Below are positions 1 through 64,000 of a stretch of DNA of 64,000 nucleotides, piece by piece. The notes under the pieces are model-generated. The model did no database searches. It was given only the letters and a program-made list of their open reading frames with translations, and had not been told where the DNA came from. Origin of the DNA: Octopus vulgaris (Eukaryota); NCBI GenBank assembly GCA_951406725.2, contig OX597816.1:148614001-148678000 (forward strand). The letters are read 5' to 3'. How positions within the stretch are numbered: position 1 is the first letter of the stretch; every line of letters begins with the position of its first letter. The position numbers were made by a program, and so were the translations under genes.

Positions 1-2
1 AG

Positions 3-122
3 AGTAAGCATAATACTGAACTGCCTATGAATCACGAAGAAGGAACTTTCTATGCATCTTCGAAGAATCACTTTGAGAGATCTCTTGCAAATTCATGCAC
101 AAGCGTCCATAGAGAAAGATAA
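3..122 (+). CDS. Possible C-terminal end of a host coding exon running in from the left edge
   Basis: Open frame SKHNTELPMNHEEGTFYASSKNHFERSLANSCTSVHRER* ends at TAA 120-122. About 1 kb of non-repetitive, UTR-like sequence follows, with AATAAA near 1132. No recognisable homology. Confidence 0.2.
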   Translation, partial: SKHNTELPMNHEEGTFYASSKNHFERSLANSCTSVHRER

Positions 123-1457
123 AGCCAACAGCATCTTCATGTGACTTCCAAATCCCAGCAGAATCTTGTTTTTTACCCCACATCAGACGTCTGTAAATAT
201 ATTCTTTCCTGGCAAGAGTTGATAAACCAAGGCAAAGCAGTTAATTATTTTTCTCCATCTCCATTTATTCTGCAGTTATTTACTATATTTTGCTTCATTA
301 CATGCTTTTGTTATTTGTAGACGGAAAGGCTTTGACACTTTGTCTAATCAAGGACCATTCAATAACAGTTATGAGATCTACGCATCTCAACAAGAGTCAA
401 CAATTTTATTATCTGCCTTTTATGTGATTTCAGTTATCGGTTTTCTTTTTTTCTTCGTAACTATCTTCCAATTCATCCTCTGTTTTCTATATGTTGGCTT
501 CATTGAAGACAGAAAACATTGGTTTGTTCGTGTTTTATACACATTTGTGTAAAATTTTCCAATTACTACTAAACATTTATGTACTCTTACAGTAGATATT
601 TTAAAGTAGTTTTTAACTGCATAAGAAGCCGCCTCCCTACTACATTGTATTCGCGGTAAAGATCTTTATATAAAATTTAAGATCGCATAGTCTAAATGTG
701 ATCATTATTTTTTTTTTTTGTGTTTCTCTACTTTTGCTGGATCATTTAGCACCCATTTCAGAATATTATAACAATAACTTATTACAGAGTCATCGAAATG
801 GCTCTTATCTTCGGTTTTGCATTTACTTTTCTAAGTATAAATCTAATGCATTTATAATATTCTTTCTTAATCTTTTCCTAAATTTACTTGGAACATTGTG
901 TATAAAATTTGTAATGTATATACAGGCGTGGAATGGTACTAGCTGTTACACTTTGTCTTAGAGAAACTTCTCAAGGAGATTTGTGCATTAAAAATCACAG
1001 GGTTTCACTCAAAGTGCTGGAGGCTCACCTGGCAGGGGTGTTTTGAACCTGATTTGACCTTCTCAGTGATGAATACCTTGGATAATCTGAGCCAAGCCGA
1101 AAACGCTTCTGTTACGATATGGAAATTTGTAAATAAAACATTTTCTGATTCGTGCGAAAGCTAATCAGGCTAAACTTAATTTGATATATAGACTTCAAAC
1201 AGCCTTACATCCAAATATAGGAGTAAGAACAAACATGGAATGACAGTATCTGGAATATTTCTTGTTAAAGAGATTTCGCTCAGAATGCCGATAGATCGCA
1301 TGGCATGGTGTTTCAACAGGATTTGTTGTCCTCGGTAACGAATATCTCTTTTCTTTATATTGTTTTGTTGTTCTCATCCGATTTTTGTAAGCCAACATTC
1401 TGCAAGTCATCAAGAGTTTGGTTTGTCTCATTATTTAATTTGTTTATTTTATACGAG

Positions 1458-1512
<55 letters not shown>

Positions 1513-1704
1513 CAAGAGTTAAGGAATGGAGTAGATTCGGGCTACATATGTTTCATAACGAGCAGAACCTCCGAAGATAGAATGGACAAGAATCGTGTTG
1601 ACTACAACTAACAATCAATTAAGGAGTGTAAACTTACAAGTACATACGCCAACATACACCTCTACTACTTCATATTTGTAAACACGCTTCACCGCACACA
1701 AATA

Positions 1705-2620
1705 TATCAGGCTGAAAGTAAGCAACGTTTTGAAGCATGAAATTCATCAATGCGGAAATTTTATTTATCAAAGTAAGGACCATTACAATCAACACATTTT
1801 TGCCAACGAGTTACAAGTTTGTTTATTCCGGTAACATAAAAATCTGGAGTTCTGGAGCTGATGGACTCTTTGAATGCACTTTCAGGATTGGTTTTGAGTT
1901 TTTAACTCCTCTCGCAGGAAACCATCAAGGTGCTTGAAAAAATGGTAGTCGGTAGGAGAAAGGTCTGGGGAATAAGCTGGGTGGGGAAGAACTTCGTGGC
2001 CAAATTCCCTCAACTTCTAGAGCGTCATTAGTGAAACGTGTGGGCGAGCATCGTCATGAAGAATGATTGGTCTTCTTCTATTAACCAGTCTGCGACGGAG
2101 AAGCAGCGGTTTTTCGTTCATGTTGACAATTTCATGGCAATATGTTTCTGCAGTAATGGTTTTTCCAGGTTTTAAGAAGTTATAGTGGATGAGTCCAGCA
2201 GTTCACCACCAAACAGTCACCATAACCTTCTATTTGAAGAGCTCGGGTTTAGGGAAGGTTTTCGGTACTTCATTTCGATCCAACCATTGCGAAGAACTTT
2301 TTTTTATTATTGTACAGAATCCACTTTTCCTCGCAAGTTACAATATGGTAGAGAATGTATCGGTCTGGTTACGGAGAAGAAGCAGAGAGCAAATTTCATA
2401 TCTGCGCATTTTCTGATTTTCATTCAAATCGTGTGGTTTCCATTTATCGAGGTTTTTGATTTTCTGATCGCATGCAAATGGTTGAAGGCAGATTTTAGGC
2501 TAACTTTAGGCTAATTTTAGGCTAAGTTATTTTGCCAGTTCTCGAGTGGTTTTACGTGGATCTTTCTCAATGATGAACGTAAACGACAATGGTCAGACAC
2601 CTGAGGTGCTCTAATCCGAC
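1705..2620 (-). mobile_element. Decayed mariner transposase (Hsmar1/cecropia-like), C-terminal two thirds
   Basis: Minus-strand translation gives LDKWKPHDLNENQK, PIILHDDARPH, YSPDLSPTDYHF and FYVTGINKLVTRWQKCVDCNGPYFDK*, close to Hsmar1 motifs (DD34D family). Frameshifts and stops are present. Confidence 0.9.
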
Positions 2621-3199
2621 CTGGACAGTGGTTTCTCACTCGTGGGTGTGGGGTGGGGTTACCTAATTTGTGTTTCATTGCTCAAATTGTTTCGATTATT
2701 CTATGTTTTATGTGATGTATTAATTTTATGTTCTTTAGGTTCCCCATATAATATCTTCACCACTTCTCCTGGCTTTAGATATCTTCTTGCCTATCTCCAC
2801 GTTTTTGTAACCTCTGTTTTAAACATTTGAGTCTCTGTTTTAAAGGAGCTAATTGGTTGAAACAACTATTAGGGTGTTGAAAAAATATATTGTGGTACAA
2901 AGCCATATCATTCCTCCCACTGACGTGGAAGCTGCTCAGTGGAATAATCACTGGTGAAATATACATTTATTGATGAGAATGGAATTGTCTCTGTTTAATA
3001 GAATTGTAAACGAAATTGCATGGAAGCTAAAAACCAGCTACATATAGTTAAAATGGTGATGAAAAATTGTAAGCAAAAAAAGACAAATTTAGCAATGGTC
3101 TAGATAAATAACAGCCAAGCCTATGGAATCGATGCTAGATGTGTCGAAACAATTGTCGTGATTAAGAATAAATTCTCGTATGTTCCATCTTCTGCCTTT

Positions 3200-3245
<46 letters not shown>

Positions 3246-3246
<1 letters not shown>

Positions 3247-3369
3247 TAGCAGTATAATCCGGCTTTGCCCGAGATTAATTTAGGATTATTAAGTTAATGA
3301 AGTTCTTTATTTCAAACCAAACTAAGTAACGTCGACGTCAAATTTGGACGAAATCCATTGAAATTGGTT

Positions 3370-3406
<37 letters not shown>

Positions 3407-3514
3407 GTATGTATGTATGTATGTATATAGATATAGATGGGCAACACACACACACATACACACACGTGTGTATGTACACCTATTGCATACATGTTTTTTG
3501 TACTCATACATGTT

Positions 3515-3595
<81 letters not shown>

Positions 3596-3923
3596 TACCC
3601 GTATATCAACAAATCACTTTTTTCCTCGATGGGAAAAAAAACAACAAAATTCTTAACAAAAACTAACTCGTCGCTTGAAGGGACTTAACTCCTGCTTACA
3701 AACAATGGTGATTTCCCTGAATTGAAAATTGTTAAAAGTTTTGGTTGAAAATTTATTTTTACTGCTATTCGCTGGTGCCTCTGGGATAAATAAGTTGATG
3801 AAAATACAGCTAGGATCATGACGAATGTCCTCCTAAAATTGGAGCGACATGCGTGCTAATTTGTGGACGTGCATAAATCACATTCACGCGCGCACACATA
3901 CATCCTGCCTTTTATATATACAG

Positions 3924-3924
<1 letters not shown>
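3246..3924 (-). mobile_element. Non-autonomous Helitron
   Basis: The minus strand starts TCTGTATATATAAAAGG (5'-TC). It ends with a GC-rich hairpin-like segment (cgggcaaagccgg) followed by CTAG, and sits between A and T. The interior is mostly microsatellite. Confidence 0.65.
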
Positions 3925-3954
<30 letters not shown>

Positions 3955-4005
3955 ATATGTATAAACGTATATATATATTTATGTATATATGTGTATATAC
4001 ATCTA

Positions 4006-4049
<44 letters not shown>

Positions 4050-4054
4050 TATCA

Positions 4055-4103
<49 letters not shown>

Positions 4104-4437
4104 TATAATATATATATATATAAATATATTCCATATATATGTATATGTATATATGCTTATATTTCTATATATGTACATATATATGCACACTCACTCATAC
4201 AACACTCACTCACACACACACATACACACACATACAGACACACGCTAGCACATTATGTGGACGATATTTCATTTTCTATCAAAACGGTGCAACCGTACCT
4301 GATTCCTTCAAGTGTTTCAGTTCTTTGTTTCTGCATTAATTTACTAGATTGCTGACATTTAGCAATGGTTTCTCCCATGTTGGTACGCCATTTTCTATCA
4401 TGAATAAAACTGTCAGCAGTTTTGACGGCATGGGTAT

Positions 4438-4563
<126 letters not shown>

Positions 4564-4569
4564 TCATTT

Positions 4570-4735
4570 TTTCTGCTTAAGGCACAAAGCCTGAAATTCT
4601 GAGGAAATGGACAGGTCTATTAAATTGACTTAAGTTGCTCGACTCGCAAAAGGTGAAAGGCAAAGTTGATCTCATTGGAATTTGAACTGAGAGCGTAAAC
4701 CGAAAGAAATGCCGCTAAGCATTATGTCCAGTTCG
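4570..4735 (-). mobile_element. Degenerate copy of the abundant tRNA-derived SINE
   Basis: Diverged gaaaggcaaagttgatctc...ggaatttgaact...gccgctaagcatt matches the family core, next to an (AAT)n tail. Confidence 0.6.
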
Positions 4736-5828
4736 TGATTTCTATATCTGACGAAGGAGCAACACAAAAAGCATTAAATTATGTTAGTGATGACATGCAT
4801 TGTTTTGGCTTACGTGTCTAATAAAAAAATATGACAAAATACAAAATTATTAACACCTGCTCAACCGAAATGTTTCCAAACTTAGTCATTGGTTTTCTGT
4901 ATAATATTCATATAACCGAACATACTTGGAAAAAAAATCTATGTATTTTGAAGTGTGAACTTTTTGTATAGTTTTGTTCATTTGTGCTTGGTTCTCATTA
5001 TTTTTGGTGGGTGTTGTTATTTGTCTGTTTCCTAACTAAATGTCATTATGCTGAAAGAAATGCGATCTTAGATTCTCACTCAATGTCAAATTTGAAACTA
5101 TGTAAAGAGCCGTTATTGCTTTATGCTATTGATCAATTAAGCCGTGAGTAATACTTCTTTATATTTAAGTAGGTAGGCGAATATATTTGTTGGTGTTGTT
5201 GTTGTGGCTGCTATTGTTATTCGTTGCTGTCGCGGTTACTGTTGCTTCTACGTCTGCTTTTGTCGCTTTTTATTTATTTATTTTTTTCTTATTTTTGCAT
5301 ACTAGACAAATAATTCAAATAGACATAGACACGTAAACATGGGTACAACAAAGAAATTCCTGTGAGTTTATATATGTTGTAGAGTTAAAGTGAAATACCA
5401 ATTAGTTACATTTTATGAACAATACCTGTCAGAAATAATCCAATAAATCATCTCATTGGACAGCTTCTATTTATTTTAATTGCTTCGGAATTTCTTTATG
5501 TTAAAGTTTATGAGTTATCGTATAGTTTCAGTGTTTTTTTTTTCTTGGAGAACAAAAAAGAGACAAAGAGAGATGAGAGAAGAAATACTTTGTTTTACTG
5601 TGATCTTCTTTCTATATCTTCCCATTGAATTTCATATCTGGAGATTTGTCTTATCATATTTACATCCTCTATCTTAGATAAAAGACTGGATTTTTCTGTT
5701 GAACATAATGAAATACACTGGCAATACACACTTAAACACAGCACATCCACGTATGTGTGCCGGTCTTTGAGCATATATCAAGATATTTTATAACGTGGAA
5801 AATGTGTGTGTGTATGTGTACATACATG

Positions 5829-5922
<94 letters not shown>

Positions 5923-6314
5923 CATAATGCGCGTTATGAAATATTTCTTACATCTTACATTTAATATTTTCTGTTTTTGCTACCCTCCATCTCCTACCGA
6001 AATTTGGCTTTTGTTGTTTAGCCATAAATTAATCAAATGACTAGTTCGATTAATCAATCAACGTCTTAATCTTCCAACATCTAGACATGAAAACGTTTCT
6101 ATATTGACAATATATTTCCAGTTAGTCTGCTAATGTTATTTTAATAGTAATGCTGCCAGAGCTTGAAAGAGTGAATCGTTGCTGTCTCCATCGATATTAT
6201 GATGAACTGTCGCTGTTGAATACACAGTTTGTATCGTATCGGCGGCGTTCAGCTGTGGCCAATACACTGAGCTTTCCGCAACTGATCTTACTCTGAGTTC
6301 ATTGCATTACTTAG

Positions 6315-6690
6315 TCAGTGGTTTAGTGGTTCATGTTCTGAGTTCAAATTCCGCCTTTAATAACTTCGTCGTCGATGAAATGAATACCAGTAAGGTGGCG
6401 AGCTGGCAGAACCGTTAGCACGCCGGGCGAAATGCGTAGCCGTATTTCGTCTGCCGTTACGTTCCGAGTTCAAATTCTGCCGAGGTCGACTTTGCCTTTC
6501 ATCCTTTCGGGGTCGATAAATTAAGTACCAGTTACGAACTGGGGTCGATGTAATCGACTTAATCCGTTTGTCTGTCCTTGTTTGTCCCCTCTATGTTTAG
6601 CCCCTTGTGGGTAATAAAGAAACTGGGGTCGATATAATCGATTTACCCTCTCCTCGAAATTGCTGGCCTCGTGCCAAAATTTGAAACCAT
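6315..6690 (+). mobile_element. Young tRNA-derived SINE (6393-6621) nested in an older copy of the same superfamily
   Basis: Head ggtggcgagctggcagaa, B-box-like gagttcaaattc, central gcctttcatcctttcggggtcgataaattaagtaccag (resembles the MetaSINE domain), tail ...aataaagaaa. The flanks are the two halves of an older copy. Confidence 0.85.
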
Positions 6691-7273
6691 TACTAAGCTA
6701 GTGGTGAATCCCGATTATTAGAGATTTTTGAGCCTTCCCGAGCTAGTGAAGACAATAATATTGATATTTAGTTTGAATATTAAATCGATGTGTTCTGGTC
6801 GCAAAAACTTTGGAGATTAGATAATTCCCAAAAGGTAGCAGTTATAGAAATGAAGGATTCAGCAAGTGTTTAGTGCAGGATCTGAGTGGGAAAAGAGTAG
6901 TGTTAACGAGTGCTGCAGGGTGTATCAAATAGACCTAAAGGGATCAGATATGTTGCTGCCTGGTTCAGAAAACCAGAAGCCCTAGAGGCAACAGTATAAA
7001 CGGTATGAAGGATTAAAATACACGTATGTGCGCCCGTGGTTGTATTTTATAAGTGGGTGGGTGTTTGCGAATCTGTTGGATAGCATTGACTGTTGATTCA
7101 CTAGAGCATATGCGGGTGTTTAGCAGCAACGTTGTCTTGTATATGTACTGTAATAAGAGAGAGAGAAAGAGAGAAAGTGTGTGTGGTGTGTGTGTATGTG
7201 TGTGTATGTGTGTTTATGTGTGGTGTGTGTGTGTGTATGTGTGTGTATGTGTGTGTATGTTTGTATATGTGTG

Positions 7274-7308
<35 letters not shown>

Positions 7309-7834
7309 AGGTTTATGTGTGTTTGGTTGCTTATGATACACAGCAGTACGCTTTCAGTGGATATGACGTCACTGCCATATGATCTCCTTAACTCTATATA
7401 TATGTTGTTATTTTCGACATCATAAAGATTTATAAGCGTTCGAGAAAACGTGAAATAGTTATTTTTTTTTTTTTCTCTGGATTTAGAAGCACATATAAAG
7501 CTATAGATAATGGCATGTAAATATTGGGTTGAACATCCTTTTGACTAGAAAAGTCGAAAGCAGCTTATTCCAAGAAAGAAATATGTTATTTTACACAAGA
7601 TCAACCATGTTAGAGCGGACCTATGCTCAAAGACATCACATCTGTAAACATCCCGTTTTTATTTCGTTACGGTCCCTTCTTGAAAAGGTACAGTGTTAGT
7701 TGACGCTTATTTCTAGCAAATCGAGGGATCATAAGGAAATTCCTTTCTCAGGCTTATCTCTAAATATAAGAGGCTTGATTGTTTGCATGTTTGTTTCAGT
7801 AAGCTTGAGTGCGTAAGCAGTTTGTTTCTATATT

Positions 7835-7835
<1 letters not shown>

Positions 7836-7922
<87 letters not shown>

Positions 7923-7941
7923 CGTCGTCGTCGTCGTGGAG

Positions 7942-7974
<33 letters not shown>

Positions 7975-7996
7975 CTACTACTACTACTACTACTAC

Positions 7997-8039
<43 letters not shown>
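7836..8039. repeat. Compound trinucleotide microsatellite (GTA)n-(GTC)n-(GGT)n-(GTA)n-(CTA)n-(ATA)n
   Basis: Read directly from the sequence. Confidence 0.95.
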
Positions 8040-8420
8040 CCTTTCTACTGGAGACACAATTTGTTGGAAGGGGTATATTCGATTACATCGACTCCAGTGT
8101 TTCACTGATACTTAATTTATCGACCCCGAAAGGATGAAAGGCAAAGTCGACCTCGGCGGAATTTGAACTCAGAACGTAGCGGCAAACGAAATACCTATTT
8201 CTTTACTGCCCACAAGGGGGCTAAACACAGAGGGGACGCACAAAGACAGACAAACGGATTAAGTCGATTACATCGACCCCAGTGCGTAACTGGTACTTAA
8301 TTTATCGACCCCGAAAGGATGAAAGACAAAGTCGACCTCTGCTGAATTTGAACTTAGAACGTAACGGCAGATGAAATACGGCTACGCATTTCGCCCGGCG
8401 TGCTAACGTTTCTGCCAGCT
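8040..8420 (-). mobile_element. Dimeric tRNA-derived SINE
   Basis: Two tandem copies of the SINE core are joined at aaagaaata|ggtatttc, and the element ends in a (TTA)n tail. Confidence 0.85.
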
Positions 8421-9182
8421 GACTAAAAGTGATTTAAAACCAAAAACGGAGGCTCTAAACTGTGCTGCCGAAGAACAAGCACTAAGAACAAACTACATAA
8501 TATACAGAGTAGAAAACACATCAGAAAGTGATAAGTGCAGAATCTGTGGATAAAATTGTGAAACCATATGGCATATTACCGGCTAATATGTGCCACTAGC
8601 TCAGAAGGAATATAAGAGACGCTACGACAATATAGCAAGGTTTGGCCATTGGACACCTCGCAACAAGTATTGACTTGACAGAGGAAAGAAATGGCACGAC
8701 CACTAACCCGAAGGCATCATCGAAAATGATAATGCAAAGATTCTGTGGGATTTTATGATTCAGTGTGACTATGAGATAGAGAATAGGAAGCTAGACATAG
8801 TGTTAATTGAGAAAAAAAACAAGATATGCTGGATCATAGATATAGCATGCCCAGCTGACAACAAGGTATGCGATAAGGAAGAAAAACATGTTCATAGGTA
8901 TGACAGGCTAGCTTGGCAGTTAAAGCAATTGTGATCGATGAGAAAGGTGATAGTGGTACCAATAATTGTTGGAGACCTGGGAACAGTGAGTAAAAATCTC
9001 GAGAAGTACGTGGAACAAATAGGGGCTGCAATAAGGGTGGAGCACTTGCAGAAAATACCACTACTTGAAACCGCTCGAATACTCCGGAAGGCGCTCGAAA
9101 AATAATAGGTGTTACCTTAGTTCACTGGTAGTGAACAGCTGATACCATAGTATATTTCCAGCGTTAGAAGCTGTGCAAAGGC
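8421..9182 (+). mobile_element. R4/Dong-like non-LTR retrotransposon, 3' end (CCHC finger and restriction-like endonuclease), pseudogenised
   Basis: Translation gives EQALRTNY, CRICG..ETIWHI, AKILWDFMIQCDYEIENRKLDIVLI, IIDIACP, VVPIIVGDLG and LETARILRK, followed by a short 3' UTR and (AAT)4. Confidence 0.85.
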
Positions 9183-9196
9183 AATAATAATAATAA

Positions 9197-10695
9197 AAGG
9201 ATGGTCAGAGTTTTCAAACAGAGAGGTAGGAGTTGAAAGCAGGGAGAAGAGCAGACAAGAGGAACAGGGGAATTGTGATGGTGCTGTTAAGGATGAGGAA
9301 CAGGGTCGTTATACAGTGAACCCTGATACTGTGGTGGGTGGACATGCAGGGGAAATGAACAAACTAGATAATGAATTGCTTGAAATTCAAAGACGACTCA
9401 CCAACTTGATGAATGATCCAGAAAAACAATCCCCATGAATATGAGAAGATTAGATAGGAGTATGATAAATAAAGTAACACAAAAGATAAATACTGTCATA
9501 TCAGACGGAGGACATAACACAAACATCCAGACGGAGGACATAACACAAACAAGGAATCTTCTCCGGGCTATTGCGCTACTTCTCGAGGAGAAATTACAAA
9601 TTAAGAGAACAAAAAATTGTGGAATAAAAGAACCACGGTGGAAACGACGCATTGAAAGAGATATAATGCGGGCAAGGCGAGATCTAGGAAAAATTTAGCA
9701 ATGGTTAAGAGGAAACTGGAAAAATGGGAAAAAGACCGACCAAGAAAAATTATAGAAGAAACATGAAATACGGAAGAATAGGTTTGATGCAGTAATAGAG
9801 CAGTAAAAACAGGGGATCATGGCAAAAAGCCAGATCATATTTGTGAACAGAAACAAGCAGTTCGATGAGAACAGATAGTTCAAAAATAACCCGAAGCAAT
9901 TCTCCCGAACGTTAGAAGGAGACAATGAGGGAAATGTTGCTCCTGATGCAAATCAAGCCAAGGAGTTCTGGAGCGAATTATAGGGAAACAATTTGGTGCA
10001 TAAAAAGGGATGCAATATGGATAGGAACTATCAAGACAGAATTGCAAGGAGGAAAGTAACAAAGGAATATTTTCACAAGCACGGGTGATGTGAAAGAACA
10101 AGTGGGTAAAGTGCCTAACTGGAAAGCCCCTGGACCAGACGGGATTCGTGACTTCTGGCTGAAGAGATGCCACGCAGTGCATGAAAAACTAGCAGCCCAA
10201 TTGAATGAGTTTGTCTAGTAAAGTACAGTCCCCGCGTGGATGGTGACTAGGAGGACAACACTTGTAATGAAAGAGAGAAGAAAGGAGAATATTGTGGGAA
10301 ACTACCGTCCTGTAGCATGCCTAAATATAATCTGGAAGGTACTCCCTGGAATATGTACGACAAAGACATACACTTTCTTGGCACAGAAAGGAATACTACT
10401 AAGGGAACAAAAAAGACGTAGGAAGAGTTCTCAGGTTACCAGGGATAAAATAGTTTTGAGGCATTGTAAAAAAACATCATACAAACATGTCTATGGCTTG
10501 AATTGAATTTAAGAAGGCATATGATAAGATGCCTCATTTTTAGATCGTTGAATGCCTGCAGATGTTTGGTGTTGCTGACAACATCGCAAATTTCCTGATG
10601 CATAGCATGAAAGAGTGGAAAATCAAATTGTACTTAAGTAATGTATTCCTTGGAGAAGTTAATATTAAAAGGGGAATCTTCTAAGGTGACTCGTT
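9197..10695 (+). mobile_element. R4/Dong-like retrotransposon, N-terminal and RT 0-4 region, pseudogenised
   Basis: KEPRWKRRIE, NWKAPGPDGI..FWLK, NYRPVACLNIIWK, FKKAYD and IKRGIF*GDS, with many stops. Confidence 0.85.
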
Positions 10696-10699
10696 TTTT

Positions 10700-11083
10700 G
10701 CACAAGGCCTCAAATTTGTGGGGAGGAGACTAGTTGACTACATTGACCCCGGTGTTCCACTGGTACTTAATTTGTCGACCCCGAAAGGATGAAAGGCAAA
10801 GACGACATCGGCGGAATTTGAACTCAGAACGTAGCGGCAGACGAAATGCCTATTTCTTTACGGCCCACAAGGGGCTAAACACAGAGGGGATAAACAAGGA
10901 TAGACAAACGGATTAAGTCGATTACATCCAATACAGTGCGTAACTGGTATTTAATTTATCGACCCCGAAAGGATGAAAGGCAAAGCCGACCTCGGCGGAA
11001 TTTGAACTCAGAACGTAACGGCAGACGAAATACCGCTAAGTATTTCGCCCGGCGTGCTAACGATTCTGCCAGCACGCGGCCTT
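10700..11083 (-). mobile_element. Dimeric tRNA-derived SINE
   Basis: Same two-unit structure and junction as 8040-8420. Confidence 0.85.
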
Positions 11084-11230
11084 AGAAGAAGAAGAAGAAG
11101 AAGAAGAAGAAGAAGAAGAAGAAGAAGAAGAAGAAGAAGAAGAAGAAGAAGAAGAAGAAGAAGAAGAAGAAGAAGAAGAAGAAGAAGAAGAAGAAGAAGA
11201 AGAAGAAGAAGAAGAAGAAGAAGAAGAAGA
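11084..11230. repeat. Pure (AGA)n microsatellite, ~49 units
   Basis: Read directly from the sequence. Confidence 0.95.
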
Positions 11231-12537
11231 CTATATTGGATTACCAGTTCATAGGATATGTGTTTAAACCAGCCGCAGAGTATTGCATCTCAGCAGGTTA
11301 CTTAATTCTCCGTATCTCATTCCCTTTGTTGCCTTGGACAAACACCAATTAGTAGGCTTCATAAGCGATTGACGGATGCAAATAACAGCAAAATCTTCGG
11401 GAATTGACTCTGTCACATATGTGTGAGACAAAATATATATGTATCTTTAGGTTGTATATATCAAGACAAAGAGGCGTGCAGATATAACATATATTACATT
11501 TGTGAACAGTAAAGTGTGTTTGAAGATACGCCTAAGCATGCCTATATTCACACATATGTACGTATGTATGTATGTATGTATGTATGTATGTATGTATTAT
11601 GTACATATGCATGCATGTATGTGTGTGTGTATCATGTGTGTATGGATGCATGTATACATGTGTACATATTAGACGAAAGTAATCGAAATGAAAGAAATTA
11701 CGAAGGTAGAGGGAAGTAAATATATATAAATATCATTTCTAAAGTGATTTTCAGAGATGTTCTCATTCCAAGAGGAATCTTTTTACAAAATGAGGAATTG
11801 AAAAATGTTATACAAAATATTTCAATTTGGAATCAGATTATAACAAGTTTGTTTTATATCTTTTGTTCAAATTTTGTTACTATTTTTTGTCATTATTTTA
11901 TTTTCGAGATATTATTCTGTCGTCTTCCAATTTCTTTTATATTTGTACGGCTTGTTTACTCGTAGAAGTTAAATAGCTTTCTTCTTCATACTTAGCTTTT
12001 GAGTCAACGATTTTCTTATCTTTCAATATTTTTATGTATGTGCTTTGTGTATGTGCACGTATCTGTGTATTTAGCTGTGTATATGTGCATATGTATACAT
12101 GTTTATTTGCTAACGAAGGTATGTTTTCTTTTCCACTTCTGATTTAATCTTTGCCGTTAAATGTATTTACATAAATATTATTTCTCAATGTGAAGCATTT
12201 GTACTTTTTCATTGCTTTTATAATACATACATACATGCATATACATATACATATATGTACATATATATATATATATAAAGTCGGTACGCATGTATGTGTG
12301 TCGATACATGTACATGTTTGTGTACTGCATATGTTTATCTTAACATTCATGATTATAATAATATTACTTATGCATATATATGAATGTATGCACATACAGT
12401 TATATATATGGATACGATAGCTACATATGCATGGACAAACACGTAAATATAATTGAAACGTGTATGTGTATATTTGCATGTACGTATGGATGAATGAATG
12501 TGCTTATATGTGTGTATGAAATATATATATATATATA

Positions 12538-12589
<52 letters not shown>

Positions 12590-13857
12590 CATACATACAT
12601 ACATATATGCATACATACATACATATAAATACATGTGTATTTATATGTTTATATATACATATTTGCATAATCTATATACTTATATACTGCTGTGTGTATA
12701 TATATATATATATGTATGTATTATATGTTATATATATATATATATATATAAATATATATATATGTTTTATATATATACATTTATTAATGTGTGCCTGTGT
12801 CTGTGTTTCCTGGCAGAGAAAGCAAATCTCAGTGTAAAGACTCATATGCTAATATTTATATATATACATATATATTAGCATATTAATCATGTATATTTAG
12901 AGTTTCATTCTCTACCAGGAAAATCATATTCACTTCTCATACACTCAAAACGTTTTCCTGTTACAGTCTTTCATAACATCTGGTTCTTTGAACATCTATG
13001 AAGTCACCAGACTTACCCATTGATATAGATATTACATATAACTTCAGCAGCGTCTACAGTGATATATTTTATTTCATCTGTGTTTTATTATTGTAAAGAT
13101 ATTCGCAATAAACCCGAGTTCAAGATTTCTCTGTTTATTTCTTTCACATTGGCTATTAAAATTGTATTTGTGACTTGATTGCCGCAAATATTGAGGAAAG
13201 CTGTGTCGCTGACGAGTCGATGAGGAGATTTGAGATGCCAAGTATACCATTTTCCATTATTTCAAAAGGTTAGTTTATATTTACAACGTATTATATGTCG
13301 ATTTCCAAACCACTTGTATCTAGATAAAGAAAAAAACAGTAGTTAAAAACAAATGTATACAAAATATGACGCACTCACATATATGGATTAGAGAGACATG
13401 GAGATGGAGGGGGAGAGATAGAGAATGAAAGCGAGAAAGAGGAGAGAACTGGTGAACATTCGTGATTATGTTCGAGTACAAAGAGTATTCAATCCATATT
13501 ACAGAGTGCATATATTATGTTTGAAGCTGAAGTTCTTGAAGATTGTATGAATAAACGAGAAAACACCGTGTGCAAACGAAAAATGAAAGCAAGCTTCGAC
13601 AGATAAGCGCATATGCATTTTCCGGTGCGAACAGAACATCCGGAGGAAGTGAAATGATAGATAGGCAGACAGGCAAACAGACAGACAGATAGATAGACAA
13701 ATAGCTAGCCAGTTAGATAGATAGATAGATAGATAGATAGATACATACATACATACATACATACATACATAGACAAATAGCTAACCAGATAGATAGAGAG
13801 GAATATAGATACATACATACATACATAGACAGACAGGCAGGCAGGCAGGAAGACATC

Positions 13858-14001
<144 letters not shown>

Positions 14002-14317
14002 CGAACAACATAGAAATTGGAACAAGTTTACCAAACTCCTATTGTATACTTGAGTGTGCGTAAACGTATGCATTTGTCAGTGCGCGCGAACTCGTCCGCG
14101 TGAGGAAGAAAGTAGTTGTGTAATTTACCTTCTACTTATCTATGTTAATGCTAGAGAATCCATTACACAGGGTCGACCTTTATCAGTTCCTGTGATTCAC
14201 TGAAAAGTTCGTGTGTGGAGAGAGAGAGTGAGAGACAGAGAGAGAGAAAGATCCAGGCACATAAATAGAGTGGTATGTACATATATACATAACTTTAAGC
14301 ATATATATGTATATATA

Positions 14318-14375
<58 letters not shown>

Positions 14376-14439
14376 TATATCCATGTATATGTATGTATAA
14401 ACATATATATATAAATATATAAATATAAATATAAATATT

Positions 14440-14482
<43 letters not shown>

Positions 14483-14540
14483 TATATACATATATATATA
14501 TGTGTGTGTGTGTGTACGTGTGTATGTATGTATGAATGTA

Positions 14541-14611
<71 letters not shown>

Positions 14612-15522
14612 GGACCTATTCTTCGACGCTTCATTCAACCTATTCATCCATTTATTCGTAAAGCTCTCTGCCTATTTATCTGTCCATTGATGTGCTCACT
14701 GACTTTTTTCATACATACAACTATGTCAATCTCTCAATTTATCTATTTATCTTCCAACGTATCTATCCGTACGCTACTCCAGCTTGTTTTATATCTGTTT
14801 CTCTCTATCGACATGTCTTTTATCTAAAGACCTATCTGTCACTCTATCACTGTATCGGATAAGGATGCTTCTATTGTTTTCTTTAGTATTGTTGACCCTA
14901 TACTACTGTGTAAAAGACACGGAGGAAGCTAGCTTACGGTCACCTTTCACATTTCAATTTGCTGAATAAAAGCAATTGTCTACATGTAATTTTTCCTCTC
15001 TTCTCAATGATATTAGAAACATTTAACCTTCTCTGGGAGAAAACGAGGAGAAAGGAAAAGGCAACAGATGCATAAACAACACACATACACACGCGCTAGC
15101 GCACACACAGACGAACACATCCTCATATACATGCTTGTATGTATGGGGTCTACGTGTATTAATGCGCACCCATGTCTATGTATATACGAAGTGTGAGTAT
15201 GCTTTACGTACACGCTTGTGATGAGCTTTTGAGCTTATGTGTTTGTATGTATGTGTGTGTGTGTATTCGTGTTGGTAACTGTGTTCGTGTGTGACTATGT
15301 ATGTGTGCGTGTTATGTTTGTATTCATATGATGTGTATATGGGATTTGACTTAGCGTGTATATGCAAATACGATGCTAAAAGGATACATACACTTATGTA
15401 TGAGTGTAGATACATACACAGCTATTTGGAGACGGACAAACAGACAGAGAAGAAGGGGGAAGCAGACAGGCAGGCTGATAGATAGATAGAAAGATAGACA
15501 GTCAGACAGACAGAGAGGTAGG

Positions 15523-15603
<81 letters not shown>

Positions 15604-15604
15604 G

Positions 15605-15673
<69 letters not shown>

Positions 15674-15835
15674 TTGAAATTTATAGAACAGCAAAAGACA
15701 AAGACAGGTGTATGGACAACAAGCAGGTTTATTAGTTTGGCGCTCGGGAAAATGAAAAAGCCTTTTACATTTCGAGCCTACGCTCTTCATCAGAAATGAA
15801 TAAGAGAAAATAAACAGAGAGAGAATGAAAGACAC
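15674..15835 (-). mobile_element. Penelope-like pLTR remnant with a minimal hammerhead ribozyme (15763-15797)
   Basis: Minus strand reads ttt CTGATGA a GAGC gtag GCTC GAAA t GTA aaa, followed by gagcgccaaact...ttcaact and then (ATCT)n. Same family as 35.3 kb. Confidence 0.65.
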
Positions 15836-17826
15836 TTACACAGACAGGCAGACTTGTTTGATAGACATGTAAGTAGATCTATGCCATTCGTTATTTCTAG
15901 CTTTTTATAATGGAGCGAAATTAGTGAAAATGGTAGTGTTACTGAAGGTATTGTTTTGAATTGCAATTAACTCTTAGTTAATTACTAATTTGTTGTGTCT
16001 ATGTATTAATTTATGGTTTATATTTACGATTTCTTTACCTAATTTATTTTCTACTATTAATATGATATTCTTAATGAGATGGTTGTTTATCAACAAATAT
16101 TTTTCTATCTAGTTTCCTTTTGCGTCTTGTAGAGTAATGCGTTGAAAAGGCTTCTAATTGTAAATGCATAGTGTACCGGTGAAACAATGTTGTGATTGTA
16201 TGTCCAATATAGGAATTAGTCATAAATTTGGCGCATTTCAGATTTTCTGTAATTTGTGCATATCAAGTTGGTTATGTGACCTACGTTTTTCGACTTACAG
16301 TCTTGTGGTTGGGTAACACAACCATCTTATACAGATTGCTTCTAAATAAATTAAAACTTAGCAATGAAATTTTATAAATGTCAAAATGCAAACCATACAT
16401 TAGCATACAGATACGGTACCTTAGTCATAAACAAAGGGACAGTTGTTGAACTCTAAAAGTAATTTGGAATTAAGCTTCAAAATTTTAAATCTGTTTATCA
16501 TAATATCATAAATAACATGATGCTCGCCAAACTTGCAACTTACTTTTTTAAAAAAAAGGCAGCAATAACAAGCGCCATTAATAATCTCTTCGTTCAGAAA
16601 ATATGACCGATAAACTGTAGAGACGTTCAAGTATGTCTGTGTTCTGTGTTGTATAATTCCAAACTGTTCCGTTCTTAATTGGAAATTCAATCTCTAAAAA
16701 TTCTCGGAATCAAGTCAGTCTTTTATTTTTTTTCATGTTTGGTAAAATATCATTCATCAATCTATTGTTATGGATTTGAATGATTTTTACTTCTACATCA
16801 CAAAACTTGATGTTAAAGATAAAGTCAATATTCTATTTATATCAAATATGGGTGTGACTAGTGTCTACACAAAACCCTACAATTTTGTAGGAAAGAAAAT
16901 AGGATAACGATACTATCATTGCTTTCCAAGTGTATGAATAACATTGATAAGAAGCATCACAAAACGGCCTAAGCTTGCAGTGCTGCATACTTATAGTTAT
17001 ATAATATTCTATAACTATCCACATTTATTTCCAATATTGGTAAAAAAAGAAAATATTTAAAAAAGCCATGCATTTGGCGCAAGAGTCTAATCAGTTAAAT
17101 CGACCCCAGGACTTGAGTGGGAAGAGCATAGTTGGAATACCATTGCTAGTACACAATTGCGATTTGGGACACAAGCATCACAACAAGAGCTGGTATTTAT
17201 TTTATTTTCCAAAATAAGACATAATCAAAAGCAATGCGAACATGAAGTGAAATAAATAATCTAAGACATTTCGCGTGGCACTGCAGCGTTTCTTCAACCA
17301 TTTTGGACTGCCTGTGTATGATAGTGTTATGATCTTAATTCTTCTCTAACATCACTGATTGTCCAACGCAACATTTTGGTATATATTATGTGTGGGGAGG
17401 AGTGGGTGTTTCGTGTGTATCTGTGTCTGTGTGTGTGCGTGCGCATGTGTGTGATTTCCTTCATATTCTTTACTCGCTCCTGTTGTGTCTGTTGTGTTGT
17501 ATTTCTTTACTTTTCAAATGAAAGGTCACAGTTGATATGAGTCGACAGACAAACTACGACCTATCAGCAGTACATGAATAGCTATTTATGTGCTAGTTTG
17601 TGATCATATGTATGTATACATGTATGTATGTATGTATGTATGTATGTATGTATGTATGTATATATACGTGAATGTATGTATGTATGCGTATATATATGTA
17701 TGTATATGCATACATATATACATGCATGTATATATATGCACATATATACATATATAAACATGCCTATACATATATACATACATATATATATGTATGTATG
17801 TATGTATGTAAATATATATATATATG

Positions 17827-17904
<78 letters not shown>

Positions 17905-18335
17905 AGTGTGCTTGCGCGGTATATAGGTAACAATATAACGGACGTGAATGTGTGTATTCATTTGCGTATTTAAAACTGACAACACAAATTGGGCATCGAA
18001 AAAGAAGAAAAGGAAACTAAGAGATGTAATTGAAACAATAGCCAGCTATTTTCATAGCCATGTAGTCGGTATATTTTCAGACTTTAATACTGTTCATTTC
18101 AGTTCCCATTAAACATCTATAATGATGTGGGCCAAAATAGAAAAGTATTATATATCAACGGTTATTTTTCAATAGTTTTTTTTCTCTCTCAGTGTGTGAG
18201 AGTGAATCTGCATTGGAGTATGTATAGGAATATGTATACGTGCTTCTATGCCTGCGTATGTATGGGTGTGCATTTATCAACACACTATGTAGGCATCATT
18301 GCAAAACATTCCGATATATATATATATATATATAA

Positions 18336-18389
<54 letters not shown>

Positions 18390-20064
18390 GCATGTATATA
18401 TATATATATATATATGCACATACATACACATATGCATATACATAGACATATATATACATGTATTTCTGTGTATGCTTATATGTGTGTGCGTGCATATATA
18501 TATATATGCATATATGAATATATGTAAATATGCGAGTGTATGTATATGTATGTGTGTGTATGTGCGTGCGTGTGTGTTTGTATGTATATATATATATATA
18601 CACACACGATATTTTTGTATATTGATCGTCATTGTTTTTATTTTAGCTTTCATGCTTTTTAATCAGTAGATGAATAAATTTCCTCGAATGTTGCTCTCTG
18701 GTTCCGTGATGGGACGTCATCTGTTGCAGAAGAATGGCGCAGATAATAAGTTGTCAGTCAAATATGGACGTTTGAGAAACTACGTTTCATTGTTAATGCT
18801 TTTATTGTTGCTGTTGTTGTTGGTAGTAGTGATGATGATGGTGGTAGTTATGATTCTGCTAGTAGTCATGTAGTTGCAGATGCTGGTGATTGTGTATGTC
18901 TTATAGTGCTTGTGATCCGGTTTACCAAGTTCATAATAATGACGACGATGATGATCATGATGATCATGATGATTATGGTGGTTATGTTAGCAATGGTGAT
19001 AATTATGGTGGTCTCAAGAGGAGGTGAAGGAGATTCAGCCGTAGTACTACCACTAGTAGCGGTTGTGTCAAGAGTGGCGGTTGTGGTGGTGGTTTTGAGT
19101 GTAGTCGATGCGCGTGGATGTGGATGTGGATGTGATAATGAAGTTGGTGTTGATGATGTATTCAATGTAATGATGTCAGGAAAATCGTTTAGTCAGTAAT
19201 GATGAATATGCTTGTTGCGACGACGTAAAAGAAGAGGAATATACAAATTTTAAAAAATAACTTTGGGCAAAATTTAAATGAGATTTGTAACAAACGGTAG
19301 AAAACCAGGCTAAATATGTTGCGGAATTTTTCGGTGTTTTTTTTTTTTTTACATTACTGTATTAGATTCTTTGAATGTTTCGATTCAAACTGTTCCTTTT
19401 GTCTTCCGTCATTTTACCAGAAAATAACTAGCCCCTAGTATTGGTGATATACCTGTCAACAGTTCCAATAATTTACTATCCACTTAACCTCTCTCATATC
19501 ATTATTTTTTTTTTGTATTCTCTTCTGATATGATCTCGTCGCCATAAACAAACAAATCATTCATCAATTCTATGTTGCCTCCATATTCCATTATCTACTC
19601 GCTTCCACTTATTCTGCCTTATAACTAAAACAAGACATTTTACACAAGGTACAACACAAAACTATGCCACTAATTTTTGGTATCGACAAGTTCCCCTCTG
19701 ACGCAAGCTTTTGTGTTTCTCTGTCACAAAACATATATTTTTGTTAATTTCAAACATTAACACATAACACATAAAATAAACCTATATTTATCGCTTTGGA
19801 TCTCACAAAACACATAAAAAATATCTTTATCATGAAGTCTGAGACAAAGCTTTCCAAAATATTTATCCTTGGCTGTCATTGTTCCTTGTCCATATCTCAG
19901 GCTATTCTACTTTTCAAAATTGGGTGCATGTCCACTCACATTCCATTCATTTTCTTGTTTGACAAGATGGTAGCTCCATGAAGTTTTCTTCGTGATGAAC
20001 AGTGTTATTAATTCCTTGTAGCCTGTAACCTATTCAACCATCACACCATATTCATGATGTGATA

Positions 20065-20565
20065 AGGCGGCGAGCTGGCAGAAACGTTAACACGCCGGGC
20101 GAAATACTTAGCGGTATTTCACCTGTCTTTATGGTCTGAGTTCAAATTCCGCTGAGGTCGACTTTGCCTTTGATCCTTTAAGGCGGCGAGCTGGCAGAAA
20201 CGTTAGCACGCCGGGCGAAATGCTTAGCAGTATTTCGTCTGCCGCTACCTTCTGAGTTCAAATTCCGCCGAGGTCGACTTTGCCTTTCATCCTTTCGGGC
20301 TCGATAAATTAAGTACCAGTTACACACTGGGGTCGATATAATAGATTTAGTCCGTTTGTCCTCTCTGTGTTTAGCCCCTTGTGGGTAGTAAAGAAATAGG
20401 TATTTCACCTGTCTTTACGTTCTGAGTTCAAATTCCGCCGAGGTTGAATTTGCCTCTCATCCTTTCGGGGTCTATAAATTATGTACCATTTGCGTACTGG
20501 GGTCGATCGAATCAACTGGGCTCCTCCCCAAAAAATTCGAGCCTCGTGCCTAGAGTAGATAAGTA
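20065..20565 (+). mobile_element. SINE nested in a SINE, with a 67-bp duplication
   Basis: Full copy at ~20180-20398 flanked by near-identical 20113-20179 and 20399-20465. Confidence 0.85.
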
Positions 20566-22303
20566 TATTCATGATGTGATATCTATAAATTCTTGCGTGA
20601 CTAGAAACGTGGTTTACTTGTCTAATTTCACCTATAGTAAATCTATTATCTTTCTACTTGTAAATATTATTTAGCCACATACTCTAAAAATTACAATAAA
20701 TATTTTAATTCCCTTTTGTACGTATCATACACACACAGAATAAATGAAATAGTTGTCTATAACTGGAACAGCAAGGATAACCTATGTTTATCAATATACA
20801 AACTGAGGAGTCTTCAAATCACTCGTACATTTCAACATTAAAACAAAGTAGCAGGGATCATGTACCAATTGTAACGGGTTGAATACCCGTTTTAGAAAAA
20901 CGTAAATAAATAATATTACTATTGCTTTCCAAAAATCAAATTTTCTACCCTCGAAACATCAATTTAGTCATGTTCTAAACGTTTATTTTCCTTTGTTGCT
21001 TCTAAACACTTGCTTTCACTATCTCTTAGTTACCAGTATATTACAACGTGTTCTAATCTATAAACTTCGTATTCTAAACACCTCATATCTCTAGTCTATT
21101 CGAAGTTTCGAAGTACCAAATTATTATAGCTCTCAAACGGCATTGTTTTCGTTTATCTACTATAAAATCTATTTTACCTTTGACGTTTGACTATTTGCTA
21201 CCACCTAAATACCGAATAATCCATCAACAAATCACTAACAAAGGAGACTGTGTGACAGATTATACATTATCCTTTGATATGCTAGATACGGAGCCAAACC
21301 ACAACATACTATCTTAAAAAATGAAAAACATTTTATAGAATATAGCTCAAGATATTGCTAGAAACATTGGGTTGTGTTACAGTGTATTTCATAAAAGGTC
21401 GGCGCAGCCAGAGTTGATCTCGAGTTAAGAAACAAAGGACACCAAATCACTGGGTTAATCTAGATCCGAAATATCATTCACATTCCAAGATTATCTTTGG
21501 AAAACAAATATTTCGATGTAGTAAGAATGTCCCAGTACCTCCCACGTGATGGCTACTTGTTCCTATTAATCATCTCAACATTCTTCCGGCATTATTGCAC
21601 GCGAACACCCATTTTTGTCATGTGACCACAAAGCAAGAAGTGCACTGACACCTTAACTCAATTACAGTTGCCTTCAGATAGAATTCGAGATTATCTTTCG
21701 ACGTTAACACAAGTAAAACGGTGTGAGCATTTACAGTGTATTACAATACAATACGACCAATTAGATATAAGCATATAATATTTACAATAAAAGTATAATA
21801 ATTGTTTACAATAAATAAATTTGTTAAATAATTATTTCATGATTTACTATATCATAAATACATTTCAAATGATGAAGACGTTAGAATTCACTGTTGTTTT
21901 CTAAAGTGTTAGCTCTACAGGTGTTATCTACAGAAGTTTTCAAAAACGAATAGCTTCTTTGTAAGAAAACATATAAGATTGATCTCATGGGGTATGATTT
22001 TGGACATTTGTGGTTTATTTATATTATATATACTACGTTTTCTTTTCAAATATATTTTTATCTTTTATCTTGAAACAGAACACAAATCAATGAACCAGGC
22101 AGTTTAGAAAATAAAATTATCTGACATTCATTAGAAGCAGCGTGTATCTCATACATTTGTGAAAGTTATGGATTCTTCTTACACAAAAATACACACACAC
22201 ACACATATTTATATTTATACACACACACATGTATTTGTATGTGGTGTATATGGGCGTGTGTTTGTGGACGTATTGTGTAAAAATGTGTGACTGCCTTTAT
22301 ATG

Positions 22304-22334
<31 letters not shown>

Positions 22335-22428
22335 ATTTGTACTAATGTATATACAAATATATATATGTATATATGTAATATGAATGTCTGAGTATATATA
22401 TTTATTAATCCGTGTGTGCGCGCGCGTA

Positions 22429-22456
<28 letters not shown>

Positions 22457-22459
<3 letters not shown>

Positions 22460-22940
22460 AGTGGTATAAAAAAGTTCCCGGACTAGTTCTGTAGCGTGCT
22501 AACAGATGGCAGCAGTGGCCTTCATGAGGCTGTGTGCCGAGTGACATCGCTGTGTTTACTTTACTAGTTGCAAAATTTGTGATCATGTGTACGCTGTAAT
22601 CTGCGATTTTTGTCATGGACAGGGAGTTGGAACAAAGAGTCAACATGTCGTTTAACTTAGAAAGTCTGCTACAGGAACATTGAGCATGCTTCGGCAAGCT
22701 TACGGCGACGAGGCAATGGATCGTGCGCAATGTTTCGAGTGGCAAGGGTGCTTCAAAAGGTACGACAGAGCCGCTGCTCAATCAAGAGCATGCTCATCGT
22801 TTTTTTTTTTTTTTTTCGACATCCGCGGTATTATGCATCGAGAATTCGTCCTCCAGGGCCAGACCGTCAATCGAGAATTCTACAGCGAAGTTTTAAAGCG
22901 TTTGACGGAGGACATTCGACGAAAGCAGCAGGATCATGTG
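22457..22940 (+). mobile_element. Internally deleted mariner remnant
   Basis: TA plus TIR-like cgaagtggtataaaaaagttcccggact. HTH segment MLRQAYGDEAMDRAQCFEW, then catalytic-domain segment FFDIRGIMHREFVLQGQTVNREFYSEVLKRL. Confidence 0.85.
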
Positions 22941-22949
22941 AGCAAGGAT

Positions 22950-24060
22950 TAAACATCTCACTCTTGCTATTCAGGTAAACATCTGGGCGTTGGATACCCT
23001 TTAAAATTGCTCTCTTCTCAGCTAGGCATAACCTGAAACCTCCTGCTGTTATTGAAGTATGTTTTGCATTTCTCCAGGATCATCCACTTTATGCTGTACT
23101 CTGTGGCTCTTTCTTTCAAAGATCTTTCAAAGATGTTGAAGGAGGACTTGTAGTTGTTAAAGTGGATCTGAAGGGGCTTTCTGTTGCCCCCACATACTTC
23201 CGCACGCTCGGTTGTCCATTAGATCCTATGACTGTCAGCTCTGCTTTGTATACAACTATCTCCGTGTTGCAGTGGCCGTTCAGCGGACAAATTGTGTTAC
23301 CCCTGCAAGAGTATCCTGCCTCTGTTTCGGGTTTAGGCCTATCTGCTAAAATATTCCTTACACTAAGTGCACAGCTAGAAGATAATCTCAGGGTATGTCT
23401 ATTAAATATTTTGTTGAATTTATTAGTACGGAGGAAGTGTCTATCAACTAAACTAAAGACGATCTTACCTACTCTGGTCTTAACGTTTGAAGATAAGGGC
23501 GGTTTGAACCACAACACTTTCCAGTGATGCTTTCTCGGTCGGGGTGGTTGCTAGGGTCTGGCTTGTAACTAATACTATCCTTCAAAGCTCTGGCAGCCAG
23601 ACCCTAGTTGTAACGTGGGGCAGCAACATCTCTTTCCTTGAAGATAAATTGGAGATTCTCCTGCTGACGCCCTTAATCAGATTCCTGAACGCTATAGCTG
23701 GATGGCAGGAGCCTGTGTTAATGTAAGACAGCTTCTCATTTGGTTTCCATGGCGCCTATAAGCACCAGATTCAAGGTTCAGGGTCACGTCAAGGAAATAT
23801 ACCGTTTTCAGGTTGGTCTCTTTTGTGACCTTCAGTCCAAAAGATTCATGGTGTTTGTGAAGTCCTTCCTGAGTCATTAATCCTTCTTGATATTGCCAGT
23901 GCGTCATCTCTGTAGAGGCCAAAGCTAGTTTAAGGGAATTTCTTTTTTAATATTTCTAAAATAAAGAGACCGACTAGATCACATACGTCAGTACTGTCGA
24001 ATGCACCCATTGCCACGTTGAAGGAGCCCATTGGATCAATACATCTGGTCCAAGATGTAT
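22950..24060 (-). mobile_element. Penelope-like element fragment (Naiad-type RT and GIY-YIG endonuclease), pseudogenised
   Basis: FNVAMGAFDSTDVCDLVG, GLYRDDAL, FLDVTLNL, WFKPPLSSNVKT..IFNRHTLRLSSSC and CRGNTICPLNGHC..VVYKA..YVGATE. Confidence 0.85.
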
Positions 24061-24668
24061 TGATCCAAGAGTAAGGTTCTTCTGATGTGCATGTGAACTA
24101 CAGCACTTTCTGGTGACATGAGATAACTCCTGCCACTCTAGCTTTCAGACCACCAGACTATATGGTTTCGATCCTCGGTGGTGGGTACTCATTGCCAGGC
24201 ATAACACCAGTTTACCTCGCTTGCAATGTATAGAAAACAAAGTGTAAAACAGTCACTGATTTTGTAACTAGGAAACTAGTCCGATAGAAAATCTTTGTTC
24301 GAGATAGAAGCAGTATACGAACCAAAACGTATTGCTTATAGCCACTTTAATGTGGCTGTCCTCTAAGAAATGATGAAACTGCATTATATATATGTGTGTG
24401 TATGTGTGTATGTATGTATGTATGCATGTATGTATGTATGTATGTATGTGAATTTCTTGACGTCACAAGCAACATGACGTTAAATTTTGACCTAAACTTT
24501 TGTCTTTTTCACAGTCGGAAATTCTGAGTACTGTTCCACGCTTTGAATCTCTTTTTCCATATATTTATGGAGAGTGTTTGGTTGTTCTTTATGGCCGTTC
24601 AGAGAATGACCATTGGTTTTGCACCTATACAGCAAAGCGCTTTATAGGTGCGAAACCAAACACACACA

Positions 24669-24773
<105 letters not shown>

Positions 24774-24893
24774 TCACCGAGTATAACAAACAACCTTCTA
24801 AAAATATTACTGCTCTAATATTTTAGAGTCTGCTTCTTCAGATATATAAGCATACGTACATGTGTGTGTATGTGCGTGCGTGCGTGCGCGCGC

Positions 24894-24948
<55 letters not shown>

Positions 24949-25689
24949 GTGTGTGTGTGTGTGTGGAAAACTTCAATCTTTTTCAAATTTTATTACGTAT
25001 TCGCAATGTTGATTTTCTTACTTCTTTCTGTCTTCGTCAATAATAGCAAAAACAAATCAAAAACAATATATTCTGAATATTTTATTATACATAAAAAAAA
25101 ATCATTCCTTTTAAAATCAATACAAAAAAAATGGGAAGAATTGATTTTAAGCTAAATATTATAATTTATTAAAACATCATCTATTTTGCACTTATTTTAT
25201 TGGCTTCACGTAGAGAGGTCGTTGTATAATATTTTGAAATAACTTATACTCAGATAATTGTAATTTCAGTATATCATTACTATACATCTAATAAGCTACC
25301 TGCCAACTGTTTTTTTTTAAATTCCAGCTTGAAGAGACTGTCACAGCTTTTTAAACACGTCCTACTAAACAGTTTGTCACGCTTGATTAGTTTGCCCGCT
25401 ATGCAATGAAGTTTTGTGTTAAACCGGGCAAATATTTATGAAATGTTCCAGACTGCTTAAGAATTAACTTTTTCGCTGGCAAAAGAGATTCAAGAACGAT
25501 GGAGAGGAGGTAAGCGACAATGAGAGGTATGGGAGGTAGAGAGATGCTGGAACATCAGAGATGGTTGAGAAAATTTGCATTTCCCTGCATGAAGATTGTT
25601 GTGTTTATAAAGAAAATTAACATAGTTTGGAGTTGGTGTGGCAACTGGACACAGAATTATAGATGAAGATCTGAACATACACAAAATAC

Positions 25690-26025
25690 AATAAAAATTT
25701 TTTGCAAGGTACTCAGTGATGAGCATCCTGGTACCCAAGTACTTGACAGAGATATGGGCATCAAAACTATCCCTCACCCTCCCTATAATCCAGACCTTGT
25801 TCATTGTAACTTTTGATTGCTCCCGAAAGCTGTAGAAGAACTTCAGATGCAGTCGTTTTGAAGATAAAGAAATCTGTGAGACGGATTCTGGACACCTTCA
25901 TTTTGGAGGACTTCCATGGGACCTTCACGAAGGGACTAGAATCAGAGGATCCTACTTCCAAGGAGATTAGAATTAATGAATGTCTATCCTGAAAAAGTCT
26001 CAAAACTTCTGGAATGCACTTTGTA
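25690..26025 (+). mobile_element. Mariner 3' remnant
   Basis: MGIKTIPHPPYNPDL motif. The end aaaacttctggaatgcactttg-TA is TIR-like. Confidence 0.65.
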
Positions 26026-26044
26026 CTCACAACGAATATATTGG

Positions 26045-26250
26045 TTTCAAATTTTAGCACAAGGCCAGCGGTCGGGGTGGGGAGTCGATTACATCAACCC
26101 CAATGAGCAACTGATACTTATTTCATCGACCTCGAAAGGATGAGAGGCAAAGTCTATCTCGGAGGAATTGTAAATCAGGACGTAAACACGGACTAAATGC
26201 CGCGAAGCATTTTGTCCGGTGTGCTAACGATTCTACTAGCTCGCCACCTT
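26045..26250 (-). mobile_element. tRNA-derived SINE, older monomer
   Basis: Similar to the family core over ~200 bp. Confidence 0.8.
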
Positions 26251-26878
26251 ACAACGAATATATCAAAAATAAAATAAACATACGCGCGCGCACACATATC
26301 ACTAAAACTAACTACGCGCACACGCACACAAACACACAGGCATAAGCGTAATTACGTGCACATAACTCAACAGATTCACATGCATACAATCATACAAACT
26401 AACCTGTTCGTTACATCTCCTGTGCTCTACTGTGCATGAAACTTCTTTTTTCCTTTGACTTTAGGTTATATATATATCCAACATAGATTGATGCGAATCA
26501 ACATACGCATTTCTTCAATTTATTCTCTTTGTCTCTTTTTCTTTCTTTCTTTTTTTTTTTTGTTTTGTTTTTTCACGATCCATTCTTCTGAAGAAGGGCT
26601 TAAGTTAAAAAAAGACCAAAGACATTTCTGGGGGGGGGGTTTCCCCTGAACGCGAAATTAAAGACTATACTTTGCTTTTACTTTGCCTTTCGTGTTATAT
26701 ACAGGAATAAAATGTTAAAAAGACAGTCAGTCAAAGTTTTTTAAATTTCTAACAAAACGAAATACCTTTCATTGGATTCATTGATTTAATAAAACATATT
26801 GACTCAGATTTAATACTTTGAGTTCTTTCTTCTAAGCATCGTTACCTTGTTCCTCTTAACAGGCAGCCCCAGAATTTA

Positions 26879-26987
<109 letters not shown>

Positions 26988-27389
26988 GTGACGGTGTGAA
27001 ATGCTGCATTGAATACCATCTCTTCACCTTCAAAAGTAATATAACCATTTGATGGAGATCGAGAAAATATATACTAGACTGGAATAAATTATGGGATTGA
27101 TATAATTACCAAAATGCTTGAAGTCGGTGCTCCAGGCTGGCCGTAATTCAGTGACTGGAACCAATAAAAGAATAAAAGAATAAGTCAAAGTAAGTCATTT
27201 TGTTTACTAAATTCATCTTCTGCCGATACTCTACCGGTTCTGATATATAATCCTGATAAAAAAAAATATCACCAGATCATTTTTTTATGATCTGTGAAAG
27301 GATAAAAGACCAAGTTGACACCGGTGGGATTTTGATTTCGAACATGAAAGGTAGTAAGTAAATACAGCAAGATATTTTACCTTAACATA

Positions 27390-28600
27390 ATAATGGCCTA
27401 TGACATGATTTTCTGTTCGTGAATGTTTGAATTGTTGGAGACTGTAGAAATAGTGAAGAATATAAGAAAGTTAATTGTAAAGAATGTGAGTAAATGGAAA
27501 ACAAAATCAAACTATTCTAGCGATGATAGAAAGTATTAAATCCAACAGAAAATGTTTCTGGATGACAGTATGTATCCTTTGTTATTGGTGATATGCATGA
27601 TACTTTAACATTGCTGCGAAGATTTGTAATGGATGTATATATTATTGAAGGTAGGCAACATAAAGTAAATCACCTTATATTTATGGATGACTTGAAACTA
27701 TTTGCAAAGAGTGAAGATCAAATAGACACTTTAGTATCGGCAGAAGATGAATTTAGTAAAGATATTGGGATGGAGTTTGGGATTAAAAACCGTGAAGTTT
27801 TAATAATGAAAAGAAGAAAGATGATGGGAAGGAATGGGATATAATTACCAGATAAGAAAATCATAAAATAGATAGGTAAAAGGTTATATATACGTATGTA
27901 TTACAGAGCTAGATAAGATGAATGAAGCTAACATGAAGGCAGTGCTTAGAAAGGAATATTTTAGAAACTTAAAATTAGTGCTTAAATCTCAGCAAAATAG
28001 TAAAAATAAGACTCCTGCCATTAACACATGAACCATATCTCTTTTGACGTATAATAGAGAAATCCTAAAGGGGGTGTTCAGAAGGAAGCGTTGGTTTAAG
28101 TAGAAAAACTTGAAAAGCATTGCTTATATATACGAGCATTACACCTCAAAAGTGATGTTAATAGGATTTATACAATCCGTAAAATGTAAGTAGGAGATTA
28201 ATTATTGTGGAGGATACATACAGTGCAGCGAAAAAATAGTATAAGCTACGTAAAGAAAACTGCAGAGACGCTGTTGGGAAGGATCAAGAAAAGAGGATTA
28301 AGAATGCAGAATTTGTATTTAAAAAGAATTCAGAAATGATATCTGATTATTTAAAAAAAAAAAACAAATACAGAGAACTCTTGACAAAGAAAGAAAAATC
28401 TATCGACAGTTTTTAAGATAACTGAGTTTGTGGAGACAGTTAAATGGCAGCCATTGATAGAAAAAAATTGTGAACAAAAACCTGAAGCCTAATGACCAGA
28501 CATAGATCCTGAGAATAAACTACATCAACTTTGAATATAGATTAAAAAAGAACACTGGTTGTCCACAGCATGGAATGAGCTTCAAAAAGCGTGAATGCGC
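27390..28600 (+). mobile_element. Old R4/Dong-like RT fragment
   Basis: VNHLIFMDDLKLFAKSEDQID..DIGMEFGIK (RT5-6) and LHLKSDVNRIY-like downstream motifs. Heavily degenerate. Confidence 0.75.
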
Positions 28601-28956
28601 TTAGAATGTGCATCGAAAAATGTGAATGCGCTTATTTGGTAAGTTAATATAGTAAATATTAGCGAAGAAGGGAGTGTAGTGTACCAGATTGAAAGAGCTG
28701 ACGACAAACATCTTCCCCTCTGGTCGAGCCCTCATCAACATTTTCAATTTCCACTTGAAAAGGAATGTAAAGTTTGAGGGAGAAGCGCTGCCTTTCAGCA
28801 AATGGAGTATGAGATGGCCCGTGTTAGCAGGACTGTTCTGAGCATGCGCCTGTAGATTGCAGGAGGAGGAAAGAGAGAAAATACTTACCCTAGTGGTGCG
28901 GTTGAACATTTTGCGGGGTTTCTATGAGCGACCCTCACACACTCTCACATACACAG

Positions 28957-28990
<34 letters not shown>

Positions 28991-29159
28991 ATTTTGCGGA
29001 ATTGTTTCTTGGATGAGTTCATCGTTTCTTTGTTTTTATTATTTTACCGTTTACGCGCTTTTATCTGGGCCCCGTATTGTATTGTATCATCCTGTACCGT
29101 CCTCGACATCTTTGAAAGGTCTTAGTGAATAATGAAAACATTGTCATTATCATTATTAT

Positions 29160-30440
29160 TTTTATTTTAGTCACAAGGCCACAAATTTAATTGGAGGGGC
29201 GTAACCAATTATACCGATTATGCTTAACTGGGGTTTATTTTATCTGCCTTGGTAGGATAAAAGTCTAAGTTTATTTTGGCGGCGTTTGAACTTCTTACGT
29301 AAACGGACGTAATTGTCACAAGATATTTCATCCAATGTTCTACCGATTCTGCTAATCCACTTCCATATTATTATTAATAATATTAGTTTCTAACCTGTTG
29401 ACAATACTACACACCTGGCGTTGATGCAGCATTGTCGATTAATCGATCCCATTAATAGAATTGAAATTATTAAAGATGAAAGGCAATGTCTACACCCCTA
29501 TAGGATTTGAACTCAGCGTATTATGATACGTAATTAATTATCAAATGGTATTTTCTGACTATCTATCCGATTTTCTAACCCACTGCATTTCTGTCGTTAT
29601 TAATCAATTAATCGATTCTACTGATTTGTATTTGTTTTATGAAGGATGAAAGGCAATGTCAACATCCCAATGAGATTTGAACCCAGGATATAAAGACAGA
29701 TAATTGAATGCCAAAAGGCATTTTCTGACAATCTATCAATTCTTCTAAATCCAGAGTTTGTCTGGTGTGAAAATACTCTGTGCTCTTACGGCGACGGACG
29801 AATAGAACTGTTATTACTGCGTTACTTCACTCTGTTTCAAATCCACCTAGATCGACTTCGTTCATCCTTCTGATAATAACTGGTTTCAACTTTTGGCACA
29901 GGCCAGCAATTTAACAGGTGGAGATAAGTCGATTACATCGACTCCCCATTCCCACCCAGTGTTCAACTTGTACTTATTTTATCGGCCCCGAAAGGGTGAC
30001 AAGCAAGGTTGACCCTGACGGTATTTTAACTCGAACATGAAAACGGTCGACATGCCGCAAAGTATTTTGATCGCCGTGCTAACGATTCTGCTAGCTCGCA
30101 TCCCTCGCTAGCAATAATCCTTTCTACTATAGAGTCAAGGCCTAAACATCTGGAGGAGGGGACCAGTCGATTACATCAACCCCAGTAATCGACTTGTACT
30201 TATTTTATCGACCCCGAAAGGATGGCAAACAAAGTCGACTTCGGCGGCATTTGAAATCAGAACGTAAAGACGGACGAAATGCCGCTAAGCATTTTGCCCA
30301 GCATGCTAACGATTCTAACAGCTCGCGGCCTTCACTCTGCTGATAATAATAAAATAAAGGACCAGTCAAGTAAAGAAGCCGATTTAATCAATTTTGCTCA
30401 CCACCAAAAATATGTTCGACCTTGTACCTATGTTAGAATT
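29160..30440. mobile_element. Pile-up of at least six SINE copies of graded divergence, mostly minus strand
   Basis: Repeated gaaaggatgaaaggcaa..gtc..atttgaactc..attctg cores at about 29.2, 29.45, 29.65, 29.95 and 30.2 kb, plus a plus-strand piece at 29.8 and 30.35 kb. Confidence 0.7.
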
Positions 30441-31225
30441 CAATATTAAGTGATTTTTTTTCTCTTTTTGTATTAGCCTCATATTTTATTATTCCTTAGT
30501 AACGCTGTGTCGCCTTGCCAATCAATTCTTTAATGAGATATTACTGTTCTTTTCCTAAAGTGAAGAATATTTTGCTGAGTATTCCTCATCGCAGGACCCT
30601 TGCCAGAAGACAGCCTCAGTAGAATTATCATCTCAACGTTTGGAGTATTTCGAGCTAGCCGGGCGTGAAATGAATTTCTCATGTCACTATCTCCAAGAGT
30701 GCCAAAAGTGAACTGTGCTGGAAATTAAGACGAATAAAAATTCTTATGATAGGAAATGGAAAATATGAAATGAAGAAAAGAAGAACTAAGCAAGAAAAGA
30801 TGAACATAATACTAACATACACCCGTATACACACACATATATTAACGTATTTTTAACCATTATGTGTATGTATATACATACATATGTGTGTGTGGTTTTC
30901 CGTGTAGCCTGAGAGAGTATGAGAGAAAGAGAGAAAATAAGTTGCATATGCTACATTATAATAAGCTTAAATGAAATGCATAAATACAAATATTGTAAAA
31001 TAGATGTTAGAATAAAATTATAATCAAGAATGCATTACGTTTGCCAACGTAAAAAGCAATGGAAAAATCTGCATCAGCTACACATTAATGAAAATGCAAA
31101 ATGCAGTGAAACGAAGCAGTGAATTTAAAGAGCTTTAACAGGTATTTCGACGAAAGTATTCAAAAGCCCAAGGAAAGTTGAAATAGTTTAGATGTTTATA
31201 ATCAAATTCTGTGCATTGATAATGG

Positions 31226-31274
<49 letters not shown>

Positions 31275-31962
31275 TGTGTGTGTGTGAAAAGAACAAGTCC
31301 GTTTTTTGTTTCCATTTTAAATTATCATATTCTATATGCAAAGATATATTCGTTGAAGCATTTTAATATTATACATATATATATATAATATATATCGTTT
31401 TGTTTCGTTTGCTTTTGTTTTGTTTAATTTATTTTATTTATCATTTTTTTGTCTTTGGTACATGTCTTATGTTTGCAAGCGGGAACACACAAATACATAT
31501 AATATACATGTACCTAAATATATGAATAAAATGTTATATAGCACGCGCACACACGCAGGCACACACACGCAGAGTGTGTATGTATACGTAGATATGCACC
31601 TGCGTGCACATACTTTTAATTCTTAACTTTTAATCCATAACTGTGAACCCAACAAAATATACTCTTGTATTCATTTTTTGTTTTTGTTTTTGAATTGAAA
31701 AAGGTATTGTCAGAAGGACTTAGAGGCTTTAACTTTGTTTGTGAAGAGCTTTTTAGAAGAAAAAGTTAGGCTTTTCTAAATTTGATCTTCCCAATAAGGT
31801 GAAAGAAGTCTTACTGAGAACATATCAGTTCGCTGTTAGGAAAATATATGTTGTTGGCTTCACGATTAGTGGTGAAATGTACTGAAACTCAGACTTCTAA
31901 ATTGGATTTCTTTATCCTAATTGGTCTTATCTTGTTCCTAAATACTTGTCGCCCCTAGAGGT

Positions 31963-32090
<128 letters not shown>

Positions 32091-32465
32091 GAAGAGTAAC
32101 TGAATGCATAAATGGTAGGCGGGATGTACACAGTGTTAAGTATGGTGGAGTTGAAGCAGAATTTCTACACGCTAATGGTGATGGTTAGGTATAACTGGTC
32201 ATTGAAGTTTTGTTAGTTTCAGTACTATGAGATATCCACAATGCGAATGGAAGTAGATTGATAATGGGAGTGAAAGAGATGAGAATGGACATCTTGGCAA
32301 AGTTTGGGAAAAGAGGAGGGAGAGTGGAGGTTTGTGGTGGTAAAGGAATAGTTGCAAGAGGGGAGGAAGTTTGTGGGAGTTGATTACAGGTAAAGGGCAA
32401 TAGTAGGTATCTAAACAGACACACGCGCGCACACATACACACACACACACATTGAAATACACATA

Positions 32466-32727
32466 CAGCAATCCCTTGACTATCGCGGATGTTACGTTCA
32501 AAAACTCTCCCGCGATAGGTGAAACAGTACTATACTGTATATTTTTAAATTATTTTTATAATTTGTTCATATTTATTTTATTATAAAGGCAAAACAGCAA
32601 CACGGAGGAATCAACGTAAGCTTAAATAGTAAACCGTGATAGGTGAACCGCAATAGGTGAACTACGATAGGTCAACCACGATAGGTGAACCGCGATAGGT
32701 GAACTGCAATACGGCGAGAGATTACTG
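32466..32727. mobile_element. pogo/Tigger-like MITE
   Basis: Imperfect TIRs cagcaatcccttgactatcgcgg / ctgcaatacggcgagagattactg, TA at the left end, and subterminal 14-bp repeats aaccgcgataggtg (~5 copies). Confidence 0.7.
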
Positions 32728-32939
32728 TCTATGCATTAATACATGAAAACACATGTCTAGCTGTCTGGCTGTATGTATGTATGTATGTATGTATGTATGT
32801 ATGTATGTGAATTGTCTACTATATGGTGGTTGTCTACTCCTTATGCAGAGTCTGACCACATCTTGCACTTACACCTTAAATCAATCGTGGCGTCTGATGT
32901 GGGCTTTTAAACCAAAGTTTTGAAAAGACGTCCACATAA

Positions 32940-33345
32940 ATTACATATCTGTTCTGGACCACCAAGAGCTGCAGTTAAGTCCTAATCCTTGTGTATCTTA
33001 AAATGTCTTCTGAGGGCTCCGTGAGATTGGCAAACCTTATGACATAAATAGCATTGATAGGTATGCACAGACAGATAGGCAGAATAGTTGGTGGAAATTC
33101 GTTTTTCATGAGTCCGCAAATAAGAAAGGTATGGTCTATCACAAACTGTGCACACACAACGGTGGCTGGGATTCATTTTCTCTTTAAGCGTAGCATTTTT
33201 CTTTAAATTTCTTTTGAGTTTCGCATGAGTCATCCTGATTTCTTCATAAGCTTTCACTCCACTCCACACTTTTGTTCGCCATCCAACTCGATCGGAAGCA
33301 AAGGTTTCTATGGCCTTTGGATCCATTCTAAGTGATTTTGTGTTA
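32940..33345 (-). mobile_element. RTE-clade LINE 3' end with two C2H2-like fingers
   Basis: IETFASDRVGWR (the RTE DRxxWR motif), CTVCDRPY..LRTH and YQCYLCHKVCQSHGALRRHFKIH*. The 5' side is truncated at (TA)n. Confidence 0.65.
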
Positions 33346-33350
33346 GTCCT

Positions 33351-33409
<59 letters not shown>

Positions 33410-33889
33410 GTGTACGTGGGTGCGTGTGTGTGTGTAGAAAGAGAGAGAGATGAATAAGAGAAAATTGATTGAACCACATTATTTCAAATCACAATTGTTT
33501 CCAGAGACTGACACACCCGCAGTACATTGGTGAGATGATATAAATATATTGCATGATCATTATCATCCACCAAAGGGGTAAAATTTATTTCTTAAGGTGA
33601 TTATTTTAAATAAATCCTTCGTTAGATCGTATACTCATTTCATCTGTACAAGAAGGAATACTCAATGCAGTGTGCTATTTTCAGTAATTTGCAGACAAAC
33701 TTAAACCTATGGAAATAGTGACTGACAAAACACAAGTATAATCAAATTACAAAATACAGAAACAAAGTATCAGAGACAAAGAAACTCTCGTGTCAAGTTA
33801 ACTATAAATTATAATTTTATCTTCATAACCAGATTATTAGGAATCAAAAGAAATGCAGAATGCATAATGAAAGCATTTCTACTAAAGGG

Positions 33890-34205
33890 AAAAATTTTTT
33901 ATGGAGAGGCAGAGACTAGTAGATTACATCGACCACAGTGTTTCACTCGTACTTAACTTATCGACCCCCGAAAGGATGAAAGGCGAAGTCGACCTCGGAG
34001 GAATTTGAACTCATATCGTTCAGACAGACGAAATGCTGCTAAGCATATTACCCAGCATGCTAACAACTCTGCCTTCTCGCCGCCTTCAAAAGGATGGAAG
34101 GCAAAGTTGATCTAAGTGGGATTTGAACTCAGAATCTAAAGAGCTGGAAGAAATACTATCAAGAGCATTTTTTTCCAATAACCTAATAATTCTGTTAGCT
34201 CACCA
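33890..34205 (-). mobile_element. tRNA-derived SINE plus an adjacent older partial copy
   Basis: Family core present twice. Confidence 0.75.
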
Positions 34206-34500
34206 CAAGCATTTAGAAATAATAACGTGATAGAGTTATAAGGATTGACCATTTCTGTGCTTGACAACTAGCTACTTTAGAGAAATCTAAAGTATCTCCT
34301 GCCTGTTACAACAAAGCATCTGGTTCCATTCGTCACCGTAATCTGCCTTTAAACGAAGTTAATATATGGTTGTCTAGCTTTTATATCTTTGTGTGAAACA
34401 TTTAGAAAAATAAGTTAGTAGGTAAACTCTCCCCCGCATACATTCATATTCTTTCATATACCAACATACAAGGTAGTGTATATAGTTATATATATATATT

Positions 34501-34559
<59 letters not shown>

Positions 34560-34666
34560 CTTTTTATATATGCACACATATATTTCTTGCATATATACAT
34601 ACTATTTTTACTATTTATATTAATATTAATATATGTTGACTTCAAAGTCTAGCCCACGTAAAAGAT

Positions 34667-34702
<36 letters not shown>

Positions 34703-35269
34703 CATACATACATATATATGCTCTTACTATTTTTAAGCAGAAATAAATGCAGCGAAGTATAACAAGATAAAATAAAATAAGTAGATTGCATCAATAGAAT
34801 TTAAAATTTTAATTGTTTTTACTAAACTGCGAAAATGAGCATTTTACTCTGTCGTTAGATTTGGTAACCATTTTGGAGAGCCTATTCACAAGTTCATTTG
34901 AACACATTAAAATGCATAGTGACGCCTCAAAACAGAGATAACGAGATCTTGAAAATCTATTGTACGTGCATGCATTTTTTATCACCGTTTATATCATGCT
35001 GTATTGTACTTTTCATTCCTTGTTTCCAGAGATCAAGTCAGCGAGAGATGTGTAGTGTCTCTTAATAATGTTTTTAAACGATGCAATGTGATTACAATAT
35101 CGATGTCGCGGTCGCACCTATATATACAACTGCTTCTGCTTGCGTTCTAAACTTTACATTCGTATATTACGGTAGTTAATAACTGTGTAGGAGCTTTGCA
35201 TTACATACTATAATGTTCTTACCAAATTTGTATTCAAGTTTTATTCTGTTTTTTTTTTTATTCGATTTC

Positions 35270-35415
35270 TCTCCGTTTTTTTCCTCTCTAATCCTTTCTC
35301 TCGAAGAGCGTAGGCTCGAAACGTCAAATACCTTTCCATTCTTCTCGAGCGTTAAACTAACACACCTGCTTGTTGCTGGTTCACCTTCGTCTTCTCCTTT
35401 CTGTAAATTTGAACT
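35270..35415 (+). mobile_element. Penelope-like pLTR remnant with a mutated hammerhead (35295-35328)
   Basis: ttt CTCTCGA a GAGC gtag GCTC GAAAC GTC aaa, with the same downstream sequence family as 15.7 kb. The CUGA core is damaged. Confidence 0.55.
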
Positions 35416-35573
35416 GCGTGTGTGTATGTGAGCGTGTGTATGTGTGTGTGCGTGTGTATGTGTGTGTATATATAAATACATACATGTATGTATGCCTACA
35501 TGTATGTATGTATATGTATGTATTATATGTATGTATATGCATGTACGCATGTAAGTATATATGAGTGTTAATA

Positions 35574-35759
35574 TGCGTGGGGGTGCTGAAAAGTACCTGG
35601 TTTTAAGGGTATCGCAAAATACCCGGTTGCAGGGCTTAGCATAACTGAAGGAATACTGCAATAAGTGTGTGAATCTGAGAGGGGAATAAAATCACAATTA
35701 ACTCATCCTCCTATATTTTCTTTTACCTAATTCCAGGAGCTTTTCAGCACCTACCTCGA
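35574..35759 (+). mobile_element. Short mariner-derived MITE
   Basis: TIRs ggtgctgaaaagtacctgg / ccaggagcttttcagcacc. The internal CNKCVNLRGE matches a mariner C-terminus. Confidence 0.7.
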
Positions 35760-36039
35760 TTGTACCTTGTTTTAATTTTATTTACTCATTATACATATTT
35801 TTCTTAATTTATGGATCTTATATCGTCTGTCACCCATCTCCCTAATTTTACACACCTCGTCTATCCTAACACACATATATATTTGTAAATTCCCTTTTCA
35901 ATGAGCACTATACTTTATTGTATCTTTTCGAGCCTTTATGGCCAATACAGGGATGCTTGTTAACAATACTTTACTGTTACACGGTAACGACCGGTTCAAT
36001 TATGCTTCCCATCAAATCATATGTAGTTGCTGTCACTCC

Positions 36040-36330
36040 TATATATTCCTTGCGTTTGCTCGGGAACTTTCAAAATAATTCTTGCTGAACAAGTAAACAG
36101 CTTTTCTGTACTGTACCCACACTTAGATTTATGATCTCCCTTTCCAAGATTTGCTCTCCAATTCTTTTTCACAGTTCCCGTGATCCCAATGATAACTAGC
36201 AGGATCATGGCCTCCTTGACTTTTTATTCCAGCATTTGAGAATTTTATTTTCCAGATCACTATAATACTCGTTTTCCTATTCCGTTTTTCTTGACTCTCT
36301 TATCAAATGAGCATACCACGTAAATTACAA
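36040..36330 (-). mobile_element. Degenerate R4-like endonuclease 3' fragment
   Basis: ILLVIIGITGTVKKNW and SARIILKV resemble the 8.9-9.1 kb RLE C-terminus. Confidence 0.55.
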
Positions 36331-37235
36331 GTACAGAGGTTGATTTCATTGACTAACTTTCCCCACCACCACCACCGCCACCGCCACCACAACTTTCTTG
36401 TCTTGTGCTTACGTTACAACCTATTGTAATTATTTATATTATACCCTATAGATATTCTTCGTATCTCACTTTTGAGCCTACATCTCACTAGTAATATAAA
36501 GACCCATTCGCCTCCTTTCAATCTTCCTCTCAATTCCTCTCTTCTTCTTTCTCAAGCCCTGTATTCCTACTCCTCAAGCTTGCGTTTCCATCTTTTAAAC
36601 GACTTACGTATATCGCTTAACGATACGCTTGGCACCCGCTCAACTTTCCACTGTAATCAAATATCTAAAATTGTACCTGTACAAATGTCTCGATTTCTCG
36701 CGTCTTTCACTCAATTTCTTTAATATCAAGTTCCCCACAAACCCTTTTATTATTTCTTCTTCCATTTATTCGTACGCGGGGAAAAGGGAAAATGATTACC
36801 AAGTAATCCTACTCGTCAAAATATTTATTCTCCCACTATGTATTCCTGTACGTTTCTCCACCACCCAACTAATTTCCTTTTCCTCCTCTTTTTCCTCTTC
36901 CTACTCATACTCTTGTGCTACTGCTTTCTTTCTCTTCGTCCTCTCTTTTCGATCTCTCCCACCCCATATCATCTCCTTATTTCCTCCAGTTCTCTCTTAG
37001 CCTGGATTTCGATCTGGGTTCGCTTCGTAACCGCTGTCACTCTTCCCATTATTACTTTCACGTTTCCTTCTATTTTCACATTCTTCTCCCATCTTCATTC
37101 TATAATCCTTCTTTTTTTTCTTTCTTCTTTCTCGATTTTTAGTTCACCTTCTCCATCTCTCCCATCTTCGTTTCCTTTCTGTTTTCTTCCTCATCCGGTC
37201 TTCCGTATTTTCCTAGATAAATCGACAGACGAACT

Positions 37236-37388
<153 letters not shown>

Positions 37389-38352
37389 TGGCGCACAAAA
37401 ATGCTTAATTTTCTTCTTAGAAACAAAGTCGAAACATCTGACTGTGTTATTAGTAGCAATAAACCTAATATATCTACTCTGTAACACTGAGTTTTCTTTT
37501 TCTTGCAGATTACTACAACCATTCGTTCTGAATTCATGAGCACATGTGTGTATGTGTATGTGTACTTGTATAATACATTAGGAATTAGCATGTATGTGCT
37601 TAAGTATACTTATGCACATAGGTGTGAACGTGCGTCTTATAGATGAAAAGAACCATGTGTTCCACTGTAATTCCGTTCTGGATTGAAATTATGTTCCCTT
37701 AACGCACGACTATTCCGTTTCTTTTAACACACTAACCTCAACAGGGATTATAAGGCGTTGATCGAGAATCTCTGATTACGAGATGTGAAGCAATTTATTT
37801 TATTTATCACATTAGTGTAAAGGAGAAGTATTTTTAGAAATCTTGTGTATGTAAGTATATTCCTTTATTATATGTGTTAATGCGTATATTCTGTTGCATG
37901 TTTAATAAAGATATGGCGAATATGGTTTCGTACAGGTGTTCTCTTTTACATATTAAAATTCATCGATTTTCCATTAAAACTTTTAGTAATGTTGCTATAC
38001 GTTAAATAGCTTTATTGTTTTTATAGAGATAATGTGAGGCAGTAATGTATAGAGGAATACACACACGCGTACACGCACATGCACATACATACAGATTGCG
38101 TATATGTGTGTATTACGTTGTGGTTTACTTGCGTAAGCATTAAAGTATTTCATGCATGATTGTGCTAATATGCGAGGTGTTTATTATATGTGGGTACTTG
38201 GGTAGACAATGGCTTTCATATATTCAGCGTTAATAAGATACACGACAGAAATATATCATGGTTGAAAACTTCAACATTCTCTTCTTTGAATCTCCTCATG
38301 TCCAGAACAATACACACATACAAAAATACATACCTGTACAATGTTTATATTT

Positions 38353-38765
38353 AGGCGAAGGAGTGGCTGTGTGGTAAGTAGCTTGCTTACGAACCACATG
38401 GTTCCGGGTTCAGTCCCACTGTGTGGCACCTAGAGCAAGTGTCTTCTACTATAGCCTCGGGCCGACCAAAGCCTTGAGTGGATTTGGTAGACGGAAACTG
38501 AAAGAAGCCAGTCGTATATATGTATATATATATATGTATGTATGTGTGTATAGGTTCGTGTGTCTGTGTTTGTCCCCCCAACATCGCTTCACAACCGATG
38601 CTGATGTGTTTACGCCCCCGTAACTAAGCGGTTCGGCAAAAGAGACCGATAGAATAAGTACTAGGCCTACAAAGAATAAGTCCTGGGGTCGATTTGCTCG
38701 ACTAAAGGCCGTGCTCCAGCATGGCCACAGTCAAATGAATGAAACAAGTAAAAGAGTAAAAGAGT
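38353..38765 (+). mobile_element. Full-length second tRNA-derived SINE family (CORE-like)
   Basis: A-box gtggctgtgtggta, B-box ggttcagtccc, CORE-like gcaagtgtctt, an internal microsatellite, and a tail gaaacaagtaaaagagtaaaagag. Confidence 0.85.
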
Positions 38766-38793
38766 AAATGTGTGTGTATGGACGTATGTATAC

Positions 38794-38962
<169 letters not shown>

Positions 38963-39974
38963 TTTTCTAGTTTTATTAAAGTTTATCTTGAAAGAGTTCA
39001 AGCCAGTCGCTAACAAAGTGACAAGACTTTTTTTTAGTTAAGAGGGTGCCCGATGTTTGTAAATGTGATTGAGTTGGTGTGTTGGTGTGTTGGTTGAGTT
39101 GTCGGTGTGTGCATCAATTCACATAAGAATCTCAAATGGAGAATTTTTAGAATGTCCTACAAATCTTCACTGTACCACTAATAGATTGGATTTGGAAAAT
39201 CCGCTTCAGTCTCTCTTGCTCTTTGTCATGAAACAGACTATTTCTAAGTTTATAAATGTATGTATATATTATGTAAGTGTTGTTTTATGTATGTATGTAT
39301 GTATGTATGTACGTATGTATGAATGTATGTATGTATGTATGTATGTATGTATGTATGTATGTATGTATGTATGTATGTATGTATGACGGCTACTCTGCTG
39401 AGCAAGATATCTTGCACTTTACTTGTCTCTGGGCTTCTTGGTATTACTAGTGAGAGGCGTGTGTTGTGCAAGCTGCACTCGACTTAAACCCCACGCACGG
39501 GCATTGCTAACACTTAACGCTGTCAGTGATATCCATACTTGTCTAACGAGTAGATAGCCATCATGTATGTATCTGAAAAACTCTCATCTTGATTTTGCTA
39601 TATGACCGCCCAGTTATTCGATCTACTCTTTGACTAAACGTACCAAGTGGCTGAGTATCCCACAGCTCGCAATGTACATCTGAAGTAGAATCAGTGTGAC
39701 GTGCCTGTAACTTTTGTATTATAGCTACAATCCACTCAATGGGTTATATACAGTTTCCATCATTACAATCAATTTTCACTCTCTAGTTGTGGGTCGACTC
39801 GAGAGTAAAAAAGTTACACTTGCCCAAGATGCCAAACAATTAGGAGCGAACGCGAGACCTCCGGGTTGCGAGGCGAACTTCTTGCCCGTTTGGTTATGTT
39901 TCACCTAGTAAACGCGCGCGCGCGCACACACACACACACACATCTGTGTATATATATGTCTATATATAAGAGAT

Positions 39975-40500
39975 ATATTTCGACCAAAGATTGGTTTAGG
40001 TCATGTCGAGCCACCTGATAGGATTTGCTAAATCCTTTTTAAGTCAAGTTTTGTGGAACCATGGCCCATTCGTGGAGGGAGTTCTTGTTGAGTGAGTTGT
40101 ATCCAGGTATAGCTGTCTTATCTGGTATCACTTGAAGAAATTTGTCCAAATTCCGTTTAAAGGTGATGGAATCCTTTTCCTCTTTGATCTGTTTTAGGAT
40201 AATGTTAAATAAGGAAGGACCTGTTGAGGAAAATAAATTGAATTGTAGTGTATTAATGTTTGAGATCCTGAATTGAGTAGGGGACGCGTGGTTCTAGTCT
40301 TGGATGAATTCTGAAACTAACGCTGAGGTCGTTTGGGGAGTGCCGGTGGTATATTCTCCATATCGTGTAAATGATGTATCGCTCACGGCGGCGCTGGAGA
40401 GAATAGAGTTTCAATGCTTTAAGGCGGTCCCAATAACTGAGATCAGTTATGTCCTTTGTTCTTTTAGTGAATGCCCTCTGGGGTGACTCAGTTTTCGAAA
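39975..40500 (-). mobile_element. CR1/L2-group LINE 3' end
   Basis: QRAFTKR..LSYWDRLKALKLYSLQRRRERY and GPSLFNII..FKRNLDKFLQVIPD. Confidence 0.85.
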
Positions 40501-40609
40501 TGGAAAGTAGAAGTATATTCCCACGCAGGAAAAAAGTACAGGAGAATTTGTTTTAGGGTTTGAAAATGCACCTGAATCTGAAAAACGTGTAGTCGTATTT
40601 AAATATTCT

Positions 40610-40747
40610 TTAATTCTTTTATTTGTTCCAGTCATTTGACTGCAACCATGCTGGAGCACCGCCTTTAATCGAACAAATCGACCCCAGGACTTATTCTTTG
40701 TAAGCCTAGTTCTTATTCTATGGGTCTCTATTGCCGAACCGCTAAGT
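40610..40747 (-). mobile_element. 3' half of the CORE-like SINE family
   Basis: Reverse complement of 38625-38760. Confidence 0.8.
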
Positions 40748-41256
40748 ATATGTGTGTGTGTGTATGTGCGTATGTATATATTTACATATATGTATTTATA
40801 TATACTCATCATATATATGTATAATATATATAGCTATATTATATATATATATATATATAAATGTATAAGTGTGTGGGGGTGCGCGTATGTTTCATACAGC
40901 TCATTGACTACGAAGTTAAAAGTAATTTTAATGATTTGGTGGCAATATCCAGTCTTCCTAGTAATTTTGTGCTCTCCATGATACGTTGGAGTCACATGTC
41001 AACTACTGCAAGTAACGCATCAGGTGTTTCTATTGGAGAATGATCAAACGAACTTTAGATAGGCGCAGCACACTTTTTAATGCCAAAGAACACACTACAC
41101 TGCAGGTTTGCTTCTATATGCGAATACATTACAAGCAGATATACATATGCATACACATATACACAAATACAAAGCATATATACATTCATCTATGTGTGTT
41201 TACATTTTAACCTGCATAAATACATATATTCACTCATACATATGTGTGTGTGTGTA

Positions 41257-42069
41257 TTTGATCTGATCAGTAAGTATCCGGACCGTTACCATAGTAACAA
41301 AGCTAAAGCACGCAGCGTAAAGCGTTTGGCACAGATTTGAAGGAAGGTGTTTAGCGTGTGATCGTCGTATTGGCTATGACAGAGAAAGTTGTCATGGTGA
41401 TACTTACTCAGAGGCGTACGCAAAGTTGCAGAAACTGTATGGAGAAGAGCGTATGAGCTGCACTCAAGTGTACGATTGGGTCAGACATTTCAAAGATGGC
41501 CGAAAAATTGCGATATTGACGAACATTCTGAGAGACCCGCAACTACCAGAAGTGAGAAAAACATCGCAGATATGCATGCAGCTGTGAGGGGAAATCCTCG
41601 AATCATCATCCGTGAGTTATCAGAGGATGTGCAGATTAGTTAAGATTCAGTTCAGTCCATTATCACTGAAGATTTGGGTATGAGACGCATCTCTGCCAAG
41701 TTTGTGCCAAAACTACTTTCGGCTGACGAAAAAGACACTCGGGTTTCAGTTACACAAGATTGCCTTGATTGTGTCGAGAATGACAAAAACTCTTTGAGAA
41801 CTTTTTCTATGAACAGGTATCGCCAAGCTTTTGGCAAAATTTGATGCATATTTTCTGCTCAACTTTCTCTGTCATGGTCAATGCGACGATCACACGCTAC
41901 ACATCTCCCTTCCAAACACTGCTGTAAGCAGCGGAAGTGAGTTAAAACGTTAAAACTTAGTGCGCATGCACAGCAGGGTTCAAGGTCAATCTGGGTCAAG
42001 CAGCTTTACTCTGCATGCTTTAGCTTCGTTACAATGGCAACAGTCCGGATATTTATTAATCAGACCACG
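41257..42069. mobile_element. Mariner-derived element with two 5' ends (long TIRs), TA-flanked
   Basis: About 65-bp imperfect TIRs. The plus strand encodes HTH..RISAKFVPKLL. The minus strand at ~41815-41876 encodes MTEKVEQKICIKFCQKLGDT, a second transposase start. Confidence 0.85.
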
Positions 42070-42628
42070 TATATATATATATATACATACATACATACAT
42101 ACATACATACACACATACATACATACATACATACATACAAACATGTACATTGGCATACATAGATGCGTATATATGTTTATATATGTTTATATATATATAT
42201 ATATAACTGCATATGTACAATCGCATATATGCATTCATTTATATATGTATACATTTTAACGTTTCAAAACACTGCCATTTCAAGGTGATATTCGCAATTT
42301 AGGAATTAAAAAATGACTGCATTTCTGTCGTTTTCAACAATGGGTATTCAGCTGTTCGATCAACTGAACTACCTATTCATTAAATTTAAGTGATTGAATC
42401 TTCTAAGGTCTTGTGAAACCTTAGCGTAAATCTCAGAATCAGAGTGACACAACGTTGGACCTTTGAATTACAGGTAGAATTTATCCGATGAGCTTAGCTT
42501 AAGATGCAATGCAGTAGGATACAATTCCGAACCTCGAGGTTTCGAATCACATTTCTTAAAAAATTACCCATCATTCATCTATATAGTGTATGTGTGCCTA
42601 ACACATACACTAACATAGATGGACATAC

Positions 42629-42772
<144 letters not shown>

Positions 42773-42793
42773 GGATGGATGGATGGATGGATG

Positions 42794-42855
<62 letters not shown>

Positions 42856-42870
42856 TAGATAGATAGATAT

Positions 42871-45030
42871 GTTTCTTTATTAGCCACACAGGGCTGCACA
42901 CAGATAGAACAAATTACAAGGTAGAGCTTTTCTTTTGAAGGTTTTAAAAAAAAAAAAAAAAAGGAAAGGGGGAGTTTCGATCAAAAGGGATCGTAAAAGG
43001 AGAGAAAGAGGACAAAAAAGGGGGGTTAAAAAAAGGGGGAGAGGAAAAAAAAATTGATCAATAGGGATCGTTATCACAGAAATGTCAATATGAAGTGTAA
43101 AGGGGAGGACAGGTGAGGTTTACCCGTGGAAAGAAAAGCCTACGGAAAAGACCACGGTAACCTCGGTCAATGAAGTCACATTTTATATTTCTTTTTTTTT
43201 TTTTTTTTTTTTTGCAAATAAGCAAATCTCTGTTTTCAATTTCTGGGTTCATAGGATTATGCTCAAGGTGGCTTCGTCATTCATACGTGCCATTCTTGCT
43301 ACATTCACCCATCTTTTTTTAAAACATTCGCTAGACAAAACTTGCCTCTCTACTCTCACTATCCTTTTCAAGTGGTACTTGAAGAAGTTGATGAGAGATT
43401 GACCAGAGAGGAAAGTGTTTGTCTCCAATCCTTTCAGACGCGTCCACCAGATACATTCTTTCGCCATAGCCACAAGGATGATGAAAATAGCTCTTCCTTC
43501 CCGTTTGAAGGAAGGAGGCGTGACAATATTGACGATAGACTCAGCTGATAAACCGACTCGTCCCACATGTGACAGCAGTTGTTCGACATAAGCCCACAGG
43601 TTGGAAATTGTTGGACACTGAACGAGTGCGTGCAGAACGGTTTCGTCGCTCTGACCGCATCTCGGGCAGGTCGGCCCCGTGATTCTCGAGCCGTGTCTGT
43701 AGAGCTTATCCCGAACGGGTAGCGCTTCTCGGTAGCACTGCCAGGCCAGGGATCTCTGGAAGTTGTCCATGGGCCCTGGCCCGAAAGTCGTCCTGAACAG
43801 GCGGGTCAGGTACTCCTCGTCGACGTCCAGGTTCGCCCCGAGCTCGTCGTCGTACCTCCCCTCCACTAAACCCCTATAGAATGCTTTGGTTGTGTTGAAG
43901 TCACTTAAGGTCGACCCAGGACGGCAGAGTTGCTTGAGAGCAACGCGACACTCGCGGTGCCATTCGCCCTTCCTCGGCCTCTTTTTGATCCACGACTGCA
44001 GTTCGGTCATGGAGACGAGCTGCGGGAAAGCGTGCCTCACAAACGGCGACCACACCTGTTCACCGTCGTCTACATAGAGCCAGAGATGTCGCAGTCTCAG
44101 CGCGTATCTGCGCATCATCAACCACGGCATGCCCAGCCCTCCTTTTAACGGGTGTTGACAGCAAATGGATCGCCTGACCATCGGGACGCATCCTTTCCAC
44201 AAGAAGCGAAAGAGAATGCGTTGTAGTTTGGTGATGGTAGGGTCGGGACAAGGTACGACGGTCAGGCGGTAGTAGATGACGGACGCGATGTACGTGTTCG
44301 CCACCTCCGCTCGACCTTTTAGGGACAGTTTCCTCTCGGCCCATTGCCGGGCGAGAGTGACCACCCTACTCGTTATCTCGTTCCAGTTCTTCTCCACTTG
44401 GAGGTCCGGACCAAACCAGACCCCGAGCAACTCAACCGGGCCGTCGGTCCAGCGTCCCACGACGGAGGCGCTGGTGGACGGCATGGGCTTGCTTCTCCAG
44501 GTGCCTAGTCGCAAGCCCACTGACTTTTCCCGGTTGATTTTCGCTCCTGTCACCGCTTCGTAGTTTTTCAGTGTCTCGCCGACCAGCTCGATGTGCTCGT
44601 GGCTAGACACTATGACGGTGACGTCGTCCGCGTATGCAGACACGCTCGTCCCGCATCCCAATTCTCGCGGGATGCCCCTTAGAGTCGCCAGCTTCCGCAG
44701 TAGTGGCTCAAGAGTCAATACGTATAGAAGCGCCGAGAGGGGGCATCCCTGACGGACCGAACGTGCAATGTCGAAAGGTCTCGATAGATGTCCATTTACG
44801 CGAATTACCGAACGGATGCCTCTGTACAAGGCAGCTATCCAGCCGCGGAAGACAGGACCGAAACCAGCCGCTCTCAGGACTGCCTCCAAGTATCGATGGT
44901 CTACCCTATCAAAGGCTTTCGATTGATCCAAGTTGATCAGGGCCCCAACCATGCCAGGTTCGTTAACTACCCTGTCTATGATGTAGCGCATCAGATGGAG
45001 GTTGTCATGGATGGTCCGGCCTGGCACGGC
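42871..45030 (-). mobile_element. 5'-truncated Tx1/L1-clade non-LTR retrotransposon inserted in (GATA)n
   Basis: Clearly GC-richer than its flanks, with (GATA)n on both sides. A ~380-nt 3' UTR ends AATAAAGAAAC and runs directly into (TATC)n. Confidence 0.92.
43249..45030 (-). CDS. ORF2 remnant: reverse transcriptase and C-terminal CCHC finger. It has no start codon; the N-terminus in the ORF track is SINE/microsatellite read-through.
   Basis: LDQSKAFDRVDH, SVRQGCPLS, YADD, LLGVWFG, KGGLG and CPRC..ETVLHALVQC. About 593 codons without a stop. Confidence 0.9.
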   Translation of the reverse strand, partial: AVPGRTIHDNLHLMRYIIDRVVNEPGMVGALINLDQSKAFDRVDHRYLEAVLRAAGFGPVFRGWIAALYRGIRSVIRVNGHLSRPFDIARSVRQGCPLSALLYVLTLEPLLRKLATLRGIPRELGCGTSVSAYADDVTVIVSSHEHIELVGETLKNYEAVTGAKINREKSVGLRLGTWRSKPMPSTSASVVGRWTDGPVELLGVWFGPDLQVEKNWNEITSRVVTLARQWAERKLSLKGRAEVANTYIASVIYYRLTVVPCPDPTITKLQRILFRFLWKGCVPMVRRSICCQHPLKGGLGMPWLMMRRYALRLRHLWLYVDDGEQVWSPFVRHAFPQLVSMTELQSWIKKRPRKGEWHRECRVALKQLCRPGSTLSDFNTTKAFYRGLVEGRYDDELGANLDVDEEYLTRLFRTTFGPGPMDNFQRSLAWQCYREALPVRDKLYRHGSRITGPTCPRCGQSDETVLHALVQCPTISNLWAYVEQLLSHVGRVGLSAESIVNIVTPPSFKREGRAIFIILVAMAKECIWWTRLKGLETNTFLSGQSLINFFKYHLKRIVRVERQVLSSECFKKRWVNVARMARMNDEATLSIIL

Positions 45031-45114
<84 letters not shown>

Positions 45115-46146
45115 ATGTTTGAGGGTATAGCCGATCATATCAACCCAGTACTTGGTGGGGTACTTTATTTTATCAGTCCTGAAAAGATGAAAGGTTAATT
45201 TGCCCTCGGACAATAAGGGAAAAATACCACTAGGCATTTTCCGACACCCTTACGATTCTACCAGTCCACAGCCGCAAACTCTACGCTACGAATAAAAAAT
45301 AGCGTCAGCTCTATAGTCGTTTTGTTTGAAATACTTTTTCTTCAACTTCTAATTCCCCAATCGATACTCAGTCTTAGTTTCATCTTCAAGACACAAAATC
45401 TTAAAATTCTAGAAATATAGAGTTAATTACTACATAATTCAGTAGTCTATATTCACTAACTGGCATTGCTTTCGTGATTAAATCTAACTTCCGGGCTTAT
45501 AAAAATATTTTGGAGAAACTATTCTCTATTAGTCTAGAGAACCATAATTTCTATTACAACAGAATATTTAATCATGAGATTTGCAACCTATGAATTCCTA
45601 TTAAACTTTTCTTCTTTTTATTAACCTTGATGTTCCTACCGCATCGAATTCTCCTATTTAACTTTCCGTCCAAGAATAATTCTAGATTATTTTTTTTTAT
45701 GAACTCGTTTATATTTTCTTTATTTGTACTCCAAATCTACAATTAATTTCTAACGGGATTTTCACTGATTTATCTCTATCCACTTTGTGATATTTTATAT
45801 TCTTTCAAAATCTAATTTTTATTCGATAATGTTTTATAACAGAATTTATGCGGATGAAAATTCTTCGTGTTATGTGTGATACATTTGGATTTATAATTCC
45901 ATTGTCCCAACATTTACTAATTTGCTCTCAATAGCCAATTCCAGCCAACACACATATTGTCAGCTTGACAATGCATTGCAACAGCTAATGTTATTTTTTT
46001 AGATATGTACGACTTAGTTTTGCCTTCTTGTATACAGCCATCTGAATGTTATTGCTATTTTGCGCGAAGATTCAAAGATACATTTCGATCGATTATTTTA
46101 CTTTCTTCTTTGCCTGTTATGCAGTTGTTCAAACACACGCACACAC

Positions 46147-46187
<41 letters not shown>

Positions 46188-46892
46188 TATACACTCACAC
46201 ATGTATTATATGTGATACATTCATAACCACATTTTCTAAAGAATACTTTTATTTGTAGATAGCAATCCTATTTGGTTACATCTTGATACACTTTTGTCTA
46301 TGATCATATTTGCTTGAGTACCAAGACCTACTTTTTTTTAAATTACCCGCTCAGGTTATATTCACATATTTTCCATATACATTTTTATATTTTTATAATT
46401 TCCCCCCAACAAATTTTATTAGCTGTTTTTCAAAAACCAATTTCCTTAATGTTTTTCGTTTCTAAGTCTCACATCTATCAATAAATAGATGTTCTCTAGA
46501 TACAATGGTTTACCTGCACATGCTTCTTTTTATGATTTTATTCTATATAACATGGCTTGTAGTTGGTTTGATTATTACTTTAATATTAATATCCGCAGCA
46601 AAAACAAATACCTATTTAATTTGATCATACTACTGCTTTATATATTGCATATTGCTTTTAGTAACAACTTGTACGCACATACATTTCATTGTTTTGAAAC
46701 CATCAGGTATAAGGTAAGCGTTATTTTTTAATAATACACATATTTTATTTTATTTTATTCTCTTTGCAATACGTTCGAATTTTTATGAATGTATACGAAA
46801 ATTATGAAGCTCTGCTCTTTACAATATATATACAGACGATCAGGTTGTTGTTTTAACGGGTGACTTATAAACAGAGAGAAAGTGAAGTAAAT

Positions 46893-46999
<107 letters not shown>

Positions 47000-47196
47000 G
47001 ATAGATAGATAGCATTTTTCTCTAAACATGCATTGTATTACTTTATTTGAAATGCTACGGTTTGCCAATATTTTTACAACAACTCCCCAATAGAAACAAT
47101 TTTTTGTTACGTCTGATAAAATTGCACATTACAATCCAATAAGGTCTTATCATTTCAATTGGTATGTCTTTTTGTTAATATTGTATTAAATTCAAG

Positions 47197-47407
47197 ACGG
47201 CGAGCTGACAGAAACGTTAGTACGCCGGGCGAAATGCTTACCAGTATTTCCTCTGTCTCAGAGTTCAAATTCAACCGAGGTCGACTTTGCCTTTCGGGGT
47301 CGATAAATTAAGTACCAGTTGCGTACTAGGGTCGATCTAAAACAATTTTGGGCCTTGTTCCTCCCCTAAAAAAATTTCGGGCCTTTTTCCTAGAGTAGAA
47401 AAGAATA
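47197..47407 (+). mobile_element. tRNA-derived SINE monomer
   Basis: gacggcgagctgacagaaacgttag..gagttcaaatt..cctttcggggtcgataaattaagtaccag..gtagaaaagaat. Confidence 0.8.
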
Positions 47408-48826
47408 TAGGAACCGAGAATGTATATTTAGTGTATTTTGTAGGTTAAATATATAATCCTTACCATATATTTTCAGATGCTTTTTCATCAGATATCCTCA
47501 TAAATAAAAGTAAAAATTTAAATTTTATTTTCTTATAATACTTATCGGCTTTGTCTTTATTATTTCTATTTCACACATATTAAACAAATTTTTTTATTTC
47601 ATTTACTAGGAAGGAGATTGAATATAACTTTTGATACTGATGTATAAATATTCATTACATATTTGGGTTATAGAATGAATTTAATTTAAATTAATTATTT
47701 ATCCAAATTCAAATTTCGGAAACATCATTTTAATAATAGCAGCTTTTTCAATTTGTTAATTCTTTACAATTTTTTCGCTTTTATAACTGAAATTAATCCT
47801 TTTTCAAATTAAAACAAAGGTTATAGACGTTATGTTAAAATAGTTCAACATTTTCTGTGTAAAATTCCCTTTTCGCAGCTCTCATAAACAACCTCTGTTC
47901 TTGAAGATATTACCTTCTTTTTCAGAGTATGGGGTTTATATTCATAATTTCATAAAACGAGATATTTCATATAACGATATGTATATTAAACATCTCCCAT
48001 TCACACAATTTTCACCCAACTTGCTTATGTTCTTATTTTGGCTATTTCTATTCTTCTTTTTGTATTTTTCTTTACTTATAATGCTACTCCACACAATACG
48101 TCTATTTATTCCTCTTATGATTCCTTTAACATGATTACACATGACTGATGTTTCCTCATCTAACATAGTTTTAAAGACTAAATTTAAGGGAAGTTGAAAC
48201 TTATCATTTAAAAACAAATAACTTTATGTTGAAAGCATTACTTATAACACAACACAAACCTAAAATAAACACAGGCTATAAATACACGTGACAAACAAAA
48301 TATACATATGAATAATGGCATATGAATCTAACCATCATTTTTTCCACCAGCTATTCCTGGGAAGATTGTAAGAGCTAAGTACTCACGCACCTCCACATAG
48401 GACCCTATCAGAAGCAACAGGCATTATAATTTCCGGTTGGATTCCCAAGCGTAATCAACTGAGAGCCTAGATATTATCAACACTTTTTGGTCGACACTTC
48501 GGCCTCTTGCTGGTTGACTTGGCTGTAAGTATCTATTTTGAAATTCTTTCCTGCGATATTTTAATAACATGTCCGAAGTACCAGAGCCGTGGTATCTTGA
48601 TGTCGATAAGTAGCAGCTCGACCTGGAGAACCACACTGATCTTCAAGCTACACACCTTGTGGATTAATGTTAGTTCAGAGATCCTGCATATAAATCTAGC
48701 GATTAAATTTCAAACTGAGCAAAACATCTCAACGTCTAAAACAAAATCAGGCGATAAAATCTATAGAAATACCACTTCACTGCTCTAAAAGAAGGCAGAT
48801 ACATACAGTAATAACACTTTATCTTC

Positions 48827-49283
48827 TGATGAGAATTTGATGATTGGTGATTTAGGATTTAAGAATTTTATTATTCCAAAGGAATTATAAGGTATATTCA
48901 TGGGTGTTCGCGCCTCGAAAATATTACCTCGGCTTTCTTGGTAGAGCAGCATTTACAGGTGTTGTAGAAACCCACACAGGAAAAACACTCTTGATTGTAG
49001 TGACTGCTTTTAAAGACACTATTTATTTGTCTTATCCTGGTGTTCCCTTCAGTCATCTTTTAAGTGGGTTTCTCCGACAATTCGGAGTTTAAGTGGATTT
49101 CTCCGACAAGTGGGTTTCTTCAACGATCATTTTTGACAGTTTGGTACGCGCACACACAAACACACACACATTCACACTTTTGGAAAATATGTTATGATTC
49201 ACACTTTTGAATCACTCACTTCTTCTCTCTCTACCCTCCACTTGCCGCTCGACTGCCCGGCTACTGTCGATTGTTAAGTTACA
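48827..49283 (-). mobile_element. Possible solo LTR
   Basis: The minus strand starts TGTAAC and ends TCATCA, with a TATA-like and an AATAAA motif in the expected order. No target-site duplication was found. Confidence 0.3.
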
Positions 49284-49655
49284 TGGGTATGTAACTTAAA
49301 GCCAGTTACCCACCTATGCAGTCCTTCTTTGGCTACTTCCTCCGTTTGTCTTAGCCTTTCTCTCAAGAAACGAACGCTTTTGTTCTCTACTATCTCTTCC
49401 TTCGGCCATTTTCTATCACTCCTGTTCGCAGATGTGGTCAACCATCGAAATCTTTTCATCATACTTCCTTGAATATATGTTAATGAACTTTCACTATCTA
49501 TTTTTGTTTTACGGTTGCAGACTTAAACGAAAATATATTTTTTCACCAACACATACTTTCGGATTAAGCACACGCAGTCATACATGCTATTAACATCGTA
49601 CCTATAAGACACAAGTTCGACATCTTCACAGCACTCTTTAAACACTTTTTCGACA

Positions 49656-49696
<41 letters not shown>

Positions 49697-49704
49697 ACTA
49701 TCTA

Positions 49705-49747
<43 letters not shown>

Positions 49748-49755
<8 letters not shown>

Positions 49756-50143
49756 AGTGAATTGAAGAAATGGAGTTGAACGAAGATTGAACAGAAATCG
49801 TTTTATTGCATTCTACACGTGTTTCGAAAGGCACAATTTACCAAATTCCGATTGAATAATGAGACCATATTGTGTCTTTCTCTTCAGGAAGAAATAGGAA
49901 ATCCGTTGGAAAAAACAAAAACAGAACAGAGGCGGAGGCATTTCTGTTCAATCTTCGTTCAACTCCATTTCTTCAATTCACTAATAATATTAAAATTCAA
50001 TTATCCGCACCAACGCACGATTGCAACACCATATAGTTGTACCTCCAACCGTGCTGTCTTCTGCTGTGATTTTTGCTACCAAGGTATCGGTTAAACTTTT
50101 GATTAATCTACAACAAGATTATTCATCTTTCTATTTCACAAAA
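49748..50143. mobile_element. (TA)n-bounded inverted-repeat element 1, with a hammerhead in the spacer
   Basis: Perfect 51-bp arms at 49748-49798 and 49940-49990. Confidence 0.75.
49811..49890 (-). ncRNA. Type-I hammerhead ribozyme with a long stem II
   Basis: ttc CTGAAGA gaaagacacaat..attgtgcctttc GAAAC acgt GTA gaa. Stem II pairs 11/12 bp, and stem III ACACGTGT is palindromic. Confidence 0.7.
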
Positions 50144-50196
50144 TATATATATATATATGTATGTATGTATAAGGATGAAAAGGAACACACGAGTTG

Positions 50197-50470
50197 ATAT
50201 ATATGAAAAAACAAGTCAAAATAGAAAATGCTAAAATAATTTTATAAAGAACATCTCAGTACCGGTTTCAGTCATTTTGAGACCTTTTCAACTGTAACGA
50301 TTAAATAATTAAATTTAGAAAAATTAAAAGAAAAGTATTTTAATTTTTCTAAATTTAATTATTTAATCGTTACAGTTGAAAAGGTCTCAAAATGACTGAA
50401 ACCGGTACTGAAATGTTCTTTATAAAATTATTTTAGCATTTTCTATCTTGACTTGTTTTTTCATATATAT
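50197..50470. mobile_element. Inverted-repeat element 2: 133-bp arms, 8-nt spacer
   Basis: Arms at 50197-50329 and 50338-50470, with 2 mismatches seen. Confidence 0.85.
50373..50410 (+). ncRNA. Minimal hammerhead, U3-A8 core variant (mirror copy on the minus strand at 50257-50294)
   Basis: cag TTGAAAA GGTC tcaaaat GACT GAAAC cg GTA ctg. Confidence 0.6.
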
Positions 50471-50480
50471 ATATATATAT

Positions 50481-50675
50481 ATTTATTATATAGAAGGAGC
50501 TTCTACAGGACTAGAACTGTTTCATTCAAGAGAAATCTTCAGGAAGCTCCTGAAGATTTCTCTTGAATGAAACAGTTCTAGTCCTGTAGAAGCTCCTTCT
50601 ATATAATAAATTAATTTTACTCTGCTATGTATTGAGTACCTTATTTACTGTGGTTAACCCCGAATCAACCCGGGA

Positions 50676-50677
<2 letters not shown>
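50481..50677. mobile_element. Inverted-repeat element 3: perfect 64-bp arms, 3-nt spacer, plus a 3' extension
   Basis: Arms at 50481-50544 and 50548-50611, with (TA)n on both sides. Confidence 0.85.
50496..50550 (-). ncRNA. Hammerhead ribozyme with an 8-bp stem I
   Basis: ggagcttc CTGAAGA tTTC tctt GAAt GAA ACAG ttctagtc CTGT A gaagctcc. Confidence 0.65.
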
Positions 50678-50731
<54 letters not shown>

Positions 50732-50832
50732 TAATCCAAACATGAAAACACAAAGAGAAAACACAACAACGCGAGGACGTGGAACAAATGTAGTATTATT
50801 GGACGCTCAGGAAGGAAGGGAAGAAGGAGAGT

Positions 50833-50865
50833 TTTACGTTTCGAGCGGAGCTCTTCGTCAGAAAC
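50833..50865 (-). ncRNA. Minimal hammerhead in a Penelope-like pLTR remnant (50728-50930)
   Basis: ttt CTGACGA a GAGC tcc GCTC GAAAC GTA aaa. The downstream gagcgtccaat motif and the end at (TA)n resemble the 15.7 and 35.3 kb copies. Confidence 0.7.
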
Positions 50866-51379
50866 ATAGGAAAAGGAAAGATCCAGAGAAGGGAAGACGG
50901 AAGAAAAAAATCGCCAACGGTACACACGCGGTACACACACATACACACATACATACACTCACATATGCACACACAGACATACATACGCACACACACACGT
51001 GCGTGCGATCAGACATCCTTACACGCACGCCCGCACAGCCTCATCACGCACTCTTACACACTTCTCACACCTAACACATACTGATATCATTCCCGCATTC
51101 ACACTAATCGATGTCACCAAATTTATACACATGTACACATCTACATATATCCCACAAAATACTCATGCAACTACCATTCCTCCGATGTCCACAAACACAG
51201 ACACACTCTATCTACAAACCTTCCTCCACATTCCTTCTTGATTCTCCTTCAAAGAAAGGTATTCTATCTGGCTTTTAGCCCTTTATTTTCCTTTGTCTTC
51301 TTTCCCCATTTATTTTATCGTTATGACTTCTTTACTGCACTCTCGCTCTCTCTTTTCTCTCTCTCTCTTCTTTCACTCT

Positions 51380-51415
<36 letters not shown>

Positions 51416-51524
51416 TTCCATCAATCACTCTCTTTCTGTGTCCTTCACTCTCTCTTTTTCTCAGTCCCACAGTCTCACGCCCTCTTCCTTATTTATTCTC
51501 ACCATGTTTCTCCCAATTATTTCC

Positions 51525-51558
51525 TTTCTGAAGAAGGACTAACGGCTGAAACGTCAAC
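51525..51558 (+). ncRNA. Degenerate minimal hammerhead
   Basis: tt CTGAAGA aggactaacggct GAAAC GTC aa. Stem II pairs poorly, and aagcgttaaact follows downstream. Confidence 0.4.
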
Positions 51559-51673
51559 ACACTACCCATTTATTTGAAATACTTTCAAGCGTTAAACTTA
51601 TTTCAAGTGTTAAATTGCATAGTCACACATACACTACATGCACACACACACACACATAAATATATATATGTGT

Positions 51674-51720
<47 letters not shown>

Positions 51721-51727
51721 TGTGTGC

Positions 51728-51771
<44 letters not shown>

Positions 51772-52024
51772 TAATGGTTCAAGCAGTGAAAGTGGATATT
51801 TTTACTGTGGCATTGATTGTGGTACAGCCTCCAATTTCATGCAGTTCTGCTGAGATTTATGCTGCTGATGCTGATGGGGATTATGACGACGAAGACACCA
51901 GCAACGCTGATGTTGAAGATGAAAGCGAAAATGTTTACGCAGCAACATTCACTTGCCAAAAACAGACATATCCTAACAAATACATACAATACATAGAAAT
52001 ATATATGTATTATATATATATTAT

Positions 52025-52080
<56 letters not shown>

Positions 52081-52269
52081 CTTGCAAAAATATAGTTCCA
52101 TATACACACAAATATATACATAGAAGTGATGATGTATAAAAATTATGCTCAAATAGCATACGCTCACTAACATAACTTACAATACTGTATGTTAAATGTA
52201 GGTATATATGTGGCTGTACGCATGTGTATATGTATGTGTGTATGCGTGCGTGCATGTATACATATATAA

Positions 52270-52326
<57 letters not shown>

Positions 52327-53566
52327 GCGGGAGAAAGAGCGTGTGAGTGGAATAGCGAGAGGGTAGATAGAGGGAAAGGGTATGTACATAAACATTTATA
52401 TATATTTTATGTATAATTTATAATATATCATATATACATTCCCTTATAGGTAAAATATCTATCTGCCCTTATAGATACATACATACATACGTATTCATAT
52501 TCATATATACACACATATATATATTTTAGGTTATAGATAACATAATTATATATAAAGTATATAAAGTATATTTATGTATATGTTCAATATATGTATTTTA
52601 TCTGTCAGTTTCTTTCACTTTTTTTTCTTTTGTATTAAGTTTTTTCTTGTTCTAGTCTCGTGTGAATTAAACTTTCTTGTGTTCTTGTGTTCTTATGCTC
52701 TTGTAACCTGTAATGAACTAACTAAATGTAATTGGAAGTTTCCAGAATAGAGAAGTAAAAGTAAAATAAATCACGAAACGTAACATGCTGCTGTTTTTCC
52801 AAGCATGAACTGCAATGATTTGATAATATTGTTGTTTGTTAGACAAGATTTTGCAACTGTAAATGTTATTGTAGCGTTAGATGTGTTTGCTGTTTATGGT
52901 GTCGGCCATTTCTATTGCTGCCTGCAATAAAAAACAATAATTCCGACACAAATATGGAGTAGATTCAGATTTATACGAGTGAAATATTTCATGGGAATAT
53001 GTAGCAAATCATGCAATTTATGTGATTGTTGTTGCTGTGGTTCTTGTCGTTGTTGTTGTTGTTGATGATTTGTAACTTTCATATCTGCTGCGACGATACA
53101 ATCTCTTATTCAGACATAGTTTATCTACATCTACATTAACCTTTTTAAGACGTTAGGGCGTGATTTGATGTAGATTTGGCACCTCAAACGACTGCCTGTA
53201 AACCATTAAGTTGGCACAATGTTTCAGAGGTTTCTGTTGTTGTTGTTGGTGCTGCTGCCGTTGGTGCTACTCTTGTTGTTTTGCTGTTCATGTTGTTGCA
53301 GTTTGTAATGTTTATCCTTTGTCTTGTCTCACAGCCAGATGGAAGAACGACAACTTCTTATTACAGAAACATTATAGATAGATATATCTCGTCACAGCTC
53401 CTACTAGCTTGAATCTAAACTGTGGTATTACGAAGTATTTTAATCTTGACATGTATAATCTTAATCTTGACATGTATAGCAGTGGTCGAATATATGAAAG
53501 GTTCAGATGCGAGAAATGATCTCTTAAAATGAAATCCCAAATCACTTGAAAGATAGAAATTAACTG

Positions 53567-53611
<45 letters not shown>

Positions 53612-53616
<5 letters not shown>

Positions 53617-53888
53617 TGCAGCGTGGAAGGTGTTTGTAAGCCATTTAAGAAACACACGAAAAGCCGTTCGATTCACTGACAAAAATCCGTGCGGATTTTA
53701 GTGAGTGAACAGGTCGCGGATTTTAGCGACGAAAATATTTTGACAAATATTTTAACTTAAATGTTGAAGTGAATCGAACGGCTTTTGTGTGTTTCTTAAA
53801 TGACTAACAAACACCTTCCACGCTGCAATTGTTTTCGTTCCAGCACACGATCTCAGATTAAATCACTTGCTATGCGAGTACATCTCCG

Positions 53889-53890
<2 letters not shown>
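53612..53890. mobile_element. Inverted-repeat element 4, with a hammerhead-like fold in the spacer
   Basis: Arms at 53612-53677 and 53768-53832 with a few mismatches, (TA)n on both sides, and a 3' extension to 53890. Confidence 0.8.
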
Positions 53891-53925
<35 letters not shown>

Positions 53926-54013
53926 CGCATATTTGCCATTTAAATATGGCTAACCCCTAAGGGTGGATGCTATTGTAGTTTGTAGCCCCAACTCGCTCTG
54001 AGATTTATCATTG

Positions 54014-54069
<56 letters not shown>

Positions 54070-54071
<2 letters not shown>

Positions 54072-54390
54072 TGAGAACCCCTTCGGTCATGACTGATCAT
54101 GGTATTGCACCTAGAAAGTTACCCTCCCAGGCACAAGTCCCGGCAAGGTTGTTTATGGAAGACCAACAGTCACCCATCCCCTCTCCATGCCACCAGTGTT
54201 ATCCAAGGGAAAGGCGACAAAGGCCGATACACTTTGGCACCTGTGACGTCACAACTCATTTCTACAGCTGATGAACCGGAGCAACGTGAAATAAAGTGTC
54301 TTGCTCAAGAACACAACACGCAGCCCGGTTCGGGATTCGAACTCACTATCTCATGATCGTAAGCTCGACGCTCTAACCACTGACCTATGC
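54070..54390 (-). mobile_element. Third tRNA-derived SINE family (CORE-like)
   Basis: Minus strand reads ggtcagtggttagagcgtc..gagttcgaatccc..gtgttcttgagcaagacacttt. Confidence 0.75.
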
Positions 54391-54472
54391 ACATATATAT
54401 ATATATGTGTATATATATATATATATATCCACACACATATATATGTATATATATATATATATGTATGTATGT

Positions 54473-54551
<79 letters not shown>

Positions 54552-55277
54552 CTGGGTCATCCCATAAATAATGAGGTTTTGGCAAGTGCATTAACACAAC
54601 GTCGGAGGGGGACGACATAAACTTCCTGCATCAACTTGCTATAAAAACAGGTAGTAAATTCTGCCTTGTACTTATTATTACTGCAAGTTTTGAAGAGTGC
54701 AGTTAGACTATAACAGTTATTTTTTCAAAGCTATAATGGAAATGGTAAAGAAGCATATTCGGTATATTTTGCTTTATGAGTTCAATAAAGGCAACAACGC
54801 AACGGGAAGTGCGAGGAATATTAATGCAGTATATAGAGACTGGACAATAACCGTAAACCAGTGTCAACAGTGATTCCAGAAATTTCGAGCCGAAAACTAC
54901 AGCCTAGATGACGATCCTCGTGCTGAAAGATCTGTACAGCTCAACGAGGGCGTCCTGCAAACCCTGGTGTAACAAACTCGCAAACCCTGGTGTAACCATA
55001 TTCGCCGACCATTGCCCAATCTGATTATCATTTATTCTGCAGTCTTCAAAATTATTTGGACGGAAAAAATATGAATTCTGTAGACGAGGTCAGGACAGTA
55101 CTAGAGGAGTATTTTTCGTCACGGTCAAGTGAATTTTGGAAGAGAAGCCTTGCAAGTCTACCAGATAGACAGAAGAGCATTGTAGAAAATGAAGGAGAGT
55201 ATATTTTGGATTTAAAAAGAACTTTGTTTATCCTAATTTTGAAAAGTAAAAAAACTGCATTATTTATTGGATGACCT

Positions 55278-55279
<2 letters not shown>
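54552..55279 (+). mobile_element. Internally deleted mariner with both TIRs and a TA target duplication
   Basis: TIRs ctgggtcatcccataaataatg / cattatttattggatgacctaa. HIRYILLYEFNKG..DDPR is joined to PYSPTIAQSDYHLF..LPDRQKSIVENEGEYI. Confidence 0.9.
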
Positions 55280-55334
<55 letters not shown>

Positions 55335-55352
55335 CATACATACATACATACA

Positions 55353-55384
<32 letters not shown>

Positions 55385-55454
55385 CATATATATATATAAA
55401 ATATATACAATATATACATAATTATATATTCATATATATATATATATATATATA

Positions 55455-56220
55455 TGGCCATCCACTCGTGACCGAGGAAGACCATTGCTGACCTTCAGGA
55501 ACATTGTGATCTCTAGGACTAATTTATATTTTGTATTTGCGGCTCTGTTGGTGGCTAATGAGTCCTGCTCTTGACAAGCGTACACGACTGCAAACATCGC
55601 AAACCAAGCTTTCTCCATTCTATTTCTTTACTACCCACAAAGGGTTAAACACAGAGGGGACAAACAAGGACAGACAAACGGATTAAGTCGATCATATCGA
55701 CCCCAGTGTGTAACTGGTACTTATTTAATCGACCCCGAAAGAATGAAAGGCAAAGTCGACCTCGGCGGAATTTGAACTCAGAACTCAGAACGTAGCGGCA
55801 GACGAAATACTGCTAAGCATTTCACCCGGCGTGCTAACGATTCTGCCAGCTCGCCGCCTTTCTCCATTCACTATACCAGCGATGCGCTTTCGAGCACCAT
55901 GCTTAAGTTCTTCATGCAGAATACGTGCTCTCTCAAAAGTGTCGGTCCCCTCCTTAACCTGCTTCCTCCATCTGTGGTGATGACAGGCAGTGTTCTTCCA
56001 GTCAGTCTCCTGAATATCACAGGCCTTAATGAGTACTTGACACAGTCCTTAAATCGCAGCCTTGGTTTCTACCGGGGTCTATTTCCATTCACAAGTTCCT
56101 CATATAGCATCTGCTTAGGGATCCTGTTATCCTTCATTCTAATAAGGTGTCCAGTCCAACGTAATCGGTGCTTGTGCACCATCGCCTCAATACTCAAGAT
56201 ATTAGCTGTCCTCAGGACAT
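55455..56220 (-). mobile_element. RTE-clade LINE 3' fragment interrupted by a SINE
   Basis: SIEAMVHKHRLRWTGHLIRMKDNRIPKQMLYEEL..KPRLRFKD and C-terminal CDVCSR. Confidence 0.85.
55621..55857 (-). mobile_element. Young SINE monomer with a 12-bp target-site duplication
   Basis: ctttctccattc occurs at both 55609-55620 and 55858-55869. Confidence 0.9.
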
Positions 56221-56248
56221 GGTGTCTATAGTTTTTAAGGCCCAATCA

Positions 56249-56318
<70 letters not shown>

Positions 56319-56321
<3 letters not shown>

Positions 56322-56900
56322 CAAAATAAGCAACAAGGATATCCAAAGTAGAGTAGTACAAATGTTTCATACTACTTCATTTTATTAAACACTGTAAGTA
56401 TTACATCAGTTTTAAAATGTCGAGCAATCTTCAGCCACAAATATAATTTTCCAATTAAACCCCTTCATTTATCTATAAATAGAAAAATTCTTGTCTCCAT
56501 TCAACCAAGAATAAAAAATCCCCTTCCCACTGATAGATCTAAATAACAAAGTGAACTCAATGATAAAATCTACAGACGGATAATGAATATACTACTATCA
56601 TGTTCTTAAGAATGTCTATATATCTACCTTCTTTATAATGATGGCAAATGAAATAGGGATAAGAATGTGCATTGTCCGTTTAATTGGAGAATTCTATATG
56701 TGGCTGAAGTTTGCTCGACATTTTAAAACTGATGTAATACTTACAGTGTTTAATAAAATGAAGTAGCATGAAACAATTGTACTACTCTACCTTGGATATC
56801 CTTGTTGCTTATTTTGATTTTAATCACCTTATTTTGAAATTGTATGGCTAATACCGTGCTAAATTCTGGTGCCTCAACGTACGTACCATATTCATCTGAA
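56319..56900. mobile_element. Inverted-repeat element 5: ~142-bp arms, each with a long-stem-II hammerhead
   Basis: Arms at 56319-56460 and 56678-56819. The ribozyme reads gtgg CTGAAG(A/T)..long hairpin..GAAAC aatt GTA ctac. (TA)n on both sides. Confidence 0.85.
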
Positions 56901-58249
56901 TATATATATATATATATATACACATATCTGATGTCTCCTGAGATCGCTGATTTTGTGACTTTTTATAATTTAGAAAGCAGTATCCATTCTCTGTATACAG
57001 TTTGAATAATGATCATCTAAAAATCAGATCTTCCTATTTTACATAGCTTTAACCCAGTTTATGAAAATAATGATATATACTAAAAGTAAATATTAGCGTA
57101 CTACGCAAGATTTGTGGAGAGTATGAAAGGTAATGTTTACCATTTCAATAAACATATAATTTAGTCTTGCTCTGAAAGTAGACAAAGCGATTACACTACA
57201 TACTTTTATCTCTTCGTGAATCAGTCTATTTCAAGTACTGTCAGATCATTATCAGGGAAAGAATGCTTTCATCTACTGTTTGCATGAAGCTCTAATATTG
57301 TAAACAAACTTGGAAAGAGATAAACTCGCTGAAGTCATTTGCATTAGAATGCATGCATACGCTGACAACATAGATTGATTTTCCATTATACAGCGGTTTG
57401 TGAATAATTATAATTAAAAAGAACATTTTAATAAATATATAATTCTTATCCACCGCTAAAAGCAAATGAAATGGTTATATGACAAATTTATCTTCCAGTA
57501 GATAGAAAAGTGAATCATCCAAATTATTTCTAGTCCTGATATACCGTAATAACTGAAGTGCCACATCTTTTCAAAGATTATAACAGCTATTTATAGTGAA
57601 TACAAACACGAACTGAGATAAAATGAAACCCGAATAAGGTCCGAATATTGACTAAGGGTGTTCATAGAACTTTTAGTCAACGGAGAAATAGTTAAATTTG
57701 CCATGTATTTATGTTATGTAGGTTTACATACATTATATCATATCTTTGTATTCCATAGACTGGGACCCCGCCTTCCTTGAAAGTATACTGATATGAATAA
57801 AGTATTCAACACTTATGCCATGCAAATTAGTAGCTTCTTTTCCTTGAAGCTTCTGGACTTGTGTATATAAACAGATCAACTGTTTATTTTTCTGGGATTG
57901 GTCAAGTGATGTAGACACTTCAGATGAGACGGCAATAAGGATGGAAAATCGATTAAAGTTGTTCATCATATTTCAGGAATGTCGTTAAACCTGCCATGCT
58001 TGTATTCCTGCTACCTAGATTCGCATATATACATGCGTGTGTGCATTTGTGTGTGTGTGTATATATATATATGCATACATGCATACATATATATGCATGC
58101 ATACATACGCGCACACGTGTATGTGCGTTTGTGTGTGTGTTAGAGAGTCTAGGTAGTAGGCAAACGAACATGACAGATTTAACTATTTTCCCATAGACTA
58201 AAAAAATGAACTACCTTACTCGATTTTCGATCCTTATTGGGTTTTCATG

Positions 58250-58332
58250 ACTCGTTTCCATAGAAGAAACCGATAAAATACAGGAGCTATAAGTCCTATA
58301 GAGAATGGAAATAATGATAAGAATAAATAAAT

Positions 58333-58425
<93 letters not shown>

Positions 58426-58500
58426 TCTATTCTTATTATTTCCATTCTCTATCGGACTGATAGCTCCTGTACCTTATCGGTTTCTTCTAAGGAAACAAGT
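58250..58500. repeat. Inverted repeat (~80-bp arms) around a (TA)n(GA)n spacer
   Basis: Arms at 58250-58332 and 58421-58500, with several mismatches. Confidence 0.8.
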
Positions 58501-59266
58501 AAGTCGGCCCTCGTCCAACACCAATGCATTTGCAGGCATATATGTACATATATGTATGTGCATCTACATACATATGCGTAGATGAGGGTCTCATGCCGGT
58601 GTGTAATGTAATTAAGTGAGTATGTACTTACTGTTGTAAGTGGAATATTAACAATAATATTTATTTTCAATGATGAGTTCGTGTGAGTCGCAATTTGAAT
58701 CTCTTGGTTTGGCATTTAGACAACAGGCTTTGTGGCTTTTGAAGCAGTCTTCTGTGCCCGTCGATTGGATCTGGTAGAATAACATTGAAAACAACTTTGG
58801 CAGCAATTCCCGATTGCACAGGTGGGTAAGTGGTGAAACAAAAAAAAGCTAAATAAAATTATTAGAATTTTCTGAGGATTTCTAAAGATTTTTATTGTGT
58901 GGCATTTCTGCTTAGAGCGAATTTCATAGATTTATCGACTTCAACACATGATGAACATACGAATGAACACTTAATCTTGGGAACAATCGTTTGAAGAATA
59001 AAATTTTGTAATGGTATTTTGGATAAAGAGGTTTTCTGGACTGCGACTAAAGAACACACTTATCTTAAGTTAATTTTTCTAATGTTGAATAGATATTTTT
59101 AAAAGGAAAGCGTTTAATATTAAGGTCAACTTTGCTCCTTCACGTGCATGTATTATATGAATTCATGGTTGCATTTTGTAGTACACCCATAAACACGTGT
59201 ATTTATTTAGCCATGCATTCACATACAAAAAGATGCATGCACACAGACAGACAGATAGATAGATAA

Positions 59267-59336
<70 letters not shown>

Positions 59337-59393
59337 GGATGGATGGATGGATGGATGGATGGATGGATGGATGGATGGATGGTTGGATGGTTG

Positions 59394-59493
<100 letters not shown>

Positions 59494-60923
59494 TTTAATT
59501 TCAAAGTAATTCATGGTTGAGGCGCATTAGTTTTGCTCTGAAGAGCTTATCAAACAAAAGAACATTTTTAAATGCTTGATGGAAACAAAAAATAAAAGTT
59601 TCTGGGACACAATAAGTTTAATGATTTCTTCAAAGATGAAATCTAGTGGCAGAAATGATTAGATGATGGCTGTCAACAAGACACGCTTCATTGATTTTAC
59701 AGACTCTGAGGAAGCGATGTTGTAGCATAATAAAACCTTCACAGGCAGTCACCACTAAGACCTCTCAAGCTAAGCAAGAATGGTCGTTCCTACTTATAAA
59801 ACTTAACAAAAATATTTGCAGGTGTGTGCTGATACCTATCAAACTGATATCAAATTATGAACGAAAAGTATATTCATACCCAAGTCTATCTGACGCATTA
59901 AGAATGAATATATACAAAATTTATTTGATTCTTGTGTCCTCACAATAGCGTGTGTGTGTGTATGTGTGTGCGTACGCACGCGCGCATTTGTATTGTTTGC
60001 ATACGTTTGTGTTTGTATATTATGCGTTTGTCTTCTAATTATCTTGGCTAATTTCAGTTGATCAAGGTTTTTCAACACGCTATATTACAAGCGAAGCCTT
60101 TCCCTTTTCATGTTTAGTATATTAAAGACACCTTCCGTGCTATTTTCCCCTGACCATATTGTCGTTTTCTATAGTCAGTGTCGCTATATTACCAATAGAT
60201 AAGCGTATGTATGTATGTATGTATGTATGTATGTATGTATGTATGTATGCATGCATGCATGCATGTACTGGGTATGTCTTTAAACTGCATCCGGTAGTGG
60301 GGCTCTAGTTCAGGAGTTCCAGGGTTGGAGGAATGTGGAACCCCCTCTTGGTTACTGTTGTTCTTATGTCTACTAGGCGTAGTAGCACCTGTGAAGTTCC
60401 CAACTGTGAATAATTAACGTATGCGATGGCATTCCATCTGAGCGCGGGGAGGCAGAAATACCTTTGGATAGTAGATAGTATCAGAGTGAGCAATAAGACT
60501 ACCGAGAGTGAGGGACACTTAGCTGTTATGAGGACACTCTGATGTAAAAGCTGAGTTTTCATGCGATTATTTGTTATCTCGCTTCTTCTACCTGTCACTC
60601 TGTACTAATCATAGAGACTCAAAGAATGACACTTGTCTTTTACAAGAGTTTATCACTATAATCCAACGATGTACAGATGCCTCTTTAGAGTAACCTCATT
60701 AGCCCTTCCATATTCTGAAAACCCTATAGCTATAGACGAGTGGCAGCGTGTGCAAACCTAACGAGTTAAAAGCTGGCAGTAAGATACAACTTTTGTTTTT
60801 CACCTATGCTTCAAACCATGCACGTTGTTATGGGAGAATCCTGTTCACCTCCACGTGACTGACGAGGGACTAGCTGATTACAATAAACAAGAACGGAGTG
60901 AACTGTGAGTGGAGTAGCTGACG

Positions 60924-61061
60924 GTGTTAGTTCAACGTGTGTTGGTTTACAGTGTTAGTTCAACGTGTGTTGGTTTACAGTGTTAGTTCAACGTGTGTTG
61001 GTTTACAGTGTTAGTTCAACGTGTGTTGGTTTACCGTGTTAGCTCGACATGTGTTGGTTTA
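60924..61061. repeat. 28-bp minisatellite, 5 copies
   Basis: Unit gtgttagttcaacgtgtgttggtttaca, head-to-tail with no spacers. Confidence 0.95.
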
Positions 61062-61934
61062 ACAGACGGTAGCTGAACAGTGAATACTGAGTAGCGTACG
61101 TACGTTCGAGTAGAACGGAGTGCGTTCTGTGTTAGCATACATTTTTGTCATAGGTTATTTTTATTTCGTTTTTGAATTTGGTTTGCAAGATTCTTTATAT
61201 GAGTTCGTGTGTTCAAGCATATTCTGTTGTGTGTGGGAGAGTCATTTTCTTTTTGTGCCTTATAATTTAACACACTCACCGGTAAAATTTCCACTTATTT
61301 CTTATTTTTATTTTCCTAAAAAATTTGTTGCGTCTTGCAACCTTTTCAATAGTCTTGACTCTCTTATTTTTAGATAACCACAACCAACTATTTATTTTTG
61401 TAATACCATTTTACACACATCTGCAATGGAACTGAATAGTCATATGAAAGGCAATGAACGGAAAGTCAACGAGAAAGTACAAGGAGACAGCAATCATACG
61501 TGAGGAGCAGCTGCCATGTATGTATGTATTGACCACTCTTCTACTTAGCCACTGACTAGAACATACTTCCTCTAAGAAATCCAGTAAGACCGAAGCATGC
61601 CTATTGTGTTCACCACTAGTCTTTAAAGACCAAATCCACACCAAACTGCCTGGTTGATATGTTGATATTGTTCAAAAACTTCCGATTGGCTGAATTTAAT
61701 GTTGCTTGGTGATTTTAGATTTTAAACACTTCTAGATGAAGTTTAATCAGCTAATTGCTTGAGTATTCTCTTGTGATTGAAATTTTGCAACAAGTCAATA
61801 TATTGCCTATGGAAGATCTTACAGTATTGTGTATTTAAAAAGTTTTTCCAGCGATATTTTACTCAACAATATTGTGTATAAAAGCATACAGACATGAATA
61901 TGTGTGTGTGTGTGTGTGCGTGTGCATGTATATC

Positions 61935-62140
61935 TTTATCTTTTATCTTTCATTTGTTTCAGTCTTAGACTGCAGCCATGCTGGTGCACTGACTTGAAGA
62001 ATTTTAGTCGAACGAATTTACCCCAGTACTTCTTTTAAGCTCGATACTTATTCTATCAATCTCTTTTACCGAACCGCTAGATCATGGTGAAGTTAACACA
62101 CCAACACTGGTTGTCAAGCGGTGGAGGGGACAAACAGATA
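61935..62140 (-). mobile_element. 3' half of the CORE-like SINE, diverged
   Basis: Similar to the reverse complement of 38570-38760. Confidence 0.7.
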
Positions 62141-62145
62141 CACAA

Positions 62146-62185
<40 letters not shown>

Positions 62186-64000
62186 TACACACATACATAC
62201 ACACAAACATACATAAATACACACACACAAATACACACACACAAACACACACACATACATATACATATACTTATGTGTGTGCGTGGCGGGGTGAGTGTGT
62301 GTGTAATGGAAATTGTGTCAAAATCCCGCTCAAACATGTAGATTGGGTTTGCCAATTCGGTTTATAAATATCCTCCAAAAACGTTGCTTAAAATTATTCC
62401 TAATGCCCAATAGAATTTGTAAACTAAAGACATCAGGTTAATTTCTACTTTAAGGATTCTTTTCCATGATACCAAACTATAGGTCCTCTGTCGTTCTTCG
62501 TTCTAAACCAAAGATCCACGGATAACATATAACTTCAGGCAAAAATCAGCCTCACTGTTTTTGAAATTTTAACAGAGTTATCAAGATGAGTTCATTTTAT
62601 TACTAATGTAATAGAAATAGAAATAAGAAAACTTACACGAAATATTTACTCAATGAAATCGGTTTCCATGCAAGATCAAGCAATAAATTAAAGCTTTTGG
62701 AGCGTTAAAAATCAATCACTAAAGTATATCTAAGTACAAAGAAGTTGGCCTTTGTAGGTTTTTGCCTGTTAGCTTAAAAAGAAACATGTAAAGTATATCT
62801 TATTTTTCATTAGGACTAACGGTACATGTGCACCGAAAGATCAGAAAAAATGTTTATTGCAACTCTGAGTCTTCAGGTTCCACTTCAATTACAAATTCCT
62901 TTGATTAACTTTTCTTTAGAAATTTACAGTTTTTTCCACATTTATCTCTGGATTTCAGAGTTATTTCATGTATGCGTTTTTTCGACGACTTACAGAAATT
63001 ATTGGAAAGAAACCTTGAGGCAGTCGTTTCCTGTTCATTTTTTTATACTTTTCGATACAATCTAATTCATTAAAAAACCGCTTGATATATCTGTATCCCT
63101 TAAAGACTTCCTTACTTAGGTTTTCCATCGAATATATTGATAACTTTCTCCTCCCTCAGTAGAGGTTCCTTTTACGACTACAACCCAAGCCTCGAATGTG
63201 CAGCTTTGATCAGAGGCAGGATATGTAAATGTTTGGATGCAGAGGCCAGATAATACTCAACGTTAATGCTTCTTTTTCCATATTTCTTCTTAATGCTGGA
63301 TGCTTTTCTCTTCCATATTTTCATATCCACCCCTACGACAAGGATGCCAGTGTGAATTTGGGTAGCTATGTCTCCCACTCTGGAATATTTCTTCTCTTGA
63401 AAGTGGCCTTCGGTTGATCTTTGCACCGCTATTTCTATCCTTCAGCCTGGTGACAACCATGGTTAAGTAGAAAAGTGAGCCAAATATGCGCAATATATAT
63501 TGAGTCGGTTTAGTGGATGTCTGTATAGTGCAGTGTCAGTTTGACAAAGGACTTCTGTGACTAAGGGGATTTTCTGCAGAAGCTGAATGTCAAACATCTC
63601 AAACTTTTCAATGCATCGGTTGTATGTAGGTGTGTCTCGCATCCGTACAGGAAAATGGAAATACAAAGTACCAACTACACGAGACACATGGTATGGAGTC
63701 TAAGAGAGTTCTTTAGAAAACTTTTTTCTAAGCCTTCTACATGCTACAGAAGCCTGTCTGATGCGATTTAGAGTCTTCCTTTAGAGAGGGCATTCATCAT
63801 AAATTTTGCTACTAAAGCGATGAATTGGGAAGATGTGTTTAGTTCCTACTATTAAAATAGGAGTGAAGAGAGAAGAATGTAGTATGCCATTAACTAATGA
63901 CCTTTTTTCTGGACCTTAATTTCAAACCCATTCTTTTAAAAACTTCAACAAATGTAAAGATGGTGACTTATAGAGGACCTGGAGTGTGTTACCAGAGCAC

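Follow-up and report, generated by a model that had tools for sequence, protein, structure and literature searches.

The window analysed here, a 64,000-nucleotide stretch of Octopus vulgaris DNA, contains five hairpin-forming elements, e1 to e5, all of which have TA runs on both flanks. Such flanks would mask any target-site duplication. In each element a direct copy meets an inverted, truncated one head-to-head, and in all five a tail extends one arm only (27, 58, 66, 81 and 153 nucleotides). Element e1 (49748..50143, plus strand) comprises an inverted copy at 49748-49939, which reads on the minus strand, and a direct copy from 49940; its 51-nucleotide arms (49748-49798 and 49940-49990) are 100% identical, and the direct copy carries the 153-nucleotide tail (49991-50143). 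The arms of e2 (50170..50470) span 133 nucleotides with 98% identity (50197-50329 and 50338-50470) and surround a centre of 8 nucleotides. Its 27-nucleotide tail lies on the left side (50170-50196), which places e2 on the minus strand; the original prediction, in which an extra 3' tail was usual, had missed this one. In e3 (50481..50677, plus strand) the two 65-nucleotide arms (50481-50545 and 50547-50611) are identical; they turn about the 5' edge of its hammerhead's stem I, overlapping by ~4 nucleotides, and a 66-nucleotide tail follows (50612-50677).

Element e4 (53612..53890, plus strand) belongs to a high-copy family. Its inverted copy (53612-53691) is followed by a direct copy from 53692 with a 58-nucleotide tail (53833-53890), and the arms (53612-53677 and 53768-53832) show three differences. 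The inverted copy appears to have lost 64 nucleotides between two TTCACT hexamers. Element e5 (56319..56900, plus strand) has arms of 141 to 145 nucleotides (145 when taken as 56316-56460 and 56678-56822) that are 94% alike, a 217-nucleotide spacer, and an 81-nucleotide tail (56820-56900). We also detected an additional element, e6 (50728..50870, minus strand), a pLTR-like end without a short inverted arm that runs into a (TA)25 tract shared with e3. Elements e1, e2, e3 and e6 lie in common TA runs.

The inverted arms, the TA runs and comparison with shuffled sequences bear out the claim that these are mutually unrelated, (TA)n-flanked elements: local alignment of e1 to e6 in all 15 pairings gives scores (16 to 23) below the maxima of 30 shuffles (23 to 35). 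The predicted lack of coding capacity is likewise in line with a Pfam scan of 25 of the 111 frames of at least 90 amino acids, among them a 104-codon frame over e1 that matched no domain. The only matches in these 25 frames are a sub-threshold, chance match at 47945-48223 and a reverse transcriptase at 43249-45249, which we rejected as a partner from a Penelope-like element (PLE) because its RVT_1 and zf-RVT domains mark an L1/Tx1-type element. No reverse transcriptase or GIY-YIG frame is found near the elements in the window, where Pfam is blank on nearby frames, and six-frame reading by eye reveals no recognizable endonuclease end in e6 or in the spacers of e1 and e5. No assignment to a PLE clade is possible without a protein.

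A strict type-I hammerhead descriptor matches six sites in the window, compared with 0.3 per window in 30 shuffles, and four of these have a palindromic stem III (0.07 per shuffled window). The matches correspond to e1 (minus strand), e2 (both strands), e3 (minus strand), e6 at 50861, and a chance-looking site at 16142. Further descriptor matches, at 19917, 48015, 6318, 3722, 31216, 47807, 47655, were judged, as was 16142, to be due to chance. The predicted e1 motif (49814..49887, minus strand) is a type-I hammerhead with a C3-G8 core, a 3-bp stem I, a long stem II, a palindromic 8-nucleotide stem III and a GUA triplet; it is the single motif in e1, occupies the loop between the arms, and has an AATAAA sequence 7 nucleotides downstream. 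In e2, the plus-strand motif (50376..50407) combines a U3-A8 core with a 4-bp stem II, a palindromic 6-nucleotide stem III and GUA, and a second copy with the same core lies on the minus strand (50260..50291). The e3 motif (50504..50542, minus strand) has a C3-G8 core, a 9-bp stem I, a 4-bp stem III, and a weak stem II with U-U at its base; in the plus-strand copy, stem I is missing its 5' strand. The e5 motif (56357..56434, minus strand), which matches a relaxed descriptor, has C3-G8, a 4-bp stem I, GUA, and a long stem II that also has U-U at its base. In the plus-strand copy A9 is replaced by U, and the stem III palindrome is still perfect. The e6 motif (50861-50835, minus strand) is a textbook minimal hammerhead.

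The original prediction of a hammerhead in each of the five elements therefore stands for e1, e2 and e3 under the strict descriptor and for e5 under the relaxed one, and in e4 depends on family-majority letters, as described below. The Rfam search proposed alongside it returned no hammerhead over threshold on any element and listed none for e4; the best hits were to Hammerhead_HH9 on e2 (16.7 and 14.8 bits, against a cut-off of 52), and other matches were to generic hairpin microRNA models only.

The motif predicted for e4 (53698..53747, plus strand) pairs G3 (53705) with C8 (53710), and includes a 5-bp stem II, an extra G after A9, GAAA at 53731-53734, a palindromic 6-nucleotide stem III and a UUU triplet, with cleavage predicted after 53740. 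By sequence and predicted fold, it has the features of a hammerhead: a Watson-Crick 3-8 pair, stems I to III, and an NUH site. Stem I reaches 7 bp if positions 53700 and 53703 take the letters of the family majority, and the copy in the window passes the descriptor only when stem I is left out. The minus-strand copy is deleted, and the e4 core occurs just once in the window. Across the e4 family, no variant at 8 in 100 is listed for positions 53704-53742; the core is thus without a common variant.

Element e4 is the sole element that was compared with public data outside the window. Matches number in the thousands (9177, 8158, 3375 and 1078 contigs in four runs) and come from three labelled organisms. 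None of the runs listed as containing the region is recorded as RNA. For the last of the four (X12) an RNA origin is a guess, so that its contigs say nothing on e4 expression, and summed contig depth was not taken as a measure of copy number, to which it is not equivalent. Both 3' ends of the multi-copy e4 family are fixed, with AT-rich loose ends at 53891 (42 contigs in run X1) and 53615 (23 contigs in run X4). The point at which inverted and direct copies meet is variable: at least 11 different junctions were found (nine among the 15 joints listed, each supported by one or two contigs, and two more), with the proviso that most joints have short sides of 20 to 30 letters placed at 80% likeness, so that some may be misplaced. 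Fixed 3' ends combined with a variable inversion junction imply that e4 is not a fixed palindromic family, and that the palindrome seemingly forms anew with each insertion. The claim that such elements represent distinct palindromic, non-autonomous families is therefore not supported in the one family tested.

Summed e4 depth falls 16- to 56-fold to the left of 53692, which is 13 nucleotides before G3, and this drop fits a defined 5' end of a short template as well as it fits a truncation hot spot. Only 0 to 1% of e4 contigs continue into unlike sequence, and in run X4 a single joint implies that elsewhere the motif recurs in tandem, in units of ~59 nucleotides. The e4 motif pattern is absent from viral contigs and from prokaryote genomes, and the e3 pattern is absent from viral contigs. 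Three metagenome matches to the e4 motif were dismissed as chance, since they are GC-rich (59-61%) and the surrounding element is absent. A sequence look-up yielded a single hit, which is unrelated.

We conclude, with a probability of roughly 0.7, that the palindromes are 5'-truncated, head-to-head insertions of at least five unrelated endonuclease-bearing (EN+) PLE families, of which only the terminal repeat (pLTR) with its predicted minimal hammerhead is left. A PLE protein-RNA complex would nick both strands of AT-rich DNA, here (TA)n, and each nick may prime reverse transcription at one of two RNA start sites, yielding outward-pointing copies of which one is longer by the tail, as seen in all five elements. 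Both cDNAs would stop short, in many cases a little upstream of the hammerhead, and join at a point that varies, as in e4. Because the target would still be TA-rich, later insertions could settle alongside, which may account for the shared TA runs of e1, e2, e3 and e6. The stubs would then decay, with any read-through RNA predicted to stay uncut because the ribozyme is silenced within a long hairpin. Layout, tails and motifs all support the earlier view that the elements are PLE-related, TA-targeted and hammerhead-bearing.

This architecture has already been published for other animals (PMC4209133, PMC8557442, PMC3846280). Insertions of EN+ PLEs include an inverted 5'-truncated copy, a tail at one end and a microsatellite bias (Craig et al. 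2021, PMC8557442), and Pen elements of Adineta form head-to-head repeats with junction palindromes (PMC3846280). The elements described here resemble the EN+ PLE unit (Penelope/Poseidon, Neptune) in their head-to-head copies, one-ended tail, microsatellite target and short junction overlap, but differ in being pLTR stubs without a reading frame, and four of the five tails exceed the published 30 to 40 nucleotides. Poseidon of Anolis carolinensis nicks AT-rich DNA on both strands in vitro, and its tail equals the distance between two reverse transcription start sites (Frangieh et al. 2024, PMC11167929); AT-rich targets and two fixed 3' ends set apart by a tail are common to both systems. Opposite-strand minimal hammerheads 100 to 700 bp apart, with U3-A8 cores, were described by Cervera and de la Pena in 2014 (PMC4209133), and the metazoan PLE hammerheads in that study share with ours the short stem I, the extra base after A9, the palindromic stem III, the U3-A8 variant and the opposite-strand pairs. 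Stem II with a basal U-U (Hydra) and the UUU triplet (Crassostrea) also occur among the PLE hammerheads listed. In O. vulgaris, 190 PLE families together occupy 6.83% of the genome. The Naiad PLEs of Octopus (PMC8557442 supplement) share the (TA)n preference but, unlike the elements here, lack canonical hammerheads; a Naiad origin is unsupported, and the short motifs searched from e1 to e6 are absent from the text of that supplement. As originally stated, we found no description of such an arrangement in cephalopods in the literature. The palindromes e1 to e5 can be explained without a new system, their architecture being known debris.

It is unlikely, though worth weighing, that the elements are instead short non-autonomous PLE derivatives, in which a source locus makes a ~200-nucleotide RNA that begins shortly ahead of the hammerhead and extends to the tail, an autonomous PLE copies it in trans, and the palindrome arises at insertion. 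The steep loss of depth at 53692, seen in each of the four runs, would accord with this, as would four joints that leave from 53692 and the start of both e4 copies 13 to 15 nucleotides before G3. Mobilization in trans of pLTRs alone has been described in rotifers, and animal retrozymes are argued to come from pLTRs. However, this loss of depth is no proof of a transcript start, because natural upstream sequence is missing from the reference and branched repeats give short contigs, and e1 and e5 extend ~50 and up to ~240 nucleotides upstream of the core, respectively. Animal non-LTR retrozymes (PMC7229834; bioRxiv 10.64898/2026.07.22.740005) are similarly small and non-coding, with a type-I hammerhead and a likely pLTR origin, yet they form head-to-tail tandem repeats with mostly canonical motifs, and circles, whereas the elements here are head-to-head pairs of minimal motifs and the window contains no head-to-tail hammerhead array.

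Fixed palindromic families, either MITE-like or carrying double ribozymes, in which the entire hairpin is mobile and both strands can cleave, are very improbable. They would suit e2, with its near-identical arms, 8-nucleotide centre and two intact motifs, but a MITE has fixed, symmetric terminal inverted repeats and a fixed centre, while the tails here are one-sided in five of five elements and e4 junctions vary. Of the ribozymes proposed for both arms, intact pairs exist in e2 alone; e1 has one motif, and the second copies in e3, e4 and e5 are broken. The elements are predicted to fold into near-perfect hairpins (-116 to -259 kcal/mol) in which the motif is paired in e2, e3 and e5, and since both motifs face outward, the antisense arm comes first in a read-through transcript. 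Given this predicted burial and the single element with two intact motifs, the proposed self-cleavage from either transcribed strand is unlikely. Least credible of all are assembly fold-back artefacts or chance motifs. The arms of e1 and e3 are indeed identical, and no matched contig spans the whole of e4, but arm divergence is 2-6% in e2, e4 and e5, the sequence of tails and spacers is unique, and motif counts far exceed those in shuffles. Moreover, further e4 copies have the inverted-direct layout with other junctions, and seven runs contain at least half of the region's sampled words.

With truncated head-to-head PLE insertion as the preferred explanation, the new point is the motif predicted for e4, a swapped G3-C8 core in a very abundant family. 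In the PMC4209133 alignment, in which cephalopods are absent, G3-C8 occurs in none of the 56 motifs as read here, and U3-A8 in three. A natural G3-C8 hammerhead was not found in the literature searched, outside of which lies a key survey (Lunse et al. 2017). C3G/G8C in Poseidon is an engineered partial rescue (PMC11167929), whereas in e4 the exchange is the state of the family, as known from its sequence. We tentatively suggest that e4 might be an abundant, PLE-dependent short retroelement of at least three related species with a naturally active G3-C8 hammerhead and a UUU cut site, although the odds are somewhat against it.

If that were true, the e4 lineage would have passed through a two-step change of the catalytic core with the fold kept. 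Standard CUGANGA descriptors and Rfam miss G3-C8, and ribozyme counts in such genomes are therefore likely too low. The anole element inserted in vitro without a need for cleavage (PMC11167929). The exchange of C3-G8 for G3-C8 with all stems kept makes e4 a direct test of the role of these hammerheads, and, if the motif is active, a natural test of whether they are selected for cleavage or for structure only. The stubs themselves, if transcribed, would readily supply near-perfect double-stranded RNA, a point of relevance to editing and to silencing by small RNAs.

Self-comparison of the window recovered five elements with inverted arms at the positions of the original prediction, and TA runs border all of them as it had stated. 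The arms measure 51 nt and are 100% alike in e1 (49748-50143), 133 nt and 98% alike in e2 (50170-50470), about 65 nt and identical in e3 (50481-50677), about 65 nt with three differences in e4 (53612-53890), and 145 nt and 94% alike in e5 (56319-56900). In all five, one arm alone carries a 3' tail (153, 27, 66, 58 and 81 nt, respectively). Such tails had been foreseen, although that of e2 (50170-50196) was overlooked, and its position places e2 on the minus strand. As also anticipated, the elements lack a common sequence: all 15 pairwise scores among e1-e5 and a further hammerhead-bearing end, e6, are below shuffle maxima. No further palindrome of this type with a descriptor match emerged from the whole-window self-comparison. 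Five uniform points would fall this tightly within 64 kb with a probability of about 7e-4 (calculated post hoc), and 12 of the window's 28 TA runs of at least 20 nt occur within 49.7-57 kb.

The putative hammerhead assignments rest on custom descriptors and not on Rfam, which recognised none of the motifs in e1-e5; this silence is expected because the motifs are minimal. A strict type-I descriptor, in which a Watson-Crick 3-8 core pair is mandatory, has six matches in the window versus 0.3 per window over 30 shuffles, and with palindromic stem III it has four versus 0.07 per shuffled window. A hammerhead had been claimed for each element; descriptors bear this out for e1, e2, e3 and e5, but stem I of e4 is broken in this copy. 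The single, textbook e1 motif (minus) lies within the loop between the arms and is followed by AATAAA, whereas e2 has one motif per arm, with a U3-A8 core. Natural U3-A8 hammerheads are described in Perreault et al. 2011 (PMC3088659) and also in Cervera and de la Pena 2014 (PMC4209133). The minus-strand motifs of e3 (9-bp stem I) and e5 are complete; the plus copy starts inside stem I in e3 and lacks core base A9 in e5.

This layout is already known, and e1-e5 are new members. For Penelope-like elements (PLEs), Craig et al. 2021 describe an inverted 5'-truncated copy, a tail of 30-40 bp confined to one end, and a microsatellite bias; octopus Naiads, as presented there, prefer (TA)n and are without the canonical hammerhead (PMC8557442). 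Cervera and de la Pena report minimal hammerheads on opposite strands, 100-700 bp apart, and attribute single ones to truncated PLEs (PMC4209133). PLEs constitute 6.83% of the O. vulgaris genome, with 31 families recently active (PMC13282606). Retrozymes are described as tandem and circular (PMC7229834; bioRxiv 10.64898/2026.07.22.740005); the window holds no such tandem array. We judge e1-e5 to be real elements and probably (roughly 70%) mostly ordinary debris, namely the truncated, inverted ends that several families of endonuclease-bearing PLEs left behind.

The anole Poseidon protein, a predicted dimer, nicks both strands of AT-rich DNA; its reverse transcription begins at two internal sites, the distance between which equals the tail, and insertion in vitro did not need hammerhead cleavage (PMC11167929). 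Priming from both nicks would, we infer, yield a pair of copies that point outward and differ in length by the tail, and the two cDNAs would be joined where each stops. PMC3846280 instead proposes self-priming, with an antisense strand as the template, and the present data fit either route. PLEs tend to land beside earlier copies (PMC6765202), and the cluster fits this habit. Self-cleavage from either strand, as originally suggested, is unlikely, because the motifs point outward, so that read-through RNA would make the antisense arm first, and because predicted folds pair the entire motif in e2, e3 and e5 (-116 to -259 kcal/mol). If the region is transcribed, double-stranded RNA would be a more likely product than cleaved RNA.

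The sixth end, e6 (50728-50870, minus), resembles a PLE terminal repeat and continues into (TA)25; its motif is much like that of Acropora Neptune in the PMC4209133 alignment. Relatives occur at 15672-15822 (minus; similar end at 15793-15766, continuing into (TATC)n) and 35268-35415 (plus; similar end near 35300, with a decayed core, continuing into (GT)n), and these two ends are 76% alike. On the strand opposite the e6 motif and some 670 nt away from it, a decayed hammerhead-like motif (51528-51557, plus) may represent the distal end of a larger inverted insertion. The opposite layout to that of e1-e5 is seen at 58250-58500, where an (AT)n(AG)n run sits between inverted arms of about 80 nt (88% alike), and no hammerhead match was found there. 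A 666-codon open frame (43249-45249, minus) with RVT_1 and zf-RVT is an L1/Tx1-type retroelement, its 5' end cut, beside an (ATAG)n run. The element at 41259-42067, with inverted ends 82-88% alike, is presumably mariner-like. A SINE-like family has a dozen or more copies in the window (4628-4731, 6389-6622, 8034-8420, 10700-11087, 20063-20568, 26083-26254, 29881-30334, 33897-34156, 47191-47408 and 55620-55863 among them), several with a tandem 116-nt subunit, and another family of dispersed repeats, with copies 73-89% alike, occupies 27118-27182, 38567-38768, 40604-40747 and 61935-62136.

The e4 motif has a G3-C8 core, and two mismatches interrupt stem I in the window copy. With a descriptor fixed after e4 had been seen, 0.02 G3-C8 motifs with stem II of at least 5 bp are expected per shuffled window. 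Contig matching at 80% likeness, for e4 alone and in four of 24 candidate sequencing runs, gave 9177, 8158, 3375 and 1078 contigs (organism labels A, B, E and A, respectively). In run X1 the family-majority letters are T at 53700 (240,601 of 242,145 summed depth) and C at 53703 (241,579 of 242,330); together they give back a 7-bp stem I, and the window's inverted-copy remnant of e4 carries both. Of the 20 listed variable sites, the stretch 53704-53742, which spans the core, stem II, GAAA and stem III, has none, and the following 150 nt have 17 (Fisher p = 0.026, post hoc, the sites not being independent). Motif indels, among those listed, are confined to loop II. An additional subfamily is visible through loose ends only, outside view of the 3-8 pair.

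The two 3' ends of e4 are recurrent: AT-rich loose ends collect at 53891 (in 42 X1 contigs) and at 53615 (in 23 X4 contigs). The inversion junction varies, with the inverted part (53648-53692) linked to the direct part anywhere in 53725-53868. Variable junctions make up at least nine of 15 joints shown (26 more lie beyond these), plus two in a separate table; those of the main table have one or two contigs apiece, and many of the joints have short sides and are perhaps imprecise. Depth falls 16- to 56-fold leftward of 53692, 13 nt ahead of G3. Among the rows shown (608 loose-end rows lie beyond), no e4 contig enters a reading frame; repeat contigs are short.

The literature searched yielded no description of cephalopod hammerheads. 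A 2017 survey by Lunse et al. reportedly covered about 150,000 small PLE-associated hammerheads. No natural G3-C8 pair was found in the literature text searched, and an earlier report is possible; G3-C8 appears there in engineered variants with partial activity (PMC3884650, PMC8495972, PMC11167929). The 56 alignment rows of PMC4209133 contain neither G3-C8 nor a cephalopod; oyster has a UUU triplet there, and in Hydra the base of stem II is U-U.

One depth-3227 contig in X4 leaves the e4 motif at its end and re-enters it at its start (53748 -> 53696), with six letters between. This joint, a single row in a single run, implies that the genome concerned has, somewhere, a putative tandem hammerhead unit of ~59 nt, an arrangement that would lend itself to dimer folding. 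e4 is one testable oddity among otherwise mostly ordinary PLE debris.
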